A stretch of 64,000 nucleotides of DNA from an uncultured Candidatus Saccharibacteria bacterium (GTDB lineage: Bacteria > Patescibacteriota > Minisyncoccia > Phycocordibacterales > UBA9973). A program made the translations under genes and the position numbers. Shown here in pieces: positions 1 to 64,000 of this stretch. The first letter of the stretch is position 1, and each line of letters starts with the position of its first letter. The notes beneath the pieces are model-generated. The model ran no database searches. It was not told the DNA's origin and saw nothing but the letters and a program-made list of their open reading frames with translations. The stretch spans positions 86,061 through 150,060 of the forward strand of contig CAYZYV010000002.1 of assembly GCA_964482735.1 (NCBI GenBank). The letters are read 5' to 3'.

Positions 1-8839: not shown

Positions 8840-9223
8840 TATGTGGGCCACAATAATTTGTTCGCCGTCGCTCACAAATTTTCCAGCCCCGGACTCAGCT
8901 GTTTTTCTTGCTAGAAAAACATGCTTCCGTCTTCACAAAAGCGAAAAAGACTGGAGCAGTCCAGTCTTTTTGAATTCGCGCTTTTGTGACCCTACAGAGA
9001 CCGCGAGTACACTTATCGACCTCGACTAAAACTTTTTCGTCAAAGTGGTATGCTTCGCATGTAAAATTTATGTGGTCACAAGTCACTAAATATTTTGCTC
9101 CAAGTCTTCGCAAAATATGTAAGTGCTCGCGACCCCAGCTCGCCAATTTTTCTGCTGAAAAATTATGTCTGCGCTTTCACAAAGCTAAAAACCCCAAGCA
9201 GTTGGGGTTTTCTTTACGCTTTG
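8840..9223 (-). repeat. tRNA-flanking structured repeat region (copy B, two units) downstream of tRNA-Glu, with internal copy of tRNA-Glu 3' end
   Basis: Read on the minus strand after tRNA-Glu: hairpin AAAACCCCAACTGCTTGGGGTTTT, then GAAAGCGCAGACATAATTTTTCAGCAGAAAAATTGGCGAGCTGGGGTCGCGAG ... ACTTGTGACC ..., then TCTCTGTAGGGTCAC, which is a copy of the tRNA-Glu 3' end at 8982-8996. A second unit follows: GAAGACGGAAGC-hairpin-CAGCTGAGTCCGGGGCTGG. Confidence 0.45.
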
Positions 9224-9295
9224 TGACCCTACAGAGAATCGAACTCTGATTACCGGCTTGAAAAGCCGATGTCCTAACCGTTAGACGATAGGGCC
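9224..9295 (-). tRNA. tRNA-Glu (anticodon TTC)
   Basis: Acceptor GGCCCTA/TAGGGTC, anticodon stem TCGGC/GCCGG with loop TTTTCAA, T-arm CAGAG-TTCGATT-CTCTG. Confidence 0.85.
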
Positions 9296-9336
9296 AAATA
9301 TATTTTTTACTACTGTATTCTGTATTGCTATTATCT

Positions 9337-9392
9337 TGGCTTTTCAAAAAGCCGATGTCCGCTATTTTCTAACTTGGTTAGACGATAGGGCC
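9337..9392 (-). pseudogene. Partial degenerate duplicate of the tRNA-Glu 5' half (GGCCCTATCGTCTAAC...GACATCGGCTTTT)
   Basis: The segment repeats the tRNA-Glu acceptor, D-arm and anticodon-stem sequence with a 17-nt insertion. It lacks a T-arm and acceptor 3' strand. Confidence 0.45.
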
Positions 9393-9488
9393 GTAAAAAA
9401 TTTTGTAAGCAAAATGTTTGAATCAAAATTCTTCAAAACAGCAAAAACAGTATAGCATTTTTAAATAAAAAATCAACTCCTACATAAA

Positions 9489-9520
9489 TTAAAACACCCC
9501 GACCAACGTCGGGGTGTTTT
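9489..9520. terminator. Hairpin AAAACACCCCGACCAACGTCGGGGTGTTTT
   Basis: GC-rich perfect stem flanked by A and T runs, directly after the 9527 ORF stop on the minus strand. Confidence 0.7.
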
Positions 9521-9526
9521 TATTTA

Positions 9527-9853
9527 TTAATTCACTATGGTTTTAATTCCCGTATTTCTATCTATGTTTATCCTTTTCTCGTTTATAGTATTTAGATAAG
9601 TATTTAGTATTCCATAAACGGCAATCATGATAAACATACCAATCAATCCATATGTTATTTTTTTATTTGTTTCCTCTCGAATGTTTTTGTTGTCTGTTTG
9701 TATAAAATATTGTACAAGACCATACAAAAAGTAAAAAGTAGCCAAAGCAAACAATAGAATAATCAATGGGTTGATTAATATTCTATTTATACTACCTATC
9801 ACAGACGCAACGCTTGCCTCTGCTATTGGAATTGTTAAAAATTGAAAAATCAT
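9527..9853 (-). CDS. Small secreted two-TM protein, paralog 1 of 5 (T4SS/TrbC-VirB2 pilin-like family, tentative)
   Basis: Signal peptide, a hydrophobic helix (LIILLFALATFYFLYGLVQYF), a short basic loop, then a second helix (ITYGLIGMFIMIAVYGIL). Confidence 0.4.
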   Translation of the reverse strand: MIFQFLTIPIAEASVASVIGSINRILINPLIILLFALATFYFLYGLVQYFIQTDNKNIREETNKKITYGLIGMFIMIAVYGILNTYLNTINEKRINIDRNTGIKTIVN

Positions 9854-9868
9854 AATGACTAAACAAGA

Positions 9869-10240
9869 CTAGCAAGTTATTCCCATTGCTGGATTTGGAA
9901 CACAAGGAATGTGTTCTTTTCTTAGCTGTTCTGGTCCTACGTTAAATGTATTTGATACAACGGATAAGATTCCCCAAAATGCTACTATCAAGAATAATCC
10001 AACCAAAGCTGGTATGATATTGTCTTTTGCTTTCTTCTTTTGAGCTTCGTCCTTAGTTAATGTATATTTTATAACTGTCCCGATGAAGTAAATTACTGCT
10101 ACTGTAACCAATATAGGAGTCACATAACCCAAAAGGTTACCGATAGTGAACATAATGTCCCCTGCTGTAGTGTCAGTAGCAAAAGCTATCATAGGTGCAA
10201 AACCCATAATGGACAAAACTGGTATTAAAATCTTTTTCAT
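9869..10240 (-). CDS. Small secreted two-TM protein, paralog 2 of 5
   Basis: Same architecture as paralog 1: signal peptide, TM helix, KKKAK loop, second TM helix (ALVGLFLIVAFWGIL). Confidence 0.4.
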   Translation of the reverse strand: MKKILIPVLSIMGFAPMIAFATDTTAGDIMFTIGNLLGYVTPILVTVAVIYFIGTVIKYTLTKDEAQKKKAKDNIIPALVGLFLIVAFWGILSVVSNTFNVGPEQLRKEHIPCVPNPAMGITC

Positions 10241-10358
10241 AACTTATAATTTTTAATAATAATCTTTATAATTTTGTTTACAATCGACCTGATTGTAAAA
10301 ACTCTTTCAACTAACTTATATTATACCACTTATTTCTTTAAAATACAGCAACGTAAAG

Positions 10359-10814
10359 TTATTGTTGTGTCGACGGAATTTGTGTTACTGGTAACTGTGG
10401 CATTTCATTTTTTACATTGAATGTGTCAGTGGCCACCTTAACGATACCCCACATAGCAGTCATCACAAACAAGGCTATTAGGCCACCTGTAATGAAACTC
10501 TTCCCTTTCTTTTTCTCTTCTGTGTTATCTGGATTTAAATAAAATTTTATAATTCCATAAAGAAATCCAACAGTTGCAAGCATAAACAAGAAAGGAACCA
10601 GAACCTGCATCAAAAGACAACTGGCCCAAGTAATAATTCCGGTAACGCTACCCATACTTGCACTCTTACAATTTGCAGAACCAATCAATGGATCAGCAGC
10701 ATAGGCAAACGATGTAATACCGATTATTCCAAAAACCACAAGGCTTAACAAAAATATTTTTCTTCTCATGTGTTTATTAAACGTTACTCTTAATTTCTTC
10801 GACCGTTGTACCAA
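10359..10814 (-). CDS. Small secreted two-TM protein, paralog 3 of 5
   Basis: Same architecture: helix FLFMLATVGFLYGIIKFY, EEKKKGK loop, second helix GGLIALFVMTAMWGIV. Confidence 0.4.
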   Translation of the reverse strand: MVQRSKKLRVTFNKHMRRKIFLLSLVVFGIIGITSFAYAADPLIGSANCKSASMGSVTGIITWASCLLMQVLVPFLFMLATVGFLYGIIKFYLNPDNTEEKKKGKSFITGGLIALFVMTAMWGIVKVATDTFNVKNEMPQLPVTQIPSTQQ

Positions 10815-11205
10815 TAGCTTCTGCTATAACAAAAGCTCCAAGTAGTAAAGCTCCACCAATTAACGTATAAGTTAAAGAACTCTTGGCTGTTTTTAGTTTA
10901 TCGGGGCTTCCCTGTGCTTGTACAAAAAGAAAACCGGTATATATAATCGCAAGTATCAAAATTGGAACACCAACCTGTAATGCTATCTCTATGGCTTTTT
11001 TTACAAAGGACGGAATATCTGTAAGATTTTCACCAAGGGGATTATTTATTTTTGTGGTAACCACTATCTTGTCTGGTGAAGCTTCAGCTGTGGTTTGAGT
11101 CTTAAACATAAGAGACCCTACTATCATTGAAAAAATCATAAACACAAAACTTAAGCTTAGAATTCCAGAATATATTGTATATTTTTTATTTTTTAAATAT
11201 TTCAT
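10777..11205 (-). CDS. Small secreted two-TM protein, paralog 4 of 5
   Basis: Same architecture: helix ILILAIIYTGFLFV, KLKTAK loop, second helix LIGGALLLGAFVIA. The ORF-track start overlaps the upstream gene; the true start may be internal. Confidence 0.35.
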   Translation of the reverse strand: MKYLKNKKYTIYSGILSLSFVFMIFSMIVGSLMFKTQTTAEASPDKIVVTTKINNPLGENLTDIPSFVKKAIEIALQVGVPILILAIIYTGFLFVQAQGSPDKLKTAKSSLTYTLIGGALLLGAFVIAEAIGTTVEEIKSNV

Positions 11206-11221
11206 AACCTAAAAATTAATT

Positions 11222-11635
11222 TTAATAACTTGTTAAATAACTTTCTCCATTAAAACCGAACCCTTTCAATATAGTATCGACAATCAACCAAGAACACAAA
11301 ACCAGTAAATATCCAAGTAAAGAGTTTTTAATTATTTTCTTTGCTTTATTTTTAGTTGTTGCATTCCCTGATGAGGTCATATACAAAAAGCCAGCATATA
11401 TAAATAAAATAGCAAATATAGGTGTAATCAGGTATTTAACAGCCCAATCTATTATGTAATTCAACATCGTCATGAAATAATCAAAACCACAGGCGTCTTC
11501 AAATGTTCCATCTGGTAGTGCTTTGGTATTACAAACAGGAACCAGTCCACTCATTTGGACTTCTTCAGCCATAATGACTCCTGGGATAATTAAGATAGAT
11601 AATGTTATGACGTGTGCTAATATTTTTTTAAACAT
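11222..11635 (-). CDS. Small secreted two-TM protein, paralog 5 of 5
   Basis: Same architecture: helix IFAILFIYAGFLYM, TKNKAKK loop, second helix LLGYLLVLCSWLIV. Confidence 0.4.
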   Translation of the reverse strand: MFKKILAHVITLSILIIPGVIMAEEVQMSGLVPVCNTKALPDGTFEDACGFDYFMTMLNYIIDWAVKYLITPIFAILFIYAGFLYMTSSGNATTKNKAKKIIKNSLLGYLLVLCSWLIVDTILKGFGFNGESYLTSY

Positions 11636-11645
11636 AAAAATTTAA

Positions 11646-12983
11646 TTACTTTAGAATAATATCTAACTGATCACTGGCTTTATTTATTGCCTGACTAGGG
11701 CTTAAACTATTTGAAAGTGAACTCTCCACCATATCTTGGAATATGGAGCTAGTTTGTTTTTTGTCTACATCTATCCAGGTTCTTGAAATTAAAGCAGAAT
11801 CAAAAAATGTGTGCAAATACGAATTATCAACTGGCTTTTCTGCTATGAGAGATTTAATTGCAGGTGGTAAAGACAAAGCTCGAGATAATTCTTTTACATT
11901 GTCTGGGCTTGTCATCAAACCTAAAACAGTGAAGGCAGTTGTTAAGTTAGTGGATTTTTTGTTTATTACAACTCCATAAATTTCACCGAATGTTTTATCA
12001 ACGCTTGATCCTTTTGATTGAAGCATTTTTGTTACATCAAAACTAAGATTAGGATTCATCTCTTCTATTTTAAATAATTCACTAGCCCGTCCAACATAAA
12101 AAGCTAATTTACCTTCGGCAAAAACATCAAGTGAATTTGCTAAAGACTTATTCCAAGAATAAGCAGACTTTGAAACATTAGAAAATTCCAAGAAAAATTG
12201 TAGGACAGATTCTGCTGGGGTAACTTGATAATTCTTAGAATTGTCTCTTAAAAGAGACTCATAGGAAACAGTGCTTGTTGTTTGATCAGAGTTACCAGAC
12301 GTTCTAGTAAGAATTTTTTCTACTATATTGTTATCATTTTGAATCAACAAAGTAGCCAAAATATCTTTTGCGTTATTCACATTAGAAAACTGCCCCAGTG
12401 CTATCATGCTTTGGTCAATTTTCCCAAAATTATCTCTCTTTGTTAGAGTTTCATTTAACTCAAACAGCTGATCCCATGTTTTAGGTAAGCTAGGTATTCT
12501 ATTATTTGTTAATATGTCTTTGTTATAATAAACAACTAGAGGATCAACATATAAAGGTAATCCGACAATTCCATCTTGGTCTATGTATATTTGAGCCCCC
12601 TCAATAAAAGTATCTTTGAAATTTTTTTGTGGATAAGCAGTGTAAGGAATTTTATAAATAAAGTTAGCATTTCTTTTCATCATACCTGGATCTATTATAA
12701 ATAAATCAGGACCTGAACCATTTGCAAAAGCTTCAATAAGTTCTTGCTGGTAAGTTTCTTCTGATTTTTTTACATAGTTTATGATTAATTCATCATTATC
12801 ATTTTCGATTTTATCTTTTATTGCTCTCATTGCCGTAGCATCTTGAGTCCCCCACACAAGAATTTTTCCTTGAACAGAAGCTTCTTTATCTTTCCCTATT
12901 TGTATAACATCAGCAAAAATTAAAACAGCAAAAACAAAGACAGATGCTAAGATGGCTAATAAAATTGTTTGAAAATTACTCAT
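11646..12983 (-). CDS. ABC transporter extracellular solute-binding protein (family 1, sugar-type)
   Basis: N-terminal TM/signal, then a periplasmic-binding-protein-like sequence: GKILVWGTQD...ELIEAFANGSGPDLFII. 445 aa. Confidence 0.65.
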   Translation of the reverse strand: MSNFQTILLAILASVFVFAVLIFADVIQIGKDKEASVQGKILVWGTQDATAMRAIKDKIENDNDELIINYVKKSEETYQQELIEAFANGSGPDLFIIDPGMMKRNANFIYKIPYTAYPQKNFKDTFIEGAQIYIDQDGIVGLPLYVDPLVVYYNKDILTNNRIPSLPKTWDQLFELNETLTKRDNFGKIDQSMIALGQFSNVNNAKDILATLLIQNDNNIVEKILTRTSGNSDQTTSTVSYESLLRDNSKNYQVTPAESVLQFFLEFSNVSKSAYSWNKSLANSLDVFAEGKLAFYVGRASELFKIEEMNPNLSFDVTKMLQSKGSSVDKTFGEIYGVVINKKSTNLTTAFTVLGLMTSPDNVKELSRALSLPPAIKSLIAEKPVDNSYLHTFFDSALISRTWIDVDKKQTSSIFQDMVESSLSNSLSPSQAINKASDQLDIILK

Positions 12984-13503
12984 ATTTAAAAATTATACCA
13001 TAATGGTTAGCACCAACACTAATTCGTTCGTCTAATTTAAAACCTCTTTTTTCAAATAAATCTCTGGCTTTATCTTCCGTTATTAAATTTTCTGATTTTG
13101 GTCCATCGACGCCAAAAGAATACACCCAATCGATGAGCAAAACCTTTCCACCTCTTTTTAAGATTCTTCTAGCTTCTTCTATGAGTCCAGCTCTGTCTTC
13201 TGAAAGAGAAAGGACGTTTGATACTATAACAGCATCAATACTATTATCAGATAATTTGGTTCCACCTTTTCTTTCAATATCTCCCCAAATACATTCAACG
13301 TTAGAAACTCCCCAATTTCTTAGCTCAACTTCTAATTTTCTAACTAATTCTTTTTGAACTTCAATCGCAAAAATTTTACCAGATGGTCCAACCCTTGGAC
13401 TACAAGCCCTAGAATAAAATCCTGTTCCTGCACCGAAATCCGCCACCCGCATTCCTTCGGTTAATCCTAGCTTTAAAATATTTTGTTCGGGGCTACTAAA
13501 CAT
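12976..13503 (-). CDS. Class I SAM-dependent methyltransferase
   Basis: Motif I VADFGAGTGFYS, post-I acidic FAIEV, and motif IV VIVSNV. Confidence 0.75.
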   Translation of the reverse strand: MFSSPEQNILKLGLTEGMRVADFGAGTGFYSRACSPRVGPSGKIFAIEVQKELVRKLEVELRNWGVSNVECIWGDIERKGGTKLSDNSIDAVIVSNVLSLSEDRAGLIEEARRILKRGGKVLLIDWVYSFGVDGPKSENLITEDKARDLFEKRGFKLDERISVGANHYGIIFKYE

Positions 13504-13530
13504 ATTTATTATTATATCACATTATCTAAA

Positions 13531-15987
13531 TTACAAAAATGTAATTGAGGCAATATTATCTCCAGCACGCAATTTCATGACTGTCACTCCTTGAGTTTGT
13601 CTTCCAGATGTAGGAATTGAATCAAGGCTAACTCTAATCACTTGTCCTTTTTGGGAAACAGCTATGATCTCTCCTTGATCTTTTACTATTCCAGCCACTA
13701 TTAACTTCCCTGTTTTTGGAGTAACTTTTGCAGTCTTTATTCCGGATCCACCTCTTTTTTGTGTTTTATATTCTTTAACATTGGTCTTTTTACCTAATCC
13801 GTTTGAGCTTAATGTTAGAATAGCAGAATCTTTTTCTCCTTTTGGTATTCTATCTACTCCAATAACAAAATCTCCTTTTCCTAATTTTATCGCTCTTACG
13901 CCTCCTGCGCCTCTACCCATTTCTCTGACATCAGTTTCTTTAAATCTTATTGATTGCCCTAGAGTTGTAGCCAACATAACTTCATCTCCTTTTGAAATTG
14001 GAAGAACGGCCTGAAGCTCGTCATCTTTTTCAAGTTTTATAGCGATAAGACCACTTCTTCTAACATCTTTGAAGCTTTCTGCACCAACTTTCTTGGCTAT
14101 ACCATTCTTGGTTACCATCATTAAGGTTTCTACTGTTTTCTTGGTTTCTTTATCTATAGGCAAAATTGAAGATACTTTCTCATCACCATCTAAAGATAAG
14201 TAATTCATTATAGATTTACCTTTTGTTGCTCTTTTACCTTCTGGTAAATCATACATTTTAATTTGATAAGCCTTACCTTTGTTTGTAAAGAATAATAAAT
14301 CGCTATGAGTATTGGCTGAGATAAGCATAGTAACAAAGTCCTCTTCTTTAGGTTCTATGTCGATTACCCCAACTCCACCTCTCTTTTGAGTTCGATATTC
14401 GCCTGGATCTGTTCTCTTAACATATCCACCTTTTGTAAATACAAGTACTGATTCTTTTTCAGGAATTAGATCTTCTTCGTTAATTGCCTTTACTCCACCT
14501 TTTACTATTTTTGTTCTTCTATCATCAGCATACCTTTCTTTAACCTCTTTAAGCTCATCACTAATAACTTTCATTAGTTTTTTGGGACTAGCTAGAAGTG
14601 CTTCTAATTCTTTAATCAAAGCTTGTTTTTCTGCCAATTCTAATTCAATATTTTTTCTTTCAAGTCCAGCAAGCTTTTGCAATTTCATTTCCAAAATAGC
14701 AATAGCTTGTAACTCTGAGAATTTAAATTCTTTCATCAAGTTAGCTTTAGCTACCGTGGTATCTTTAGATGCTCTAATAACAGCTATCACGCGATCAATA
14801 TGATCCAAAGCCTTCTTAAGTCCAAGAAGGATATGCTCACGATCTTTTGCTTTTCTTAAATCAAATTCCGTTCTACGTCGAACAACTTCTTCTCTGTGTA
14901 ATATGAATTCTGAAATCAAACTCTTGAGTGATAATGTTTGAGGTACACCATCTACAAGTGCAACAATATTGAAATTAAAAGATTGTTCTAATTGTGTATG
15001 TTTATAAATATAATTTAAAACCTTTTGAGGAACTATTCCATTCTTAAGTTCTATAACTATCCTTATGTCTTTTGTTGATTCGTCTCGAAGAGCTTTAACA
15101 CCTTCAAGCTTTTTTTCTTGTACCAAATCAGCTATAGATTCTATTAAGGTAGCCTTGTTCACACGGTAAGGAATAGAAGTAATTACTATATTAAAAGTAC
15201 CGTTCTTTTGCTCAATTATTTCAGCCTCTCCTCGAGTAACGACACCTCCTCGTCCTGTTGAATACGCATGGATCAAATCTGTTTGACCATATACGATTCC
15301 ACCTATTGGGAAATCAGGACCCTTAACAAACTGCATTAAATCTTCTGTAGAAGCATCTTTATTTTCTATTAGGTGAATAGTTGCATCTATTACTTCTCCT
15401 AAATTATGAGGTGGAATATTTGTAGCCATTCCAACAGCAATTCCAAGAGTTCCATTTAATAAAAGATTAGGTACGGCTGTGGGTAAAACAGCTGGTTCTT
15501 TTTTGGTTTGATCATAGTTAGGTCTAAAATCAACTGTTTCTTTTTGTAAATCTTGAAGAAGAAGAGATGACACCTTGGACATCTTAGCCTCTGTATACCT
15601 CATAGCCGCAGCCCCATCTCCATCGATAGATCCGAAGTTACCTTGACCTTGAACTAATGGATAACGATAAGAAAAATCTTGTGCCATTCCTACCATAGAA
15701 TCGTAAACTGCCGCATCTCCATGAGGGTGGTATTTTCCAAGCACATCTCCGACTACTGCAGCACTTTTTCTGTAACGAGCTTGATAAGTTAAGCCCATTT
15801 CATTCATAGCGAACAAGATACGACGATGAACTGGTTTTAATCCATCTCGCACATCAGGCAACGCTCGATCCGTAATAACAGACATGGCATAGTCGATAAA
15901 AGACTCTTTCATTTCGGTACTAATTTCAACAGAAATCACACCTTCTTTTTTGTTTATATCCAAATTTTTCTCTTCTTCTTTTTTCAT
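13531..15987 (-). CDS. gyrA: DNA gyrase subunit A (type IIA topoisomerase A subunit)
   Basis: [26 protein letters not shown] with active-site Tyr region, and the QRDR-like [12 protein letters not shown]-terminal beta-pinwheel repeats carry QKRGG(V/S)G GyrA-box-like motifs. 818 aa. Confidence 0.8.
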
Positions 15988-16012
15988 ATTTTATTCTTTA
16001 TATTATTATTCT

Positions 16013-16354
16013 TTATTGAAAAAGATTTTCTTCTATGCGATCCATGTCTGGTCCACTTTCTTCAATTTTTTGTTTATCACCTGACTCTAATAAATTTTCT
16101 TTAACTTCTCCAAGATTAGCATCTGAAACACTATCTTTTATTCCATCATATGTTTCAGAGAATGACTTAATTAGCATCGTAAACGGGCTTGGACCTGTAT
16201 CTTCTTCTACCTTTTTTTGTTTTTTATCTTTTACACCTAGGGTTGAAAGCCAAACCAAAACTACCAGGGACATCAATATCACCATCACAAATAAAACAAT
16301 TTGTTTCCTTTGTTCTTCTGGTTTTTGTTTTATTTTATGGATAAACTTACTCAT
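16013..16354 (-). CDS. Small single-TM protein, hypothetical
   Basis: Hydrophobic helix (LFVMVILMSLVVLVWL) followed by an acidic tail. Confidence 0.35.
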   Translation of the reverse strand: MSKFIHKIKQKPEEQRKQIVLFVMVILMSLVVLVWLSTLGVKDKKQKKVEEDTGPSPFTMLIKSFSETYDGIKDSVSDANLGEVKENLLESGDKQKIEESGPDMDRIEENLFQ

Positions 16355-16357
16355 GAT

Positions 16358-16984
16358 CTATTCAGTTAGTATTATTATTTTATTTTCTTTACCTGTTAAG
16401 TCTTTTGATTTAATAACTAATTTTTCCATCTTTTCTGCATTTTCTTGACCTGCTTCTTTCAAAAAGGCCTTAAGAGTTTTTTCATCGTAATCCATAGGAA
16501 TAATTATTTTTGGTTCAAAGGTTGTTGCAAGCTTGTATGCTTTTTCTGGATCCAATAAATCATTATTACCAATCGGAACAAACAAAATATCTGGTGACGC
16601 GATTTGTTCTCGTGCACTCGCACTTATTTTCTCATCTCCTATAGCACCAAGAAAACAAATTGAAATATTTTCGATAATAACAGAATAAATAGTATTAATA
16701 TATTTCTTACCTTCTAAATTTGTTTCTGATAAAACCCCTTTGATATAAACATCTTTGATTTCATAATCCCCAGGACCAGAAACAGAAAAAGGCACGGTAT
16801 CTCCATGAGAAACCATTTCAAACCCATTATAATCTTTGTGATTAGTTGTTGATAAAGCGATGTCCGAACCAAACTTAGAAACCTTAGCTGACAATTTAGA
16901 ATCTTTACTGATTGGATTAAAGGCGACAGTTAAATCTCCTTGGCTGATTTTAAAGAATTGCTTACCTAAATATGTGATTATCAT
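16358..16984 (-). CDS. MBL-fold metal-dependent hydrolase-like protein (UPF0173-like)
   Basis: N-terminal ITYLGKQFFKI resembles the UPF0173/Lactamase_B family start. The metal-binding His motif is degenerate. Confidence 0.4.
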   Translation of the reverse strand: MIITYLGKQFFKISQGDLTVAFNPISKDSKLSAKVSKFGSDIALSTTNHKDYNGFEMVSHGDTVPFSVSGPGDYEIKDVYIKGVLSETNLEGKKYINTIYSVIIENISICFLGAIGDEKISASAREQIASPDILFVPIGNNDLLDPEKAYKLATTFEPKIIIPMDYDEKTLKAFLKEAGQENAEKMEKLVIKSKDLTGKENKIIILTE

Positions 16985-17025
16985 GTCTATATTATATCAA
17001 ATTTTTAGAGAAAACAAAAGAAAAA

Positions 17026-17829
17026 TTATCGCACACAACGGACATAGCTCCCATTATAATCATGACTACCACTAAGTAAATAGCCATAGTTCATGTGCTG
17101 AACGTAGGCAAGAGTGGAAGGCGACGACGGAACTGGAGTAGAAGCCCAATAATAGTGAGCAGTAAATCCAACTGGGGCATAGGGGTCAGCATCCCCTTCT
17201 GGTTGAGCTTTTGAATACCAAGCATTAGATAATGTTTTTAATTGTTCAATAGATGGAAGCCGTCCGCCATTTTTAGCACAAGCATTCCTAGATACAATCC
17301 AAGTCATACCAGAATTGGTATCAGGAGTAACAAAAGCACCATTTAAATCAACTCCACGTGTATCCCATTTAACGACACCATTTTCGTCTACAGACCAAGC
17401 TTTAAACTCATTAGTGTCATAAATGAGAGCAGTCGCACCAAAACGTTGATAATCATCTCCGTCAAAAACATCAGCCCCCACAGACCACCCTGTTCCATAG
17501 AAACTAAAGCACCTAACTACAACCCCTTGATCAATAAGCGGTTGAACAATTTTTGCTAAATTATTATTTGGTCCTGTACAATTTAAATTTCCATCATTAG
17601 ACCCTATAAAACTACCACTTTCTACCTGATTTAACGCCGCCTGATTATATAGTTGTTTCAAAGTTGATTTGATTGTAGCAACTTTCCCCTTTTCTCTTGC
17701 AGAATTTAGCGAAGCAATAACTACAGCAGAAAGTATTCCAATGATAGCAATAACTACAAGAAGTTCGATTAATGTGAAAGCCCTGTTTGGTTTTAAAAAT
17801 TCCTTTTTCACTTTTTTATTATACCACAA
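17026..17829 (-). CDS. Type IV pilin-like protein with C-terminal DUF1566-like domain
   Basis: N-terminal prepilin cleavage/methylation motif (KAFTLIELLVVIAIIGILSAVVIA). C-terminal region with a YVRCVR-type ending typical of DUF1566 (Lcl-like) domains. Confidence 0.7.
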   Translation of the reverse strand: MWYNKKVKKEFLKPNRAFTLIELLVVIAIIGILSAVVIASLNSAREKGKVATIKSTLKQLYNQAALNQVESGSFIGSNDGNLNCTGPNNNLAKIVQPLIDQGVVVRCFSFYGTGWSVGADVFDGDDYQRFGATALIYDTNEFKAWSVDENGVVKWDTRGVDLNGAFVTPDTNSGMTWIVSRNACAKNGGRLPSIEQLKTLSNAWYSKAQPEGDADPYAPVGFTAHYYWASTPVPSSPSTLAYVQHMNYGYLLSGSHDYNGSYVRCVR

Positions 17830-17853
17830 TTATTATTTAGCAAAATATAGTCT

Positions 17854-18138
17854 TTCCCCTAGGTCCGACCTAGGGGAAATTATCACAGGTCAGACCTATG
17901 ATAACAGTGGAGGTCTTGCCTCATACTAGGCAAGACCTCGGGAATATTGAAATAAATGTTGTTGTTGTCAAATTTCTAATAAACGACAATCAAAGTAAAA
18001 ATTCAGAAATATAAAAACATACCCATAGTAAGCGATAGCTTAGTATGGGTATGGATGTTAAGAATTTACTATATTAACTTACTACTACTTCATTTCCCTT
18101 GCCCCCATATTTTCCCCTATCACAGGGATAGGGGAAAA
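17854..18138. promoter_or_regulatory. Divergent intergenic region with three strong palindromes sharing a TTTCCCCTA / TAGGGGAAA core
   Basis: TTTCCCCTAGG-TCCGA-CCTAGGGGAAA (17854-17879), GGTCTTGCC-TCATACTA-GGCAAGACC (17912-17937) and TTTTCCCCTATC-ACAGG-GATAGGGGAAAA (18110-18138). They lie between the divergently oriented pilin gene and pth. Confidence 0.45.
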
Positions 18139-18197
18139 TCCTATTTGTATGTTTTAAGAAAAGCTAACCTAACAAAACAAACTTTTATATATGAGAC

Positions 18198-18812
18198 ATG
18201 GCTAAAATGTGTTATAATTCTTTCATGATGTTAATAGTAGGATTAGGAAATCCAGGAGAAGAATACAAGAACACAAGACACAATACAGGTCGTATGATTC
18301 TTGAAAACATTGCCAAAAGTAATGATTTTTCAGACTGGAAAAATAACTTAAAATTAAAAGCCTTATATGCAAAGGGTGAAATAGATGGTGCAAAATTAGA
18401 CTTCATGCTTCCTGAAACTTTTATGAATAATTCAGGTGTAGCTGTCTCACAAGTTATTAACGACAAGAAAAAATTAAAAAATCTAGTTGTTATTTATGAT
18501 GATATGGACTTACCTCTTGGGCATTATAAAATTTCATATAACAAAAGTTCAGGTGGGCACAATGGTCTAGCTTCAATAATCAAAAAAGTAAAGTCTCAAG
18601 AATTTACAAGGATCCGTATCGGAGTCTCACCTTCTACACCAACCGGCAAAATGAAAAAACCAAAAGGCGAAGATGCTGTTCTCAAGTTTCTTCTTGGTAA
18701 ATACAAAGAAGATGAATTAAAGGAAATCAAAAAGGTTTCTAAAAAAGTTTCTGAAATTATAAAAATGATTTCAGAAGAAGGCAAAGATAAAGCAATGACT
18801 TTATTCAATTAA
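18198..18812 (+). CDS. pth: Peptidyl-tRNA hydrolase
   Basis: LIVGLGNPGEEY...HNTG, FMNNSG and GGHNGLASI motifs. The true start is probably the internal Met near 18225. Confidence 0.9.
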   Translation: MAKMCYNSFMMLIVGLGNPGEEYKNTRHNTGRMILENIAKSNDFSDWKNNLKLKALYAKGEIDGAKLDFMLPETFMNNSGVAVSQVINDKKKLKNLVVIYDDMDLPLGHYKISYNKSSGGHNGLASIIKKVKSQEFTRIRIGVSPSTPTGKMKKPKGEDAVLKFLLGKYKEDELKEIKKVSKKVSEIIKMISEEGKDKAMTLFN

Positions 18813-18821
18813 AATTTTAAA

Positions 18822-18855
18822 AAAGAAAAAACTCTCAGTTGAGAGTTTTTTCTTT
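18822..18855. terminator. Bidirectional hairpin AAAAACTCTCAGTTGAGAGTTTTT
   Basis: Perfect stem with A and T flanks, between convergent pth and rpsA. Confidence 0.7.
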
Positions 18856-18872
18856 TAGTCTTTCGACAAAAA

Positions 18873-19991
18873 TTATTCAGCTTTCTTTTGGTCTTCTAGA
18901 TAAACTAGAGTCATTCTTTGATCTTTTGGTTCAAACAATGTTACTTGAAAATTATATGTCTTTCCTAGTTCAAGAGCCTTTCTTAGATTCTCTTCAGATC
19001 CAAATCCTGAGTTGTGAACCAATCCTGCTACTCCTTGCTTGATAGAAACCAAAGCACCGTGTTTGTTGAATTTAATAACTACCCCAGAAACGATATCTCC
19101 TTTCTTTAGATTGTCTTCAAATTCTTTCCAAGGATTTTCTTTTAGAGCCTTAATAGAAAGAGAAATTTTTCCATCTTTTATTTCTATTATTTTAGCCTTA
19201 ACATTATCTCCAACCTTGAACATGGATCTTGGATCTTCTACTAGACCCCAATCAATTTCAGAAATGTGAACTAATCCTTCTAGACCTTCTTCTAATTTCA
19301 AGAATACTCCGAAATCAACAATTCCTGCAACGGCACATTCTAATTCATCTCCAACCTTATACTTTTCAACTATCTCTTGTCTCTCTTCTGGATTATTATC
19401 CTTTTCAGAGAAGATAAGTTTACCTTCTTTTGGTAAAGCAGAAATGATTATCACTTCTATCCTCTTTCCAATCAAAAGTTTTAGGGCTTTCAATATTTTA
19501 TCTTTATCAGAATCTTCTACTCTAGGATAGTGATCACTCTTTAATTGTGAGGCTGGTAAGAATCCTGCGATTCCTTGCCATTCAAGAATCAAACCTCCCT
19601 TGTTAGCCTCCTTTACAGTAAGCTCTAGAGTTGTTTTTGACTTGATAGCTTTTTCTGCTTCACTCCAAATTAGAGCTTGTTTAGCTTCTTTCAAAGAAAG
19701 TTCAATGTATCCTTCTTCATTATCCAATCCTGTAACTTTTGCTTTAACAGTGTCTCCGATATTAACCTTTCGGATAATATCTTTTGCATTTATAAATTCT
19801 CTTCCATATATAATACCAGTTCCATAAGGAGCAAGATCTATATAGACTGAAGATTTAAGAATCGCAATAACTGGACCTTCAACTAAAGCCTCTATTTGAG
19901 GAGGTAGTTCAGCTTTATCTAATTTTTTCATAAAACTAGAATCTGCTTTAGCGTGATCCACAGTATCTTTTTTTTCTGTATCTTTTTCCAT
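18873..19991 (-). CDS. rpsA: Ribosomal protein S1-like (four S1 RNA-binding domains)
   Basis: Repeated S1-domain pattern (GxV.G.V..I..fGaFV.l..g.eGLvHiSE). Confidence 0.7.
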   Translation of the reverse strand: MEKDTEKKDTVDHAKADSSFMKKLDKAELPPQIEALVEGPVIAILKSSVYIDLAPYGTGIIYGREFINAKDIIRKVNIGDTVKAKVTGLDNEEGYIELSLKEAKQALIWSEAEKAIKSKTTLELTVKEANKGGLILEWQGIAGFLPASQLKSDHYPRVEDSDKDKILKALKLLIGKRIEVIIISALPKEGKLIFSEKDNNPEERQEIVEKYKVGDELECAVAGIVDFGVFLKLEEGLEGLVHISEIDWGLVEDPRSMFKVGDNVKAKIIEIKDGKISLSIKALKENPWKEFEDNLKKGDIVSGVVIKFNKHGALVSIKQGVAGLVHNSGFGSEENLRKALELGKTYNFQVTLFEPKDQRMTLVYLEDQKKAE

Positions 19992-20336
19992 AAATTATTT
20001 TAAACTAAAAAAACCGCATCTTTACCAATCTTACGAAAGGTCTTGCGGCACAGTTGAAGCTCTCTTGGTTTGAATTCAAAAATAAAAAACAAAAGGATTA
20101 ATCTTCTAACTGGGCTATTAATGAGCTTACAATACTATATTTTTCCAATTCTTGCAAGTGTTTTGATGAAATAATTTTGTCAAAACTCTATGACACATTT
20201 ATTAGCCTTCTGTCAATAGTATTTATGTGGTAAAATAGTGCTCATAAAACCCTTTTAGATAAACGATGGGTAACATTATTAGGTTAATTTTGCAGATAAT
20301 ACGACCTTTAAACGATCGCAACCTGCGCATAATAGA

Positions 20337-20918
20337 ATGGAAAGTGATATAGAAAATCAAAAAACGGTAAAAAAGTTTTCTGATAAAAAGAAAGATATTT
20401 TAGATTTTATTAAATATATCGTAATAGCTATCTTGATAGTAATACCAGTTAGAATGTTTATCGCTCAACCTTTTATAGTCAGCGGAGAATCAATGTTCTC
20501 GACTTTCTTGGACGGAGATTACTTAATCATAGATGAAATATCATATCACTTAGGACAGCCACATCGTGGAGACGTTGTTGTTTTTAAATACCCTCTTGAC
20601 CCTACCAGATTCTTTATTAAAAGAATTATCGGTTTACCAAATGAAGATATAACAATAAAAGATGGAGTCATCACTATCATCAACAAAGAAAATCCTGATG
20701 GTTTCGTGTTAGATGAACCATACCTAAAACAAGATTTTAAAGATAATTTTGATTTCAAAACCGGAGACAAAGAATACTTTGCTATGGGTGACAACAGGGC
20801 AAGAAGTTCTGATTCTAGATCTTGGGGGGTACTACCTGAAGATTTAATTATCGGCCGAGCTTTTGTGAGATTATTACCTCTTAACAGTATTTCTTATTTA
20901 CCAGGAAGTACAAAATAA
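20337..20918 (+). CDS. lepB: Signal peptidase I
   Basis: Catalytic Ser region SGESM, the RGDVVVF box, the FIKRIIGLPNE box and GDNRARSSDSR. Confidence 0.85.
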   Translation: MESDIENQKTVKKFSDKKKDILDFIKYIVIAILIVIPVRMFIAQPFIVSGESMFSTFLDGDYLIIDEISYHLGQPHRGDVVVFKYPLDPTRFFIKRIIGLPNEDITIKDGVITIINKENPDGFVLDEPYLKQDFKDNFDFKTGDKEYFAMGDNRARSSDSRSWGVLPEDLIIGRAFVRLLPLNSISYLPGSTK

Positions 20919-20922
20919 AAAA

Positions 20923-22212
20923 ATGGAACACAAAAAAGTAAAATTTCCTATAAATTCAGTTAAAGGAATGCGAGACATTTTAGACAGTCAGTATTACCAA
21001 TTTCAAGGGTTCTTTGAAAAGGCACAAGAAGTTGCTGTTTATTATGGATTTAAACCTATTGAAACTCCTATAGTTGAAGATGAAAATGTCTTTACCTCTT
21101 CTATCGGTACCGGAACTGATATTGTTGATAAAGAAATGTACACGCTTAAAACAAAAGGTGGCGATCATTTAGCTCTTAGACCCGAACACACTGCAGGCTT
21201 AATGAGAAGTTATATAGAGAAAGGTATGCAAGCTCTTCCTCAACCCATAATGTTTTATAGCTATGGTCCAGTTTTTCGTCACGACAACCCCCAAAAAGGA
21301 CGTTACCGACAATTCTATCAATTCGATATGGATATACTAGGAAGCGAGAAACCAATCTTGGATGCGCTTGCTATTAAAACGGCGATGACTATTTTGGAAG
21401 AAGCTGGAGCAAAAGATTTATCTGTTGAAATAAATTCAATCGGAGATAAAGAGTGTCGACATTCTTATATTAAAGAACTTTCTTCTTTTTACAAAAAGAA
21501 TATCAATGCTTTGCCTGCTATAGATAAAGAGAGACTAAAAACAAATCCTCTTCGCATCTTAGATTCCAAAGAAGAAAAAACTGTTGAACTAAATCAAAAC
21601 GCACCCGAAACTCTTTCTCACCTTTGTCCGCAATGCAAGAAACACTTTAAAGAGGTTTTGGAATATCTTGAAGAATGCGAAATCCCCTACACAATCAATA
21701 AATGTTTAGTACGAGGTCTTTCTTATTATTCAAGAACTGTAGTTGAAATAGTTCAAGAAGATAAAGAAACAGGAAGAAAAATGGCAGTTGCCGGAGGCGG
21801 ACGCTATGACTACTTAGGTAAACAACTAGGAAGCAAGAAAGATGTTCCTGCAGTAGGTATTGCTATTGGTGTAGACAGAATCATCGAATCACCTTGGTTC
21901 GCAAATCTTTCTCCTAGAATTATCAAGAAGCCAAAGATATACTTCATCCAACTTGGTTTTGAAGCAAAGCTAAAATCTTTAAATGTTATTGAAATATTAA
22001 GAAAAGGTAAAGTGCCAATTTCTCAATCAATATCAAAAGATAATCTAAGCGCACAATTAGCTACTGCAGAAAAGCTGGGTATGGAATACGCTATTATTTT
22101 CGGACAAAAAGAAGCTCTAGAAAATTCTGTGATTTTTAGAGACATGAGCTCTAGATCTCAAGAAACAGTCAAAATTGATAAGCTCTTAGAATACATCAAG
22201 AGTGTTAAATAA
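20923..22212 (+). CDS. hisS: Histidine--tRNA ligase
   Basis: Class II aaRS motifs (GMRDIL...; LRPEHTAG; GGGRYD) and a C-terminal anticodon-binding domain. Confidence 0.9.
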   Translation: MEHKKVKFPINSVKGMRDILDSQYYQFQGFFEKAQEVAVYYGFKPIETPIVEDENVFTSSIGTGTDIVDKEMYTLKTKGGDHLALRPEHTAGLMRSYIEKGMQALPQPIMFYSYGPVFRHDNPQKGRYRQFYQFDMDILGSEKPILDALAIKTAMTILEEAGAKDLSVEINSIGDKECRHSYIKELSSFYKKNINALPAIDKERLKTNPLRILDSKEEKTVELNQNAPETLSHLCPQCKKHFKEVLEYLEECEIPYTINKCLVRGLSYYSRTVVEIVQEDKETGRKMAVAGGGRYDYLGKQLGSKKDVPAVGIAIGVDRIIESPWFANLSPRIIKKPKIYFIQLGFEAKLKSLNVIEILRKGKVPISQSISKDNLSAQLATAEKLGMEYAIIFGQKEALENSVIFRDMSSRSQETVKIDKLLEYIKSVK

Positions 22213-22248
22213 ATGTCGATTGAATCGTTAATTTAAGAAAAAAGTTAG

Positions 22249-22794
22249 ATGGTAAAAATAGTTCAAAATGGAGATAGAGTGCTTAGACAAATTGCTAAAG
22301 CCGTGCCTATTTCCCATATCCTAAAACCAGATATTCAAAAAATTGTTGCTGATATGAATCATGCTCTAGACGGAGAATTCGACGGAGCAGCAATAGCCGC
22401 ACCTCAAATAGCACAATCTTTGAGAATCTTTGTGGTGTCTAGAAAAGTTTTTGCAGAAGACGACGAAAACCATCCAACAGTCTACAATGGAATAGCTTTA
22501 AAAAAGAAAACCCCGAACATGGTTTTTATCAATCCCAAAATTTTAAAAATTTCCAAAGATAAGAAATTAATGGAGGAAGGGTGCCTTTCTGTAAGACCAT
22601 TGTTCGGTAAAGTCAGAAGGGCCACTAGAGTCACTGTAGAGGCCTACAACGAGCGTGGTGAGAAGTTTACGATGGAAGGCACAGGATTACTAGCCCATGT
22701 TTTTCAACACGAAATTGACCATTTAGAGGGTGTCCTATTTATAGATAAAGCCAAAAATCTCAGGGAGATTTATTATAATGATGAAAAAAAGTAA
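22249..22794 (+). CDS. def: Peptide deformylase
   Basis: EGCLS and HEIDHLEG metal-binding motifs. Confidence 0.9.
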   Translation: MVKIVQNGDRVLRQIAKAVPISHILKPDIQKIVADMNHALDGEFDGAAIAAPQIAQSLRIFVVSRKVFAEDDENHPTVYNGIALKKKTPNMVFINPKILKISKDKKLMEEGCLSVRPLFGKVRRATRVTVEAYNERGEKFTMEGTGLLAHVFQHEIDHLEGVLFIDKAKNLREIYYNDEKK

Positions 22795-23617
22795 AGTAAA
22801 TTTTATTTTCTTTGGAACTCCAGACGTCGCGAGTAACACTCTTCGAATTCTTAAACAGAACGGTCTTCTTCCCGAGGTTATAGTTACTTCTCTAGACAAA
22901 CCAAGAGGAAGAAAGATGGTTATCACCCCATCGCCAGTGAAAGTTTGGGCAATAGAAAATGGTATACCTTATTTACAACCAGAAAAAATAGATGGTGCTT
23001 TTATCTCTGAATTAAAAAAATATGATGTGGATCTATTTTTAGTAGTGGCTTATGGGAAAATACTTCCAGAAGAATTAATTAATCTTCCTAAAAAAGGAAC
23101 CATTAATATTCATTACTCTCTTTTACCAAAGTACAGAGGGGCTTCACCTGTCGAATCGGCACTTCTAAATGGAGATACAGCAACTGGTGTTTCTATCCAA
23201 AAGATGGTTTACAAACTAGATAGCGGTCCAATAATAGCAAGAAAAAATGTAGAGATAAACCCTGATGATAACAAAGAAACCCTTAGGGGTAATCTCATAA
23301 AAACAGGGGCAGAGTTATTGTTAGAATCCCTACCAGACTTTTTAGAAGATAAAATAAAACTAGAAGAACAGAAAGAGGAAGAATCAACATTTTGTTGTAA
23401 GATAAAAAAAGAAGATGGTGAGATTAAGCTAGAAGATAACGATTTAAAAAACTACAATAAATATAGGGCTTTTTACGGTTGGCCAGGAGTATTTTTCTTC
23501 AAAGAAGTTGACGGTAAAAAAATAAGGTACAAAATAACTAAAGCTCGTCTCGAAAATAATATATTCACTATCGAAAAAGTTATTCCTGAGGGTAAAAAAG
23601 AAACTGATTACAAATAA
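22778..23617 (+). CDS. fmt: Methionyl-tRNA formyltransferase
   Basis: The formyltransferase N-domain catalytic HxSLLP region is present as NIHYSLLPKYRGASP. def-fmt synteny. Confidence 0.9.
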   Translation: MMKKSKVNFIFFGTPDVASNTLRILKQNGLLPEVIVTSLDKPRGRKMVITPSPVKVWAIENGIPYLQPEKIDGAFISELKKYDVDLFLVVAYGKILPEELINLPKKGTINIHYSLLPKYRGASPVESALLNGDTATGVSIQKMVYKLDSGPIIARKNVEINPDDNKETLRGNLIKTGAELLLESLPDFLEDKIKLEEQKEEESTFCCKIKKEDGEIKLEDNDLKNYNKYRAFYGWPGVFFFKEVDGKKIRYKITKARLENNIFTIEKVIPEGKKETDYK

Positions 23618-23619
23618 TA

Positions 23620-23655
23620 AAAAAGAACCCACTTCTACAGGGTTCTTTTTTATTG
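23620..23655. terminator. Bidirectional hairpin AAAAAGAACCC-ACTTCTACAG-GGTTCTTTTTT
   Basis: Between convergent fmt and hpf. Confidence 0.7.
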
Positions 23656-23657
23656 TT

Positions 23658-24041
23658 TTATTCTTTGTGAGAAAAGCCTCTTAGTAATTTTTTAATAGCC
23701 GCTGCTCCATTTTTAACTAGCTCTCTTCTTCTGCCACGACTATTCTTAATTTGTCTAAGAATTTCTTTCTTCGCATCATCTATCGATTTATATAAATCTG
23801 ATTTTTCTGAAAAAGTATAGAACTTTTTACCAGATATATCTATATTAAATTCTGCTCTATAATAATCCCCTTGTTTATGCCTGTTACTTGTCTTCCCTAC
23901 TTCGATAAAAATCTGCATTTCTTCTTCTGGTTTTTTAAACTTATCAAACCCCTCTATCTTTGATCTCAAGTAATTATCAATAGCTTCGGTTAATTCCATG
24001 TTGGTTGCCTTTATGTTTATGTTCATATTGTTATTAATCAT
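23658..24041 (-). CDS. hpf: Ribosome hibernation promoting factor (RaiA/HPF family)
   Basis: N-terminal NINIKATNMELTEAIDNYLRSKI and the short 127-aa length fit the family. Confidence 0.8.
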   Translation of the reverse strand: MINNNMNINIKATNMELTEAIDNYLRSKIEGFDKFKKPEEEMQIFIEVGKTSNRHKQGDYYRAEFNIDISGKKFYTFSEKSDLYKSIDDAKKEILRQIKNSRGRRRELVKNGAAAIKKLLRGFSHKE

Positions 24042-24255
24042 TAATTAATAATAATTTACTACCTTTGTGGTGACCACTCACAATTTTAACTTCTTTTAAT
24101 TGCACATTGTAAAGGGACGAGATTATTTCACAAATTCTTCTGTTGGCCTGGTTATTTTCTGCTTTTTCTTTAACTGAAATATAAAAAGTGTTCTCTGCTT
24201 TCTTGTCTATCTTTTCTTTTTTTTCTCCTACTTTAACTCTTACTTTTATATACAT
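24034..24255 (-). CDS. DUF167/YggU family protein
   Basis: 73 aa with C-terminal IVSGHHKGSKLLLI typical of UPF0235. Confidence 0.55.
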   Translation of the reverse strand: MYIKVRVKVGEKKEKIDKKAENTFYISVKEKAENNQANRRICEIISSLYNVQLKEVKIVSGHHKGSKLLLIND

Positions 24256-24256
24256 G

Positions 24257-24640
24257 TTAATTTTTATTTTTCAAAAGTAATTCTTTAATTTCCTTAATAT
24301 CTTTTTTTAACTCATCTAATTCACCTTCTTCTTTTATTATTTCTTCTTTTGTTTTTTCATCTACTCTTTTTTCGTGTTGCAAACCTGATATGACTATATT
24401 ATCTCCAATAAAGAAAGAAACAAATAAACCCGTGAGCATCGCCAGTATTATTCCACCAATCAAAGACACCCAGATAGACAAATTTAAAGAATCCGAAACC
24501 CCCCAGACTCCTCTCCAGATGGAAACTGTAGCTACTGCTCCTATAAAAGAATACACGAGTGGAGATTTTGAAAGTCTCCCTCTTATCCTATCTTCTAATT
24601 TATCAAAATAATGATGTATCTTTTTATATGCTTTTATCAT
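24257..24640 (-). CDS. Two-TM membrane protein with coiled-coil tail, hypothetical
   Basis: Hydropathy shows two TM segments, followed by a charged KEE-rich C-terminus. Confidence 0.35.
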   Translation of the reverse strand: MIKAYKKIHHYFDKLEDRIRGRLSKSPLVYSFIGAVATVSIWRGVWGVSDSLNLSIWVSLIGGIILAMLTGLFVSFFIGDNIVISGLQHEKRVDEKTKEEIIKEEGELDELKKDIKEIKELLLKNKN

Positions 24641-24645
24641 ACTCT

Positions 24646-26172
24646 TTAATTATACCATCCAACCATAAGCATTCCAAATAGGCCTATTATTGCCAAGCAA
24701 AACAAGCAAGGCAATATTACTGCTTTAAGTATTTTTCTCTCTTGATTTTTAGCTCCAATTACAGCTTCAGCCGTTAAAATATCAGCTATGGCAATCATAT
24801 TTCCAGTACTGGCCCCAACCACAAGTAAAGCTAACACTATATCTGTACTTATCCCCACACTCATAGAGGCAGTATTAAACAATGTACCAAACAAAACGTT
24901 GGAGGTGGTCACACTCCCCGTCGCAAAAGAGCCAAAGGCTCCAGCTAACGGTGCATATAATGGAATAAAACTACTTTCGATAGAACTAGCGAGTAATTTA
25001 ATCGGTGACAAAAGTCCAGAATAATTAGAACCAGCATTAATCATTATTTGAACCATTATTAACATAAAAGATATTGCCAAAAATGGGCTGAGAGCTCCTT
25101 TAAAAGAACTTTTAACATAAGAAAAAGAAATTTTTATTTTTTCCCAAAAAGCAACAATTAAACCAACGACAATAAAGACAAGCCCTGGATTAAATAAATT
25201 AAAGTTATGATTAAAGTTTATACCTATTGGTATATTGATTTTTCCTAATGTGAATTTACCTACAATCAAAAACAAAATCAAAATTATATAAGGTAAAAAG
25301 GATCTCACAATAGAAGCCGTTGGTTTCTCTCCTTCTATGGCTGTTATTGAAATTTCTTCTTTTGGAGTAAATATTTTTAATTTAATAGATATTAGAACAA
25401 GTACTAATCCCACTATCGCTCCAACAATTGAAGGAAATTCTTGTCCTAAAAATCTGGCTGCTAGAAGTGAAGGTCCTAAAAACAGTAGCCCAGACCACAA
25501 AGCAAACGGGGTGGCATTAAGAAATTCTTTATTTTTATTTGGTCTACCCCTAGTCACTACCCACATCATAAATACCGGGATAATAATACCAACCATATTA
25601 AAGATGGCTGCTAAATAAGGAACCCCAGCTGAAGATAAATTAGAAAAACCAACTTTTATGGGAGTCCCCGCAGCTCCAAATATACCAGGAGAACTATTCC
25701 CCAAAAGACTTATTATCAAAGAAGTTATCGGCGATAGGCCGACTCCGATCAATAAAGGCACAGCCACGGCTGCAGGGGTTCCGAACCCTGCAGTTCCTTC
25801 TAATAATGCTTCAAAAAACCATGCGATAACTATTACTTGTATTCGATAGTCTTTTGATAAATTAGAAAGATAAAAAGAAATATTTTTTATTATATTTTTA
25901 CTTTTTAAAATTTCCAAAAAGAAAATGGCACCAAATATGATTAGAAAAATATCCAAGGCTACAAACAACCCCTTACCAAATGAAGCATACAAAGCTTCGG
26001 GATAAATTTTCCAATAAAAAACAGCAAGGAGAACATAGAGCAAGAGTGTAAAGAGAGATGATTTTAGAAGTGTTGTCTTTCTAACAAAAATCAAATAGAC
26101 AAAAACAACAAAAGGGATGATAGCTAAAATTATTGGTAGATTATTCATGATTATATTGTAACACAAAATCAT
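24646..26172 (-). CDS. L-lactate permease (LctP) family transporter
   Basis: 508-aa polytopic membrane protein with Gly-rich re-entrant motifs (GTAGFGTPAAVAVPLLIGVG; GSVTTSNVLFG), as in the LctP family. Confidence 0.65.
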   Translation of the reverse strand: MILCYNIIMNNLPIILAIIPFVVFVYLIFVRKTTLLKSSLFTLLLYVLLAVFYWKIYPEALYASFGKGLFVALDIFLIIFGAIFFLEILKSKNIIKNISFYLSNLSKDYRIQVIVIAWFFEALLEGTAGFGTPAAVAVPLLIGVGLSPITSLIISLLGNSSPGIFGAAGTPIKVGFSNLSSAGVPYLAAIFNMVGIIIPVFMMWVVTRGRPNKNKEFLNATPFALWSGLLFLGPSLLAARFLGQEFPSIVGAIVGLVLVLISIKLKIFTPKEEISITAIEGEKPTASIVRSFLPYIILILFLIVGKFTLGKINIPIGINFNHNFNLFNPGLVFIVVGLIVAFWEKIKISFSYVKSSFKGALSPFLAISFMLIMVQIMINAGSNYSGLLSPIKLLASSIESSFIPLYAPLAGAFGSFATGSVTTSNVLFGTLFNTASMSVGISTDIVLALLVVGASTGNMIAIADILTAEAVIGAKNQERKILKAVILPCLFCLAIIGLFGMLMVGWYN

Positions 26173-26183
26173 ATTAAAAAATA

Positions 26184-26210
26184 AAAACCTCTCAGAGTGA
26201 GAGGTTTTTA
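26184..26210. terminator. Hairpin AAAAACCTCTCAGAGTGAGAGGTTTTT
   Basis: Perfect stem, bidirectional. Confidence 0.65.
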
Positions 26211-26214
26211 TTTT

Positions 26215-26838
26215 TTACTTAGTCTTTAACCAAGATATCATTTTCTTAAATGTTCCTGGACCAGCTGCTCCGTCGGCGGTAAGCCCTACTGCTTTTTGAT
26301 AATTTTTGACTGCAGTTACCGTACTTGGACCATAGTCATTATCTATTTTATTTTTTGTATTGTTATATAAGTTCAAGAACTTCTGAACAGTACCAACTGC
26401 TGGACCTTGTGATTTCAATTTTAGGTTAACATTTTTATTAACCAAACTCTGCAATTCATCAATTAATGATTGGTATTTGTATGTTTTTGTTGGTGTAGAA
26501 GTCGTAGTCGGAGTAGAAGGTTTGCTTTCTGTTGGAGTTGGTTCTTCAGCTACCTTTTCTACTTCCTGATTTTTTGCTTCGATTTCCGCTAAGTAGTCTT
26601 CTTGGTTTTTTTCTTCTAGCAAACCAAGCTGTCTCTTTAACTGATAATTTTCATCAGTTAATTCTTTTACCTTTTGTTCTAAATCTTTCTGCTTTTGAGA
26701 TTCTATATGATTAGTACCTGATTCAATCGTAGAAAATGCCCAATAAGCTGCACCTCCAAATAACAATACAATAAAAATTGAAACTATACTAAATTTTAAA
26801 TTTTCAAATTTTCTTCTCATTACTTGTAATTTATACAA
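26215..26838 (-). CDS. Membrane-anchored coiled-coil protein with C-terminal peptidoglycan-binding (PG_binding_1-like) domain
   Basis: N-terminal TM helix, a Q/E-rich coiled coil, a PT-rich linker, then the C-terminal sequence VQKFLNLYNN...GPSTVTAVKNYQKAVGLTADGAAGPGT. Confidence 0.5.
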   Translation of the reverse strand: MYKLQVMRRKFENLKFSIVSIFIVLLFGGAAYWAFSTIESGTNHIESQKQKDLEQKVKELTDENYQLKRQLGLLEEKNQEDYLAEIEAKNQEVEKVAEEPTPTESKPSTPTTTSTPTKTYKYQSLIDELQSLVNKNVNLKLKSQGPAVGTVQKFLNLYNNTKNKIDNDYGPSTVTAVKNYQKAVGLTADGAAGPGTFKKMISWLKTK

Positions 26839-26850
26839 AATTATTATTTC

Positions 26851-26976
26851 TTAGAAACCTTTTTTGATTTCTTAGCTGTTAGCATTGCTCTTTTGGCTTC
26901 TAATCTCTTAGTAGTCTTAGGAGAATGTCTTGATTTCACGTGTGCAATTAATGCTGTTGCTCTTTTTGCCATATTT
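26851..26976 (-). CDS. Small highly basic 42-aa protein (MAKRATALIAHVKSRHSPKTTKRLEAKRAMLTAKKSKKVSKK), ribosomal-protein-like
   Basis: Not in the ORF track because it is under 60 aa. Has a clean ATG and TAA. The composition resembles small ribosomal proteins, but the family is not identified. Confidence 0.35.
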
Positions 26977-27067
26977 TAATTAAAAATTATTTAATAATCT
27001 TCCTTTATTATACATTAAAATGTATCCGAACGCAAAAATAAAAAGCATCAAAACAATTTTGTTAGTT

Positions 27068-27745
27068 TTAATACTTTTTTTTGTTTATCAACGTCTGAAG
27101 ATGGATGTCTAAGTTAAATCTCAGCAGAATCCACAAAGGGGCTTTGGTAACCACCATTATCAAAAAAGAAATTAATCTTATGGGTATAATCTGTTCTGGG
27201 TCATCCCATACATCTTTTCTGTACTGACCAATAAAATCAGTAATTTTTTTATCATCCAATTTTGTCTTCAGGAAATAGAGTTTAATAATTGATTCTTCTT
27301 TTATAAACTTCAAAACGTCTTTGCGTTCTAAAATTCTTGTTAAAATAGACAGATCACAGAATGACTTTGAAATTGTTTCTGACACCTTAGCAATGTTAGA
27401 ATAACAATTATATTTTTTATCGGCCAATATTGACCAATATAGCATTTCTGGAACCGAAAATTTTAAAGTTTCGTGATTAAAAAGTAAAAACCAATTTTGA
27501 GGATTTTTGGCCCTCTTACAAAACGAGACCCCAACAGATTTTGTCATGTCGGGTCTATTCAAAAATGCTTTATGCATGACAGGGTCGTAGAAAAACCTTT
27601 TCAATGTAGTTCTTTTAGCTCTTTTTAAACTCATCCTTTCAGGTTTACTGATCCTATCTTGAATAGATAATCTCTTTTTATACAGTCGTTCTCTAGCTTT
27701 CTGGTTCATATATATTAAATTTACAGTTCGGTTTGATACTAACAT
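27068..27745 (-). CDS. Hypothetical protein (225 aa)
   Basis: ORF only. Basic N-terminus and hydrophobic C-terminus. Confidence 0.35.
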   Translation of the reverse strand: MLVSNRTVNLIYMNQKARERLYKKRLSIQDRISKPERMSLKRAKRTTLKRFFYDPVMHKAFLNRPDMTKSVGVSFCKRAKNPQNWFLLFNHETLKFSVPEMLYWSILADKKYNCYSNIAKVSETISKSFCDLSILTRILERKDVLKFIKEESIIKLYFLKTKLDDKKITDFIGQYRKDVWDDPEQIIPIRLISFLIMVVTKAPLWILLRFNLDIHLQTLINKKKY

Positions 27746-27795
27746 CCAAATATACTTAAGTCAAACTAAAAATGAGCCCATTTAGGGTTCATTTT

Positions 27796-28197
27796 TTAGT
27801 CACATATTTGAGTACAGTGTGCACACCTTTTTGCGTCTATTGGTATCTCACTCAAACATTCTTTGCACTTTTTTGTTGTTGGATCTATCGGAGGTTCCTT
27901 TCTCGAGCGAGAAATTAAAATATTCATTGGTTTTACAACAAAGAAAAAGATAGATGAGGCAACCAAAATAAATGAAACCAAAGAGTTGATAAAGTGACCA
28001 TACATAAACTTACTACCATTAATAGTAAAAAATAATCCAGAGAAGTCGGGAGATTTAGCTATAGCTGCAATCAGGGGTGTGATTAAGTCTGAAACAAGAG
28101 AAGAAACTATTGTTCCAAACGCAGCTCCCACTACAACACCGACTGCTAGGTCAACAACATTACCTCTAAATAAAAATTGTTTAAATTCTTTTAACAT
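27796..28197 (-). CDS. mscL: Large-conductance mechanosensitive channel MscL with C-terminal CxxC...CxxC zinc-ribbon tail
   Basis: N-terminal MLKEFKQFLFRGNVVDLAVGVVVGAAFG is the MscL signature. C-terminal CKECLSEIPIDAKRCAHC. Confidence 0.8.
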   Translation of the reverse strand: MLKEFKQFLFRGNVVDLAVGVVVGAAFGTIVSSLVSDLITPLIAAIAKSPDFSGLFFTINGSKFMYGHFINSLVSFILVASSIFFFVVKPMNILISRSRKEPPIDPTTKKCKECLSEIPIDAKRCAHCTQICD

Positions 28198-28301
28198 ATA
28201 TTTATTATATCATAAAAAATAAAACGATTAATCACTCCATTTGGTATATAGGTTAAGACATCTTTGACAAAGGTATTTAAAAATGTTAAAAATACAGAAA
28301 A

Positions 28302-28661
28302 TTGATATTTATTATGGAAACACTTCTGAGAAAAGAAAACAGCATAGACAGGATAAAGAATCATCTTTCTGTCTTTTTAGCTTTTGAAGAACTCAATTTA
28401 GAGGCCTTTGAAAATAGAGACTTCATTTTTAGTTTTTACAATGCAATGGAGAATAGCTACAAGGAGCTCTCAACCTTACTAAAAGAATATGATGAAGTAG
28501 AAGATTTTAATCAATTTTCTATTGCAACCTTACTCCTCGACAATTATTTAAAGGGGTATAAATCAGTAAAAGATGTTTTACAAGCAAAAAACGATCTGAG
28601 AACAGAAAAAACTGTTTATAAGATCTTGTCTACTATTGAAAACGCACCCCCTTTAACTTAA
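28302..28661 (+). CDS. Hypothetical protein (119 aa)
   Basis: ORF only. Confidence 0.3.
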   Translation: MIFIMETLLRKENSIDRIKNHLSVFLAFEELNLEAFENRDFIFSFYNAMENSYKELSTLLKEYDEVEDFNQFSIATLLLDNYLKGYKSVKDVLQAKNDLRTEKTVYKILSTIENAPPLT

Positions 28662-28842
28662 GTGGGGCGTTTTTTATTTAGTCAGAAAACAAAAAACCAC
28701 CCGAGGGCGGAATTTTGCCAACTGATAATTATCTTGCGATAACTAACTGCTGTCCAATCAGTATAATCAAGAAACCAGAACAAGTCAAGCCTAACATGTG
28801 GATAACTTTTTAGCCTTATATGCTATTATTAAATAGTCTTAT

Positions 28843-29457
28843 ATGGAAAACTTATTATTTTTACTAAAAGGATTATTAATTGGACTTATTGTTGGCTTCC
28901 CTTCTGGGCCGGTTGGGTTTATTTACATCAAGAGAGCTACAACCGATGGCTTTCTCGCTGGATTTATTTCTGGATTAGGATCTACGGTCGCCCACTTAGT
29001 CTATGCTTTAGCTTTTCTTTTTGGATACTCAAAAATTTTAAAAATTTATAATGAAAGTGGGGATACTTTGACTTTCATTTTTTCTACTTTTATTATTATA
29101 TTAGGAATAATTATTTTCTTTTCAAACAAAAAGAAAGATTGTGACGGGGATAATGCAGAAAATCTTTTCGGCTATTTTCTTTCAGCTTTTGGGATCACTG
29201 TCACCAACCCAGTAGAGATTATTCAATTTACCTTTTTGTTTACCTCTCTTGGGATATTAGGATCTGTTGCAATTAATCATACTCTACTAATTTTAGGAAT
29301 AATTTTGGGATCAATTTTTTGGCCAACTCTAGCTTCATTTGGTTTGTCAAAAATCAGACACACTATTTCTAATAGAAAAGTGGAGTATCTTCAAAAATCA
29401 ATCGGCATAATAATTATATTAATAGGTTTATTTTTTATATTAAAGAATTTTACTTAA
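28843..29457 (+). CDS. LysE/RhtB-type amino-acid exporter family protein
   Basis: Six-TM small permease with N-terminal LLKGLLIGLIVGFPSGPVG typical of LysE-type translocators. Confidence 0.45.
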   Translation: MENLLFLLKGLLIGLIVGFPSGPVGFIYIKRATTDGFLAGFISGLGSTVAHLVYALAFLFGYSKILKIYNESGDTLTFIFSTFIIILGIIIFFSNKKKDCDGDNAENLFGYFLSAFGITVTNPVEIIQFTFLFTSLGILGSVAINHTLLILGIILGSIFWPTLASFGLSKIRHTISNRKVEYLQKSIGIIIILIGLFFILKNFT

Positions 29458-29522
29458 CAATAAAATAAATGTCATCAAAAACAAAAAGGGCGACTTCACG
29501 AGCCACCCCTTTTTATTTATTA

Positions 29523-29786
29523 TCAAAGATTATAACGTCCCGTGTCTTTATGGTTAGGAAACATATAATCCCATGTCTCACTATAAGACAGTCCATTTGC
29601 TAACAGTTTCTCTCTTCCAACCTTCAAAGAACGCCAGCCCAATTGCAGTGTAGGAAACGAAACAATACAACGATCCTCTACGTTGTTTTCTTTTAGAATT
29701 CCTTTGTCACCACTATTTACAATAATACCCCACTCCTCAAAGGTATCACCGGTGTATGTCACCCCTTTTTCTATTTCAAATTCCAT
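29523..29786 (-). CDS. Hypothetical protein (87 aa)
   Basis: ORF only. Confidence 0.3.
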   Translation of the reverse strand: MEFEIEKGVTYTGDTFEEWGIIVNSGDKGILKENNVEDRCIVSFPTLQLGWRSLKVGREKLLANGLSYSETWDYMFPNHKDTGRYNL

Positions 29787-29861
29787 AACTAACCTCCTTT
29801 TTTAAAATAAGTTTTTCTTTTACATTACAATTTTAAATCTGTAAAGTCAAGCACTATAAAA

Positions 29862-30118
29862 GCGACCTTCCTAGACGTGGGTCGGTCGCTTTCACCAAAT
29901 TTATCTGCTCGCGTGGCAGGACGCGTTTCGGACATATAACTGGGCTAAAGCTGTGGGAGATTTAGAAACTACAACGAAAGAAATTAATCACTTATTGTCT
30001 CTAGTGTAAATCACGATGTCAGTTTTTGTTTATTTATTTTTAAAAATTCGTCGCCGCCGCTTTTTACGAACGTTAGTTGATCGAGGGGGTCACCCCTTTA
30101 GCCACTACCCCCATGTTA
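29862..30118. ncRNA. GC-rich structured noncoding segment (candidate ncRNA, identity unresolved)
   Basis: Two GC-rich blocks (29862-29945 and 30040-30118) in roughly 400 nt of ORF-free sequence. Hairpins include AAAGCGACC...GGTCGCTTT and GGGGTGACCCC. The minus strand contains CGTAAAAAGCGGCGGCGACGAA, reminiscent of the tmRNA PK1/resume region, but no tRNA-like ends were found. Confidence 0.3.
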
Positions 30119-30187
30119 TTTAATAAAAAAGTAGTGGTGCCTACAAAGAAGCTAAACAATTTTATTATGATAAACCTATAAAAAATT

Positions 30188-30499
30188 ATGAAAAAGCACC
30201 CCTCTATACGCCAAGTAAAATATGCCCATGGAATTATGAATGAGGGCAAGACAAAACAGCAGATTGCCTTAGAATCTGGCTTTTCTCCTAGCACAGCTCG
30301 TGTTCCTCAATTAATCGAGAATAAGCTCGGTTTTAAGCTTGCTGTGGCCCAATTAGCAGGTGAAATGGGTAATGTTGCTATGAAGCTTATGTATGAGCTC
30401 CAGGCACGAGATATGAGCAAAATGAGTGACGAGGACTTACTCTACTCACTGGATGTTATTTCTAAAACCTATGAGCGTTTTACTTCCAAATTGCTCTGA
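30188..30499 (+). CDS. Small HTH-containing protein, possibly phage terminase small-subunit-like
   Basis: The segment KTKQQIALESGFSPSTARVPQLIEN resembles the HTH of small terminase or Terminase_2 proteins. The similarity is weak. Confidence 0.3.
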   Translation: MKKHPSIRQVKYAHGIMNEGKTKQQIALESGFSPSTARVPQLIENKLGFKLAVAQLAGEMGNVAMKLMYELQARDMSKMSDEDLLYSLDVISKTYERFTSKLL

Positions 30500-30576
30500 T
30501 TTTATCTTTAGATTAAATATGATAATATGTAAATATAATTTAATATTTGAGTAGCCTAAACCAATAAGTAATTATT

Positions 30577-30690
30577 GGCATGGTGAATAAGTCCCCGTAA
30601 AAGATAAAGAACTCCTAGTCAGAGTTTGCCTTTTACGGGGCTGTATCTGGAAACGGATACAGGTGGGTTAAAATCCACCATGCTGGCTGG
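30577..30690 (+). ncRNA. Multi-stem (cloverleaf-like) structured RNA candidate upstream of the 30724 ORF
   Basis: Outer stem GGCATGGTG/CACCATGC. Inner stems CCCCGTAAAAG/CTTTTACGGGG (enclosing the small hairpin AACTC-CTAGTCA-GAGTT), CTGTATC-TGGAAAC-GATACAG and GTGGG-TTAAAAT-CCAC. Followed by GGGAGC-TTTTT-GCTTCC. Confidence 0.3.
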
Positions 30691-30723
30691 GAGCTTTTTG
30701 CTTCCTAGTCTAAAAATATTTTT

Positions 30724-30936
30724 ATGAAAACACTTTATAAATGGCAAAAAATAGCTTTATGGATAGTTGGTATACTAACCATTATTGCAATGGTTAGTAA
30801 TGTCACTTCTAAAACAATTAACGATGGAACTCTGGTTGGTTTATTACTTAGTATTATAACAGGTGTGCCATTAAATTTAGCAATTCTTTGGGGATTATTT
30901 AAAATCGGGAATAAAATTTTTAGAAAAAATGAATAG
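30724..30936 (+). CDS. Small two-TM membrane protein
   Basis: 70-aa ORF with two hydrophobic helices. Confidence 0.35.
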   Translation: MKTLYKWQKIALWIVGILTIIAMVSNVTSKTINDGTLVGLLLSIITGVPLNLAILWGLFKIGNKIFRKNE

Positions 30937-31252
30937 ATTATTTATAAAAGTTATCTTAATAATTTTAGGCTCAACAGTAATACTGTTTATTGGAAGTTTT
31001 TTTAGATATTTATTTGACTCTAAAATTTTTACATATATTTGGGATTTGGGTACAGTTATAATATTTATCTCTACACTGGCCATAATTTATGAAATAAAAG
31101 ATTTATCTGAAAACACAAAGATTGGTTTTTCTTTTGTGTTTGTTATAATATTTTTGTTTTTAGAGATAAATTTTCCGTCAATTTTAGGGGGGCTTTCCTA
31201 TCTTTGTCCAAAGTGTAGTGTTTTAGAAGGGATTAAATTTTTAATAATGTAA
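30929..31252 (+). CDS. Small multi-TM membrane protein with C-terminal CPKC
   Basis: 107-aa ORF with three hydrophobic segments. Confidence 0.35.
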   Translation: MNRLFIKVILIILGSTVILFIGSFFRYLFDSKIFTYIWDLGTVIIFISTLAIIYEIKDLSENTKIGFSFVFVIIFLFLEINFPSILGGLSYLCPKCSVLEGIKFLIM

Positions 31253-31257
31253 ATTTT

Positions 31258-31770
31258 ATGAAGAGAGAAACATATTTAATTTGGATAATTTTATTGATGA
31301 TAACTGTTGGTAATTTGTTTTTTACTTATAAACATTCTCAAAATATTGCTATAGCACCAGAGAAAAGTAATATGTTTATGGATGATATTTCTCAATGCCC
31401 AGACACGAATACCAGTGATATGTATGTTTGTCTTTATAATTTAGCAGAGACAATAAACAAAGAAGCAGATACCCTTGCTAATAAACTCATTACTCAAGCT
31501 CCTATTCGCCTAAAAGAAATAATAACAACTCAAAAAGGACCAGCTTCGTTTGTTTATGGTGGTAAAGATTTTTTAACTGATTTGCCTATACAAGTAGAAA
31601 AAGCACAAAAAGCTAAAGATGACTATATAAACAGTGTTTGTAATTTAAATTCGATGAAAATCTATGGTGGTAGTGGTGTGGATCTTGAAATAGAAGCATG
31701 TAAATACCATTTTACTAATGAATATTTACAAATACTTAAAAATTTAGAAAATGGGTTAACGGAAGAATAA
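31258..31770 (+). CDS. DUF1311 (LprI lysozyme-inhibitor-like) domain protein
   Basis: Signal/TM, then the paired-Cys pattern CPDT...YVCLYNL...ADTLANKL and CNLN...YGGSG...EACKYHF typical of DUF1311. Confidence 0.5.
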   Translation: MKRETYLIWIILLMITVGNLFFTYKHSQNIAIAPEKSNMFMDDISQCPDTNTSDMYVCLYNLAETINKEADTLANKLITQAPIRLKEIITTQKGPASFVYGGKDFLTDLPIQVEKAQKAKDDYINSVCNLNSMKIYGGSGVDLEIEACKYHFTNEYLQILKNLENGLTEE

Positions 31771-31775
31771 TTTTA

Positions 31776-32648
31776 CTAAAGACTTATATTGCCATTCTCG
31801 TCACATTTATAATTTTTGAAAAAATCTAGAACTCCTTTTTGTAAAGGATTTTTTGCCAATTCATTATAAACAAGTACAATGTCTTCACCTAAAATTTCTG
31901 AATGATTTAGTACGGTATTTTTTGTGTACATAACGGCACTTATACCCTCATGTTCTTTTTCAAGGAAAAAAGTCATAGGAACCTTACTTCCATTTTTCTT
32001 TAATATAAAAGGAATTGTGCTCCATCCATATTTTAATGGTCCACCATTTATCGGGCGAGATATAGTTTGATAACCTACAGCAAATACCGCCCTAAGTATC
32101 AACGGGATTGAAGCATCAACATGATCAAGAGCACCTCTAGATACAGCTATAACAAATTGATCAGAATCTTTTACTATTCCATCTTCTATATACTTTTCAT
32201 ACTTTTCTTTTAAAACAGATGCAATTCGTATAAGCATTTCATCACTTGGAACATTTTGAACAATACCAGTAATTGTTTCTGGAACCCTATCTTCTCCTTT
32301 CCCTTTTTCACAAGCAACACACTCAATCCAAATTTTTTTACCTTCATATTCAATTAGAATATCAGGACCTATGTCTTTAGATGAAAAAGTAATTCCTTTT
32401 TCCAATAATACACAACCAAGATACATTTCCCATGTTCTTTGATGAAACTTTTTTTTAATTTCTTTTAAGAAATTACTGTCAGCATATTGGTAATATTTTT
32501 GATAAAGAGAATCAAATTTATTTTTCCTTTCTTTTATTGATCCGCTTGTAACATAATAACTATCATAATTGGAATATTTTTTTATTAATGTCTGAAGTTC
32601 TGTTTCGGTTGTAATAAGTGGAAAATTATCTGTAAACAAATATTTCAT
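31776..32648 (-). CDS. Hypothetical 290-aa protein, third gene of the higB-higA/immA operon; weak PD-(D/E)xK-like signature
   Basis: Starts 2 nt after the upstream gene's stop. The segment GPDILIEYEGKKIWIECVACEK is the only nuclease-like motif; the rest is unrecognised. Confidence 0.35.
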   Translation of the reverse strand: MKYLFTDNFPLITTETELQTLIKKYSNYDSYYVTSGSIKERKNKFDSLYQKYYQYADSNFLKEIKKKFHQRTWEMYLGCVLLEKGITFSSKDIGPDILIEYEGKKIWIECVACEKGKGEDRVPETITGIVQNVPSDEMLIRIASVLKEKYEKYIEDGIVKDSDQFVIAVSRGALDHVDASIPLILRAVFAVGYQTISRPINGGPLKYGWSTIPFILKKNGSKVPMTFFLEKEHEGISAVMYTKNTVLNHSEILGEDIVLVYNELAKNPLQKGVLDFFKNYKCDENGNISL

Positions 32649-32650
32649 TT

Positions 32651-33712
32651 TTATGCAAATTTTAACCTAGGTCTTAAACTAGATACCATATTCCATGGAA
32701 CTTTTTTATCATGACACAACCTACCAGCAACGATGCCAGGATGAACTCCTAAACTTTTTGCAAAATTAATCACGCCATCTCTTGTTAATGGCTTCTTTAA
32801 GAAATCTATATAGTTTTCTTCTGGTATTAATTTATCACTGGCAAAATCATCGGCTTCTTTTTCCTTCTCTTGAACAATAGATAATTCTTTATTATCAAAC
32901 TCAATAAATTTCTCTTTTTTACCATGTAATATTAAATGTCCTAATTCATGATATAAATTAAACCAAAAAATATCTGCCCATGAGTTATAAATACTCAGCT
33001 GTATTACAGGATTATTATTAATCCACCTAACAGCCCCACTTACTCCACTACCTGAAAAATGAGGAATATATACTAAAGCTACTCCGGCTTGATTTAAAAT
33101 TTTAATTACTTCTTTTGAAAAATCTTCCGGTTTTTTTACTGATAGTAATTTAATTTGTGATAAAGATTCTTTTAGCTTTATTTCGGAATATTCCGGAAGA
33201 ACATTTTTTTTAGATTCCAACTCACCACACCTAAGCCATGTTGCAATAACTTCACTTTTAATATTTAGATTATTTTTTTTACGATAAGCAACAGTTTCTG
33301 TTGTCTGAACATATGACAAAGAATTAACCCCAAAAAATCTCCAGAGATTTTCAACTTTTTTATAGTTATTTGTGGTTTTTTCAACAAATCCTCGTTTTGC
33401 AAGTTCTGCATAAGGGAATTTAGAAATCATTTCTGTTTCTTTTTTAATTATTGAAATTCTTTCAATTCTAGCTCTAGTTTCTTGATATTTTTTTTCAAGA
33501 TTAACCCAAAAGGAAGCTGATCCACCTAAAGCATTTTCTAAAAGTAGTGCAGTCTCAACAGTTATGGAAGCTTCTCCATTTATTATTTGACTTATATGTT
33601 TCTCTGTGAGACCTGTTCTCTCGCTGAGACTTTTTTGAGTCATTCCTTCACGATCTAGGGCTTTTGAAATGGTATACCCGGGGTGTATTGCTTTGTTTGG
33701 ATTATAAACCAT
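32651..33712 (-). CDS. HigA-type XRE-family HTH antitoxin fused to ImmA/IrrE-family HEXXH metallopeptidase domain
   Basis: N-terminal IHPGYTISKALDREGMTQKSLSERTGLTEKHISQIINGEASITVETALLLENALGGSASFWVNLE is a HigA-like HTH. C-terminal YHELGHLILHG is the HEXXH of COG2856-type peptidases. Confidence 0.7.
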   Translation of the reverse strand: MVYNPNKAIHPGYTISKALDREGMTQKSLSERTGLTEKHISQIINGEASITVETALLLENALGGSASFWVNLEKKYQETRARIERISIIKKETEMISKFPYAELAKRGFVEKTTNNYKKVENLWRFFGVNSLSYVQTTETVAYRKKNNLNIKSEVIATWLRCGELESKKNVLPEYSEIKLKESLSQIKLLSVKKPEDFSKEVIKILNQAGVALVYIPHFSGSGVSGAVRWINNNPVIQLSIYNSWADIFWFNLYHELGHLILHGKKEKFIEFDNKELSIVQEKEKEADDFASDKLIPEENYIDFLKKPLTRDGVINFAKSLGVHPGIVAGRLCHDKKVPWNMVSSLRPRLKFA

Positions 33713-33722
33713 AAATTTATAT

Positions 33723-34085
33723 TTAATGATAATTGATAAATATTTCTATTATTAAAATAAATGTTATACTTTTATAATTATCTATTCTAAAATTTGGGTC
33801 TCCATCATGATTCGGTTTAAATATAATTCTATATTTATTATCAACATCAACAGCAAAACATCCTTTATATTCTCCCTTTAATGGGTGGGGGCGATAACTA
33901 TGTGGAACATCAGATAATGCATCAGCTGAAATAAGTATGTTTAATGTGTTCAGAATATCCGTAGCATAATCAATTCCTTTTTTGTTATATCTTTTACATA
34001 AGGCATTGTAATCATTAACAAGGGCCTCGTGTTTTGGATTATCAAATACTATTCTCATATTAACAAATATTACTAAAAACTGCAA
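33723..34085 (-). CDS. higB: HigB-like (RelE/ParE superfamily, plasmid-maintenance killer) toxin
   Basis: C-terminal HPLKGEYKGCFAVDVDNKYRIIF...YH matches the HigB killer-protein pattern. Directly upstream of the HigA-like gene. Confidence 0.6.
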   Translation of the reverse strand: MQFLVIFVNMRIVFDNPKHEALVNDYNALCKRYNKKGIDYATDILNTLNILISADALSDVPHSYRPHPLKGEYKGCFAVDVDNKYRIIFKPNHDGDPNFRIDNYKSITFILIIEIFINYH

Positions 34086-34196
34086 CTTTTTTATTTACCA
34101 TTTTGGTAAATAAAAAAACTAATAAATCGTTTATTTTCTGATGTTTATTATGGTATTTAATTATATATAATAAGTTATCCACAAGTATTATTTAAA

Positions 34197-35885
34197 TTAT
34201 TTCTTAAGCCTTCCTTTTGAGCCAATTTTATTATCGTCCACAATATCTCGGAGTTGATTGATTAGAACCATAATTTCTTCAATTTTTTTTACAATGCGTT
34301 TTTGTTCAGCAAGAGGTGGGAGTGGTATATTAGCAGATTTAACTTTCTCTGCATTAAGATTTTTTACAACTGCACCAGAAACTATATCTGCGAATTGTTG
34401 AAAAAATACGTTTGAGGATAACATATAATAAAAAAAATCTCTAAAGGTTTCTTTGTAATAGGGTTTTAAAACCAGCCAGCCGTCGTGAATACATCCATCA
34501 ATCTTTAATATATATGGTCTCCCAAAACTCATTGAGTTAGTAAGAAGTAAATCTCCAACATGTACCATTCTTGTCTTTTTTAAACCAGCTTTAATAATTT
34601 TTTCTTTAGTAGAATATATATATTTTCCTCCTTGTTCTGTGTCTCCAATCTTTATCCAATTCAATCCGTCATCATTATTCGTTATATAACTTTCAATTGG
34701 ACGTGGTGAGCCACCTCTTTCAACTGAAAATACATCACCGAGCTTAACCCATTTCCATGATTTTGGAATTTCAAAAAGTAAATCTTTATTATCCATAAAA
34801 ATTGACTCCTTATTTTTCTTTTTTTTATTATCATTTATTTCTATTCTTTTCTTTTCAATATTAATAAAAGATAATAGATCTTCCGCAGTTCCTTCTTTTT
34901 TATCCTGCGGAACTAATTTACCAGAAACAGCAAGGCTTAAAATTGCATCTTCTAACTCTTTAATATCTTCAGGCGTTTTTACCAATTCGGCTAATTGTTT
35001 TAGCGCAATTTTTGTTTCTCCTTTTCCGAGAGATTGCATGGCGCTACGAGTAAGACGGGAGCGAATTTCATCACGTTCATTTTTCCTAATTTCAAGCTTG
35101 TCTAATTGTTTTATTACTTCTTCAATTTTTTTTACAATGCGATTTTGTTCTTTGTATGGAGGCAAAGGAATAACAAAAGATTTTATATCGTCCATCGATA
35201 TATTATCATTTGTAGAATTTTTCTTTTTATTAATAAAATCTTGTATATAAGAAGAAAGGATTACATAATTAATATATTCCGAAATAATATTATCGTTAAT
35301 CTTTATAGTTGCAACTCTTTGATTTGTTACCATTTTTTCATCTATATTTCTTACAAAATAACTCTTACCAACTGTACCACCAGTCATACATAAAAGTATA
35401 TTTTCATTATTTATTTCGAATTGAGCTAAACTCGAATAATAATCATGACGTACTATTTTATTATTTTTAAATCCATTTTCGTCAAAATCAGATATCTTAA
35501 TTACTCTAACTCCAGTATTTTTAAAATTTTGGCTTTTAAAGGCATATCCACCATTAATGTCAGATAAATTATTTAATCTTGTCCATTTCCAAGATATAGG
35601 AATTTCAAATGGGATTTCTTCTTCATTTATATTTAAAAGTTTTTTTTCTGTATCATTCTTTAAACATTCTGATTTAATTTTATTAAATAATTCTTCACCA
35701 GTTCCTTCTTTTTTATCCTGTGGAACTAATTTACCAGACATAGCCAAAGTAAGTATCGCTTTACGAAGGCGATTTATTCCATCTGGTACTTCTATGAAAT
35801 CATCAATATTATTAGCAATAGTTTTTATATCATTTAGTATCATGGTGAGAAAGCGCTTCGGTGATAACTGTGCGAATTTGCTCAA
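34197..35885 (-). CDS. hsdS: Type I restriction-modification specificity subunit HsdS (two target-recognition domains)
   Basis: Duplicated conserved regions AILTLAMSGKLVPQDKKEGT / AILSLAVSGKLVPQDKKEGT and IPLPPYKEQNRIVKKIEE / IPLPPLAEQKRIVKKIEE flank two variable domains. The annotated start overlaps hsdM; the real start is probably an internal Met. Confidence 0.8.
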   Translation of the reverse strand: MSKFAQLSPKRFLTMILNDIKTIANNIDDFIEVPDGINRLRKAILTLAMSGKLVPQDKKEGTGEELFNKIKSECLKNDTEKKLLNINEEEIPFEIPISWKWTRLNNLSDINGGYAFKSQNFKNTGVRVIKISDFDENGFKNNKIVRHDYYSSLAQFEINNENILLCMTGGTVGKSYFVRNIDEKMVTNQRVATIKINDNIISEYINYVILSSYIQDFINKKKNSTNDNISMDDIKSFVIPLPPYKEQNRIVKKIEEVIKQLDKLEIRKNERDEIRSRLTRSAMQSLGKGETKIALKQLAELVKTPEDIKELEDAILSLAVSGKLVPQDKKEGTAEDLLSFINIEKKRIEINDNKKKKNKESIFMDNKDLLFEIPKSWKWVKLGDVFSVERGGSPRPIESYITNNDDGLNWIKIGDTEQGGKYIYSTKEKIIKAGLKKTRMVHVGDLLLTNSMSFGRPYILKIDGCIHDGWLVLKPYYKETFRDFFYYMLSSNVFFQQFADIVSGAVVKNLNAEKVKSANIPLPPLAEQKRIVKKIEEIMVLINQLRDIVDDNKIGSKGRLKK

Positions 35886-37275
35886 GCACTTTTTTCACCT
35901 CTTGCTGTTTATTATGGTATGTTTCAAGTAATTCCTCTGGTGATTCAAGAACATCAACAGGAGTTCGAGGGTTCTTTATATCCAAGTTATAATTACGCTT
36001 GATAATTTCGTCTATAGAAACTTTCCACGCTTGATCATTTTCTTCACGATTATTCCACCATTTTGTCTCTTTTTCAAACTCATCAAATTTAATAGGGTTA
36101 GTCATCGAATATGCCTTTTGCCCTTCGGGGAGTGGATGCTCATAATACCAAATCTCCTTGGTTGGTTCACCTTTTGTAAAGAAAAGTAAGTTTGTTGCAA
36201 TAGTTGTATATGGGGCAAAAACACTCTTTGGTAAACGAACAATGGTGTGAAGATTACATTCTTCTAATAACTGTTTTTTGAGGGTTGTTTTCATACCTTC
36301 ACCAAACAAGGTTCCGTCGGGAAGAACCATACCTGCACGGCCATGTTTTTTAAGTAAACGCATAATAAGAACAAGAAAAAGATCTGCTGTTTCTCTTGTT
36401 TGAAATTCTTTTGGAAAATTAGATTCAATACCTGGCTCTTCAGTACCACCGAATGGAGGATTTGTAATAATACAATCTACCTTATCTGAATCTGTGTAAT
36501 CACGTATAGGTTTTTCTAGGGTGTTTCCACGGCGCATTGTCACAGGTTCTTCGATCCCGTGAAGCATCATATTGGTTATTAGAAGCATAAATGGAAGCGG
36601 TTTCTTTTCAACGCCATAGATACTCTGTTGAATTTTTTGTTCATCTTTAACTGATTTAACTTGTTTACGCATATGCTCAAGAGCATGTACCAAGAATCCT
36701 CCAGTGCCTACAGCTGGATCCATAACAGATTCACCAACTTTTGGATCTACCATTTCTACGACAAATTGAGTTACAGCACGAGGAGTATACATTTCTCCGA
36801 AATTACCAGCACTTTGTAAACTTTTTAAAAGACGTTCATATATGTCGTTAAAAGCATGACGATCTTTTGATGCATTGAAATCTATTTCATTTATTTTATT
36901 TATAACCTGTTTAAGTAAAGTACCTTTGCGCATAAAGTTATAAACATCCTTAAATGCCATACGTGTAAGGTCGGTTCTTTTGTTTCCTGATTCAGGAAGA
37001 TCTCTTAACCCAGGAAGTAAATCATTATTTACAAAATCAATGAGCTTATCTCCGGTCATCCCATCGAGAGGACCTGCCCATGTACGCCACTGATATTTTT
37101 TAGGAAGTGTAGGGATAAATTTATCTTTACGTATTTCAAGAGCTTTATCTTCATCATCTAAAATTTTTAGATAGATAAGCCAAACCATCTGAGACAAACG
37201 TGTAGCATCACCATCTACACCAACATCTTGGCGCATTATGTCTTGAATTGCTTTTATTGTTGATGGACTAAACAT
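35830..37275 (-). CDS. hsdM: Type I R-M DNA methyltransferase subunit HsdM (N6-adenine)
   Basis: Motif I DPAVGTGGFL and motif IV NPPFG. Confidence 0.9.
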   Translation of the reverse strand: MFSPSTIKAIQDIMRQDVGVDGDATRLSQMVWLIYLKILDDEDKALEIRKDKFIPTLPKKYQWRTWAGPLDGMTGDKLIDFVNNDLLPGLRDLPESGNKRTDLTRMAFKDVYNFMRKGTLLKQVINKINEIDFNASKDRHAFNDIYERLLKSLQSAGNFGEMYTPRAVTQFVVEMVDPKVGESVMDPAVGTGGFLVHALEHMRKQVKSVKDEQKIQQSIYGVEKKPLPFMLLITNMMLHGIEEPVTMRRGNTLEKPIRDYTDSDKVDCIITNPPFGGTEEPGIESNFPKEFQTRETADLFLVLIMRLLKKHGRAGMVLPDGTLFGEGMKTTLKKQLLEECNLHTIVRLPKSVFAPYTTIATNLLFFTKGEPTKEIWYYEHPLPEGQKAYSMTNPIKFDEFEKETKWWNNREENDQAWKVSIDEIIKRNYNLDIKNPRTPVDVLESPEELLETYHNKQQEVKKVLEQIRTVITEALSHHDTK

Positions 37276-37276
37276 A

Positions 37277-39646
37277 TTATTTGGTATACATTACATCTAA
37301 TAATTCATCGACTGTTTTAAAATATCCTTCCTTGCCACCAAATAATGAAACAAGTTCATAGTCGGTTCCAATAGAACGAAATGGTTCCAGTGTGAGAATT
37401 CTAACATTCTCAATATCTTTCAGGGTTACATCTGCATATTTTTGGAGTAAAGCCTCAAGAACTTCTCTTGCTTTTCCACTATATTTATCTAAATAATTTG
37501 AACGACGAACAGCTTCTATCCTTTCGTTCTTTTTCATCATTTTCTTATCATAACCAACGTGCATTATCAGATCAAAAAGATCAAACTCTGCACCAACTTG
37601 TTTTTGAAGTTCTTCAAGTGGAATTCCACTTGCGTCTATCTGATCAATGATTGCTTGGCGACGATCTGCTGATTGCCATGCTGTAAAGAAACTTTCAAGT
37701 GTTGGGTAATGCGTAAGAATATTCTTACGTGTAAAATCAGTTAATGACTGTGTTAGAAGTTTTCCATCAGGTCCAAGATATTGAACTTGTTCTTTTACTA
37801 CAGCATAAGGCACTCCACTTAAAGTAAATACTGGAGGTCTATCAATAACATCTAGAGATGACCCTTTTGAAAGAATAACGTCAACGAGTTTATCTTCATC
37901 CTCTTTTTCTTCAATAGTTAGTTCTGGTGGATCTTTTTCTGTTAATTCCTCTTCAATATTATCGTTTTCTCTTACTTCAAAAACACGTTCAGCAACTCCA
38001 TCAAAACCAGGATCGGCAAATAATTTTGTAACACCCTGAAAATCAATAATAGTAAACCACATTTTACCCTTATCTTCTCTTACACGAGTTCCACGACCTA
38101 TTATTTGTTTAAATTCAGTCATACTTTCTATTGGTTTATCAAGAACTATCAGTTTGCATGTTTGGGCATCAACACCGGTAGATAAAAGTTGTGATGTTGT
38201 AACTAATGTTGGATATTTTTCTTCAGGATCAATAAAACGATCCAGCTGGTTCTTTCCTTCTTCATCATCTCCCGTAATACGCATAACATAACGTGTATCT
38301 TCTAGTGATTTATCTCCTGAGGCATTTACTAATGCAGAACGCATACGTTCTGCATGTGCAGTTGTTCGGCAAAAGACAATGGTCTTAGCATAAGGATCAT
38401 TTATTGCATTAATATATTCAACTATTTTTTCAGCAACAATTTTGTCTCGCTGAGGAAAAATAACTGATTTGTTTATATCACGAAGTTCATAAATACGCTC
38501 TTCAACAAGGTTCCCATTGTCATCTATTGTACCAGGAGCAGGACGCCATCCGGTTATATCATTATCCAAGAGAACCCTTAATACTTTATATGGTGCTAAA
38601 AACCCATCATCTATACCTTGTTTTAATGAGTATGTATAAATAGACTCACCAAAATAATGAGTGGTGCTCGTGTCAGTTGTTTCTTTTGGTGTAGCTGTAA
38701 GTCCAAGGTGTGTAGCACTTGTAAAGTGATCAAGTATTTCATGCCATTCGCTATCTTCTGAGGCACTACCTCTATGACACTCATCTACTATTATCAAATC
38801 AAAGAAATCTTTTGGAAGTTTTTTGAATAATTTATCATTCTCTTCCTTTCCACTCATTGCTTGATATAAACCTAAAAATACCTCATATGCCATGAGTGAT
38901 CCTATATCATTAAAATCTTGACGAGAAATTTTTGTTAGAGCATTTCCAAAGTGTTTAAGATCGTTTACACGTGCTTGATCAACTAAAATATTTCTATCAG
39001 CAAGAAAGAGTATTCTTTTGGCGTTCCCAGATTTCCAAAGACGCCACATGATTTGTCCAGCAGTATAAGTTTTTCCTGTACCAGTTGCCATAACTAAGAG
39101 TAATCGCTTTTCACCTCGTGCAATGGCTTCAACAGAACGATCAATAGCTATTCTCTGAAAATATCGTGGTGATTTATTTGGATCATCTGAATAAAAAGGT
39201 GTTTCAATTGCAGTACGTAGTGTTGCAGATTCTCCTTTCCATTTTAAATAACGTTGGTAAAGTTCTTCTGGAGAAGGAAAATTATCTAAATTAAGAGAAG
39301 ATTCAGTCACTTCAGATATTCCGGTTCTATCATGAAAAAGATAACCATTTCCATTTGAAGAGAAAACAAAAGGCACATCAAGATTTTCTGCATAAACTAA
39401 AGCTTGTTGCATTCCTATACCAAGATCCTTATTTGAATGTTTTGCTTCTATAATTGCCAATGGTAAGTTAGGTCTATATTCAAGGAGAAAATCTACTTTC
39501 TTTTTTTCTCCACGCTTTGTAGTTTTTCCACTAACATGAATACGTCCCATTGTGTATGGATACTCCTCACGAATTTGTTGGTCTGTCCATCCAGAATTTA
39601 TTATTGATGGCCTTATTAATCTATTGCGTGTTTCTTCTTCGTTCAT
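37277..39646 (-). CDS. hsdR: Type I R-M restriction subunit HsdR (helicase-nuclease)
   Basis: N-terminal HsdR_N nuclease region, Walker A ATGTGKT, DECHRG (DEAD-box type) and helicase C motifs. 789 aa. Confidence 0.9.
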   Translation of the reverse strand: MNEEETRNRLIRPSIINSGWTDQQIREEYPYTMGRIHVSGKTTKRGEKKKVDFLLEYRPNLPLAIIEAKHSNKDLGIGMQQALVYAENLDVPFVFSSNGNGYLFHDRTGISEVTESSLNLDNFPSPEELYQRYLKWKGESATLRTAIETPFYSDDPNKSPRYFQRIAIDRSVEAIARGEKRLLLVMATGTGKTYTAGQIMWRLWKSGNAKRILFLADRNILVDQARVNDLKHFGNALTKISRQDFNDIGSLMAYEVFLGLYQAMSGKEENDKLFKKLPKDFFDLIIVDECHRGSASEDSEWHEILDHFTSATHLGLTATPKETTDTSTTHYFGESIYTYSLKQGIDDGFLAPYKVLRVLLDNDITGWRPAPGTIDDNGNLVEERIYELRDINKSVIFPQRDKIVAEKIVEYINAINDPYAKTIVFCRTTAHAERMRSALVNASGDKSLEDTRYVMRITGDDEEGKNQLDRFIDPEEKYPTLVTTSQLLSTGVDAQTCKLIVLDKPIESMTEFKQIIGRGTRVREDKGKMWFTIIDFQGVTKLFADPGFDGVAERVFEVRENDNIEEELTEKDPPELTIEEKEDEDKLVDVILSKGSSLDVIDRPPVFTLSGVPYAVVKEQVQYLGPDGKLLTQSLTDFTRKNILTHYPTLESFFTAWQSADRRQAIIDQIDASGIPLEELQKQVGAEFDLFDLIMHVGYDKKMMKKNERIEAVRRSNYLDKYSGKAREVLEALLQKYADVTLKDIENVRILTLEPFRSIGTDYELVSLFGGKEGYFKTVDELLDVMYTK

Positions 39647-39650
39647 AAAA

Positions 39651-40496
39651 TTATTTTCTTACATTTTCATCTAATGTTTTACCTTTATCATCTTTCCAAG
39701 CAGTCCAGCCATTGCAAGACCTACCAGCTATACAATCAGCAGCAGCACTTGGACTTTTGAAAACATAATCATTTTCAAAAATAAATGACTCCTCATTGAA
39801 TTTTTTTAGTATACCTTCGTTTTCCAGCTTCTTTCTTAATAAAGATCCACTATGATCTATAAAAGCAGGAGTTTCTTTAATTCTAGATAAAGATCCTTTA
39901 TATACAATAAATTCTCCGCTTTCTAATAATGAGCCTTTCCCATTCCCTGCTTTATTTGTAGCATCTGAAAATTCATATATTTTTTTATCTGAAATAGATT
40001 CAGTAATAACACTAAATAATTGATATCCTAATGTTTCTAGAATAAATTGAACTTTTTCAAAAAAATCTTCTACTGAAATTTTATCAATGTCTGATAGTGA
40101 ATTCTCTGGTGGTTGCACCTTATTTTGTATTACCATTCGATTTACTTTGTGCGCCAAAACAGTAGCTTTATGTTCTAAATATTTAACATGAGCTTTATTT
40201 AAAACACCGGTAAAAATTGCGGCTGTATCCCAGAAATCTTTATTTGAATCGTGATTAGTAATTCTATTATAGAAATTTTCAGATTCTCCTATGTAGGCAA
40301 GATCATCACCTGATTCTTCATCAAAACCGAACAAAACATAAAGACCTGGCTTATCTATATCAGGAAAATCTTTTAATTCTTTTAAATTTTGACGTGGCAA
40401 CAAAAAACATTTGCCAGACCATCCAGGAACTTCTATTATTTTCATTCCATTAGGGTTTCCTCCTGGAACAAGAATTTGTATGGCTTTTGATTTCAT
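39651..40496 (-). CDS. GIY-YIG nuclease family protein (DUF4357-like C-terminus), R-M associated
   Basis: GLYVLF...AYIGESENFYNRITNH is a GIY-YIG core. The gene is immediately downstream of hsdR. Confidence 0.55.
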   Translation of the reverse strand: MKSKAIQILVPGGNPNGMKIIEVPGWSGKCFLLPRQNLKELKDFPDIDKPGLYVLFGFDEESGDDLAYIGESENFYNRITNHDSNKDFWDTAAIFTGVLNKAHVKYLEHKATVLAHKVNRMVIQNKVQPPENSLSDIDKISVEDFFEKVQFILETLGYQLFSVITESISDKKIYEFSDATNKAGNGKGSLLESGEFIVYKGSLSRIKETPAFIDHSGSLLRKKLENEGILKKFNEESFIFENDYVFKSPSAAADCIAGRSCNGWTAWKDDKGKTLDENVRK

Positions 40497-40623
40497 AAAG
40501 TTATAGTCTCATAATACTACTTTTTGCCTTATTCTCAAAGAGTGATTTAAGGAATTTGATTTTTTAAATAAATATGATACGATTATATTAGAAGCACTTT
40601 TAAATTAAATGTCAACGAACTAA

Positions 40624-40675
40624 AAATGGTGGTATTCCACCAACAAACCAAAAAATGGTGGTATTCCACCAACTG
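40624..40675. repeat. Two tandem 23-bp iterons AAAAATGGTGGTATTCCACCAAC, each with an internal inverted repeat; putative replication origin
   Basis: Direct read. Located 230 nt upstream of the Prim-Pol/AAA gene in a 400-nt AT-rich intergenic region that also contains TTATCAATTATCAATAAG. Confidence 0.55.
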
Positions 40676-40900
40676 AACTAGATAAGCTCGACAGCTTCCA
40701 TTATCAATTATCAATAAGTCATGCGCATTTATGCTGTCAGTTTAGTTGTATATAAAAAATTTAATATCAAAAAATTGTAAACATAAGTAGCACCTGGCAG
40801 AGGTGTTTTTTTGTTTTTATTAAGTATGTCGATTCTTATCTAATGAACCAACACCTCACATTAATTAGTTTTTTATGTAGGTCTTGGATAATAACAATAC

Positions 40901-42712
40901 ATGTTCGTTTCCAGGACCTACATAAGGAACAACGAACATGTTATGAATGAAAACATAAAAAATAAAAAAGAGTCTGCTATTTATTATCAACAAATGGGTT
41001 TAAGTATCATTCCAACTGGTAGAAATAAAAAACCACTAATTGATTCGTGGAAACAATATGAAAGTATACGCCCAACAATCGAAGAAATTACTACATGGTG
41101 GGATAAATGGCCAGAAGCAAATCCTGCACTTGTTACAGGTAAGGTATCAGGAGTTGTCGCTCTTGATTTAGATAAAAAACATAATAGAACATCAAAAGAA
41201 TTTCAAATACCTCCGACAGCCTCAGCAATATCTGGAAATGGAGGTGAGCATTTCTTTTTCAAATATCCATTAAATGGTCCAGTTAAGACGTCATCTGCTA
41301 TAAGCGGATATGGCGTTGACTCTCGAGGGGATGGAGGATACATACTTCTCTCACCATCTGAAAATGAAAATGGAGGCAAATATACATGGATTGTTCCTTT
41401 TGAGTCAAAAGAAGATTTGGCTGATATGCCTGATTGGTTATTAAGTCTTACTACTGAAAAGGAAAATACTAAGAAGTGGTTAGATGGAATGAATGGTGTA
41501 TCAGAAGGTTCTAGAAATGACACAGCGACCTCAATGGCAGGAAAGATAATTAGTTCGACTAGTCCTGAATTATTAGAAAGTATTGGATGGGACCAATTCA
41601 AGATTTGGAATGATAGAAACATTCCACCTCTTCCAGAAAAGGAATTACGAAATGTTTGGGAAAGCATAAAAAGAAAACATGTAAATAAAGAAAAAACTAA
41701 TTTTGATGAACATCAATTTGTTTCTCTTGGAGATTTACTAAATGAACCTGAGGAAACAATAAGTTGGGTAATAGAAGATATGTTGCCTGCTGGTGGTTTT
41801 TCTATTATGGTAGCAAAACCAAAAGTTGGAAAATCAACGCTCGTAAGACAATTAGCACTGTGCGTTGCTCGCGGAGAATCCTTCCTAGAAAGAAAAACAG
41901 AAAAAGGTGGTGTTTTATATGTGGCATTGGAAGAAAAACGAGGAGAAGTTAAAAACCATTTTAAACTTCTTGGAGCTGACGGCACAGAAGATTTAGGCGT
42001 ATATGTTGGATCTGCTCCTGGAGAAGCATATACATGGCTTGAAAATGAAGTAAAAAAGAAACACCCAATATTGATAATTATTGATACTCTTTTCCGATTC
42101 GCTCGCGTTGCAGATGTTAGTGATTATGCAAAAGTTACAAATGCTCTAGATCCACTCTTAAAATTAGCTAGAGAAAATTCCACCCATTTAATGTGTCTTC
42201 ATCATGCAAGAAAAATGCCTGGGGATGGAGCTGATGCTACTCTTGGGTCTACTGCCATTTTTGGAACTGTAGATACCGCCATGTTACTTAAGAGAAATAA
42301 AGACGGTAAAAGAACCCTCGAAACTCAACAAAGATATGGAAGAGATATGGAAGAGACTGTATTGATGTTTAACGTTGATTTAAAAACAATAACTCTGGGT
42401 AGTTTAAAAGAAGAAGAGGATGAAAAGAAAATCGAGGAGTTAATTATAGATTTATTGAAATCATCAAAAGAACCAATTGATGAAAAAACCATTCGAGATG
42501 AAATTGAAGGAAAAACTACACTAAAAAGTATTGCACTTAGATCATTATTTCAAGGTGGAAAAATAACAAGAACCGGTTTAGGTAGAAAAGGAGATCCTTA
42601 TCTTTATTCTTGTTCCCTTGTTCCCGATATATGTGAGGAACAAGAAAACAAGAAAGAGATTGGTCCTAAAGATATCCAATTAAAAGATAACTTGGAGAAT
42701 TTTACCCTTTAG
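40901..42712 (+). CDS. Bifunctional DNA primase-polymerase (Prim-Pol) N-domain fused to AAA_25/RepA-like ATPase
   Basis: N-terminal YYQQMGLSIIPTGRNKKPLIDSWKQY...ALDLD is a Prim-Pol domain. Central Walker A KPKVGKST and the DTLFRFAR Walker B region indicate a RecA-like ATPase. Confidence 0.7.
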   Translation: MFVSRTYIRNNEHVMNENIKNKKESAIYYQQMGLSIIPTGRNKKPLIDSWKQYESIRPTIEEITTWWDKWPEANPALVTGKVSGVVALDLDKKHNRTSKEFQIPPTASAISGNGGEHFFFKYPLNGPVKTSSAISGYGVDSRGDGGYILLSPSENENGGKYTWIVPFESKEDLADMPDWLLSLTTEKENTKKWLDGMNGVSEGSRNDTATSMAGKIISSTSPELLESIGWDQFKIWNDRNIPPLPEKELRNVWESIKRKHVNKEKTNFDEHQFVSLGDLLNEPEETISWVIEDMLPAGGFSIMVAKPKVGKSTLVRQLALCVARGESFLERKTEKGGVLYVALEEKRGEVKNHFKLLGADGTEDLGVYVGSAPGEAYTWLENEVKKKHPILIIIDTLFRFARVADVSDYAKVTNALDPLLKLARENSTHLMCLHHARKMPGDGADATLGSTAIFGTVDTAMLLKRNKDGKRTLETQQRYGRDMEETVLMFNVDLKTITLGSLKEEEDEKKIEELIIDLLKSSKEPIDEKTIRDEIEGKTTLKSIALRSLFQGGKITRTGLGRKGDPYLYSCSLVPDICEEQENKKEIGPKDIQLKDNLENFTL

Positions 42713-42716
42713 GATC

Positions 42717-42899
42717 ATGGTCAAAAAAGAAACTATAATTGAATTTATGGGGGCCTTAAAAGAAGAATACAACAGAGATGTGGACTTCAAAGAGGCATCA
42801 ATAATACTAAACGATTTAGTTTCTTATTTTGACTTGTTAGCTAAAATAGACCATGTGCAAGATGAGGTAAAAAATGATATAATGTATGAGCCAGACTGA
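42717..42899 (+). CDS. Small 60-aa hypothetical protein
   Basis: ORF only. Confidence 0.3.
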   Translation: MVKKETIIEFMGALKEEYNRDVDFKEASIILNDLVSYFDLLAKIDHVQDEVKNDIMYEPD

Positions 42900-43007
42900 A
42901 GTTAAAAATATATTTGTTTATAAAAGCGGAGTAATAACTGCTTCAGTCTGGCGATTGAGGATTAAGTTGTTACTCCACTTTTGTTTATAAATCTAACCTA
43001 AAAACAT

Positions 43008-44570
43008 ATGAAAAATAAAATAAATAAAGCTGTCATAATTTGTCGTGTTTCAAGTAAAGAGCAAGAAGATACTGGCTACTCTTTGGATGCACAAGAAAAG
43101 TTGCTTCAGACATATGCTGACGAAAGAAATATAAATGTAATAAGAGTATATAAAATTTCAGAATCAGCCAGTGGAAAAATGGTAAGAAAAAAGTTCTACG
43201 AAATTTTACAGTATATTAAAAAGAATAATGCTAATTTAATATTAGCAGAAAAGATTGATCGTCTAACTAGAAATCTAAAAGATGCTTCAATAATAAATGA
43301 TTGGGTCCAGGAAAATAAAAACAATGAAGTTCATTTTGTTAAAGAAAACTTTATTGTCAGTCAGAATACAAAAGCTCATGAAAATCTTGTCTGGGATATG
43401 AAAGTTGCTATTGCTAGATTTTACACAAACAATCTCTCGGAAGAAGTAAAAAAGGGTCAGAAAGAAAAAATTTCTCAAGGGTGGTTACCAACAAAACCTC
43501 CTCTTGGTTATGAGACAGTTGGAGAAAAAGGACATAAGGTTCACATTATAGACAAAGAACGAGCTCCTTATATTAAGAAAATGTTTGAACTTTATTCTTC
43601 CGGAAATTATTCAACTCATATGATGGTTGAGTTAATGTATAAAGAAGGATTAAGAAACCGATCAGGTAAAAAGGTTGGGAAATCTAGAATGTATGACCTA
43701 CTTTCAGATCCATTTTACTGTGGAAAAATTAAGTGGAAAGAACAAATCTTTAATGGAAAACAAGAACCTATTATAACAAAAGACTTATATGATTTGGTCC
43801 AGGAGAAATTAAATCGTAAATTTAAGAGCCCTCAATATCAAAAACATAACCCTGTTTTTAAGGCAAAAATGGAGTGTGATGAATGTAAAGGAACTGTTAC
43901 TTGGGAGACTCACAAGGGTCATTGGTATGGACATTGTAACCATTATAAAACTTGTAGCCAGAAAGTTTGGAAAAGACAGGAGGATGTTGAAAAGATACTT
44001 TTCCCTTTATTTGATAACGTAGCCCCAAAAACAAATAAGGTATTAAAAGTATTAGAAAAAGCATTAAAGGAGAATCACGAAGATGAGATAAAATATAACA
44101 ACAATGTTCTAAGTGGTATAAATAAAAAAATAGAAACAGCGCAAAGAAGAATTGAGGCTATCTATGAAGATAAAATTGATGGGAAAATTTCACCAGAATT
44201 TTACAATAGAAAATTGGCAGAATATACAAAAGAAAAAGAAGACGCCATGGAATCTCTTAAAAAATTAAACGAAGGAAACACTAAATATTACGAGGCTGGG
44301 TTCGCAATACACGAGCTTGCTTCAAGAGCTTCTGAGATTTATAAGAGCCCTAAAGCCACAGTAGAAGATAAAAGATTACTTTTAAGTAAAATATTTTCGA
44401 ACCTTTCATTAAATGCTGATGAAATAAAGCCAAATTACACATTAGCCTTCGAATTTCTCAGAGAATGGATACCTATACTAAATAATAATTTCGAACCAGA
44501 AAAAGATGTTGCTAATAAAGGAAAAGAGAGCACTTTCGTGCTCCCTCGTCCTACTTTGCTCCGTGGGTAG
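43008..44570 (+). CDS. Large serine recombinase (resolvase/invertase N-domain, recombinase domain, Zn ribbon)
   Basis: N-terminal AVIICRVSSKEQ catalytic-Ser region. Recombinase domain, then CDECKG...HCNHYKTC zinc ribbon and a coiled coil. The last 12 nt overlap tRNA-Asn. Confidence 0.85.
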   Translation: MKNKINKAVIICRVSSKEQEDTGYSLDAQEKLLQTYADERNINVIRVYKISESASGKMVRKKFYEILQYIKKNNANLILAEKIDRLTRNLKDASIINDWVQENKNNEVHFVKENFIVSQNTKAHENLVWDMKVAIARFYTNNLSEEVKKGQKEKISQGWLPTKPPLGYETVGEKGHKVHIIDKERAPYIKKMFELYSSGNYSTHMMVELMYKEGLRNRSGKKVGKSRMYDLLSDPFYCGKIKWKEQIFNGKQEPIITKDLYDLVQEKLNRKFKSPQYQKHNPVFKAKMECDECKGTVTWETHKGHWYGHCNHYKTCSQKVWKRQEDVEKILFPLFDNVAPKTNKVLKVLEKALKENHEDEIKYNNNVLSGINKKIETAQRRIEAIYEDKIDGKISPEFYNRKLAEYTKEKEDAMESLKKLNEGNTKYYEAGFAIHELASRASEIYKSPKATVEDKRLLLSKIFSNLSLNADEIKPNYTLAFEFLREWIPILNNNFEPEKDVANKGKESTFVLPRPTLLRG

Positions 44571-44630
44571 GGATCGAACCTACGACCAATCGCTTAACAG
44601 GCGACCGCTCTACCGCTGAGCTACCACGGA
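44559..44630 (-). tRNA. tRNA-Asn (anticodon GTT)
   Basis: Acceptor TCCGTGG/CCACGGA, anticodon stem GTCGC/GCGAT with loop CTGTTAA, T-arm GTAGG-TTCGATC-CCTAC. Confidence 0.85.
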
Positions 44631-44708
44631 ATGATTGTTTAATTTTCAAAAACTTACCATTTATTACTAAATGGTCTAGATATAATAACAAAAAATCTTA
44701 AAAAATGC

Positions 44709-44743
44709 AAAACCTCCCGTGGATTTACCATGGGAGGTTTTGT
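44709..44743. terminator. Hairpin CAAAACCTCCCGTGGATTTACCATGGGAGGTTTTG
   Basis: Perfect 13-bp stem. Confidence 0.6.
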
Positions 44744-44753
44744 GACTAGAAAA

Positions 44754-45482
44754 TTAAACTTTGGCTACAGCTTTCTTTTCTCTACTTTTTCTAACAATCA
44801 TCCTATAAACAACGATTATGGCCATAACTAAAAGGATAGTTAATATCCAATCCCATACAGAATTTGGCATAAATGAACCTACGGTTCTGTAACCAGTTGC
44901 TCCATAAGCTGAAGCACCTAAGTTATTGAAGTAAGATGACCCTGAATAAGATCTTCCAGAACTTGCTTCTCTAGCTAACGGTACGTCATTGTAGTATCCA
45001 GTACTTACATTACCAGCAGAAGCGACCTTAGTACTAGAGACAGTTTTTGTAGAAGCAGTCTTGCTGGTGGTGCTATCTGTTGTCTTAGAAGACGTAGAAG
45101 TTGTAGGATTTGAGGTATTATAATAATAATTATTTACAACAGTTGGATTGGTATTTGAAGCTATGGTACCACTAGTTGAACCAGTCTTTGACCCATTATT
45201 CAAATTGTTAGAATTATAATTATTGTAACCTGAACCATAAAGGTATGGGTTATTATTACCTGAATAGCTGTTGAAATTATCATTAAAGTAACCTTTTGTT
45301 GATTCCCCAGAAAAAGCGTAAGTCACATCGGAAGCAGCGGATGCATTGTTGGTTAAAACAAATGACATTGCCACAATTCCAAACAATATTAAGTTGTTAC
45401 TTATTTTTTTAAACATACACGGATTATAGCATAATAAAAACCATTTTGTCAAGCCCTCTACGCCTATTAATAAGCCTTGCAA
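44754..45482 (-). CDS. Asn/Ser/Thr/Tyr-rich low-complexity surface protein with N-terminal signal anchor and C-terminal TM plus basic tail
   Basis: Low-complexity composition. C-terminal WDWILTILLVMAIIVVYRMIVRKSREKK. Confidence 0.4.
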   Translation of the reverse strand: MQGLLIGVEGLTKWFLLCYNPCMFKKISNNLILFGIVAMSFVLTNNASAASDVTYAFSGESTKGYFNDNFNSYSGNNNPYLYGSGYNNYNSNNLNNGSKTGSTSGTIASNTNPTVVNNYYYNTSNPTTSTSSKTTDSTTSKTASTKTVSSTKVASAGNVSTGYYNDVPLAREASSGRSYSGSSYFNNLGASAYGATGYRTVGSFMPNSVWDWILTILLVMAIIVVYRMIVRKSREKKAVAKV

Positions 45483-45495
45483 AATAAGGATATTT

Positions 45496-46185
45496 TTAAT
45501 GTATAAAACTTTTTCGATGAATTTTAGTCATTCCATATTTTTTTATTGCTTCATAGTGGGTTTTGGTGCCATACCCCATATTTTTATCAAAACCATACCC
45601 TCCATATTCCTTGGCATAATTTTCCATAATCCTATCTCTTGAAACTTTGGCCATAATAGAGGCAAATGAAATTATGGGATACAACTCATCCCCCTTTATG
45701 TAGCTTTTTTGATTTTTAAATTCATCTCGAGCCTTTAATCCCCCATCAAGTAAAATATGGAATGAGGCCGGAGATTCTTTTTGAAATGGTCTGGCCCTTT
45801 TTCCTCCCTCGTCCGAGGACCTTTCAAAAAGAATCTCCGGCTGAGTAACTTTACGCAATGATTCGTCAATAGCTTTTTGAATACATTTAGCTATTCCAAA
45901 CTTATCTATCATTTCATTTGAAACAAAAGTCATTTGATAATCACAAATACCTTTTTCTTTTTGTTTTTTCAAATATAAAAACCATTTCTCTCTGTATTTT
46001 TTTGTTAATTTTTTTGAATCTCTAAGCGGTAGTCCTAAAAACTCTTTCGCTTCTTTTACAAAAGATTCATATTCATCTTCTTTTAAAGAAAAAGCACAGA
46101 CACAAACAGGTCCCGCAATTGGGCCACGCCCCACTTCATCTACTCCGACAATTAAATCAATGTTTTTCTCATTTTTTCTTTCCAT
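45496..46185 (-). CDS. rnhB: Ribonuclease HII
   Basis: N-terminal IVGVDEVGRGPIAGPV catalytic DEDD region. Confidence 0.9.
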   Translation of the reverse strand: MERKNEKNIDLIVGVDEVGRGPIAGPVCVCAFSLKEDEYESFVKEAKEFLGLPLRDSKKLTKKYREKWFLYLKKQKEKGICDYQMTFVSNEMIDKFGIAKCIQKAIDESLRKVTQPEILFERSSDEGGKRARPFQKESPASFHILLDGGLKARDEFKNQKSYIKGDELYPIISFASIMAKVSRDRIMENYAKEYGGYGFDKNMGYGTKTHYEAIKKYGMTKIHRKSFIH

Positions 46186-46212
46186 CTTACAATATTAAAA
46201 CAAAACACGAAG

Positions 46213-49200
46213 TTGGTCTATATGTCGCCCGGTCGCTTAATCTGTTATACTAGAGAAATGGACGATAAAGTTTTTAAATCAAATTTTATACACTTACACA
46301 CTCACTCTCACTACTCTCTTTTAGATGGGCTTTCTAAAATCCCAGACATGGTAAAAAAGGCCAAAGAAAATGGAATGTATGCTCTTGCACTAACAGACCA
46401 TGGAAATATGTACGGGGCTATTGAATTGTATAAAGAATGTAAAAAAGCTGGAATTAAACCTATCATAGGGGTTGAAGCGTACATTGCTGAACGAGGGAGA
46501 AAAGACAAAGAGCCCGGTGTTGATAATAAGAGATACCACCTTACCCTTTTAGCAAAAAACAAACAGGGGTATAAAAACTTAATGAGACTTGTTTCGTTGG
46601 CTAACACCGAAGGTTATTATTACAAGCCTCGTATGGATAAAGAAATTCTTAGAGAGTATCACGAAGGAATTATCTGCCTTTCTGGTTGTATGGGGAGCCA
46701 GCTTTCTCAGGCAGTCATAGCTCGAAATACTGAAAAGGCAGAGGAACTAATAAAAGAACACCAAGATATATTTGGAAAAGAAAATTACTTTTTGGAAGTT
46801 CATTCTCATGCACATATTGAAAACGATAAAATGTTGCGAGATGGTATTATGGCACTCGGTAAAAAATGGAATATCCCCGTAGTTGCAGGGCAAGACTCAC
46901 ACTATCTTTGCCAGGGCGATCACGAAGCTCACTCCACTCTCCTTCTCGTGAACACAGGTGTTATCGATACCAAAGAAGGTACTCGTTTTGAATTTTCAGA
47001 AGATGATTTTTCTTTAATTAACGAAGAAGAAGCTTTAAAATATTTTAGCGATACAAAAGAGGCTGTCTACAATACAAAAATGATAGCTGATTTATGTGAA
47101 GACTATGATTTGGAATTAGGTAAGGCATTCTTCCCTGATTTTCCCATACCAGAAGACACCACTGCCGATCAAATACTTCGTAAGCTCACACATGATGGAT
47201 TTGCCTTTCGAGGGTTAGAACCAACAAAAGTTTATACCGACAGACTCGAATATGAGCTTGGAATTATTAAACAAAAAGGATATCCTACCTACTTTCTTGT
47301 CGTTGGAGACTTACTTAGATACTCCAGAGAAAATGGAATTTATACTAATGTCCGAGGATCTGTTGCTGGATCATTAACTACTTACTTATTGGGAATCACT
47401 AACGTTGATCCTATTACTTATAAATTACCTTTCGAAAGATTCTTAAATCCAGAAAGACCGTCCTTGCCCGATATCGATATGGACTATGCCGATAACAGAC
47501 GAGATGAAATAATAGCATATGCAAAAAGTAAATACGGCGATGATAAGGTAGCACAAATAGGTACATTTGGTTCTATGATGGCTAAAGGCTCAATTAAAGA
47601 CGTAGCTCGAGCTTTGGGGTATCCATACGCTGTCGGAGATAGAATCTCTTCCATGGTCCCTCTAGGGGCTCAAGGAAAGCCTATGACGATCAAACATGCT
47701 ATGGAGCTGGTTCCTGAATTAAAAGACGCTTACAAAAATGAACCTGACACAAAAAGAATTATCGATCTCGCATTAAAGCTTGAAGGGTGTGTTCGACACA
47801 TCTCTGTTCACGCAGCGGGAGTCGTTATTGCTCCAAAACCTCTTTATGAATATACCCCTGTACAATTCGATCCTAAGGGTGGAAGCATTATTACTCAGTA
47901 TGATATGCACAGCATTGAAGACGCTGGGCTTCCAAAGTTCGATTTCTTGGGAATTAGAAACCTGGCTATATTAGCTCTGGCTGTAAAACTTGTAAAAAAA
48001 GTTCAAAATATAGATATAGATATTATTAAAATACCTCTTGATGATAAGAAAACTTTTTCACTTTTAACAAAAGGAGAAACAGTCGGACTCTTCCAACTAA
48101 ACGGAACAGGTATGACTCACTATCTAAAAGAATTGAAAGTTTCAAACATCCACGATATCAATGTGATGATCGCTTTATATCGTCCTGGACCAATGGAAAA
48201 CATCGATGAGTACATCGCCCGAAAACACGGAAAAAAACCAGTGGTTTATGTGCACCCAAAAATGAAAAACTTTCTCGACACAACATACGGAGTGCTTGTT
48301 TATCAAGATGACTTGTTGATGACAGCCATCGAGGTAGCAGGATATTCCTGGGGAGAAGTAGATAAATTTAGAAAAGCTGTTGGTAAAAAAATTCCTGAAG
48401 AAATGGCGAAACAACACGTTATTTTCGTTGAAGGATGTCAAAAAAATGGTGGAATGACCAAGAAAGAAGCTGAAAACTTATGGAGCATGTTTGAACCTTT
48501 TCAAGGTTACGGATTTAACAAAGCTCATGCCGCAAGTTATGGCTTCGTCGCTTATCAAACAGCTTACATGAAGGCTAATTACCCTGTAGAGTACATGACG
48601 GCAATACTAACATCAGAATCGGGTGACATAGAAAAAATTGCTGAAATAGTTCACGAATGTGAAAGAATGGATATAGATGTTTTACCTCCAGATATTAATG
48701 AAAGTTTTGGAGGATTTACTATAGTTGAAGGAGATGACGGAAAAAAAGATATTCGTTTTGGACTTTATACTATTAAAAATCTTGGAAAAGATATAGCGGA
48801 TGCAATCATTGAAGAAAGAAAGCTAAATGGTGTGTACAAATCGCTTGCAGACTTTTTTGAAAGAATTAATCACCGTAATTTAAATAAAAAATCCGTAGAA
48901 GCCCTTGCAAAATCAGGCTCAATGGACGAATTAGCTGAACGTAATATGGTCATCGGGAATCTAGAAACACTTCTCTCATTTAATAAAGAAGCTCGAGGGT
49001 CATCTAGCCAAGTATCTTTATTTGGAGAAATCGGAGGAGTCAGTGCAAAACTTTCTCTCCTACCTAAAGAACCTTCTAATAAAAAAGAAAAATTATCTTG
49101 GGAGAAAGACTTGTTAGGATTATACATCTCAGGACATCCTCTAGATGAATATAAAGAGAAAATTGAAAAGTTTGGAACCGTAACAAAGGATATAAGACAG

Positions 49201-49458
49201 AAATGTAAAGTGAATGATATCGTGACCGTCGCCGCTATCATAGATGAAGTTAAAGTATTCACTACTAAAAGCAATACAAATATGGCATTCTTGAGATTAT
49301 CTGATTTTACAGGGAGCATTGACGCCGTTGCTTTTAATAAGCTCTACGAAGCCAATAAAGATATTTTTGTCACAGATAACGTAATCGCTCTCAAAGGTAA
49401 GGTTACTGAACGAAACGGCGAAAAAAGCATTGCTATAGATACAGTAAAGAAGATATAA
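46213..49458 (+). CDS. dnaE: DNA polymerase III alpha subunit
   Basis: PHP domain HLHTHSHYSLLDG, the polymerase core motif RPSLPDIDMD and a C-terminal OB fold. 1081 aa. Confidence 0.9.
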   Translation: MVYMSPGRLICYTREMDDKVFKSNFIHLHTHSHYSLLDGLSKIPDMVKKAKENGMYALALTDHGNMYGAIELYKECKKAGIKPIIGVEAYIAERGRKDKEPGVDNKRYHLTLLAKNKQGYKNLMRLVSLANTEGYYYKPRMDKEILREYHEGIICLSGCMGSQLSQAVIARNTEKAEELIKEHQDIFGKENYFLEVHSHAHIENDKMLRDGIMALGKKWNIPVVAGQDSHYLCQGDHEAHSTLLLVNTGVIDTKEGTRFEFSEDDFSLINEEEALKYFSDTKEAVYNTKMIADLCEDYDLELGKAFFPDFPIPEDTTADQILRKLTHDGFAFRGLEPTKVYTDRLEYELGIIKQKGYPTYFLVVGDLLRYSRENGIYTNVRGSVAGSLTTYLLGITNVDPITYKLPFERFLNPERPSLPDIDMDYADNRRDEIIAYAKSKYGDDKVAQIGTFGSMMAKGSIKDVARALGYPYAVGDRISSMVPLGAQGKPMTIKHAMELVPELKDAYKNEPDTKRIIDLALKLEGCVRHISVHAAGVVIAPKPLYEYTPVQFDPKGGSIITQYDMHSIEDAGLPKFDFLGIRNLAILALAVKLVKKVQNIDIDIIKIPLDDKKTFSLLTKGETVGLFQLNGTGMTHYLKELKVSNIHDINVMIALYRPGPMENIDEYIARKHGKKPVVYVHPKMKNFLDTTYGVLVYQDDLLMTAIEVAGYSWGEVDKFRKAVGKKIPEEMAKQHVIFVEGCQKNGGMTKKEAENLWSMFEPFQGYGFNKAHAASYGFVAYQTAYMKANYPVEYMTAILTSESGDIEKIAEIVHECERMDIDVLPPDINESFGGFTIVEGDDGKKDIRFGLYTIKNLGKDIADAIIEERKLNGVYKSLADFFERINHRNLNKKSVEALAKSGSMDELAERNMVIGNLETLLSFNKEARGSSSQVSLFGEIGGVSAKLSLLPKEPSNKKEKLSWEKDLLGLYISGHPLDEYKEKIEKFGTVTKDIRQKCKVNDIVTVAAIIDEVKVFTTKSNTNMAFLRLSDFTGSIDAVAFNKLYEANKDIFVTDNVIALKGKVTERNGEKSIAIDTVKKI

Positions 49459-49460
49459 AA

Positions 49461-49496
49461 AAAATAATCCCCCGAACTTAATCGAGGGATTATTTT
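49461..49496. terminator. Hairpin AAAATAATCCC-CCGAACTTAATCGA-GGGATTATTTT
   Basis: Between convergent dnaE and the 49497 gene. Confidence 0.6.
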
Positions 49497-50084
49497 TTAG
49501 GCGTTATTATTTTTCTCAAACTTAGCTATTGAATCCATGATTTTCATTACTTGTTTAGAATATCCTGGAACAATAGAATCTGGGTTGTATTTTTTAAGAA
49601 TTTGTTCAGTGGTCATTTCTGACTTGTAGTGAGGAGCATTTTCGTTATTTCCTCCAAGGGTTTTAGAAATATACTCTATAGACTCATCTATTGAACTAAA
49701 TCCTTTTTTGCATGAGTGCCAACCAAAACTGTTATAAGGGGCATTTGGACTTTTACAAGCAAACTTACCTCCAGTTGTTTCTCTCATTGCAATTGCGGGC
49801 AAAAGACGCCAGTCAATATCATTTTTCTCTGCCTCGATTACAAATTTCATTCCGTAACCAGACAAAGGGGCGTTTTTGGATGCAAAATAATCATCTATTG
49901 CATCAGCTTTTGCCTTTCGAGTTTCATTTTCTTGTGTTGTTATCACAGAAACCTCGCTCGTTACAGCTTCAACGTTTGCAGTTATACTTCCTACCGCATC
50001 AAGACTTGCAAGTGGCATAGTCATAGCGAACATCGGAAAGACAACAAAAGACTGCAGAACGTTTTTAATTTTATTTATATGCAT
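49497..50084 (-). CDS. Secreted glucosaminidase-like cell-wall hydrolase domain protein (tentative)
   Basis: Signal peptide. LLPAIAMRETTGG...NSFGW resembles the FlgJ/glucosaminidase core. Confidence 0.35.
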   Translation of the reverse strand: MHINKIKNVLQSFVVFPMFAMTMPLASLDAVGSITANVEAVTSEVSVITTQENETRKAKADAIDDYFASKNAPLSGYGMKFVIEAEKNDIDWRLLPAIAMRETTGGKFACKSPNAPYNSFGWHSCKKGFSSIDESIEYISKTLGGNNENAPHYKSEMTTEQILKKYNPDSIVPGYSKQVMKIMDSIAKFEKNNNA

Positions 50085-50448
50085 AATCGACAGTTTATCG
50101 ATCTGTCAAACGCCATCCTGTGATGGTTAATCTTAGCTTTTTATTTATATAAGCGGCTAAAATTAAAAAATCCATAATACACTATTTATTATCATAATAT
50201 ATTTGGACTCCTTCATAGTATCATAAATGGGTGGATAAGTCAATGGTTATAACACGATTTTAGGTATCGTCAAATTCAAAAAACCCTTATATTATAAGGG
50301 TTTTTTGAATGTTTTCTATTGACAGATACAATGAATCTATTGTTAAATAATGCCTAAAAATAAGGTTTTTTCTCAATTTTTGACAAAAGATAACTTATGT
50401 GTGATAAATGTCCTTATTTTTCAATCTTTTCTATAATTTTAATTATTT

Positions 50449-52929
50449 TTACTTTCCACAACACTGTTTGTACTTCTTGCCAGATCCACAAGGACATGGG
50501 TCATTTCGCCCGACCTTGGGAGACTCTCTCCTCTTTGGTTGTCGTCCTTCATCCCCATCTCCAGAGTTTAATATAAGCTCAGGCTTCTTTTCTATAGTCT
50601 CTTTTTCAGGTTCATCCTTAGTATCTACGTTTATAGTGTTAATTAAAGAAACAACTTTGTCTCTAAAATTAAGTTCCATTTCTTTAAAGAGCTTCAAACC
50701 TTCCTTTTTGTATTCAATTAATGGTTCTCTTTGTCCATAGGCTCTCAAATTAACCGATGAACGAGTATATTCCATTGTTTCTAGATGCTCTACCCAAAGG
50801 GTATCTGTCACATATAGGGCTATTCTTCGAATAGTTTCAAAGAATAGGTTCTCCCCCATCGCAAATCTCTTCTTTTTAATTACTTCCTCTAATTCATATC
50901 CGTATTCTTTAGTTAATGATTCCAAAAAGTTTTCAATTTCTTCGTGGTTTCCCAAAAGCATTGTCCTTCTCCTCTCATAAACAACTTTTCTTTGATGACT
51001 TAGAACATTATCATATTCCAGTGTATGTTTTCGGGCATCAAAGTGAAAACCTTCTACCTTTGCTTGAGCGTTTTCTAGAGTATTAGAGATAAACTTATTT
51101 TCTATTGGCTGATCTTCTCCAACTCCAAGCTTAGTCATCATGTTTTTAATTCTCTCTGATCCGAAAATTCTCATCAAATCATCATCCAAAGAGACATAAA
51201 ATCGCGTTTCCCCAGGATCACCTTGTCTTCCGGAACGTCCTCGCAACTGGTTATCTATTCTTCTAGCTTCATGACGTTCTGTACCAATAACAAATAAACC
51301 TCCAAGTTTTTTAACCTCTTCATATTTATCTTGGTCAAAAGGTACACCTCCTAATTTAATATCAACTCCTCTTCCGGCCATGTTAGTTGCTACAGTAACT
51401 GCACCCAGCCTTCCAGCGTTAGCAATAATTTCCCCCTCTCTTTCGTGATTCTTAGCATTTAGAACTGTATGTTGAATACCAGCTTGGGTAAGATAAGCTG
51501 ATAGAAGCTCGTTTTTCTCAATGGAAACAGTTCCCAAAAGTACAGGCTGACCTTTTTCATTCAAATCTTTTACCATTTGAGCTACAGCCTTAAACTTTGC
51601 AGCTTCTGTTTGATAAATTAAATCATTGTGATCTTTTCTATTTATAGGTTTGTGAGTAGGGACAACAACAACATCAAGTCCGTAAACTTTCAAAAATTCT
51701 TCTTTTGAAGTTTCAGCCGTTCCAGTCATACCAGATAGTTTGCTATAAAACTTAAAATAATTTTGGAATGTAATAGAGGCAACCGCCCTAGTTTCCTTTT
51801 CAATTTTTACTCCTTCTTTAGCTTCAATGGCTTGGTGAAGACCTTCACTCCATCTGCGACCTGGTTGTAATCTTCCAGTGAACGAATCAACAATGATAAC
51901 CTCTCCGTCTTTTACAACATAATCTTTATTGTTCTCATAAAGGGCTCGGGCCTTAACTGCGGTTTCTAGGTGGTGAACATATTTTATGCCTTTTTCGGTA
52001 TAGATGTTTTGTATACCTAATAAATCTTCTGCCATAGTAATACCGTGATCTGTCAAAGAGATAGCTCTAAGCTTCTCATCAACGGTGTAGTCTTCTTCTT
52101 TTTTTAGTTTCTTTGCAATGTCAGCAAAAGTATAATAAAGATCTTCACTATCTTCAGCGGGTGAAGAAATAATTAACGGGGTTCTAGATTCATCTATTAA
52201 AATAGAGTCCACCTCGTCTACAATAGCAAAAAATGGATTCCTTTGAACAACATCATCAATACTTCTTGCCAAATTATCCCTTAGATAATCAAAGCCAAAT
52301 TCGTTATTGGTACCATACGTTATATCGCAATTATAAGCATCTTTTCGCGAACAAGGCTTGAGATATTCATACTGGACACGAAAACCACCTATTTCCTTAT
52401 CGTCTTCAGCCTGCTCTTCCGAGACATGGCTTGGATCATAGACATAAGAAGTGTTTTGAGAATTTATTACACCCACACTTAACCCCAAGGCATGATAAAC
52501 AAGTCCCATGTTAACAGCATCTCTTCTTGAAAGATAATCGTTGACTGTAACTATGTGTACACCTTTCCCCGTGAGAGCATTCAAATATGCAGGCATCGTT
52601 GCAACTAGAGTTTTTCCTTCTCCTGTTCTCATCTCTGTAACTTTTCCATTATGCAAAGCAATCGCACCGACAAGTTGAACATCGTAATGTCTTTCACCTC
52701 TCGTTCGAACAGAAGCTTCTCTAACCAAAGCAAAAGCCTCTGGTAAAATATCATCTAGGCTTTCACCTTTTTCTAACCTACTCTTAAATTCGTCTGTTTT
52801 ATATTTCAAAGACTCATCGTCTAGACCTTTAAAGTATTCTTCCAGTTTGTTTATTTTTTCAACCAAAGGCTTCCATTTTTTGATTAACCGATCGCTTTCA
52901 GTTCCTATTATAGTATTTAGTATTCCCAT
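50449..52929 (-). CDS. secA: Preprotein translocase ATPase SecA
   Basis: Walker A GEGKTL, DEAD-like motor motifs, and the C-terminal zinc finger [14 protein letters not shown]. Confidence 0.95.
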
Positions 52930-53061
52930 TATATTAAAAACAAGACTAATTATAATATCTAATAAAATATCCTTGTTATATTATTATAAAACCTTAATTT
53001 ATAATGTTTATTCCGCAAACAGCATAGTCGGTGGAATATACATAATAGTCATTTTAACACA

Positions 53062-53097
53062 AAAAGAAAATCCTCGATAGAGAGAGGATTTTCTTTT
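53062..53097. terminator. Hairpin GAAAATCCTC-GATAGAGA-GAGGATTTTC flanked by A/T runs
   Basis: Perfect stem. Confidence 0.6.
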
Positions 53098-53112
53098 AGA
53101 GTTAAGCTAAAA

Positions 53113-53232
53113 TTATTTCTTAGCTTTTTTTGCAGGCTTCTTTGCAACTTTCTTAACAGCCTTTTTTGCAACTTTTTTTGCAGGCTTCTTTGCAACTTTC
53201 TTAACAGCCTTTTTTGCTTTTTTTACTACCAT
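53113..53232 (-). CDS. 39-aa lysine/alanine-rich histone-H1-like (Hc-like) nucleoid protein MVVKKAKKAVKKVAKKPAKKVAKKAVKKVAKKPAKKAKK
   Basis: Not in the ORF track because it is under 60 aa. ATG to TAA. The gene is built from a 48-bp tandem repeat (2 copies). Confidence 0.5.
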   Translation of the reverse strand: MVVKKAKKAVKKVAKKPAKKVAKKAVKKVAKKPAKKAKK

Positions 53233-53569
53233 ATTATTTTAAAAAATTATTTTTAAAAGATGTGTGTGAATCAGACGACCTTACAAAAAATTTTTAAAAA
53301 AAAATTTTTGTAAAAAACTTCATCACACTCACACTTATATTATCTCTCATCTAAAAAATAACCGCAATACTTTTTTGCAAAAAAGTGTGGATAACTTCCA
53401 ATTTTATTTTTTGAAAAAAAATTATAAAATTGAGAATCCTGTACTAAAATTTTTAAAAATTAATTATAAGAAAAAATAAAATTAAAAATTAAAAAAATTT
53501 TTTTAATTACAAAAAGTCAAAAGTAAATTTTTAGTACGGGGTAAATATGTAGAAAAAAATATAAATGAA

Positions 53570-53600
53570 AAACACCCAGCTTTGGACAGGGTGTTTTTCA
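53570..53600. terminator. Hairpin AAAAACACCC-AGCTTTGGACAG-GGTGTTTTT at the rnpB 3' end
   Basis: Perfect stem with a T-run on the minus strand. Confidence 0.6.
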
Positions 53601-53970
53601 TTTATATGGTTTTGTGTTTATAAGCCGAATTCTGTTCTCCGACTTTTAGTCGGAGCGGTAAACATTTATCTAGACCTAAAGTTACCCTCAGGCTCAAGCG
53701 ATTCAGACTCCGACCAAGGTCGGAGAATACGATCTTGCACACTCGTAAGGATTTAGCCGTTTCATTTTCTATGTTTCCATAGAACTCACCCCTCACTTAC
53801 GTTTAGGGTGCTACACTCTTTCGAGTTAATAGCGTCTCTGCTCGCACCTCTATGATTACTCACGATGGGTGTTACCCACTACAACTGCCTGACGTAGTCA
53901 GACTGTGTGTTCGGACTTTCCTCACTCCGACATAAATCGAAGCGCGTTTACCTAACACAAAACCATAAAC
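53600..53970 (-). ncRNA. rnpB: RNase P RNA (bacterial type A-like)
   Basis: On the minus strand: P1 pairing TATGGTTTTGTGTT (5') with AACACAAAACCATA (3'). P4 5' strand GAGGAAAGTCCGAAC. The 3' P4 strand ACAGAATTCGGCTTA matches the universal ACAGAAnnCGGCUUA. Length about 370 nt. Confidence 0.75.
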
Positions 53971-54084
53971 ATAATATCAAAATATCTGTCACTTGACAAT
54001 ACCAGTCTAATTTGCTATACTTTGTCTAGTGAGTTAAACACTCCAATCGTCAGTACTAATTATTGTCTGACAACAATTGCGAGC

Positions 54085-54110
54085 AAAACCCCGACTTCGG
54101 TCGGGGTTTT
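54085..54110. terminator. Hairpin AAAACCCCGACTTCGGTCGGGGTTTT
   Basis: Perfect stem with a TTCG loop, in the 16S-rnpB spacer. Confidence 0.6.
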
Positions 54111-54436
54111 GTGTTTTTAATTAAATAATATATAATAAAAGTGTAGTCGTTGTGTGTTTTAGCCAGCGGCTGCACTCACATCGCAATTGTATGTTGGAGC
54201 TTAGCACCCGCTGGCTCAAGCACACAAAAAATAAAAAGCTCAACATTCGTTGAGCTTTTTATTTTTCTTTTTTAATAAGTATGTTCATCATAATTGAAGT
54301 ATTCTTTCTTTTGTTCCGTCTATTGGGTCTTTCCCTCATGTCAGATTTATTTTAAGACTAAAATCATCGTCTATTATGTGCTCAATTGAGGCACATAATA
54401 TCGCCTTTTAATCCCGACTAGGTCGGGACCTTTTCA

Positions 54437-55978
<1,542 letters not shown>

Positions 55979-56304
55979 AATCTATACATAAATGTATGAT
56001 TCGAAATAGAACGGAACAAAAGAAAAAATACTTTTGTCCAATATTACTGGTTGTTTGCGATTCGCTAAATGCGAATCAATGCTTGATTATGATAGTTCTC
56101 TTATAACTAAAAGTTATTTTGAGAACACTTACCTATTAAAATTTCAAAGAAAGTAAAACAGTCAGATACAATCAGACTGTGGACTCCATTATATACATTC
56201 AAAAAAATAAGTCAAGCCTTATTTGACTATTTCACCTATGGAATTAGCCTATTTTACACCAGGCTCTCTTCTGCCAATAAAAGTTATATTTTATAAGGGT
56301 TTAA

Positions 56305-56598
56305 TTAGTGGTTTCTGTACCAATCAAGCCCCTCATTCTTCTTGTCGTCATCTTCCGTATTGATACGATCAACAGACTTAAATTCTTTTTCTAGTTCTCT
56401 CTTGTTAAAAATTTTCCCACTTATTGAGTATTCATTATTACCTTTATAACTAACAATTAGTTTTGCGTTAGGATATTTTAGATTAAGATCTTCTAATAGC
56501 TTATTAGCCCTTTCTTGATCAGAAGAAGGCTCACTTGCTTTAAAGTCTATATCGAGCTGACCATCTTTATTAGTGTGATTTTGTTCTAAACTTGTCAT
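56305..56598 (-). CDS. Hypothetical acidic 97-aa protein
   Basis: ORF only. Confidence 0.3.
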   Translation of the reverse strand: MTSLEQNHTNKDGQLDIDFKASEPSSDQERANKLLEDLNLKYPNAKLIVSYKGNNEYSISGKIFNKRELEKEFKSVDRINTEDDDKKNEGLDWYRNH

Positions 56599-56670
56599 AC
56601 TATTATTATAATACTAATTAGAAGGTTTACAAAACCGTTTTTTTTTGTAATAATTGTTCTTAGTTAACGA

Positions 56671-56743
56671 GCCCTGTTAGCTCAGCTGGTAGAGCAGCTC
56701 CCTCTTAAGGAGATGGTCGGAGGTTCGATTCCTCCACGGGGCA
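56671..56743 (+). tRNA. tRNA-Lys (anticodon CTT)
   Basis: Acceptor GCCCTGT/ACGGGGC, D-arm GCTC-AGCTGGTA-GAGC, anticodon loop CTCTTAA, T-arm GGAGG-TTCGATT-CCTCC, discriminator A. Confidence 0.85.
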
Positions 56744-56943
56744 CAAATTTTTGCGAAGCACAAAATTTGTGATTTTTAAACATACCCCTAATGTATGTTT
56801 AAAAAGAATCGAAAGACGGAGGCCGACTGGCCGAGTCGGGGTCGCGAGATTTTTCAGCAGAAAAATACTTGTGACCGATTCCCTCACGGGGCACAAAATA
56901 AAAAACCTGTCGAAAGACAAGGTTTTTTATTTTGTGCCCCGTG
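56744..56943 (+). repeat. tRNA-flanking structured repeat (copy C) downstream of tRNA-Lys, ending in a 22-nt imperfect copy of the tRNA-Lys 3' end embedded in a 27-bp hairpin
   Basis: GAAAGACGGAGGCCGACTGGCCGAGTCGGGGTCGCGAGATTTTTCAGCAGAAAAATACTTGTGACC, then GATTCCCTCACGGGGCACAAAAT (20 of 22 nt match the tRNA-Lys 3' end). This runs into the perfect hairpin CACGGGGCACAAAATAAAAAACCTGTC-GAAA-GACAAGGTTTTTTATTTTGTGCCCCGTG. Confidence 0.5.
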
Positions 56944-56962
56944 GAGAGAAAACTATTTCATA

Positions 56963-57454
56963 TTATCTTTTATTAATACAGAACGTACCTCCAGCTTCCA
57001 ATGTTGCACACAAGTCGTACTGCTGTCCAGCAGCACATCCTGCACAAGCTTCATTAGCATTCCAAACTTCATATGTATATCTATATGTAGCGTTATTAAT
57101 AGGATCTTTAGGTAAAGAAGACATAAAACCATCGACAACCAAATCTCTTAGATCACTGCTAGAGCCCCAATCAGATGAAACAGGTAAACAACTATCGGCA
57201 TTGGAATAACTGGTATCTACACCACATCCTTCTGGTTGAGTATACGCTCCATATTTATCGTAGTTAAATTCTAGGGCTTTTTCTATTTGTCTTAAATCCA
57301 TCTTCCTTCTCGCATCTCTACTTTTTGATCGAGCAGTATTTAAGCTACCTATCACCACCGCAGACAAAATTCCAATAATAGCGATGACAACTAGAAGTTC
57401 AATCAGGGTAAATCCCCTATCTCTAGGTTTAGTTTTAACACAACTAAAAATCAT
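56963..57454 (-). CDS. Type IV pilin (PilA-like), prepilin N-terminal methylation motif
   Basis: RGFTLIELLVVIAIIGILSAVVIGSL at the N-terminus. 163 aa. Confidence 0.75.
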   Translation of the reverse strand: MIFSCVKTKPRDRGFTLIELLVVIAIIGILSAVVIGSLNTARSKSRDARRKMDLRQIEKALEFNYDKYGAYTQPEGCGVDTSYSNADSCLPVSSDWGSSSDLRDLVVDGFMSSLPKDPINNATYRYTYEVWNANEACAGCAAGQQYDLCATLEAGGTFCINKR

Positions 57455-57492
57455 ATAGTCATTATACTATAAAATTATTATCGTGTGAATTT

Positions 57493-58500
57493 TTATTTTC
57501 TCAACAATTTCACCAATCCATCCATAAAATTTTTTATAGACGCATCGTCAAATAAGGATAATACAAAAACTGGTTTGCCCAATTTCTCAAAATCCTTTTT
57601 CGCTTTTTCAATTTTCTTTTGATCTTCTATGATATCTGATTTTGTCAAAACCACAACTTCTTCTTTTTCTGCTAATTGCTTATCGTATTTTTCTAACTCC
57701 CCTCTGATGATTTTATAATTCCTCATCATTTCTTTTTCATTTCCTGCCCCGTTGGAAGTCGTAGACTTTCCTTCGGGATCAAACGACACTAAATGTGCGA
57801 TCATTTTCGTTCTCTTAGTATGCTTCAAGAATTTCACTCCGAGCCCTTTGCCTTCGCTTGCTCCTTCGATGAGCCCTGGTATATCAGCAATTGTGAATCC
57901 ATAAAAATCTCCAAGATTAGGATCGAGTGTTGTAAATTGATAGTTACCTATTTTAGCATTTGCATTTGTTATGGAATTTAAAAGAGAAGATTTCCCCGCA
58001 TTAGGCATTCCTATCAATCCAACATCGGCAAAAAGTTCTAGTTCTATTTTAAAATTTCCTTCTTCTCCTTCTAATCCACGGCTTGCTTTTTTTGGAGCTA
58101 CGTTTGTCGAACTTTTGTAATGTTCATTTCCATAGCCTCCTTCACCACCTTTCAAAAGTAATTCCTTTTGTCCGACTTTATCAAGTGACACGCTAGCTCC
58201 ATTTTCTACGTTTGTGATTACAGATCCAACCGGTAATTCTATAATTAAATCCTGTCCATCTTTTCCGTGACGACTTCCTCCACCACCATCCTCTCCTTTT
58301 TCTGCTCTGAAATCTTTTTTGTGTTTATATTTTGCCAATAAGTGAATATCAGAAATAGCCAGAGCATAAACATCTCCTCCTCTTCCACCATCTCCACCGT
58401 TTGGTCCTCCTTTGTCTATAAATTTCTCTCGTCGCCATCGAACAACCCCGTCTCCACCACGGCCAGCTTTTGCATAAAATTGTATTTCATCTATAAACAT
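57493..58500 (-). CDS. obg: GTPase Obg
   Basis: Gly-rich Obg fold (GGDGGRGGDV) and G-domain GMPNAGKSSLL, DIPGLIEGA. Confidence 0.9.
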   Translation of the reverse strand: MFIDEIQFYAKAGRGGDGVVRWRREKFIDKGGPNGGDGGRGGDVYALAISDIHLLAKYKHKKDFRAEKGEDGGGGSRHGKDGQDLIIELPVGSVITNVENGASVSLDKVGQKELLLKGGEGGYGNEHYKSSTNVAPKKASRGLEGEEGNFKIELELFADVGLIGMPNAGKSSLLNSITNANAKIGNYQFTTLDPNLGDFYGFTIADIPGLIEGASEGKGLGVKFLKHTKRTKMIAHLVSFDPEGKSTTSNGAGNEKEMMRNYKIIRGELEKYDKQLAEKEEVVVLTKSDIIEDQKKIEKAKKDFEKLGKPVFVLSLFDDASIKNFMDGLVKLLRK

Positions 58501-58555
58501 ATCTGTGCATTTCGAGAAGAGCTATTTAAATTTTTTAACTCTTTCCACCTATAAC

Positions 58556-59512
58556 TTACGCTATTAATGCCTTTTCGGCAAGGGCTATTGCACTTTCTTT
58601 AGAAACAGCTTGCATCGTAAAACCATTCCGATGGCAAAAGATTACGTCAGACACACCAGTCACCGCCTGTAATCTTTCATCTCCATTCGTAAGCCCCCTC
58701 CAATTTTCAGGAAATGGCTTGCGACTTTCTTTTGTGCCAATCGATTTAATTATAGCTTCAATTTTCCAAAATTTTCCACTTCCTCCTGGCATAAGTACAT
58801 ATACAGGCTCAGGAAGAATAGCCAGCGTATCTTGATATAATTTTCGAGACAAAGAAATATCTAAAATGACTATCCTTTTATCTTTAGCAGCACTGTATGC
58901 ATTCAAAATAATTTGATTGCCCTCTTCCTCATCTTTGCTTATTTTGATTTCCCTTAAAAGAAATTTTTTAACTTCTTTCACTTGTTGAACAAATATCTTA
59001 TCTATATTTTTATTTTTCTCTTTCCATGTTGGTATTTTATCTAAAAATACTTTTTCAACTCCACTACGAACAATACCGTCAAATATTGGTTTTGAAATGT
59101 CCACTCCATTGTCTGAGGCATCTATTGGTTGAACAATTTTTCTGTCTACTCTATCAGCCACTTCTTTACTCCCACAAACTTGTTCTCCATACTTCTTCCA
59201 GACCAAACCAAATGAAGCGTAAGGCAATCCATTTTTTCTCTCCCCAGCTCCTCCTTTTTGATGATGATCAAAACGATTAATTTCAGGATCATAAATTAAT
59301 CCAATATCATAAACAAAATCTGCCTTGTCTATAATTTCTTGATCGTTGGTTCTAATTATTTTTACACGACCGTCAAAGACGATAGATAATACTGCAGTTG
59401 CAAATAAATCATCGGCATGAAAACCTCCGGGGTGTGTTACTAGTATCTTTCTTTTTTTAAATACATTCATCTTTTTCTTTGATATTAATTTTAATTCCAA
59501 ACAGTTCGACAA
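58556..59512 (-). CDS. MYG1/UPF0160-family metal-dependent hydrolase
   Basis: THPGGFHADDLFA and YDPEINRFDHHQ motifs. The start is probably at the internal Met (MNVFKK). Confidence 0.65.
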   Translation of the reverse strand: MSNCLELKLISKKKMNVFKKRKILVTHPGGFHADDLFATAVLSIVFDGRVKIIRTNDQEIIDKADFVYDIGLIYDPEINRFDHHQKGGAGERKNGLPYASFGLVWKKYGEQVCGSKEVADRVDRKIVQPIDASDNGVDISKPIFDGIVRSGVEKVFLDKIPTWKEKNKNIDKIFVQQVKEVKKFLLREIKISKDEEEGNQIILNAYSAAKDKRIVILDISLSRKLYQDTLAILPEPVYVLMPGGSGKFWKIEAIIKSIGTKESRKPFPENWRGLTNGDERLQAVTGVSDVIFCHRNGFTMQAVSKESAIALAEKALIA

Positions 59513-60080
59513 ACAAAGTTATAATTTTTTCCAAAATTAAAAATGCGACAAAGAAGGCCAGAATTATTATTATAAAATTTCTAACATCTTTACTTACCAT
59601 CAAAGCCGTATGACTAAAGAAGAATCCTAATCCAAACATTATGATAGACCACGCCACCAAAGAAGAGATTTCAGCCGGGATAAAAGTTCTTAATTTTATC
59701 TTCTTGTAGCCAGAGTAAATTAATGTAAACCAGTACATCCCTAAAATCAAAAACCTAGATACAAAAACTGAGCGGAACGGTTTTTTCAGAAAATTCGGGA
59801 AAAATATATGTATCTTACATTCTGCTTGTTTTAAAATATCGTTTGTTGAGTACTTTCTTTGTAAAAAATATCCTAGACTATATCCCACAACAGACTTAAT
59901 CGCTCCACCCGTAAATGTAGCGACAAAAGCCATGGCTACATTTATAGACCCAAGGTAGGCAAATATACCAGCCAAAATAACGACTATTTCTCCTTCCAAG
60001 AACACACCCAACAAGATCAGGACATAAATTATTTCGGCATGAGAAGCAGCCACGTTTTGTATATATTCAATAGAAAACAT
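59457..60080 (-). CDS. DedA/VTT-domain family membrane protein
   Basis: Polytopic protein with GEIVVILAGIFAYLG resembling the DedA core. Confidence 0.45.
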   Translation of the reverse strand: MFSIEYIQNVAASHAEIIYVLILLGVFLEGEIVVILAGIFAYLGSINVAMAFVATFTGGAIKSVVGYSLGYFLQRKYSTNDILKQAECKIHIFFPNFLKKPFRSVFVSRFLILGMYWFTLIYSGYKKIKLRTFIPAEISSLVAWSIIMFGLGFFFSHTALMVSKDVRNFIIIILAFFVAFLILEKIITLFVELFGIKINIKEKDECI

Positions 60081-60083
60081 AAA

Positions 60084-60428
60084 TTAGATATCGTAGTGGA
60101 AAACCTTTTTGAGAAGCCAGTTTATGATTGAGACCAACAATGCCCCGACAAATGCCGCGTAGAAACCATCAACAGTAAAACCCTTTATCAAAGTTCCTAA
60201 GTACCAGAACAATGCTCCGTTGATGACTAGAGAAAACAAGCCGAGAGTTATTGCATTTATCGGAAGAGTTAGGACATTAACAATTGGTTTTATAAACATG
60301 TTAAATAAAGTTAGACAAGCTCCCACTACCAAAGCCACCCAGATAGGGCTAACAACTACCCCATCTATTATCTTTGTAGTAGCAAAGACCGCAATAGAAA
60401 TCAAAAGCCAGTGTAATATAATTTTCAT
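60084..60428 (-). CDS. Phage-holin-4_2/DUF360 (YvlD-like) small membrane protein
   Basis: 114 aa, four TM, with FNMFIKPIVNVLTLPINAITLGLFSLVING matching the family core. Confidence 0.6.
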   Translation of the reverse strand: MKIILHWLLISIAVFATTKIIDGVVVSPIWVALVVGACLTLFNMFIKPIVNVLTLPINAITLGLFSLVINGALFWYLGTLIKGFTVDGFYAAFVGALLVSIINWLLKKVFHYDI

Positions 60429-60543
60429 CCCGTTAGAAGCAGGTCGCGGTCGCTATTATCTCAACAGCAATCTGCTAAAATTAAATAATTAATTTAAAAA
60501 AACTTAATATCCCCATCAAAACCATGACCGCGGCTTCTAACGG
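60429..60543. repeat. Repeated ~115-bp TIR element (copy 2), abutting the start codon of the DUF360 gene
   Basis: Left IR CCCGTTAGAAGCAGGTCGCGGTCG, right IR (read as reverse complement) CCCGTTAGAAGCCGCGGTC, and core CTATTATCTCAACAGCAATCTGCTAAAATTAA aligning with copy 1 at 6059-6174. Confidence 0.5.
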
Positions 60544-60561
60544 GATCATGCCCACATATTA

Positions 60562-61017
60562 TTAAACAAATAATTGATCGACAATTTCCTTAACCATAGC
60601 GCCATCAGCTTTACCTTTGAGATCCTTCATCAAGGAGGCCATAAACATCCCCTTCTTTGATGGATCGATTGCTCCAAGTTCAGAGACTTTACTTTTTACA
60701 AATTCTTCAACCTCATTTCTCTCCATAAGCTTAGGAAGATATTCTGACAAGATGTTTAGTTGTCTTGTTTCTTCTTCTACGAGATCCATTCTTCCACCTT
60801 TAGTGAATTGCTCGATAGAATCTTTTCTTTGTTTTGCTAATCTTGTAACTACTGCTAGAGCTTGCTCGTCAGATAACATCTCCTGAGGGGTGTGACCCGT
60901 AGCAACTAATTCATTTGTAAAAGCAGTGACTAATCCTCTCATAACTTCGAGACGAATTTTATCACCAGCTTTCATCGCTTCTTTTATTTGATTTTTTATA
61001 TTTTCATGTAATGTCAT
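60562..61017 (-). CDS. GatB/YqeY domain protein
   Basis: 151 aa with the typical N-terminal L...IK.AMKAGDK.RL..LR.L pattern. Confidence 0.75.
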   Translation of the reverse strand: MTLHENIKNQIKEAMKAGDKIRLEVMRGLVTAFTNELVATGHTPQEMLSDEQALAVVTRLAKQRKDSIEQFTKGGRMDLVEEETRQLNILSEYLPKLMERNEVEEFVKSKVSELGAIDPSKKGMFMASLMKDLKGKADGAMVKEIVDQLFV

Positions 61018-61059
61018 GTTCTAATTATACTAAATACATGCTAAAATACAATTATGAAT

Positions 61060-61324
61060 CCCGTAGTAGAAAATGACATTGTATTGAAATACAGATTTAC
61101 AGACAATAAAGCTACGTGGATGTTTGAAATTTATTAAAATTAAGATATAAAATGACTGAATTCATAATGTCATTTTTCACTAACGGGATGTATCCCGTAG
61201 TAGAAAATAACATTGTATTGAAACACAGACTGGCAAATAATAAAATTACGTGGATGTTTGAAAATTATTAGAATTAAGATATAAAATGACCCAATTCATA
61301 ATGTCATTTTTCACTAACGGGATG
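61060..61324 (+). repeat. Tandem ~135-140-bp duplication covering the promoter/leader and first 13 codons of the exonuclease gene
   Basis: Unit 1 is ATCCCGTAGTAGAAAATGACATTGTATTGAAATACAGA...ATGACTGAATTCATAATGTCATTTTTCACTAACGGGATG. Unit 2 is the near-identical TATCCCGTAGTAGAAAATAACATTGTATTGAAACACAGA...ATGACCCAATTCATAATGTCATTTTTCACTAACGGGATG. Confidence 0.7.
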
Positions 61325-62047
61325 AAAAACATTATCTTTTTTGATACCGAAACTACGGGCAACACCGATAAGGATTTTCTTTGCCAAATTGCTTACAAGG
61401 AAATGAATGGCGAATCTTTTTGTGGTTTATACAAGCCTCCTTTTAAGATACCACCTGAAGCTTCTGCTGTTCATCATATTTCCAACAAGATGATAGCGGA
61501 TAAACCAAGCTTCTGTGAAAGTGAAGACCACTCAAAAATCAAAGATCTTTTTGAAAATCCGAACAATGTCGTCGTTGCTCACAATGCCACTTTTGATTTA
61601 GCTATGCTTAAAAAGGAAGACATTGTCCCATCTAATTTTATTTGTACTCTACGTGTTGCTAGATTTTTAGACAAAGAAGGAAAAATAGAAAAATACAATC
61701 TTCAATATTTGAGATACCTTCTAGAGATAGAGATAGAAGCACAGGCCCATGATGCTTTGGGGGATGTGCTCGTCCTAGAGAAACTTTTCGAAAGGTTATT
61801 CAAAAAAATAATGGAAGAAAATAATTTTTCTGAACAAGAAGCCATAGATGAAATGATCGAAATATCTTCCCACCCCACAATCTTGAGAACAATTAATTTT
61901 GGAAAATATAACGGTAAAGAAATACGAGAAATCGCCGACATTGATCGCGGATATCTCGAATGGCTCTTAAGGCAAAAAGAAGAAAGTGACCAGATTGACG
62001 AAGATTGGATATATACCCTTCGTCATTATTTAGGAATGTTGCAGTAA
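61286..62047 (+). CDS. DEDDh 3'-5' exonuclease (DNA polymerase III epsilon-like) with C-terminal extension
   Basis: Exo I IIFFDTETTG, Exo II VVAHNATFDLAML and Exo III HDALGDVLV. Confidence 0.8.
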   Translation: MTQFIMSFFTNGMKNIIFFDTETTGNTDKDFLCQIAYKEMNGESFCGLYKPPFKIPPEASAVHHISNKMIADKPSFCESEDHSKIKDLFENPNNVVVAHNATFDLAMLKKEDIVPSNFICTLRVARFLDKEGKIEKYNLQYLRYLLEIEIEAQAHDALGDVLVLEKLFERLFKKIMEENNFSEQEAIDEMIEISSHPTILRTINFGKYNGKEIREIADIDRGYLEWLLRQKEESDQIDEDWIYTLRHYLGMLQ

Positions 62048-62063
62048 AAATGACTCATAATAA

Positions 62064-62093
62064 GAATTGCCCCGACCGCGGTCGGGGCAATTC
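62064..62093. terminator. Bidirectional hairpin GAATTGCCCCGACCGCGGTCGGGGCAATTC
   Basis: Perfect 13-bp GC-rich stem between convergent genes. Confidence 0.7.
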
Positions 62094-62101
62094 TATTTTA
62101 A

Positions 62102-63997
62102 TTATTCTTCTTCCGTTTCTTCAAAAACTTCCTCTAATTTTTTTTGCCTTTCTTCCCTAAACGCTTTAGCTTGGCTTTCATACATAGAAGCATATTCTCC
62201 TTTTTTCTCTAGTAGTTCAATATGACTACCTATTTCTACTAACTCACCCTCACTAAGAACAATTATTTTATCAAGATTTTGCGTCGTGTTAAATCTATGC
62301 GTAATAACTATTAGTGTTTTACCAACTGACGCACTAATCATCTGATTAAAGATATATTCTTCTGCCAGAGCATCAATCGAAGCTGTTGGTTCATCAAGAA
62401 TAGTTATGAGACCTTCTCGGTAAATTATTCTAGCAAGTGCCATTTTTTGTTGTTGCCCCTTTGAAAGTTCTGTTCCGTTTTCAAATTCTCTTCCTAGCTG
62501 TTGATCAAATCCATCTTTAAATTCTGAGATAAATTCATTGGCATCAGAAACTTCTGCTGCTTTTTTAACTTTACTTTTATCAACCTCTTGATCGGTTCTT
62601 CCCATAGAGATAGATTCTTCAACTGAGAAATCATAAGATAGATAGTCCTGAAGCAAGATAGCGAGATAAGACCCCCATTCGTTACTATCTATATCTTTCA
62701 AATTAATTCCATCTATAAATATGTCTCCCTCTGTAGGGTCATAAATTCTTGCAAGTAATTTTACAAGAGTTGACTTACCTGCACCGTTCTTTCCCACAAG
62801 AGCAATCTTTTCTCCAGGTTTAATTACAAAACTAACATTTTTAAGAATATCTTTTGTCCCACCGCTATACCTAAAACTGACATTTTTAAATTCAATCAAC
62901 GGAGATTTTACAAGATCCAAAGCGGTCGGATTTTTTGTTTTACTAATAAATGGTTTAGTATCGAGAACTTCAAAAATTTCATTTACGTATAAGTTTCTTT
63001 CAAATTGTCTTGAGAAATCTTGAAGTATCGAATTTATTGATCCAACAAGTTGTCCTAAAATACTCATCAAGAAAACCATCGATCCAACAGATTCGCTACC
63101 ACCAGACACTTTTCCTATAATCAGATAAAATCCAATTCCTACCCCCGCCGCACTGATAATACTTGCTAAAGATGACCACCAAAGGTTTCTACGATCAACC
63201 TTTAATTGATCTTTTCTGAAGGCCCCAAGTATTTCATCTGCAATGTTCACAAGCTTATCTGATGCTTGTAATATCTTGGCTTGGATTATTCCTGTTTTTC
63301 CAGTTATATGATTACGAACATGCTGATATCTTTTTTGTCTTGAACTATTTTCAGCCCAAATACTCCATGTTTTGGAACCATATTTCAAACTCACGATAAA
63401 AGATGGTATGGACGAAACTATCACAACTAAATAAATCCACAAAGATAATCTAGTAGCAATTACAGAAGTCAACAAGAATGTAGCCATACTACCTATTGCA
63501 GCAATCTGAAGTTCTGTTAATTCCAAAACTGGCCAAATACTTCTACGAAAAGCTCTCGTTAGCAGATTTTGAAATTCAGGATTTTCATAGTGACCCAAAT
63601 CTATTTCTGCTCTTTTCTTTAGTACAAGCACTTCGAATTCTTGCTCCGTTTTAGCTGACCATATCTTATAAACATAAGTATATCCAGCAGATAAAACTTT
63701 TGTTATAGACCAAACTCCAGCATAAAGAATAACTAACCAAATAGCGATCTCTCCTCCAGAAAGACTTCCGACAACGGAGTTAACCACGTCTCCCATTATT
63801 TTTGACTGCCAAACAGGTAAAACATATGTCGATATGGTTAAAATAATCAAAAAGGCTGTTGACCATTTCGCATATTTAAAACAAATCAGCAAAGACCTGA
63901 TTATGTTTTTTATAAAATTCTTTTTCTTGTTTTGTTTTTCTTCTGGGGTGTTAATAGCCATAAAAAATAATCTTATTATAATAAAACGACTTATCAA
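62102..63997 (-). CDS. ABC transporter permease/ATP-binding fusion (MsbA-like exporter)
   Basis: N-terminal six-TM domain. Walker A GKNGAGKST, signature LSKGQQQ, Walker B ILDEPT. Confidence 0.85.
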   Translation of the reverse strand: MISRFIIIRLFFMAINTPEEKQNKKKNFIKNIIRSLLICFKYAKWSTAFLIILTISTYVLPVWQSKIMGDVVNSVVGSLSGGEIAIWLVILYAGVWSITKVLSAGYTYVYKIWSAKTEQEFEVLVLKKRAEIDLGHYENPEFQNLLTRAFRRSIWPVLELTELQIAAIGSMATFLLTSVIATRLSLWIYLVVIVSSIPSFIVSLKYGSKTWSIWAENSSRQKRYQHVRNHITGKTGIIQAKILQASDKLVNIADEILGAFRKDQLKVDRRNLWWSSLASIISAAGVGIGFYLIIGKVSGGSESVGSMVFLMSILGQLVGSINSILQDFSRQFERNLYVNEIFEVLDTKPFISKTKNPTALDLVKSPLIEFKNVSFRYSGGTKDILKNVSFVIKPGEKIALVGKNGAGKSTLVKLLARIYDPTEGDIFIDGINLKDIDSNEWGSYLAILLQDYLSYDFSVEESISMGRTDQEVDKSKVKKAAEVSDANEFISEFKDGFDQQLGREFENGTELSKGQQQKMALARIIYREGLITILDEPTASIDALAEEYIFNQMISASVGKTLIVITHRFNTTQNLDKIIVLSEGELVEIGSHIELLEKKGEYASMYESQAKAFREERQKKLEEVFEETEEE

Positions 63998-64000
63998 TAA

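Follow-up and report, generated by a model that had tools for sequence, protein, structure and literature searches.

Tandem structured units behind a Saccharibacteria tRNA-Glu gene: candidate non-coding integrative cassettes of a family found across Patescibacteria

What has happened at the tRNA-Glu gene of this uncultured Candidatus Saccharibacteria bacterium, where a patch of DNA repeats the 3′ end of the tRNA, carries two related hairpin-rich units and is preceded by a degenerate copy of the tRNA 5′ half? We analyzed the locus within a window of 64,000 nt, the whole stretch of DNA under analysis, and compared it with related loci in other genomes. A sequence-only reading had taken the patch, which it described as free of ORFs and in which we likewise found no credible ORF, for the scars of repeated insertion and excision at a tRNA. 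Repeated insertion at a tRNA is borne out by our results; the scars, however, are not merely local, as the family to which they belong is found across Patescibacteria (CPR bacteria) with strong covariation. As the best explanation we propose, with moderate confidence, that positions 8833-9237 are two tandemly accreted non-coding integrative cassettes of this Patescibacteria family, bearing a replacement 3′ end and a folded att-like site.

Two related units behind tRNA-Glu

Coordinates at the tRNA-Glu locus are given on the minus strand in window numbering (Table 1). The two related units 3′ of tRNA-Glu recognized by the sequence-only reading are real, and repeat family D1 links both; the hairpin that follows the tRNA was found as described, together with every module that had been named. 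The proposed rearranged order of the modules did not hold, since the covariance model aligns both units colinearly, as variants of one structured family, and according to alignments and folds U1 and U2 alike have the CAGCAG-type hairpin as P1b and a long P2. The internal copy of the tRNA-Glu 3′ end, previously placed at 8982-8996, belongs to a direct repeat whose copies (DR1 and DR2) are an exact 18-mer, TCTCTGTAGGGTCACAAA, 237 nt apart, for which 0.06 chance matches are expected when up to three mismatches are allowed. In locus L122, the sequence equivalent to DR2 forms the 3′ terminus of a complete tRNA-Glu(CTC), which is joined directly to U2. U2 is more divergent than U1 and no third repeat occurs downstream of it; U2 is the older unit and U1 the newer.

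The outer stem of trailer hairpin h1 takes in the final bases of tRNA-Glu, and its 3′ arm is the short antisense segment S′. Its inner hairpin, AAAACCCCAA-CTGC-TTGGGGTTTT at 9211-9188, is terminator-like with a CTGC loop, as is the inner hairpin of h2 (8944-8971). The U1 core consists, in order, of P1 (AGC/GCT), the long P1b hairpin AATTTTTCAGCAGAAAAATT, GGGG and a long P2 (GGTCGCGAGCACTTA...TAGTGACTTGTGACC). At the end of its 3′ extension the element terminus occurs once more, as ATAAGTGTACTCGCGG (9001-9016), a sequence similar to the 3′ strand of P2; L140 and L137 have this extension module at 97.7% identity. The corresponding parts of the U2 core are GAAGACGGAAGC, the P1b hairpin TTTTTCTAGCAAGAAAAA, GAGTCCGGGGCT and a P2 ending in GTGGCC. 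Upstream of the gene, the partial tRNA-Glu 5′ half is present as reported, with additional bases in the D-loop region and the anticodon loop, and is probably a displaced or duplicated 5′ portion; the equivalent pseudo-half in L122 has the CTC-type anticodon stem of that locus's own tRNA. Arrays of pilin-like genes adjoin the tRNA-Glu locus.

Table 1. Features of the tRNA-Glu locus and other family copies in the window
Feature	Position	Strand	Basis
Promoter-like site TTGATT-16-TATACT, TG-extended, 5′ of the tRNA-Glu region	9449..9476	-	consensus match only
Pseudo-tRNA-Glu 5′ part, about positions 1-41	9338..9392	-	repeat comparison
tRNA-Glu(UUC), without encoded CCA	9223..9295	-	ARAGORN; Rfam 63.4 bits
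DR1, upstream copy of the 18-nt direct repeat: tRNA positions ~60-74 + AAA	9220..9237	-	repeat search
Trailer hairpin h1, outer stem TCACAAAGC/GCTTTGTGA	9177..9226	-	inverted pairing
U1 core	9074..9187	-	covariance model 25.5 bits, E=5.5e-6; fold z = -4.73
U1 3′ extension: GCGAAGC-type mini-hairpins + stem AAAAGTTTTAGTCGAGG	9001..9073	-	sequence comparison
DR2, displaced tRNA-Glu 3′ end copy	8983..9000	-	repeat search
Trailer hairpin h2, outer stem TCACAAAAGCG/CGCTTTTGTGA	8933..8989	-	inverted pairing
U2 core	8833..8946	-	covariance model 22.4 bits, E=5.8e-5; fold z = -4.44
Hairpin ACATAGA...TCTATGT past U2, homologous to the start of the U1 extension	8814..8844	-	repeat comparison
Canonical family-A copy between tRNA-Ser(CGA) and tRNA-Val	3135..3224	-	covariance model 91.7 bits
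Family-B cassette 3′ of tRNA-Val	2856..3005	-	sequence comparison
Canonical family-A copy 3′ of tRNA-Lys(CUU)	56799..56888	+	covariance model 93.6 bits

The units at tRNA-Glu are the two weaker of four core copies that the covariance model detected in the window (93.6, 91.7, 25.5, and 22.4 bits). The copy at tRNA-Ser is flanked by 19-nt repeats, CAAATCCTGTACCCTCCGC, at 3245-3263 and 3129-3147, and its core lies inside the tRNA-Ser/tRNA-Val transcription unit, with no terminator between both tRNAs. At tRNA-Lys, DR1 (56726-56747) and DR2 (56876-56897) are followed 3′ by a terminator hairpin and then by 19 nt of DR2 in antisense (56930-56948). In the family-B cassette, the hairpin GCAAGCAAACTGTTTTGCTTGC (2962-3005) interrupts S′, the core (2874-2961) ends in GTGTACTCACGG, and the displaced tRNA-Val end (2856-2873) differs at 2 positions.

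A structured family at the 3′ ends of tRNA, tmRNA and topA genes

The family pattern matches at least 119 genome loci, nearly all of them in Patescibacteria, and the covariance model identifies 133 copies within 662 kb. Rfam 15 holds no family that covers the elements at gathering thresholds, where only tRNA, tmRNA, rRNA, RNase P, and LOOT were matched; three element regions gave nothing credible against Rfam at E<=10, and full-text literature searches returned no description of the element family. The family is apparently undescribed in Rfam and in the literature that was searched. Its general layout comprises the 3′ end of the target, a trailer hairpin, the short antisense segment, a core ending in GTGACC and a second copy of the target. 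At tRNAs, this second copy spans T-loop position C56/R57 to N73/74, the match running from C56 to position 74 and falling to background afterwards, and dozens of different tRNAs share exactly this start at C56/R57. At its other end, the copied segment stops at roughly the RNA's 3′ terminus, namely at N73/74 of tRNAs, at the trailer hairpin in L137 and beyond the stop codon of topA.

The core is a three-way junction, in which P1, with a GGA/GA internal loop, and the variable hairpin P1b are followed by GG and by a long P2 with a bulged A and the GTGACC end. In the core alignment, 84.6% of cells are paired, compared with 34-43% when partners are slid; the covariation score is 0.439 versus ~0.10, with none of 500 shuffles as high, and 25 pairs in P0 (the S′/S pairing), P1 and P2 have changed on both sides. 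Owing to a conserved G.U pair, the fold is sense-strand specific, and unpaired bases of the core are invariant across the superphylum. A hammerhead or other ribozyme, suggested by GAAA and CUGAUGA-like strings, was rejected because no ribozyme model matches; the GAA in those strings is the complement of T54-T55-C56, and GTG takes its place at topA. We also rejected a mimic of the acceptor stem or minihelix that would serve as substrate of RNase P, RNase Z, or the CCA-adding enzyme, since the complement is not enriched over shuffles (best complement mean 5.70/7 vs. 5.46 shuffled, with 7/7 in only 9 of 82).

A tRNA or tmRNA lies within 200 nt upstream on the same strand in 87 of the 133 copies. 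The targets comprise 17 tRNA identities, tmRNA and the 3′ end of the topoisomerase I gene (topA), and about half of the tRNAs in the loci, not more, carry an element. One subfamily occurs behind tRNA-Lys, tRNA-Arg, and tRNA-Glu with the matching repeat each time, and identical units stand in tandem in L068 and L043. In some elements, the cargo versions, the stretch from the tRNA (or from further upstream) to S′-core-DR2 contains an APH kinase, a NERD nuclease, or DUF4209.

The copies at topA indicate what the displaced segments once were. The displaced topA end has 68% nucleotide identity, with 20 of 23 amino acids identical, and its differences number 14, 5, and 2 at the third, first, and second codon positions. 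Since they fall mostly at the third position, the displaced segment is a formerly working gene end. Over the next two displaced copies the match falls with distance (48/69, 28/69, 24/69), but the fifth and last, the most distal copy in L074, stands at 40/69 and is identical to the working end over its first 30 nt, a misfit with the rule that older copies are farther away and more decayed. S′ at topA is a 10-nt exact complement of each species' own gene over the crossover, and it covaries with synonymous changes. Snap-back (fold-back) synthesis of S′ was rejected because the complemented 10 nt are proximal to the crossover, ~60 nt from the hairpin, and are not the hairpin-adjacent bases.

Comparison of orthologous loci, which the sequence-only reading had proposed, did not reveal one identical arrangement without length polymorphism; units differ between strains. 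The tRNA-Ser site is empty in L140 (tRNA-Ser, a 15-nt spacer, tRNA-Val), whereas in the window it is filled by an additional 114 nt, after which the trailer TTTGGATA follows as in L140. Unit content at tRNA-Glu varies among strains and species, with U2 alone in L122, U1 and U2 in the window and L120, and three units in L140. Strains with 90-100% identity also differ at tRNA-Lys, where L130, L131, and L134 have a U1-like unit and the window, L132, L133, and L135 lack it; the difference between L130 and the window looks like replacement between flanking homologies. Different core families also sit at one and the same tRNA. The U2 core is 96-99% identical in L122, L120, L140, and L137, and U2 keeps 96-97% identity between genomes in which the flanking genes share only 74-78%; its conservation points to recent spread or selection and not to neutral decay.

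At tRNA-Val, DR2 and its terminator are orthologous in three genomes, which marks DR2 as the resident tRNA end. In L140, DR2 is a tRNA-Val allele other than that of the preceding tRNA, and there the entire tRNA-Val body, beyond the 3′ end, is the different allele, which counts against the cassette reading. Duplication of the target site by staggered cleavage was rejected because of this allelic difference and the mostly synonymous differences of the topA copies. Where DR1 and DR2 differ, S′ pairs with DR1 only in 43 cases and with DR2 only in 12, L083 being an exception in which S′ fits DR2 better than DR1; neutral decay of DR2 could be an alternative source of the bias to DR1.

Proposed integrative cassettes and competing explanations

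According to the cassette model, each element would consist of a replacement 3′ end of its target, a trailer or terminator hairpin, S′, complementary to the target over the crossover point, and the three-way-junction core. Recombination would take place in the T-loop of tRNA and tmRNA genes, or where the 3′ end of topA resembles such a site, such that the target gene is rebuilt with the 3′ end copy of the cassette, and the resident 3′ end and its terminator are displaced downstream, directly after GTGACC, there to decay. New cassettes would enter beside the gene and arrays would result. The free form may be a circle or a folded single strand, in which S′ pairs with the 3′-end copy and closes the junction (P0), and the crossover may lie where P2 stacks on P0. 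The fold itself would be the att site, or would recruit a putative recombinase acting in trans, and integron attC sites and the attP of CTX phage would seem to be its nearest analogies.

Clustering of 866 ORFs from the 8-kb loci brought up no recurrent integrase, transposase, or reverse transcriptase, nor did Pfam show one recurring beside the cargo, whose ORFs have other functions. Among window ORFs of at least 150 aa (Pfam), the sole recombinase is a large serine recombinase at tRNA-Asn, and none lies beside the window copies. A cognate autonomous element with the same ends was not found in the 8-kb loci, the window, or viral contigs; in the latter, the strict pattern had 0 matches and relaxed patterns 61 loci, none of which the covariance model confirmed. 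The RNA-style covariation of the core, its G.U pairs, and its place inside a transcription unit also count against the cassette reading, and the core may have a role as RNA. A further point against the model is that it does not explain how a cassette comes to hold the matching 3′ end for a new tRNA. More tentatively, and with considerable doubt, we suggest that these are superphylum-wide, protein-less integrative cassettes that choose their targets by base pairing, with S′ lying over the T-loop crossover and the three-way junction as the active module. The junction would then serve a host recombinase as a folded single-strand att site, or would itself be catalytic (as RNA or ssDNA), giving rise to a circular free form.

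The same covariation, together with the invariant unpaired bases throughout the superphylum, would be expected of a structured RNA that serves the host. The three-way junction would then be a processed part of tRNA primary transcripts, inherited vertically and matched to its tRNA by selection, with a proposed role as an insulator, a 3′-processing or stability element, or a protein-binding RNA. Co-transcription of the core between tRNA-Ser and tRNA-Val fits such a role, as do the conservation of U2 at 96-97% next to genes of ~75% identity and the failure to find a mobility gene in the loci or the window. We nevertheless consider it unlikely, because the element is dispensable, as seen from empty orthologous sites and differing core families at one tRNA, and near-identical strains differ in the presence of units. 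Furthermore, copies stand behind topA with displaced coding ends, cargo islands terminate in the same core, and only about half of the tRNAs in the loci have an element. Finally, the RNA stem would have to be closed by the downstream repeat, yet this repeat decays and S′ follows DR1 instead.

Another possibility is that the inserts lack a dedicated recombinase and hitch-hike on homology arms, formed by the tRNA on the left and by the terminal tRNA-end copy on the right, by means of natural transformation and homologous or microhomology-mediated recombination. Both flanks of an insert are indeed homologous to the most conserved genes of the genome, U2 and the terminus of U1 reach 96-98% identity across species in which the neighboring genes have ~75%, and the L130 replacement and the adjoining pilin-like arrays are compatible with such a route. 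It is, however, quite unlikely in our estimation: the right arm is just ~18 nt, the topA arms are merely 68% identical, the repeat start is fixed at C56/R57 in dozens of tRNAs, and the conserved fold and S′ are left without a role.

We regard as very unlikely a cassette with an RNA intermediate, in which the core is a small ribozyme that is guided by S′ to attack a transcript at the paired site, capturing the 3′ fragment of the target or circularizing a 3′ end-hairpin-S′-core molecule, and in which a trans-acting reverse transcriptase and recombination fix copies and tandem arrays in DNA. Retrozymes, circular-RNA retroelements without encoded machinery of their own, provide a precedent (PMC4918200). 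The pairing of S′ over the crossover resembles an internal guide sequence, the copied segment stops near the RNA 3′ end, the fold is specific to the sense strand with its G.U pairs, and the tandem units of L068 and L043 are identical. Against this, the loci have no associated reverse transcriptase, no known ribozyme family was matched even at E<=10, and cargo of several kb would be hard to move in this manner; the synonymous differences at topA and an S′ that matches the resident gene fit DNA replacement better than capture of that gene's own transcript. A guide RNA, with the core as scaffold and the 18-nt tRNA-end copy as 3′ guide for an RNA-guided nuclease or transposase homing to tRNA genes, as in TnpB omega RNA or the homing crRNA of type V-K CAST, suits the layout and the match to tRNA gene ends, but is largely refuted and highly improbable, since no effector gene was found nearby, S′ pairs with the initial 7-9 nt of what would be the guide, the guide decays while cores stay intact, and the copy at topA is 66 nt of coding sequence from the gene end, whose changes follow codon position.

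If the cassette model is true, CPR bacteria, with their very small genomes and few recognized mobile elements, host abundant and overlooked miniature integrative cassettes, which would reshape tRNA and tmRNA genes, and even topA, at their ends and bring along accessory or defence-like cargo. A defined, conserved fold with a guide-like segment at the junction would make recombinase action or RNA/ssDNA catalysis testable. If targets are indeed chosen by pairing, it would amount to a new programmable insertion of DNA at tRNA genes in the smallest bacterial genomes. On the practical side, the repeats break metagenome assemblies at tRNA loci, as contigs L123-L129 end inside them, and leftover pseudo-tRNA pieces can mislead annotation.

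Comparison with known systems

In islands at tRNA genes (tDNA islands), a regenerated target and a displaced fragment form the basis of the Islander logic (PMC4383910). The present elements have in common with them a split target that is regenerated from element-borne sequence, a displaced 3′ fragment at the far end, a repeat that extends from the T-loop to the tRNA 3′ end, tmRNA as a target, some cargo and tandem accretion. A direct repeat of the target's 3′ segment and occupied and unoccupied states were both found, but an integrase of their own was not: genomic islands and prophages at tRNA or tmRNA genes integrate site-specifically by their own tyrosine or serine integrases, usually encoded beside the att site, whereas no integrase gene occurs in or near these elements. 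Williams reportedly distinguished, in 2002, a T-loop sublocation class among tRNA integration sites. Unlike tDNA islands, most copies described here are non-coding and 100-250 nt long, a conserved, covarying single-strand three-way junction lies directly at the crossover, the region of which pairs with an antisense segment, and one core family serves 17 tRNA identities, tmRNA, and one protein gene.

The attC sites of integrons are folded single-strand recombination sites (PMC4889954, PMC2668188), and imperfect inverted repeats that fold on one strand with covariation occur here as well. Also shared with integron cassettes are the succession of core site, content, inverse core site, structured middle and core site, a structure conserved on one strand, the newest unit of an array at the entry point, and a small, mostly promoter-less form. 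In contrast to integrons, the R''/R' consensus (RYYYAAC/GTTRRRY) is absent, the junctions being GTGACC|GATTCC and similar; there is no platform of IntI, attI, or Pc and no adjoining integrase; entry points are many scattered tRNA genes; the three-way junction is conserved where attC has a variable hairpin; and the cassette bears a replacement gene end. Retrozymes (PMC4918200) are likewise small, non-coding, structured and multi-copy, with mobilization in trans, as proposed here, but they bear ribozymes, and no hammerhead or other known ribozyme was detected in these elements.

In common with CTX phage, two inverted target-like copies can form a duplex att site by folding, the internal inverted copy persists near one end after integration, and the recombinase, putative in our case, comes from the host; here, however, the target is not dif and no phage genome is involved. 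During CTX-phage integration, a folded single-stranded attP is used by the host XerCD. CIMEs are non-autonomous integrative elements flanked by att sites, and at tyrT of E. coli there are 178-bp repeats, each with the last 19 nt of tRNA-Tyr. Like the present elements, these are short, lack recombination genes, and lie in tandem behind a gene end with a copy of that end in each. CIMEs and the tyrT repeats are lineage-local and without a conserved folded core, whereas the family described here is superphylum-wide and has a defined structure.

Two tandem units of a structured family behind tRNA-Glu

The patch behind tRNA-Glu, across which an ORF search returned no credible ORF, consists of two tandem members (U1 and U2) of an abundant structured cassette family tied to tRNA ends in Patescibacteria. 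All sequence modules named by the sequence-only reading were found here, together with the second related unit, below 8980, and the partial tRNA-Glu 5' half upstream. The internal copy of the tRNA 3' end also exists, as an exact 18-nt repeat lying slightly off the 8982-8996 first assigned to it; 0.06 matches are expected by chance with up to three mismatches allowed. The modules had been thought rearranged, which they are not, as the covariance model of the main core family (R1, family A) aligns U1 and U2 colinearly from end to end. The earlier picture of insertion and excision scars at a tRNA was largely right as to insertion and wrong as to rearrangement.

Features located in the window
Feature	Position	Strand	Remark
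tRNA-Glu(UUC)	9295-9223	-	tRNA gene call
Hairpin with CTGC loop, 3' of tRNA-Glu	9211-9188	-	
18-nt exact repeat TCTCTGTAGGGTCACAAA	9237-9220 and 9000-8983	-	first copy is tRNA end plus AAA
Partial tRNA-Glu 5' part	9392-9338	-	
U1, R1 match	9187-9062		25.5 bits, E=5.5e-6
U2, R1 match	8946-8833		22.4 bits, E=5.8e-5
Five small T4SS-pilin-like genes (PF18895)	9527-11635	-	array directly upstream of the tRNA-Glu locus
LOOT RNA (Rfam RF03000)	30553-30679	+	86.1 bits; just beyond far end of the island-like block
Island-like block	31258-44570		adjoins 3' end of tRNA-Asn
HTH/IrrE-like pair	32651-33712		
Type I restriction-modification system	34197-39646		
PrimPol/AAA_25 primase	40901-42712		
Large serine recombinase	43008-44570		stop overlaps tRNA-Asn end by 13 nt
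tRNA-Asn	44558-44630	-	
RNase P RNA	53605-53963	-	474 nt downstream of 16S
16S rRNA gene	54437-55978	-	
Terminator hairpin	56898-56948	+	after displaced tRNA-Lys end

Scanning a one-genome-per-species collection with the pattern GAAAGACGGAG-N6-20-GAGTCGGGG matched at least 119 stretches, nearly all in Patescibacteria (Paceibacteria, Nomurabacteria, Saccharibacteria, and Yonath-, Wolfe-, Taylor-, and Zambryskibacteria among the matches listed); about five of these fall within coding DNA by chance. Alignment of 60 distinct copies yielded a three-way junction whose closing stem, P0, is made by the flanks. P1 is GAC/GTC, with covarying forms GTC/GAC, ACC/GGT, and GCC/GGC among copies beyond the search pattern. 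It bears an internal loop (GGA/GA) and the variable P1b hairpin, and is separated by two G residues from P2, a long arm that has a bulged A and an AGCA-type loop and ends in GTGACC. The proposed partners are paired in 84.6% of cells vs. 34-43% when slid, 25 pairs have changes on both sides, and the covariation score of 0.439 (vs. ~0.10) was reached by none of 500 shuffles. Since a G.U pair is kept in 58 of the 60 sequences, the fold belongs to the tRNA-sense strand. In both U1 and U2, the CAGCAG-type hairpin is a long P1b arm and P2 is long, and thermodynamic folds agree with the R1 alignment (z = -4.7 and -4.4, respectively). U1 has an additional 3' module whose end repeats the element terminus, ATAAGTGTACTCGCGG; the same module is found behind GTGACC in many other family-A copies. 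No Rfam 15 family matches the element, and no description was found there or in the literature searched; as far as these show, the cassette family is undescribed, and we place it among tDNA integrative elements.

In several comparison loci from other genomes (L094, L053, L104, L045, L075, L035, and L007), GATGA or CTGATGA stands directly before GAAAGAC, replacing the T-loop complement GAATC. This sets tandem G.A-type mismatches against the GA of the T-loop copy, possibly as a K-turn-like variant of P0.

Copied ends of tRNA and protein genes

The R1 search gave 133 matches in 98 loci. A tRNA or tmRNA gene lies on the same strand within 200 nt upstream of 87 matches, eight are behind another unit in an array, and nine are at locus edges; the upstream genes represent 17 tRNA identities plus tmRNA. 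The sequence 3' of GTGACC is a copy of the tRNA beginning at C56/R57, with identities of 91-100% at positions 56-63, 73-85% at 64-74, 49% at 75, and background beyond. Directly upstream of the core is a short antisense segment, S', often interrupted by a hairpin (consensus GCAAGCCAACTGCTTGGCTTGC), and within the conserved GAAAGAC, GAA is complementary to T54-T55-C56. The anatomy of the copies thus gives a layout of gene end (S), trailer hairpin (h), S', core, and second S. In cases where the gene-proximal and distal repeats are not identical, pairing of S' is restricted to the gene-proximal copy in 43 and to the distal copy in 12. An acceptor-stem mimic was unsupported (complement 5.70/7 vs. 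5.46 in shuffled controls).

Within the window, the end of tRNA-Ser(CGA) recurs as an exact 19-nt copy after a further 96 nt; behind tRNA-Lys come a related element and a copy of its end (22 nt, two differences), and behind tRNA-Val a different core and an 18-nt end copy, likewise with two differences. The R1 scores are 93.6 bits for the tRNA-Lys copy and 91.7 bits for the tRNA-Ser copy, and the tRNA-Val core belongs to a family (B) that recurs in other genomes. The sole tRNA checked in the window without such an element is tRNA-Asn, which adjoins the island with the large serine recombinase. This island-like block also has a DUF4357 protein, and a further copy of the tRNA-Asn end was not found anywhere in the window.

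The stem of the terminator hairpin after the displaced tRNA-Lys end is lengthened by a 19-nt antisense of that end, TTTTGTGCCCCGTGGAGAG, making an S-hairpin-S' palindrome without core; L130 and L131 have a U1-like unit where the window has the hairpin loop. The 16S gene has tRNA-Lys and its cassette ~700 nt upstream, on the opposite strand. The window has no 23S or 5S rRNA gene, so the rRNA genes appear unlinked.

The same core family is found behind the topoisomerase I gene (topA) in L074 (690-1300) and L005 (~7600-7900, -), in arrays of four or five units with the gene's last codons copied after each, from ...CC/AAGAC... through the stop codon. Protein genes with a T-loop-like end (CCAAGAC vs. 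TTCAAGTC) can thus also serve as targets. The first displaced copy is identical at 50/73 nt but at 20/23 amino acids, with 14, 5, and 2 differences at codon positions 3, 1, and 2, a pattern indicating that both copies evolved as working gene ends. Identity decays progressively over the first to third displaced copies (48/69, 28/69, and 24/69); against this trend, the fifth and last matches at 40/69 overall, and its first 30 nt equal the current gene end. The 10-nt S' is exactly complementary to the gene of its own species (CACCAAGACT in L074, CACCAAAACC in L005), and thus spans the crossover and covaries with synonymous changes. Together, the topA copies and S' rule out that the repeat is a target-site duplication or a guide RNA and that S' arose by snap-back.

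Filled and empty sites

In L140, an empty site is represented by tRNA-Ser, TTTGGATACAAATTT, and then tRNA-Val. At the filled site in the window, 114 nt are inserted (h, S', core, and repeat), and the trailer TTTGGATA follows the second repeat as in L140. Behind tRNA-Val, the window, L137, and L140 share an orthologous second repeat and terminator (AAAAAAATCTCC...GGAGATTTTTT), which identifies this repeat as the resident end; the L140 version and the tRNA preceding it are different alleles. At tRNA-Glu, U2 directly adjoins a tRNA-Glu(CTC) in L122, U1 and U2 are both present in the window and L120, L140 has three units, and L137 has kept the units and lost the tRNA. A U1-like unit (82-90% identical to U1) lies behind tRNA-Lys in L130, L131, and L134 and is absent there from the window, and one subfamily with the same trailer occurs behind tRNA-Lys, tRNA-Arg, and tRNA-Glu in different genomes, the repeat matching each time. 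Cargo genes, encoding an APH-like kinase, a MOSC protein, a NERD nuclease, and DUF4209/DUF7380 proteins, are upstream of S'-core-repeat in L039, L069, L007, and L035, and in the first two sit between tRNA-Ala and the core.

The 5' fragment upstream of tRNA-Glu has relatives in L120 (2320-2400) and L122 (1260-1310), with different internal insertions and additional 5' fragments. In each pseudo-tRNA-Glu fragment, the anticodon stem is of the same type (UUC or CUC) as in the tRNA immediately downstream. These fragments suggest that the 5' side of tRNA genes also undergoes replacement or duplication.

A 39-nt palindromic unit, CCCGCCTGCAAAAGCTATGCTTTAAGCATTGCGGGCAGG, is present upstream of tRNA-Glu three times in L120 (2140-2255) and twice in L122 (1110-1200), where it interrupts a decayed tRNA-Glu 5' fragment, GGCCCTAT(C/T)GTCC...TAACGGTT; the window strain is without it, and it looks like a separate miniature repeat family. 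Unrelated genes replace the pilin-like flank in L122, with a breakpoint ~17 nt before the first pseudo-tRNA fragment. Seven independent assemblies with the META gene of the window (8204-8737) stop 70-250 nt upstream of it, inside U2 or U1 (L123-L129); repeats of the U1/U2 type break short-read metagenome assemblies at tRNA loci.

Possible mechanism and known systems

We propose that a cassette unit comprises a replacement 3' end, the trailer hairpin, S', and the core, and that the hairpin provides the rebuilt gene with a terminator. The free form would be a circle or a fold in which pairing of S' with the 3'-end copy of the same element closes the junction (P0), and the crossover would fall where P2 stacks on P0, within the continuous strand ...CTTGTGACC/GATTCC.... 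When a cassette comes to a new tRNA, it may obtain the right 3' end from the displaced copy through strongly selected short-patch conversion. No recombinase for the cassettes was found among the ORFs of the loci, the cargo, and the window, none of 61 candidate loci on viral contigs was confirmed by the covariance model, and a free form was not observed.

Other explanations draw on the RNA-like covariation of the core and on its co-transcription in the tRNA-Ser/tRNA-Val unit, with one promoter (3375-3347) and a sole called terminator (2854-2819), both predicted. U2 is also 96-97% identical to its counterparts in L140 and L137, as against 74-78% for the neighbouring META and YceG genes, a difference that means either horizontal spread in recent times or selection acting on the sequence. 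Three alternatives are kept, each of which we consider unlikely, with little to choose between them: a host RNA role for the core; spread via homology arms, with no recombinase involved; and an RNA or ribozyme moving by a retro route, for which retrozymes are a precedent (PMC4918200).

For the cassettes, there is a substantial chance of an unusual recombination mechanism dependent on nucleic-acid structure or base-pairing. CTX phage has a folded attP, which the proposed folded free form would parallel. The layout of this free form would also resemble that of integron attC, in which an inverse core site, a structured middle, and a core site succeed one another (PMC4889954, PMC2668188). Finally, in tDNA islands, the target is split and regenerated by element-borne sequence, and a displaced fragment marks the far end (PMC4383910). 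The cassettes fit this logic, although, unlike such islands, the element here is usually just 100-250 nt and non-coding.

Follow-up and report, generated by a model that had tools for sequence, protein, structure and literature searches.

A serine recombinase gene that spans its own attachment site in a Patescibacteria element integrated at tRNA-Asn

Positions 29911-44561 of the window (the whole 64,000-nucleotide stretch of DNA that was analysed) very probably constitute a 14,651-bp integrative element that carries its own replication gene and owes its position, at the extreme 3' end of a tRNA-Asn gene, to a large serine recombinase (LSR) that it encodes. The host group is Patescibacteria (CPR), Nomurabacteria/Paceibacteria. 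The island is real and mobile, and all four of its attachment sites were recovered. Its defence cargo is ordinary; the unusual part is the integration module, in which attP lies within the integrase reading frame. An earlier note on this DNA had proposed an excisable element combining a replication gene, defence cargo and an integrase at tRNA-Asn, a proposal borne out by the finding of both attB and attP. The limits given there (29460-44630) need correction: the left end is at 29906-29911 rather than 29460, the right end is at 44561, within the last tRNA-Asn nucleotides, and an 87-aa ORF at 29523-29786 is outside the element. Nor is the island markedly AT-rich, as had been thought, its GC content being 32.1% versus 33.5% and 34.9% in the flanks.

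The integrated LSR gene (43008-44570, plus strand) encodes a truncated form of 520 residues in which Pfam finds the Resolvase and Recombinase domains, in agreement with the earlier assignment. The catalytic domain matches PF00239 (8.7e-22) and, by phmmer, the catalytic domain of TP901-1, and its catalytic Ser column is invariant in 65 homologues. The C-terminal part matches PF07508 (5.9e-14) and has invariant Cys columns among homologues. An AF2 model shows long helices at residues 339-418, and the best Foldseek matches are full-length serine integrase complexes (E 1e-19); a sequence search of the PDB matched the catalytic domain alone. The Phage_integrase domain of tyrosine recombinases is absent from every island ORF. 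By these features the enzyme is a large serine recombinase, for which attP x attB catalysis and excision dependent on a directionality factor are predicted.

The target is an intact tRNA-Asn(gtt) gene on the minus strand (44558-44630 by ARAGORN; 44559-44630 by Rfam, 70 bits), which forms the B' arm of the att site. As had been noticed before, the LSR gene overlaps it: the stop codon TAG (44568-44570) is inside the tRNA gene, and the overlap is 13 nt (ARAGORN) or 12 nt (Rfam). The overlap results from an LSR reading frame that runs across the crossover. The attR core, TGCTC, is at 44557-44561 (tRNA-Asn positions about 71-74) and the attL core, also TGCTC, is at 29906-29910, GCTC being the part common to all elements. 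The host-side B arm of attL (29858-29905) is a terminator-like hairpin that lies immediately 3' of tRNA-Asn in an empty site. Such an empty site, a check that the earlier note had called for, was found in a related genome (L007), where 8388-8440 matches window positions 29858-29910 at 96% and directly abuts tRNA-Asn, and 8436-8531 matches 44557-44653. The two matches overlap by TGCTC. The attP joint was recovered from a metagenome of the same sample series, in which contig L106, a 99.4%-identical copy, fuses window positions 42764-44566 (99.4%) to 29906-30029 (92.8%) and switches sequence at the TGCTC core; such a joint could in principle stem from a tandem array instead of a free circle.

The remaining loci place the crossover at the same point. 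Two contigs of a 95.6%-identical sister strain (L087 and L090) carry alternative occupants of the tRNA-Asn site and part from each other directly after TGCTC, and in another locus (L098) host-specific sequence begins straight after GCTC. The attB, attP, attL and attR quartet has only TGCTC/GCTC in common, which places the crossover at the level of this core. Strand exchange thus occurs within the GCTC core, leaving the tRNA intact and making no long repeat. Searches of the window for long direct repeats and for a second copy of the 23-nt tRNA-Asn 3' end at up to 3 mismatches (<=3) found none because attL and attR have just 5 nt in common. Two candidate observations were discarded. Logan contig breaks within the tRNA, considered as evidence for an empty site, more likely reflect a polymorphic group I intron in the anticodon loop (L097), and a CGTCCT/AGGACG dyad was dropped as a general attP feature when L099 was found not to keep it.

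Mobility is further indicated by the element of L098, which is 96% identical to that of the window whereas the host flanks are merely 72-73% identical, and by L099, a related element of 11 kb in which attL and attR are laid out in the same way although the cargo differs. Copies of the same element reside in different host species, and in a sister strain the site holds another one.

In the integrated state the LSR ends LL|RG*, in which RG* denotes two codons followed by a stop in the tRNA antisense strand. Joining 44561 to 29911 gives instead a 550-aa ORF that ends LL|AWQDAFRTYNW...LLSLV. The part of the gene that is displaced, its last 32 codons (AWQDAFRTYNWAKAVGDLETTTKEINHLLSLV) and the stop, is at 29911-30009 on the plus strand at attL, 14.6 kb from the rest of the gene; it comes into frame after excision only, and it is also the P' arm of attP. 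One of two structured noncoding segments of the earlier note (29787-30187) in fact holds attL together with these displaced codons. A 550-aa protein, P0123, has a tail identical to that predicted from the window and differs at two residues elsewhere, and both P0123 and contig L106 carry exactly the 44561/29911 joint.

The split gene is a family trait. In all six integrated loci (the window, L098, L099, L016, L021 and L036) the LSR stops inside tRNA-Asn right after GCTC. The four contigs with a full-length LSR (L101, L104, L105 and L106) have no tRNA 3' of the gene; an Rfam search for a tRNA after the LSR found none in L101, L104 and L105, and in L106 the gene runs on into the element's own left end. 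The 120 closest homologues were classed by C-terminal ending: about 59 end one or two residues after LL, 28 read on into the tRNA antisense (..QDSNLRP..) and about 23 carry one of three conserved tails. Their lengths are bimodal (515-520 versus 545-550 aa). A second LSR clade, of the L016 type, has the same split pattern and the same three tail classes. P0123 and P0289 are 27% identical overall, yet their tail residues match at 27 of 32 positions. The split design is kept in two LSR clades just 27% identical, with tails shuffled between them, and such swapping argues against a tail built into the enzyme fold. A search of 1.84 billion representatives returned 1,319 clusters (E<=1e-30), and read-through into the tRNA is frequent among their endings. 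The alignments seldom reach the tail, and thus no tail census was drawn from them. The LSR family is very large. A single metagenome scan gave just 3 loci, all informative, because single-protein patterns are very specific.

The 32-residue tail is under purifying selection. A 32-codon open frame is not rare in this DNA (P about 0.14), and the case for the tail is accordingly built on homology and on the pattern of substitutions. One could hold that the tail is a by-product of an attP that overlaps the 3' end of a gene, that its conservation reflects a DNA constraint on the P' half-site and that the two forms of the enzyme are equivalent. The first ~25 nt past the crossover must indeed act as the integrase-binding P' arm, and the P arm (LSR codons about 505-518) also imposes a conserved peptide (..STFV.SHP.LL) in a linker predicted to be disordered. 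The commonness of such open frames and the retention of every recognised LSR domain by the 520-aa enzyme point the same way. We nevertheless consider this explanation unlikely, as codon changes in the tail are overwhelmingly synonymous (synonymous/non-synonymous counts of 7/0 versus L106 and 4/0 versus L090; the count versus L099 is 10/6), and the D-x-F-R-T-x-N-W motif is kept between tail classes through different codons (TTT/TTC, CGG/AGA and ACA/ACT). Moreover, conservation extends to the final residue (..LLSLV), about 95 nt from the crossover, so that the distal conserved tail reaches well past a serine-integrase half-site, and the frame is intact in all three integrated copies examined (the window, L099 and L087).

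We put forward, tentatively, a functional switch in which the tailed enzyme would come from episomal copies only and the tail-less one from integrated copies only, and the tail would set stability, partner binding or the direction of recombination. As the truncated enzyme retains all recognised domains, the tail may be dispensable for catalysis. The tail would be a C-terminal module that is portable and reports the integration state, perhaps a stability tag or a peptide that controls partners or directionality. Episomal and integrated copies would give functionally different integrases and the element would in effect 'know' its own integration state. Note that in the AlphaFold model the pLDDT of the tail is just 60-70, too uncertain to show contacts.

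The backbone of the element comprises a replication gene, the gene of a conserved 60-aa protein and a LOOT RNA. The replication protein (40901-42712, plus strand) has the Prim-Pol, PriCT_1 and AAA_25 (helicase-type ATPase) domains (Pfam, 4e-29 and 3e-31) and matches PHROG DNA polymerase/primase families, as the Prim-Pol/AAA reading of the gene had it. The iterons described upstream of it reduce to two exact 23-nt repeats (40622-40644 and 40651-40673), each holding a GGTGG/CCACC palindrome, in a divergent intergenic region that is a candidate origin or operator. The Prim-Pol/AAA_25 protein would replicate a circle from this repeat-bearing region; given the replication gene and the recovered attP joint, autonomous replication and circularity are plausible. 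Directly upstream of the LSR gene is a 60-aa ORF (42717-42899, plus strand) with no family match, a candidate recombination directionality factor or another regulator. It is always directly upstream of LSRs of the window-type clade and is 41-68% identical in five elements (the window, L099, L101, L104 and L105), whereas the LSR of the L016 clade is preceded by an unrelated ORF. Domain content and gene position are the basis for the roles proposed here for the Prim-Pol protein, the repeats and the 60-aa ORF.

At the left end, the other structured segment is a LOOT RNA (30553-30679, plus strand; Rfam RF03000, 86.1 bits versus a gathering score of 46.4, model positions 1-121). It is 45 nt upstream of small membrane-protein-like ORFs, and the related elements L099, L087 and L101 have it at the corresponding place. 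The three small ORFs (70, 107 and 170 aa; 30724-31770, plus strand) look by eye like membrane or secreted proteins and have no family match, and the 70-aa ORF has a homologue in a short variant, L100. A DUF1311 protein reported here could not be found, there being no Pfam match even at E<=10. Likewise the ORF taken for a terminase-small-like HTH protein, a possible helix-turn-helix regulator of 103 aa (30188-30499, plus strand), has no PHROG match, its sole match being KorA at E 0.08.

A prophage remnant or helper-dependent phage satellite, rather than a plasmid-like integrative element, would have much of this layout, as an integrase, a primase-helicase fusion and small regulators also form the core of phage-inducible chromosomal islands. 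The PHROG primase/polymerase matches of the replication gene fit such an origin, a relative of the 290-aa cargo gene sits in a prophage with a terminase (L107), and Patescibacteria phages are poorly covered by profile libraries. We regard a phage origin as improbable: no capsid, portal, terminase or tail gene was matched by structural PHROG or Pfam profiles in any island ORF, an IMG/VR scan with the LSR as query gave no relative, the related full-length-LSR contig L101 is also without structural PHROG matches and the relative L104 carries a TraG-like ATPase instead. The phage-plasmid interpretation of the earlier note is thus left without structural genes to back it. Conjugation genes were not detectable in the element either. 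That the plasmid-like element is a fixed, immobile island whose integrase was crippled by loss of its C-terminus ('suicidal' integration without return) is highly improbable, for although the tail is absent from the integrated gene, and a split archaeal suicidal integrase gene is inactive and needs a complete copy in trans for excision (PMC8371274), the attP joint of a 99.4%-identical copy is present in the same sample series, attL keeps intact tail codons on which purifying selection acts, the element is 96% identical in a host just 73% identical, and an empty site and alternative occupants exist.

The genes of the cargo, where the earlier note expected novelty, match defence families that are already known or are candidates (type I R-M, PDC-S14 and PD-lambda-2-like), and all of them are on the minus strand. 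The full type I R-M system that had been described is complete: hsdS (34197-35885) has two Methylase_S stretches and hence two target-recognition domains, hsdM (35830-37275) has N6_Mtase and HsdM_N domains and hsdR (37277-39646) has ResIII, HSDR_N and EcoEI_R_C domains (all Pfam). The supposed GIY-YIG nuclease gene is present (39651-40496), with solid matches to DUF4357 (Pfam, 6e-22) and to PADLOC PDC-S14 (1.4e-82, residues 1-278 of 281); the GIY-YIG match itself (E 0.002) is below the Pfam cut-off, and PDC-S14 is a candidate single-gene defence system only. The HigB/HigA-ImmA module with an unknown third gene was also seen correctly. It consists of a weak HigB/YafQ-like toxin ORF (33723-34085; Pfam, and phrog_3066 TA toxin at 1.7e-10), an Xre-HTH (HTH_3) plus Peptidase_M78 ORF (32651-33712; Pfam) and an unannotated gene for a 290-aa candidate defence protein (31776-32648) that has no Pfam domain and matches PADLOC PD-T7-1 (3e-17), PD-T7-5 (1e-14) and phrog_8571 (3e-22). 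PD-lambda-2 comprises a HigB-like protein, an Xre-peptidase fusion and a P4-antitoxin-like protein (Vassallo et al. 2022; PMC9519451). The order and operon orientation of the three genes are the same here, but of the three components only B was matched by PADLOC (PD-Lambda-2_B, 4.6e-39); the HigB-like A has weak Pfam and PHROG matches and no PADLOC match, and the third gene is PD-T7-1/PD-T7-5-like rather than P4-antitoxin-like and is found elsewhere (L107) without the HigB/Xre-M78 pair. The R-M, PDC-S14, HigB/Xre-M78 and 290-aa genes would serve as anti-phage or addiction cargo.

The classic tRNA/integrase case is a tyrosine integrase with a long repeat of the tRNA 3' end. The present element resembles such islands in being tRNA-adjacent with the integrase at the tRNA-proximal end, in its defence and toxin-antitoxin cargo and in a site variably occupied among strains. 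In contrast, it has no tyrosine recombinase and no direct repeat of the tRNA 3' end, and crossover is at the very last tRNA nucleotides. The label 'classic' given to it earlier is therefore inapt for an LSR with a 4-5-nt core (GCTC) and an attP inside the integrase frame. In work attributed to Broussard et al. in 2013, mycobacteriophages BPs, Brujita and Charlie, which have integration-dependent immunity, reportedly have attP within the 3' end of a gene, and integration is said to give a C-terminally truncated product with changed properties. There the split gene is reportedly the repressor, the integrase is of the tyrosine type and integration cuts off an ssrA-like degradation tag. In the present element it is the integrase gene that is split, and the LSR tails show no evident ssrA-like ending apart from hydrophobic C-termini, of which ..LLSLV in one class is an example.

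Compared with the large serine integrases (PhiC31, Bxb1, A118/LI, TP901-1 and SPbeta SprA), the LSR has the same Resolvase, recombinase, zinc ribbon and coiled-coil parts, similarly short att sites that agree in a few crossover bases only and likewise a small accessory gene beside int, a possible directionality factor. It differs in targeting a tRNA gene and in the location of attP within the integrase ORF, by which the C-terminus is swapped on integration. In the textbook serine integrase systems known to us attP is intergenic. As targets of serine integrases, tRNA genes were described in PMC7192596 as previously unreported, and as rare and unproven (14 of 297). The closest parallel is with archaeal 'suicidal' integrases (SSV1 / pTN3 / pT26-2 type), of which the LSR module is a bacterial serine-recombinase counterpart. 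Both have attP in the integrase ORF such that integration partitions the gene, and the carriers are likewise integrative plasmids or viruses. The archaeal enzymes belong to the tyrosine recombinases, are said to occur in archaea exclusively and have identical att sites of 40-50 bp, and the moieties flanking their crossover can be recombined into chimeric integrases (PMC8371274), to which the shuffling of LSR tails between clades is a parallel. Here the enzyme is a serine recombinase, the hosts are bacteria (Patescibacteria) and the core is 4-5 nt. The archaeal split takes off the N-terminal part and inactivates the gene, whereas the split seen here removes the last 32 residues only and the catalytic and DNA-binding domains all remain in one ORF. 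No report of a split serine integrase or of integrative elements in Patescibacteria turned up in literature searches.

Control of recombination direction is an active question for serine integrases, which are major tools of genome engineering. A product that changes with integration state would, if real, be a new and testable control principle and a source of new att/integrase pairs. Bacteria would then have, in a serine recombinase, an analogue of both archaeal suicidal integration and integration-dependent immunity. Contrary to a review (PMC8371274), archaeal tyrosine recombinases are not alone in having attP inside the integrase gene, and serine integrases can target tRNA genes systematically, for which there was earlier just a low-number bioinformatic hint (PMC7192596). 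The orphan LOOT RNA gains its first genomic context. For the poorly understood Patescibacteria the element is a concrete vehicle that moves defence systems between species, and the isoform switch, if true, would be in use across a very large family of integrases that target tRNA genes in these bacteria.

The crossover core TGCTC lies at window positions 29906-29910 and again at 44557-44561, the latter corresponding to about positions 71-74 of tRNA-Asn. As there is no second copy of the tRNA 3' end within the window, variants of the locus were sought. Looking up the flanking LysE gene by exact protein match retrieved a 95.6% identical sister strain (contigs L087 and L089-L091), which shares the left flank, including an 87-aa ORF, with the window up to 29851 and then carries about 890 additional nucleotides. 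In L089 and L090 the match picks up again at window 29906-29998, whereas in L087 the same TGCTC is followed by entirely different genes, and thus the variable DNA begins at 29906-29911. The empty host site (attB), which the earlier note had suggested looking for in relatives, was found in the closest reference genome, L007. There, positions 8388-8440 correspond to window 29858-29910 (96% identity) and overlap by TGCTC with positions 8436-8531, the equivalent of window 44557-44653 with its tRNA-Asn. The reciprocal product, the attP joint of the excised form, is present on L106, a 1,918-nt JGI contig in which window 42764-44566 (99.4%) is fused at GCTC to window 29906-30029 (92.8%). Since a 5-nt identity is unable to produce a join in k-mer assembly, the L106 joint represents a real molecule. 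Taken together, the empty site, the joint and the sister-strain contigs delimit the element by sequence comparison to the nucleotide, as window 29911-44561 (14,651 bp). Judged from these assembled junctions, insertion and excision are site-specific at GCTC and preserve the tRNA.

The same element (96% identity) was found beside the tRNA-Asn of a different species in L098, whose flanks share 72-73% identity with the window and 79-82% with L007, with host-specific sequence starting directly after GCTC. An 11-kb relative, L099, has an 80% identical large serine recombinase (LSR) and other cargo, with the attL/attR layout unchanged.

The LSR ORF (43008-44570, Resolvase and Recombinase domains) overlaps the tRNA as the earlier note had described: its TAG stop codon lies inside tRNA-Asn(gtt) (minus strand, 44558-44630), with an overlap of 12-13 nt. 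The integrated ORF ends in PRPTLL|RG*, the final two codons and the stop being supplied by the tRNA antisense strand. In the excised form, the joint of 44561 to 29911 adds 32 codons in frame, AWQDAFRTYNWAKAVGDLETTTKEINHLLSLV*. An open frame of this length is not rare in this DNA (P about 0.14); the reality of the tail is settled by homology. A 550-aa database protein encoded on L106, P0123, has a tail identical to that predicted from the window. Synonymous and non-synonymous tail codon changes relative to the window number 7 and 0 in L106, 4 and 0 in L090, and 10 and 6 in L099, and at the codon level the tail bears the mark of purifying selection. A second tail class (PLVDEFRTLNW...) opens the different element of L087; in it D-x-F-R-T-x-N-W is retained but encoded by different codons.

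Length is bimodally distributed among the 120 closest homologues (identity 58-100%). About 59 stop one or two residues past LL (LLRG, LLPG, LLRR and so on), 28 continue through the antisense of the tRNA T-arm (LLRRQDSNLRP), and about 23 bear one of three conserved tails. In all six integrated loci examined (the window, L098, L099, L016, L021 and L036) the stop lies inside tRNA-Asn just past GCTC, and four contigs (L101, L104, L105 and L106) carry the full-length gene with no tRNA after it. As read from these loci, the gene has two ORF forms that depend on the integration state, in a deeply conserved layout. Note that a perfect 6-bp palindrome (GAGCAC-TTTC-GTGCTC) lies inside the LSR ORF at 44530-44545, 12-27 nt ahead of the crossover. 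The peptide encoded there (STFV) is common to the family and lies in a linker that AlphaFold predicts to be disordered, and the segment is under coding constraint and probably also under constraint as part of the attachment site.

A second LSR clade (L016 type), only 27% identical to the window enzyme, likewise comes in truncated, read-through and tailed forms, with the same three tail classes. P0123 and another database LSR, P0289, share 27 of 32 tail residues; such similar tails on 27% identical enzymes indicate that tails have been exchanged between enzymes, as would be expected from recombination of heterologous GCTC-core elements at the same tRNA. The wider family comprises 1,319 clusters at E<=1e-30, and among 150 diverse 50%-cluster representatives many end in tRNA-antisense peptides.

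In the AF2 model of the LSR, the linker encoded by the P arm (an element-side half of attP) is disordered and the tail forms two helices at modest confidence, the remainder matching solved full-length serine integrases. A structural role for the tail is disfavored relative to a tag-like one (stability, partner binding or direction control), because the tail can pass between widely divergent enzymes. Between a tag-like role and a dispensable tail, we consider the odds roughly even. In five elements the LSR is immediately preceded by a 60-aa ORF (41-68% identity), which may be a directionality factor or regulator, and the Prim-Pol/helicase would replicate the circle starting in the repeat-bearing DNA at 40500-40900.

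Leftward of the LSR and the 60-aa ORF come the Prim-Pol/PriCT_1/AAA_25 gene, two exact 23-nt repeats bearing palindromes, and a DUF4357 protein matching PADLOC PDC-S14, which is a candidate family only. Further left are hsdR/M/S, a complete type I R-M system, an ORF weakly resembling HigB/YafQ and an Xre-HTH/M78 peptidase matching PD-Lambda-2_B, followed by a 290-aa ORF matching PD-T7-1/PD-T7-5, together with small ORFs lacking annotation. The HigB-like/Xre-M78 pair looks like components A and B of PD-lambda-2. The family of the third gene (290 aa) is mostly from Patescibacteria, has no Pfam domains and is found also apart from the pair; the trio is therefore a PD-lambda-2 variant at most, and perhaps two independent units. 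No part of the cargo looks categorically new. The earlier note's interpretation as a mobile element was right in outline and most of its listed features are present, but several particulars were wrong: its DUF1311 protein had no Pfam hit, its terminase-like HTH found no support, and the marked AT-richness disappears on comparison of the island (32.1% GC) with the flanks (33.5% and 34.9%). The window is about 33% GC throughout, and the highest identity of its DnaE to the DnaE of Nomurabacteria/Paceibacteria MAGs is 80-81%.

One of the two structured noncoding segments in that note is a LOOT RNA (RF03000, 86 bits) at 30553-30679. LOOT RNAs also occur in three other elements of the LSR family (L099 5483-5601, minus strand; L087 14710-14846, minus strand; L101 3711-3829), each copy 6-61 nt upstream of small membrane- or secreted-looking ORFs in the same orientation, a placement suggestive of a leader or regulatory RNA that belongs to the element backbone.

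A short variant, L100 (96% identical), has no R-M or toxin cargo; in it, L100 1-760 is joined to window 40351 onward and a homologue of a 70-aa membrane ORF almost directly abuts the sequence preceding the replication gene. Missing from it are the R-M system, the PD-lambda-2-like genes and the greater part of the PDC-S14 gene, which are therefore exchangeable cargo. The different element at the same attB in L087 (11908-18060; JGI 3300010352) begins with the class-2 tail, followed by minus-strand ORFs of unknown kind, of which one has a TSP_1 domain. In L007, another large R-M-like gene pair (3232-8351; 858 and 844 aa, with about 27% identity to the window hsdR/hsdM) directly adjoins the 53-nt conserved attB arm with no recombinase in view beside it, arguing for more than one route of gathering defense genes near tRNA-Asn.

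Downstream of some tRNA genes, and on their strand, lies a structured element of about 135-175 nt: at window 2856-3012 (minus strand) just downstream of tRNA-Val (3036-3109), at L017 20634-20774 after tRNA-Lys, at L014 3871-4005 and L065 1-102 after tRNA-Asn, and at L087 11712-11868. It runs from a terminator-like hairpin through a reverse-complement copy of the last ~16 nt of the tRNA, a 9-bp hairpin and a conserved three-way core to an exact copy of those ~16 nt. Its ends vary with the tRNA (Val, Lys or Asn). The model shows changes on both sides in 31 of 46 pairs, with 95.8% of cells paired versus 35-47% in slid controls, and has no match in Rfam. In L087 the LSR element is inserted between the tRNA and this structure and carries a second copy at 12477-12652. 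Weak matches to this model upstream of tRNA-Asn (L014 4149-4281 and L016 3537-3662) reproduce the tRNA-Asn 5' end (TCCGTGGTAGC..) at their start, followed by a similar core and an anticodon-arm-like hairpin, and may be pseudo-tRNA relatives. In some strains the anticodon loop of the same tRNA-Asn contains a group I intron (RF00028, 56-60 bits; L097 1480-1736, inserted between window 44596 and 44597, and L036 4694-4983). Such tRNAs are missed by ARAGORN, and the polymorphism probably explains Logan contig breaks inside the tRNA. In L036, a tRNA that bears the intron still has an LSR element inserted at its 3' end. Elsewhere in the window, in which no 23S gene was detected, RNase P RNA (53605-53963) adjoins the 16S rRNA gene (54437-55978); the neighborhood recurs in relatives such as L017 and looks like ordinary synteny for the group.

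In domains, fold and att-site character the enzyme is a large serine recombinase, and the element is not a classic tyrosine-integrase tRNA island. A survey with only 14 such candidates among 297 (PMC7192596) states that the targeting of a t(m)RNA gene by serine integrases "has not been reported previously". Archaeal "suicidal" integrases are tyrosine recombinases, with chimeric genes arising by exchange of the two moieties (PMC8371274). The present case is a bacterial serine-recombinase counterpart with a milder split, as only the last 32 residues are removed. A further analog is mycobacteriophage integration-dependent immunity, in which the repressor gene contains attP and a degradation tag is lost upon integration. 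The literature searched, of incomplete coverage, yielded no account of a split serine integrase or of Patescibacteria elements of this kind. The interest lies in the integration module, a serine integrase that targets a tRNA gene and has its own reading frame rewritten upon integration.

Follow-up and report, generated by a model that had tools for sequence, protein, structure and literature searches.

The three closely spaced genes described here most probably form two independent mobile defence-type modules lying side by side, namely a HigB/HTH-M78 pair (genes 1 and 2) and a solitary nuclease-like gene (gene 3), a reading to which we assign a probability of roughly 0.7. The pair and gene 3 are known kinds of module and not a new three-gene system. 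Modules in which a RelE/HigB gene adjoins an Xre-type HTH with a fused COG2856/M78 peptidase were already a prediction of Makarova (2009, PMC2701414), and the architecture has been validated as anti-phage defence in PD-lambda-2 (Vassallo 2022, PMC9519451) and in RosmerTA. The novelty that the preliminary description had suggested for the trio therefore falls away, as the combination of HigB with an HTH-peptidase fusion was already described. PD-lambda-2 of E. coli ECOR42 is a three-gene defence system composed of HigB, an Xre-peptidase protein and a third gene, and abortive-infection phage defence has been reported for this E. coli system only (PMC9519451).

In the window, by which we mean the whole stretch of 64,000 nucleotides analysed, three ORFs on the minus strand (33723-34085, 32651-33712 and 31776-32648) follow each other with gaps of 10 nt and then 2 nt (Table 1). 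Both modules belong to a defence island carried by an integrative element, where they follow the 3' end of a type I restriction-modification (R-M) operon; its hsdR, hsdM and hsdS genes immediately precede them and have the same orientation. The integrative island also encodes a recombinase and a primase, and a 281-aa protein upstream of the pair was assigned to PDC-S14 by PADLOC. The preliminary description had reported the tight three-gene layout, its setting in a defence island beside type I R-M, and a series of protein motifs; the ORF coordinates and both gaps were reproduced, the island setting was recovered, and all of the motifs are present (HPLKGEYKG...RIIF...YH in gene 1, HPGYTISKAL...SLSERTGLTEKHISQIINGE and YHELGHLILHG in gene 2, GPD...IECVACEKG in gene 3). 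A tendency to occupy sites within or beside type I R-M operons is common to the pair and the PD-T7-like nuclease family.

Table 1. Features of the locus. Positions are those of the window.
Feature	Position	Strand	Remarks
Type I R-M operon with DUF4357/RAMA gene	34197..40496	-	Context, outside both modules; immediately upstream, same strand
DUF4357/RAMA gene	39651-40496	-	Pfam DUF4357
hsdR	37277-39646	-	Pfam ResIII, EcoEI_R_C, HSDR_N
hsdM	35830-37275	-	Pfam N6_Mtase, HsdM_N
hsdS	34197-35885	-	Pfam Methylase_S
Palindromic operator candidate TTTACC-AAAAT-GGTAAA (TTTACCAAAATGGTAAA)	34094..34110	.	Centre 44 nt upstream of toxin ATG
Sigma-70-like element TTGCAG-N17-TAATAT	34057..34085	-	Directly downstream of operator candidate; read from sequence
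Gene 1, HigB-family (PF05015-type, RelE superfamily) toxin, 111 aa + stop	33723..34058	-	ATG 34058 is the real start
Gene 2, HigA-type Xre HTH (~residues 7-78) + ImmA/IrrE (M78, COG2856) metallopeptidase (~200-340), 353 aa	32651..33712	-	
Gene 3, solitary 290-aa protein with PD-(D/E)xK-like core, PD-T7-1/PD-T7-5-related family	31776..32648	-	

The ORF of gene 1 was called mechanically from a TTG (34085; 120 aa), which was rejected as the toxin start because all homologues begin at the aligned internal ATG 34058. Homologues from 40+ loci share this aligned ATG start and measure 108-114 aa. Taken as a single sequence, the window toxin yields Pfam and NCBIfam matches under the curated cut-offs, those in Pfam being YafQ_toxin and HigB-like_toxin PF05015, and not PF09907. 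In a profile search of PDB sequences, the toxin family profile matched Proteus vulgaris HigB (4mct_B, E=2.8e-6). Toxin residues H58, R77 and H111 do not vary among the homologues, of which 39 of 42 keep Y110; position 109 is D in 28 homologues and N in 14, the window protein having N. These positions are the counterparts of H54, R73, D90, Y91 and H92 of HigB (PMC5027501). The call of a HigB-like toxin stands on this profile match and on the retained catalytic His, Arg and C-terminal Tyr-His, and the invariance of the HigB catalytic residues points to selection on a predicted RNase activity of HigB.

For gene 2, HTH_3 (E=1.9e-11), Peptidase_M78 PF06114 (E=2.2e-8; 34.4 bits vs a cut-off of 22) and the NCBIfam HigA model TIGR02607 (54.2 bits vs 47.7) all scored over their cut-offs, in agreement with the earlier view of a HigA-type HTH fused to an ImmA/IrrE HEXXH peptidase. 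The PADLOC model PD-Lambda-2_B aligned to residues 9-337 with E=4.6e-39 (profile positions 58-378 of 402), and the peptidase part was also matched by the RmrA and CapP models. Profile matches in the PDB comprised HigA (4mcx_A, 2e-8) and CapP (7t5t_A, 5.5e-3). The zinc site HEXXH...E (H255, E256, H259, E284) is invariant in 30 homologues, as is H263. With ImmA/ImmR, IrrE/DdrO and CapP/CapH as precedents, a protease-fused repressor or antitoxin of this kind may reasonably be supposed to work as a switch.

The operator-candidate palindrome is present in a single copy in the window. Among 45 distinct homologous loci, 39 carry TTACC-N5-GGTAA (at most one mismatch) 42-45 nt (extremes 34-50) upstream of the toxin ATG, compared with a background rate of 0.0017 per 110 nt. 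We take its constant spacing in front of the pair in these loci as a probable signature of autoregulation. The sigma-70-like element runs into the toxin start codon, whose AT forms its final two bases, and the same arrangement of operator and sigma-70-like element is found in 33/45 distinct homologous loci. A candidate operator of such precise position, kept across phyla, represents a directly testable lead.

The pair spreads as a unit of two genes, and the contexts in which it lands are unrelated. A toxin homologue was detectable immediately upstream in 54 of 80 HTH-M78 loci, with an ORF of ~110 aa in that place in most others, and a Gloeocapsopsis plasmid carries an annotated two-gene pair without a third gene. 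The 105 ORFs found behind the pair are spread over 89 Pfam families, none of them dominant; Beta_protein is absent from the recurrent families, and no conserved third gene was found among the pair loci. Tight co-directional spacing after the pair was not enriched (24/56 vs 146/435 in the background, p=0.18). Defence-like genes are located close behind many pair loci (NERD, DUF2130, OLD/AriA-like ATPase, multiubiquitin/E1/E2).

Gene 3 had been described as a protein of no recognisable family. This holds for Pfam and NCBIfam, where searches returned noise only, but not for PADLOC, where the models of PD-T7-1 (E=3.3e-17, profile positions 145-345 of 452) and PD-T7-5 (E=1e-14, positions 43-234 of 346) were both matched. 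The aligned part, residues 51-247, is the core common to the two models and covers 44-55% of the profiles; judged by these alignments, gene 3 appears to be a core-sharing relative of PD-T7-1/PD-T7-5 and not a clear member. The PD..ExK-like stretch noticed earlier is present as PD96...E109-x-V, although the classical (D/E)xK Lys is missing at that position. In a confidently predicted structure (pLDDT 93.7), the invariant residues E74, D96 and E109 occupy alpha-beta-beta positions of the core. Weak fold matches were overwhelmingly restriction-endonuclease-like, and the family profile gave no match below E=0.2 to PDB sequences. Family representatives are mostly single-stretch proteins of ~290-310 aa, and the family comprises ~3,500 clusters at 50% identity, mostly from Patescibacteria, without a Pfam entry. 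It is a large nuclease-like group with kinship to PD-T7-1 and PD-T7-5, both validated as defence systems of a single gene.

Whether the trio forms one unit, as the preliminary description had proposed, was decided by co-occurrence. The pair was found at one of 25 gene-3 homologue loci, and this was a sibling contig 99% identical to the window; conversely, none of 80 pair loci contained a gene-3 homologue. The genes preceding gene-3 homologues are mutually unrelated (prfA-like, methyltransferase, HNH-like, Leu/Phe-tRNA-protein transferase-like). No conserved immunity or partner gene was detected beside gene-3 homologues in the 25 loci, the sole recurrent neighbour being HsdR-like (4 loci). Based on the co-occurrence counts in both directions, the unrelated neighbours and the absence of spacing enrichment, gene 3 is considered independent of the pair. 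A point against independence comes from Acinetobacter plasmids, in which a distant gene 3 relative adjoins an RmrA-like HTH-M78 gene. Short gaps were rejected as proof of a functional unit: they are the norm in the window's genome, they also separate gene-3 homologues from unrelated preceding genes, and they are typical of background pairs. In a scan of viral contigs, only four full-length, distant HTH-M78 relatives and no gene 3 relative were found, so that neither module is shown to be phage-borne here.

With 2 nt between genes 2 and 3, a promoter of its own cannot fit in front of gene 3, and a terminator-like site is likewise absent from this junction; gene 3 is therefore probably co-transcribed with the HigB/HTH-M78 pair in this genome, under the same operator. 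This junction also speaks for the model put forward earlier, a lineage-specific three-gene system resembling PD-lambda-2 with a swapped third part, in which the switch would control expression, and perhaps activity, of the nuclease as the real effector. We regard this model as unlikely. It can draw on PD-lambda-2, whose third gene is required for defence (PMC9519451) and by analogy with which a two-gene version may be insufficient for defence, as well as on the defence-like genes closely behind many pair loci, on CapP/CapH as an M78 peptidase and HTH module that regulates downstream immune operons, and on the Acinetobacter plasmid arrangement. However, the trio is confined to the window and its near-identical sibling, gene-3 homologues occur in many unrelated contexts including positions behind housekeeping genes, neither the spacing downstream of the pair nor the short gaps set this locus apart, and gene 3 is unrelated to PD-Lambda-2_C and Beta_protein.

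Quite unlikely, in our estimate, is that the pair constitutes a portable, operator-controlled and protease-triggered switch for whichever effector gene lands behind it, here a PD-T7-like nuclease and elsewhere NERD, DUF2130, an OLD-type ATPase or ubiquitin-like systems. If this were true, the window would hold a three-component system of the PD-lambda-2 type whose effector had been exchanged, and the pair family would be a toxin-coupled analogue of the CapH/CapP regulators, extending the idea behind them.

That the HTH-M78 protein serves chiefly to regulate transcription of neighbouring defence genes, as a fused CapH/CapP- or ImmR/ImmA-like switch for the island or element, with HigB as an accessory modulator and not a killing toxin, seems improbable to us. 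In PD-lambda-2, B alone is toxic, A is not, and A rescues (PMC9519451), so that the toxin and antitoxin roles appeared reversed in that system and are tentative for the HigB/HTH-M78 architecture; this, together with the CapP matches of gene 2 and the integrative island with its recombinase and primase, speaks for a regulator. Against it, 39/45 loci have the operator candidate at a fixed spacing in front of the pair itself, the catalytic residues of HigB do not vary, and the two genes move together through unrelated contexts. Finally, the possibility that gene 3 is neither a nuclease nor a defence gene, its PD...E motif being a coincidence in a structurally unrelated protein, is very remote in view of the significant HMM matches to two nuclease-type proteins whose role in defence has been validated by experiment (3.3e-17 and 1e-14), the invariant E74, D96 and E109 at the alpha-beta-beta positions, the restriction-endonuclease-like fold matches and the R-M association in 4 of 25 gene-3 contexts.

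According to the preferred reading of two independent modules, genes 1 and 2 would act as a toxin-first HigBA-type type II toxin-antitoxin or abortive-infection pair. In this pair, HigB would cut mRNA as a ribosome-dependent endonuclease; the HigA-like HTH of gene 2 would neutralise it and would also bind the TTTACC-N5-GGTAAA candidate operator and repress the operon. By analogy with ImmA, IrrE and CapP, the fused M78 peptidase may serve as the trigger: upon a phage or DNA-damage cue it would cleave, in cis or in trans, the part that holds the HTH/antitoxin, whereupon HigB would be freed and the promoter derepressed. Gene 3, the second module, would function alone as a solitary PD-(D/E)xK-type nuclease of the PD-T7-1/PD-T7-5 kind, and its co-transcription with the first module probably results simply from insertion 2 nt behind the pair. 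The locus adds a Patescibacteria-type example of the HigB and HTH-peptidase combination, with a Proteus-type HigB and no dedicated third gene.

Compared with PD-lambda-2, the window shares a small RelE-superfamily HigB gene followed by a gene for an Xre/HigA HTH with a C-terminal ImmA/IrrE peptidase, the latter matching PD-Lambda-2_B nearly end to end, and a third gene in the same operon. It differs in its toxin, which is of the PF05015/Proteus HigB type while PD-lambda-2A belongs to PF09907 (no PD-Lambda-2_A match at E<=1), and in gene 3, which is PD-(D/E)xK-like, has no match to PF14350 Beta_protein or PD-Lambda-2_C, the component conserved with A and B in PD-lambda-2, and is not co-conserved with the pair. 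RosmerTA (RmrT/RmrA) and the RelE/PIN + Xre-COG2856 modules of Makarova 2009, which are mobile and enriched in defence contexts, likewise combine an HTH + M78/ImmA antitoxin with a swappable toxin. However, the matches of the RmrA models are confined to residues ~200-330 of gene 2 (E from 2.3e-16 to 1e-3); they are much weaker than that of PD-Lambda-2_B, and a bona fide RmrA-like protein scores 3e-67. Moreover, a classical HigB serves as the toxin here, whereas the validated RmrT is membrane-depolarising and outside known families.

With HigBA of the Proteus vulgaris plasmid Rts1, the pair has in common the toxin-first order, homologous HigB and HigA domains (2.8e-6 and 2e-8), the His/Arg/Tyr-His catalytic set and an upstream palindrome, here a candidate operator. 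The antitoxin here is longer by ~270 aa, including the metallopeptidase, and the equivalent of Asp90 is Asn in the window toxin. ImmA/ImmR, IrrE(PprI)/DdrO and CapP/CapH also unite an M78 HEXXH peptidase with an Xre-family HTH; in these systems the peptidase inactivates the Xre-family repressor and thereby induces an operon for repair, for immunity or of a mobile element, and single-stranded DNA activates CapP and PprI. Protease and repressor are separate proteins without a toxin partner in these systems, whereas gene 2 joins both in one protein, with HigB as its partner.

Each of PD-T7-1 and PD-T7-5, defence systems of the nuclease type, consists of a single gene (Vassallo 2022, PMC9519451), and weak PD-(D/E)xK HHpred signals of PD-T7-5 at residues ~58-108 fall inside the part of its profile that aligns to gene 3. 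Gene 3 is shorter (290 aa vs profiles of 452 and 346 positions) and on its sequence would belong to a separate family, mostly of Patescibacteria; it shares with both systems the common core and is likewise a stand-alone gene, with no recurrent neighbour in 25 loci.

The three minus-strand open reading frames of the locus, which encode a HigB-like toxin (gene 1), a fusion of a HigA-type helix-turn-helix domain with an ImmA/IrrE (M78) peptidase (HTH-M78, gene 2) and a 290-aa nuclease-like protein (gene 3), were found with the spacing given in the preliminary description (10 nt between genes 1 and 2, 2 nt between genes 2 and 3), and every sequence motif quoted there was present in them. The TTG at 34085 taken by the ORF finder as the toxin start was ruled out, as homologues align their start to an internal ATG at 34058. 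Toxins from more than 40 homologous loci begin at this position and measure 108-114 aa, so that the toxin of the window comprises 111 aa.

Features of the locus and its surroundings (window coordinates)
Feature	Position	Strand	Basis or remark
LOOT RNA (Rfam RF03000)	30553-30679	+	86 bits; gathering score 46.4
Gene 3 (290-aa protein)	31776-32648	minus	ORF
Gene 2 (HTH-M78)	32651-33712	minus	ORF
Gene 1 (HigB-like toxin)	33723-34058 (ORF finder: 33723-34085)	minus	homologue starts
Sigma-70-like element	34057-34085	minus	immediately after operator
Candidate palindromic operator	34094-34110		perfect palindrome
hsdS	34197-35885	minus	upstream of genes 1-3, same strand
hsdM	35830-37275	minus	upstream of genes 1-3, same strand
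hsdR	37277-39646	minus	upstream of genes 1-3, same strand
DUF4357/RAMA protein (281 aa)	39651-40496	minus	directly upstream of hsdR; PADLOC PDC-S14, E = 1.4e-82
Prim-Pol/AAA_25 primase-helicase	40901-42712		family matches
Large serine recombinase	43008-44570		end overlaps tRNA gene
tRNA	44559-44630		abutted by recombinase
RNase P RNA	53605-53963	minus	follows 16S rRNA
16S rRNA	54437-55978	minus	

The three genes had been read as one system, a view made to depend on their co-occurrence in other genomes, and co-occurrence was evaluated in both directions, from gene 3 and from gene 2. The gene 3 search yielded 25 genomic loci, and the toxin and HTH-M78 genes were present only in L001, a sibling contig of 99% identity; neither lies within ±6 kb of the gene 3 homologue in the other 24. 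The genes upstream of the homologues, often just 2-20 nt away, are mutually unrelated and include housekeeping genes, and HsdR-like helicases (4 loci) are the only recurring neighbour family. The gene 2 search gave 80 metagenomic loci, none with a gene 3 homologue; a toxin homologue was detectable directly upstream in 54, and most others have an ORF of ~110 aa there. The two ORFs downstream of the toxin/HTH-M78 pair spread over 89 Pfam families (105 ORFs) without a dominant one. A co-directional gene follows within 40 nt in 24 of 56 distinct loci versus 146 of 435 background gene pairs (Fisher p = 0.18), and on an annotated Gloeocapsopsis plasmid the two-gene pair stands alone, followed by an IS element. 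Because co-occurrence fails both ways, the juxtaposition of the three genes is local, and their reading as a single system was not borne out.

Gaps of 1-5 nt are common in this compact genome, which the short gap between genes 2 and 3 reflects. No terminator-like site lies between the two genes, and, as they are unseparated, the nuclease is probably expressed here from the promoter of the pair or by read-through from the type I restriction-modification (R-M) operon. The 2-nt gap and the lack of a terminator-like site would also suit a lineage-specific regulatory coupling of gene 3 to the pair, which we consider unlikely. We favour two modules, the pair (module 1) and gene 3 (module 2).

Gene 2 matched the Pfam families HTH_3 (E = 1.9e-11) and Peptidase_M78 (34.4 bits; cut-off 22) and scored above the NCBIfam HigA equivalog threshold (54.2 versus 47.7). 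In a profile comparison with the PDB its HTH domain matched HigA (4mcx_A, E = 2e-8), the partner of Proteus vulgaris HigB, and residues H255, E256, H259, H263 and E284 were invariant among 30 homologues. As a single sequence the toxin scores under curated cut-offs; the profile of its family (42 members) matched P. vulgaris HigB (4mct_B, E = 2.8e-6). The critical HigB residues His54, Arg73, Asp90, Tyr91 and His92 (PMC5027501) align with H58, R77, position 109, Y110 and H111 of the window toxin. Within the family alignment no member departs from H58, R77 or H111, and 39 of 42 have Y110; position 109 is occupied by Asp in 28 members and by Asn, as in the window protein, in 14.

The palindrome TTTACC-AAAAT-GGTAAA is present in a single copy in the window, inside the 139 nt separating hsdS from the toxin ATG. 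Of 45 distinct homologous upstream regions, 39 carry TTACC-N5-GGTAA with at most one mismatch, centred 42-45 nt from the toxin ATG in nearly all of them; the background in the remainder of the same loci is 0.0017 per 110 nt. Such conservation is what would be expected of an autoregulated HigA-type repressor, predicted to bind here. The sigma-70-like element (TTGNNN-N16-18-TANNAT) occurs in 33 of 45 distinct loci (upstream regions of L026-L105, from the gene 2 search), and 29 of the 45 have a second promoter-like element just 5' of the operator. The sigma-70-like element ends with the AT of the toxin ATG; since its transcript cannot encode HigB from that ATG, it may be antitoxin-only.

For gene 3, no family was found in Pfam or NCBIfam. 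Its residues 51-247 match the PADLOC models PD-T7-1 (E = 3.3e-17) and PD-T7-5 (E = 1e-14). These two single-gene 'nuclease' defence systems came out of the E. coli screen that also gave PD-lambda-2, and their own PD-(D/E)xK signals are weak. E74, P95, D96, E109, G116 and R141 are invariant in the family alignment, and V, I or C replaces the Lys of (D/E)xK. The family counts 3,495 cluster representatives (50% identity) at E ≤ 1e-3, mostly of ~290-310 aa; close homologues that carry names are mainly from Patescibacteria, and more distant ones, labelled 'hypothetical protein', from proteobacterial and cyanobacterial plasmids.

Based on its conserved catalytic residues, HigB of module 1 would cleave A-site mRNA, while homology and the conserved operator suggest that the HigA domain neutralises HigB and represses the operon via the palindrome. 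Upon a trigger, the M78 domain would inactivate the HTH/antitoxin part, by analogy with ImmA/ImmR and with IrrE/DdrO and CapP/CapH, both activated by ssDNA; HigB would thus be freed and transcription derepressed. The assignment of toxin and antitoxin roles is qualified by PD-lambda-2, in which the fusion protein was toxic alone and the HigB-like protein rescued (PMC9519451). The protein of module 2 would act by itself as a metal-dependent nuclease, like PD-T7-1 and PD-T7-5.

The primase-helicase, the recombinase overlapping a tRNA gene and the lower G+C (0.28-0.30 at 31-36 kb versus ~0.33-0.36 in the surroundings) suggest that an integrative element carries the R-M, toxin-antitoxin and nuclease block as cargo. 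In about one-tenth of homologous loci the pair has type I R-M genes just upstream, and HsdR-like genes lie near gene 3 homologues in 4 of 25; both modules thus seem to land commonly at type I R-M operons. In L001 (JAGVVH010000423.1, deposited as 'Bacteroidetes bacterium'), hsdR, hsdM, toxin, HTH-M78 and nuclease match the window at 97-100% identity, versus 46% for hsdS (2896-4452; 518 aa, 562 aa in the window), which points to exchange of the specificity subunit between near-identical genomes. A homologue of the DUF4357/RAMA protein (35% identity) lies in L024 (7802-8641) beside an HsdR-like gene and a gene 3 homologue. The LOOT RNA lies ~1.1 kb past the end of gene 3, amid small ORFs without family matches. 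RNase P RNA, not 23S rRNA, follows the 16S rRNA, which leaves the rRNA genes unlinked. Together with a G+C of ~0.33 and with closest homologues that bear the labels Paceibacterota, Nomurabacteria and Parcubacteria, this points to a Patescibacteria (CPR) genome, despite the label under which L001 was deposited.

Other loci display different neighbours. In L007 (1959-9989) a gene 3 homologue (49% identity) is located within an apparent type I R-M operon, in the order HsdM-like gene, three ORFs, gene 3 homologue and, after 2 nt, a 1026-aa HsdR-like gene. The gene directly upstream of the homologue in L002 (4872-5990), L010 (5165-5983) and L013 (5168-5986) starts with Cys-x2-Cys...His (L010 and L013 84.5% identical) and, judged by eye, looks like an HNH-type nuclease. 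On the Acinetobacter pittii plasmid pAP43-OXA58-NDM1 (NZ_CP043053.1, 863-4951), a distant 354-aa gene 3 relative (25.6% identity) is divergent from an RmrA-like HTH-M78 gene (RmrA, E = 3e-67). Behind the latter come a small ORF and a SMODS cyclase of the CBASS type (E = 2.8e-166). Among 16 matching records from Acinetobacter, further plasmids of this genus are listed with a hit of equal coverage, identity and E-value. The arrangement may represent a CBASS under protease/HTH control whose effector is nuclease-like. Several pairs have other defence-type genes close behind them, such as those for a NERD protein (L026), DUF2130 (L058, L059, L068) or an OLD/AriA-like ATPase (L074). The ORFs downstream of pairs also include multiubiquitin (4), ThiF (3) and prokaryotic-E2 (2) genes, whose loci are probably L036 and L048.

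The domain calls of the preliminary description hold, as does, by analogy, its protease switch; its three-gene system and its claim of novelty do not, the pair being known from the literature. A 2009 study described RelE or PIN toxins adjoining Xre-COG2856 fusions as probable three-component toxin-antitoxin systems with a protease-cleaved repressor (PMC2701414), and RosmerTA combines an ImmA-type antitoxin with toxins that vary (PMC10440598). In PD-lambda-2, an abortive infection system validated by experiment, a HigB-like gene and a HigA-HTH/peptidase fusion are accompanied by a third gene (PMC9519451). The locus thus holds newly seen members of already known kinds of module. Gene 2 matches PD-Lambda-2_B nearly end to end (PADLOC, E = 4.6e-39), whereas RmrA of RosmerTA and CapP match more weakly and in the peptidase part only; the order of toxin and fusion gene is shared with PD-lambda-2, though with a toxin of another Pfam family, and the family of the PD-lambda-2 third gene, Beta_protein (PD-lambda-2C), is absent from those recurring downstream of this pair.

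Follow-up and report, generated by a model that had tools for sequence, protein, structure and literature searches.

A divergent control region with a predicted two-helix rep leader RNA in an integrative element at tRNA-Asn

Do two short repeats beside a primase-helicase gene mark a replication origin, or do they and the inverted repeats near them serve another purpose? The question is raised by positions 40497-40942 of the window, the whole 64,000-nucleotide stretch analysed here, which comes from an uncultured Candidatus Saccharibacteria bacterium. An earlier note had read this region as the putative iteron-type origin of a genomic island, with inverted repeats over the start of rep and autoregulation of that gene.

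Pfam and PHROG assignments, together with the tRNA-Asn gene, place the region in a tRNA-Asn-integrated element: it is the divergent regulatory region of an integrative element of about 14-15 kb. To its left lies the cargo operon, transcribed leftward, which begins with a GIY-YIG/DUF4357 gene (39651-40496) and also contains the genes of a type I restriction-modification system. The rightward operon (all plus strand) comprises rep (40943-42712), encoding a 589-aa protein with Prim-Pol, PriCT_1 and AAA_25 (RepA-like helicase) domains, the gene of a 60-aa partner protein (42717-42899) that is homologous to small ORFs found immediately upstream of rep in other lineages, and the gene of a large serine recombinase, the integrase (43008-44570). 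The 3′ end of the last overlaps tRNA-Asn (44558-44630, minus strand), which forms the right end of the element. The start of rep is ATG 40943, as P0001 (99% identical) is also 589 aa long, the N-termini of the homologues align there, and the upstream ATG 40901 is out of frame in L001 and L080. In L081 the island is 96% identical, but identity drops to about 72% outside it, past the tRNA, which shows that the island is mobile. No direct repeat of the tRNA-Asn 3′ end was found when this was sought to fix the left border, which is expected for a serine recombinase. A search for close Rep relatives among viral contigs gave distant ones only. The switch in GC skew coincides with the switch in gene orientation, and the skew does not exceed background.

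The left edge of the region carries a promoter-like site, TTGAGA-16-TATTAT (40511-40538, minus strand), 14 nt upstream of the GIY-YIG/DUF4357 gene, and the block that contains it (40497-40569) is 96% identical in L204. The central segment (40570-40788) is hypervariable. These 220 bp are only 59% identical to the L204 version, with 36 gap columns, although the sequences on either side are 96-99.9% identical and the flanking genes 99-99.9%. It is this segment that holds the repeats.

The 23-mer AAAAATGGTGGTATTCCACCAAC occurs exactly twice in the window, at 40622-40644 and 40651-40673. The two copies described before are thus real, but they do not occupy 40624-40675 and are not head-to-tail: a 6-nt spacer separates them, giving a period of 29 bp, or about 2.8 helical turns, so that they are out of helical phase. 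Two matches were reached in none of 100 shuffles. The internal palindrome previously given as GGTGG...CCACC is present in each copy as TGGTGG-TATT-CCACCA. Further to the right are a small hairpin, AAGCT-CGAC-AGCTT (40684-40697; AAGCT-CGAC-GGCTT in relatives), and TTATCAATTATCAATAAG (40701-40718), which reads TTATCAA TTATCAA TAAG (TRF period 7, 2.3 copies). The reported TTATCAA repeats are therefore two in number, and the duplication was found in the window only, relatives having a single copy.

Four copies of the element from other samples (L001, L080, L081 and L204) have two different, mutually unrelated hairpins in place of the 23-mers. At the position of copy 1 the hairpin is GGCGG-TTTA-CCGCT, with compensatory changes, in L001, L080 and L204, and at that of copy 2 the relatives have the unrelated hairpin GTGTGA-AGAA-TCACAC. 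Rep in these four copies differs from that of the window at only 4-14 of 589 residues (97.6-99.3% identity); in L204 there are four changes, none of them beyond residue 300. The 60-aa protein is identical at 58-60 of its 60 residues. Nothing related to the 23-mer or its palindrome was found in 204 fetched loci or in IMG/VR. The one exact 22-nt match, in the viral contig L205, which is GC-rich and unrelated, is probably a chance event. The 23-mers are a private duplication within a fast-changing spacer, seen only in this element copy, and their identity to each other would most simply reflect recent local duplication or conversion.

Read on the minus strand, the 23-mers consist of TGGTGGAATACCACCA followed by TTTTTTGG or TTTTTAG, with a predicted folding energy of -8.8 kcal/mol, and so have the stem and U-tract of an intrinsic terminator. 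The stem-loop TGGTGG-AATA-CCACCA of copy 1 (40642-40627) precedes TTTTTAG and that of copy 2 (40671-40656) precedes TTTTTTGG. A facing, plus-strand structure of the same kind, (A)GCACCT-GGCAG-AGGTG(TT) followed by a T-run, lies at 40789-40818 (stem 40789-40807, then T7). This plus-strand terminator is fully conserved in relatives, the stem being kept while the loop varies, and the rep leaders of L083 and L092 are likewise preceded by a comparable terminator. The likeness to intrinsic (Rho-independent) terminators in tandem or face-to-face arrangement lies in the short G+C-containing stem-loop followed by a T-run. It is imperfect in that no upstream minus-strand gene was identified and that the U-tracts are degenerate in relatives (GGUUGUUU, AUUGUUU), whose hairpins at both 23-mer positions show compensatory changes; the conserved role of these two hairpins may therefore be something other than termination. 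Similar small hairpins with T6 follow other genes in the window. If the structures do terminate, the two tandem minus-strand hairpins would stop leftward transcription ahead of the cargo promoter, and the plus-strand one would stop rightward transcription ahead of the rep promoter. A protein-coding central segment (a 43-aa minus-strand ORF, or the 51-codon plus-strand ORF of the relatives) was rejected in view of indels and of the window's stop at codon 5. Reading the segment as a spacer with terminators leaves its divergence between 99%-identical elements unexplained.

The terminator is followed by a conserved block (40819-40868, plus strand; …ATTAAGTATGTCGATTCTTATCTAA…CATTAATTAG), 89% identical to L204, which presumably contains the rep promoter and the 5′ end of the rep mRNA. 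A clean consensus promoter was sought in this block and not found; an ATTAAT-like element recurs directly upstream of the leader in other lineages.

Between this block and rep lie the inverted repeats. ATGTAGGTCTTGGA (40875-40888) pairs with TCCAGGACCTACAT (40910-40923) through 13 Watson-Crick pairs and one G.T, so that the 14-bp arms noted earlier exist in this slightly imperfect form, but the helix actually extends outward to 20 bp. Its 5′ strand (40869-40888) consists of U6 and AUGUAGGUCUUGGA, and its 3′ strand (40910-40929) ends in the purine-rich AAGGAA, which pairs with U6. Within the loop of this helix, S1, are the A-rich loop L1 (UAAUAACAAU, 40889-40898; 6-10 nt in all lineages) and ACATGTTCGTT (40899-40909), which abuts the S1 3′ strand. 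ACATGTTCGTT is perfectly complementary to AACGAACATGT (40931-40941), giving a second helix, S2, of 11 bp; a single nucleotide separates its end from the rep start codon. The repeats are indeed interlocked, but they lie just upstream of the start codon and not over it. Together they make a plus-strand leader of 73 nt (40869-40941). The folding energy of 40850-40960 on the plus strand is -34.4 kcal/mol (z = -6.8 against shuffles). Leader peptides were considered and rejected: ATG 40843 is ACG in L001 and L080, and neither ATG 40875-TAG nor ATG 40901 is conserved in position in other lineages.

At least 10 lineages have the same architecture in front of a primase-helicase gene, whether the primase domain is Prim-Pol or zinc-finger/Toprim. 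The layout S1-L1-S2a-S1b-link-S2b-AUG (a and b being the 5′ and 3′ strands) is found with unrelated sequence in L083, L092, L089, L091, L094, L099, L007, L006 and L121. Across lineages S1 has 18-23 bp, S2 has 10-12 bp, the link between S1 and S2b is 0-4 nt, and the gap between the end of S2 and the start codon is 0-2 nt in every lineage. In several lineages the leader lies between two co-oriented ORFs of one operon. Within a lineage a mean of 17.3 of 18 S1 pairs and 10 of 10 S2 pairs are canonical; when strands are combined across lineages the figures fall to 10.9 and 4.5. All positions of S1 and S2 have compensatory changes.

These observations were put on a formal footing by counting pairs. 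MAFFT did not align the leaders structurally and shifted the window-type rows by two columns, so the count draws on nine foreign lineages, and the window type was assessed on its own with a script and with covariance models. The alignment was set in structural register by hand with N-padding. This favours the structure, but pairing is much less frequent in the controls: it involves 97.2% of cells in the alignment, 62% in shuffles and 33-42% in slid registers. Only about 10 lineages are available. Double changes occur at 27 of 30 pairs, and the covariation score is 0.948 against 0.274, with 0 of 500 shuffles reaching 0.948. Among the leader pairs G.U exceeds A.C by 30 to 5 (p = 2e-5), an excess which implies that the structure forms on the plus strand, single-stranded, and points to a plus-strand RNA.

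Covariance models gave consistent results. Model R1, built from four foreign sequences, finds L080, L001 and L083, and R2, which contains no window-type sequence, matches 40872-40955 (plus strand) with 41 bits and E = 2e-6, the only significant match in the 64 kb. For each of the 10 lineages the minimum-free-energy fold is S1; in a nested model, forcing S2 costs 2.6-14 kcal/mol. Searching 40300-41100 against Rfam 15 gave microRNA and snoRNA noise only (best 27.7 bits, threshold 90), and at E up to 10 neither the window leader nor that of L091 gave a relevant match. A ribozyme was ruled out, there being almost no invariant nucleotides and no Rfam match. The literature on primase-gene leader motifs or the LOOT motif yielded nothing informative; LOOT, an orphan Rfam family, accompanies this family of elements and is found at the same loci. 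The covariation points to a conserved, apparently undescribed folded RNA leader that ends at the rep start codon. Its interlocked repeats are conserved and functional, and very likely regulate rep.

How, then, should the region as a whole be read? On the iteron reading, the 23-mers would be bound by Rep or its partner and form the vegetative origin of the excised element, the inverted repeats acting as DNA for autoregulation. The region does adjoin rep, as origins often do, it is a non-coding stretch between divergent genes, the duplication of the 23-mer is statistically non-random, and a search of the island for other tandem or direct-repeat arrays found none, so that no origin was located elsewhere. 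Iteron origins (pSC101, RK2 and P1, the SaPI ori, or the phage P4 ori/crr beside the alpha primase-helicase) likewise have direct repeats in non-coding DNA beside a primase/helicase gene. They are recognised, however, by at least three direct repeats of about 17-22 bp in helical phase, conserved or co-varying with the cognate initiator, and by an adjacent AT-rich unwinding element and/or DnaA boxes. Here there are two out-of-phase copies, each an internal hairpin, and no further copy in the 64 kb with up to three mismatches. They are replaced by unrelated hairpins beside a Rep that is identical at 575-585 of 589 residues. DnaA-box-like 9-mers occur about as often as chance predicts (91 against an expected 87) and there is no distinct AT-rich block in the intergenic region, where G+C is 0.22-0.40 against 0.33 for the window. 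Absence of iteron-like repeats near homologous rep genes had been named beforehand among the findings that would count against the proposal, and no iteron arrays were found in 12 related rep regions. The excess of G.U pairs and the fixed distance to the AUG are also unexpected for a double-stranded DNA site. The iteron reading is therefore most improbable, and an origin somewhere in this region, though conceivable, is not evidenced.

Alternatively, the two 16-bp palindromes (TGGTGGTATTCCACCA) could be operators for an element-encoded dimeric repressor, such as the HTH_3/M78 regulator encoded in the cargo region (32651-33712), that controls the divergent promoters, with the hypervariable segment as an immunity-type specificity region. 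The perfect dyad symmetry of two copies between divergent promoters, the presence of that regulator, and the swapping of the segment between otherwise identical elements, as in immunity regions, would all suit such a scheme. We nevertheless judge it, taken as a whole, quite unlikely: the two different palindromes of the relatives would need two different proteins, L080 keeps the relatives' version although its entire cargo region, with any HTH gene, is absent, no other operator-like copy lies near any other island promoter, and some 90-160 bp separate the sites from the leftward promoter-like sequence, the rep promoter having to be placed well downstream of them. Another scheme has convergent small transcripts in the central segment, one on the plus strand with its end at 40789-40818, the other on the minus strand with its end at the tandem hairpins, which together would make up an antisense-controlled small gene or an RNA incompatibility or immunity determinant, the 23-mers being terminator stem-loops. 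The terminator-like structures are indeed opposed, at a distance of about 120 nt, the module is exchanged in one block, the aligned sequence of the relatives contains an extended -10-like TGATATATT, and in L204 a gene finder calls the 51-codon ORF (819-974), which stops immediately ahead of the plus-strand terminator. That ORF is destroyed in the window, however, and its product is of low complexity; convincing conserved promoters are lacking, the fold z-score of the minus strand is only -1.65, and there is no Rfam match. Both the transcripts and the role assigned to them are, jointly, unlikely. The leader itself could act as single-stranded DNA: on the displaced plus strand, S1 and S2 would form a hairpin or pseudoknot-like structure for loading of the primase-helicase or for priming by it, and the rep start would be where the origin lies. 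One analogue is the pRN1 origin, a stem-loop. In RSF1010, the hairpins ssiA and ssiB are single-strand initiation sites recognised by the RepB′ primase alongside the RepA helicase; they are on opposite strands, beside the RepC iterons. The present element shares hairpins in its replication region and an AEP-type primase with a RepA-like (AAA_25) helicase, but both its small hairpins are on one strand and variable in sequence, and it has no RepC-like initiator (the RepB′ family is discussed in PMC5862659). Conservation before primase-helicase genes whatever the primase domain favours a DNA site, the strand asymmetry would suit any single-stranded plus-strand nucleic acid, and ssDNA and RNA motifs are bioinformatically indistinguishable (PMC5737381). 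The end of S2 at 0-2 nt from the start codon, on the other hand, is sensible for mRNA only, the 30 G.U pairs would correspond to G.T pairs that are less stable in DNA, and in several lineages the leader lies inside an operon. A DNA site is accordingly very unlikely. A combined scheme, in which the primase-helicase recognises S1/S2 both as a bistable mRNA operator for Rep autoregulation and as a plus-strand DNA loading or priming site, and thus as a structured origin with LOOT RNA as a second structured component, is also improbable.

The preferred reading is a divergent control region with a variable terminator-like spacer and a rep leader switch, which as a whole is the best explanation (probability about 0.6). 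The region thus keeps its proposed standing as a control region of rep. Autoregulation through iterons is not supported, and any autoregulation of rep would act on the mRNA leader.

The translation apparatus of the host bears on how such a leader might work. No Shine-Dalgarno (SD) motif was found before 47 ORFs and CCUCC is absent from the 3′ end of 16S rRNA; the host is without an SD/anti-SD system, and many of its genes are apparently leaderless. For the same reasons AAGGAA (40924-40929) was ruled out as a rep SD sequence sequestered by S1. Start-codon accessibility should decide initiation in such a host.

The strand order S1a-S2a-S1b-S2b is that of an H-type pseudoknot. In this geometry an L1 of 6-10 nt fits an S2 of 10-12 bp, and a link of 0-4 nt cannot span an S1 of 18-23 bp. 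With so short a link, full-length S1 and S2 cannot coexist, and the RNA would therefore toggle between the full hairpin and a pseudoknot of upper S1 and S2. In the proposed mechanism rep transcription would start downstream of the plus-strand terminator, and the structured leader would bring S2 to within 1 nt of the AUG. The start region would be single-stranded in the full hairpin and paired in the pseudoknot, so that the hairpin would permit translation of Rep and the S2 state would block it; this polarity is a guess. The balance would shift when the 5′ strand of S1 is freed, and in several lineages the candidate trigger is a ribosome terminating on a small upstream ORF, otherwise a protein or RNA. 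In L099, L007, L006 and L089 the distance from the end of such an ORF to S1 is 4-30 nt, and the upstream sequences of L091 and L094 read as having one that stops about 8-15 nt short of S1. No conserved ORF precedes the leaders of the window type, L083 and L092. The overall effect would be limited Rep synthesis.

Known translational operators offer some precedent. The E. coli rpsO/S15 mRNA and the leader of phage T4 gene 32 are hairpin/pseudoknot operators through which a nucleic-acid-binding protein acts by feedback. The present leader resembles them in that its initiation region can adopt either conformation, and by analogy feedback by Rep or the 60-aa protein is plausible; here, in contrast, the stems are much longer, the context is without SD, and there is no known protein partner. 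The rep leaders of IncIα/IncB plasmids resemble it in that a hairpin loop of the mRNA has its complement immediately ahead of the rep start, as in S2 here, which is fully paired in 10 of 10 lineages. Their pseudoknot mechanism (ColIb-P9 repY-repZ, pMU720 repBA) is summarised in PMC8053102, with citation of Asano & Mizobuchi 1998 and Praszkier & Pittard 2002. A small upstream ORF ending near the structure, whose translation could remodel it, is also shared (six lineages here), as would be the purpose of limiting initiator synthesis. There is no sequence or Rfam relationship, however. S2 has 10-12 bp and reaches position -1 of the AUG, where the plasmid version has a few bp; the host lacks an SD/anti-SD system and the window-type leader a conserved upstream ORF; and the plasmid pseudoknot activates translation, so that the polarity here may be opposite. 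A reading of the sequence for an antisense RNA gave no convincing minus-strand promoter opposite the leader.

It follows from this analysis that the 23-mers should not be annotated as a replication origin. If recognition of S1/S2 as both RNA and single-stranded DNA were true, the idea of an origin at the rep start would survive, though through quite another mechanism, and LOOT would gain a functional context for the first time; the placing of LOOT in a defined mobile-element family already makes its function testable. To our knowledge few regulatory RNAs are known in bacteria of the candidate-phyla-radiation type (Patescibacteria-like). The leader is a candidate for a new cis-regulatory RNA motif at the replication-gene start codon of small integrative elements in such bacteria and their relatives, and the covariation of its two competing helices is unusually clean. 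It offers a direct handle on the control of translation initiation without SD pairing, and on how such integrative elements limit their own replication.

The region studied is a 446-nt gap between two divergent genes. To its left, on the minus strand, lies a GIY-YIG/DUF4357 gene; behind it come the type I genes hsdR, hsdM and hsdS, then a RelE-like and an HTH/M78 gene. To its right, on the plus strand, rep, which encodes a Prim-Pol + PriCT_1 + AAA_25 (RepA-like helicase) protein, precedes a 60-aa ORF and then a gene for a large serine recombinase, the final 13 nt of which are shared with tRNA-Asn. As replication proteins, Prim-Pol/PriCT/RepA-helicase fusions are typical of integrated elements (PMC5862659). 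In comparison locus L081 the same block is 96% identical as far as the tRNA and the flank past it only ~72%; the block ending at tRNA-Asn is therefore a mobile element. The cargo region 31776-40350 is entirely missing from L080, another copy of the element, and a LysE homologue lies at the left in both (28843-29457 in the window), which places the island's left end at ~29.5-30.5 kb.

L080 (1-703, compared with window 28730-28871 and 40351) represents the element in minimal form, without the toxin-antitoxin-like genes, the type I R-M system and most of the GIY-YIG gene, cut after ~49 codons. As its rep/integrase core is still 96% identical, the cargo turns over while the core stays. The 3' end of the integrase ORF overlaps that of its target tRNA on the opposite strand (44524-44570 and tRNA-Asn 44558-44630), as in L083 (ORF 6159-7910, tRNA-Ala 7843-7916). 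The coding sequence of the integrase also contains a terminator-like hairpin for tRNA-Asn (44547-44524, minus strand), so that both the 3' end and the terminator of the tRNA come from the element. The L001 contig (JAGVVH010000423.1), with a 94%-identical element, belongs to a MAG labelled 'Bacteroidetes bacterium', and its relatives and the window look Patescibacteria-like, so a mobile element may have been mis-binned here or have crossed between phyla.

Two further features accompany these elements. A family of 52-62-aa proteins (M.l....i.k.....#YG...s..eA......L..L), with no match in Pfam or PHROG, is always encoded beside rep, either directly upstream (sometimes overlapping the rep ATG) or directly downstream; members are found in the window (42717-42899), L082 (~3833-4010), L203 (610-768) and L086 and as upstream ORFs in L099, L007, L006 and L089. 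The protein may be a regulator or a recombination directionality factor. LOOT RNA (Rfam RF03000) travels with the primase-helicase/serine-integrase element family, scoring above the gathering threshold in 11 loci: the window (30553-30679, plus strand), L083 (3484-3607), L082 (2347-2474), L085 (2195-2317), L084 (1970-2083), L092 (2472-2592), L089 (1035-1157), L097 (1635-1757), L005 (3611-3726), L095 (1043-1156) and L007 (784-903). A tRNA gene stands at the opposite end in seven of them (window, L083, L092, L097, L005, L095 and L007), and a small membrane-protein gene follows LOOT in the loci checked (window, L080, L083). To our knowledge LOOT is an orphan motif, known from metagenomes only.

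The earlier note had read the gap as a putative replication origin with iterons. The tandem 23-mers AAAAATGGTGGTATTCCACCAAC on which this rested are present, but begin two bases further left than was stated, at 40622-40644 and 40651-40673 (period 29 bp, spacer 6 nt), each with an internal palindrome TGGTGG-TATT-CCACCA; the TTATCAA repeat TTATCAATTATCAATAAG is at 40701-40718, as described. No shuffled sequence yielded two copies of the 23-mer, and there is no third copy in the 64 kb at up to three mismatches. An exact 22-nt match, AAAATGGTGGTATTCCACCAAC, occurs in the GC-rich, otherwise unrelated viral IMG/VR contig L205 (5393-5414), probably by chance, though it is rarer than expected at that length.

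Four independent sister copies of the element (L001, L080, L081 and L204) provided a direct test of the iterons. Compared with L204, rep is 99.6% identical in DNA (four amino-acid changes, none past residue 300), the 60-aa gene and the 5' part of the integrase 99.9% and the GIY-YIG gene 99%, yet segment 40570-40788 shows merely 59% identity (L204 750-990; 36 gap columns). In all four sisters the 23-mer positions hold two different hairpins, GGCGG-TTTA-CCGCT and GTGTGA-AGAA-TCACAC on the minus strand, with the flanking motif partly retained (GTTG-hairpin-RTTGTTT). The former is orthologous to 23-mer copy 1, with compensatory stem changes, and the latter is unrelated; the perfect repeat in the window would therefore be explained most simply by recent local duplication or conversion. 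A virtually unchanged initiator cannot bind both hairpin sets as specific sites. The TTATCAA duplication, too, occurs only in the window, the island has no repeat arrays elsewhere, DnaA-box-like sites occur at chance frequency only and the region has no distinct AT-rich block. With the 23-mers replaced in the sisters and no repeat arrays near rep in 12 related regions, the origin reading is unsupported.

On the minus strand each 23-mer reads as a 6-bp stem around a 4-nt loop, then 5-6 consecutive T (terminator scan; -8.8 kcal/mol), and the pair faces a plus-strand terminator (40789-40818) whose stem is kept in the sisters; L083 and L092 have analogous ones upstream of their rep leaders. The middle of the region is therefore taken to be a variable spacer, with predicted terminators in both directions insulating the cargo promoter (40538-40511, minus strand) and the rep promoter from each other. 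Confidence in this is moderate, because the U-tracts after the sister hairpins are weak and the segment is so divergent. That striking divergence between elements hints at a specificity function for 40570-40788; the rival readings are that it is an immunity-type module or encodes a small pair of antisense transcripts. These 220 bp, amid flanking genes of 99-99.9% identity, form a swapped or hypervariable module. In the sisters (L204 819-974; L080 962-1117) a 51-codon plus-strand ORF, called by the gene finder in L204, runs across both hairpins and ends just before the plus-strand terminator; in the window it meets a stop at codon 5.

The interlocked inverted repeats also reported do exist, but just upstream of the rep start rather than over it. 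The true start is ATG 40943, since a 99%-identical database protein has 589 aa, the N-termini of homologues align there and the ATG at 40901 is shifted out of frame by a 2-nt insertion in the four sisters. Thirteen Watson-Crick pairs and one G.T join ATGTAGGTCTTGGA (40875-40888) to TCCAGGACCTACAT (40910-40923); extended by a U6 run that pairs with AAGGAA, this helix, S1, reaches 20 bp (40869-40888 with 40910-40929). Interlocked with it is S2, a perfect 11-bp pairing of ACATGTTCGTT (40899-40909) and AACGAACATGT (40931-40941). The folding energy is -34.4 kcal/mol (z = -6.8) for the plus strand; the minus strand folds more weakly.

In L083, whose Rep is only 65% identical, the same leader layout still recurs, built from a wholly different sequence. 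A purpose-written scan found it again in L092, L089, L091, L094, L099 and L007, and a covariance model added L006 and L121. An S1 5' strand of 18-23 nt is followed by an A-rich loop, L1, of 6-10 nt and an S2 5' strand of 10-12 nt abutting the S1 3' strand; then come a link of 0-4 nt, the S2 3' strand, 0-2 nt and the ATG. The gene that follows encodes in every case an AAA_25 helicase, fused to Prim-Pol or to zinc-finger/Toprim primase domains. Canonical pairs within lineages number 17.3 of 18 in S1 and 10 of 10 in S2, against 10.9 and 4.5 when arms are swapped between lineages, and compensatory double changes occur at every position of both helices. In a gap-free alignment of nine non-window lineages, 97.2% of cells pair (62% when shuffled), with double changes in 27 of 30 pairs and a covariation score of 0.948 against 0.274 (reached in 0 of 500 shuffles); the register was set by hand, which favours structure, but the shuffled controls, and those with the partner slid by 1-3 columns (pairing 33-42%), are far lower. 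Both S1 and S2 are under selection.

The excess of G.U over A.C pairs (30 vs 5, p = 2e-5) indicates that it is the plus strand, as a single strand, that folds; a role of the S1/S2 element as single-stranded DNA is formally conceivable. Model R2, built without any window-type sequence, matched the window leader (40872-40955, plus strand; 41 bits, E = 2e-6) as its sole significant match in 64 kb. No Rfam 15 family matched this leader or the more consensus-like one of L091, and a literature search found no description of it. As far as the libraries show, the motif is undescribed; the theme of structured rep-mRNA leaders is already known.

Full S1 and full S2 are mutually exclusive, since an S1 of 18-23 bp is too long to be bridged by 0-4 nt of link. 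The 6-10 nt of L1 suit the crossing of a 10-12-bp S2, which makes a pseudoknot of upper S1 with S2 feasible. Lower S1 is similar in length to S2; nested energy modelling always gives S1 as the ground state, with a penalty of 2.6-14 kcal/mol for imposing S2.

AAGGAA might be taken for a Shine-Dalgarno sequence. No such motif precedes any of 47 ORFs across the window, however, and the 16S rRNA end (54437-54500, minus strand) has ...GGAAUAAUUC where ...GGAUCACCUCCUU would stand, so this was rejected. The 16S 3' end reads ...GGAAGCUGUUCGUGGAAUAAUUC, without the CCUCC anti-Shine-Dalgarno; the gene is unlinked to any 23S gene and adjoins RNase P RNA (53605-53963). Many genes carry TGnTATAAT 6-10 nt ahead of the ATG, which suggests that leaderless mRNAs are widespread.

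Initiation on rep would then hinge on the start region being unstructured. With the hairpin formed, -12 to +20 are free, and this state would be permissive; the S2 or pseudoknot state, paired up to -1, would block initiation, and the switch would be driven by whatever frees the S1 5' strand. A small ORF homologous to the 60-aa gene, which in the window sits downstream of rep, ends 4-30 nt before S1 in L099, L007, L006 and L089 and, by reading of the upstream sequences, in L091 and L094; a ribosome terminating on it would open lower S1 in these six loci. IncI-alpha/IncB plasmids offer the closest precedent, in the coupling of repY-repZ and repBA that depends on a pseudoknot (PMC8053102). There the pseudoknot activates translation (PMC8053102), so the polarity here is uncertain, and the permissive hairpin with a blocking S2 or pseudoknot is put forward only tentatively. 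Cis-acting RNA control of Rep synthesis by the leader is itself given a probability of about 0.8. The control of rep suggested by the earlier note is supported, but it would act through an RNA leader and not through iterons.
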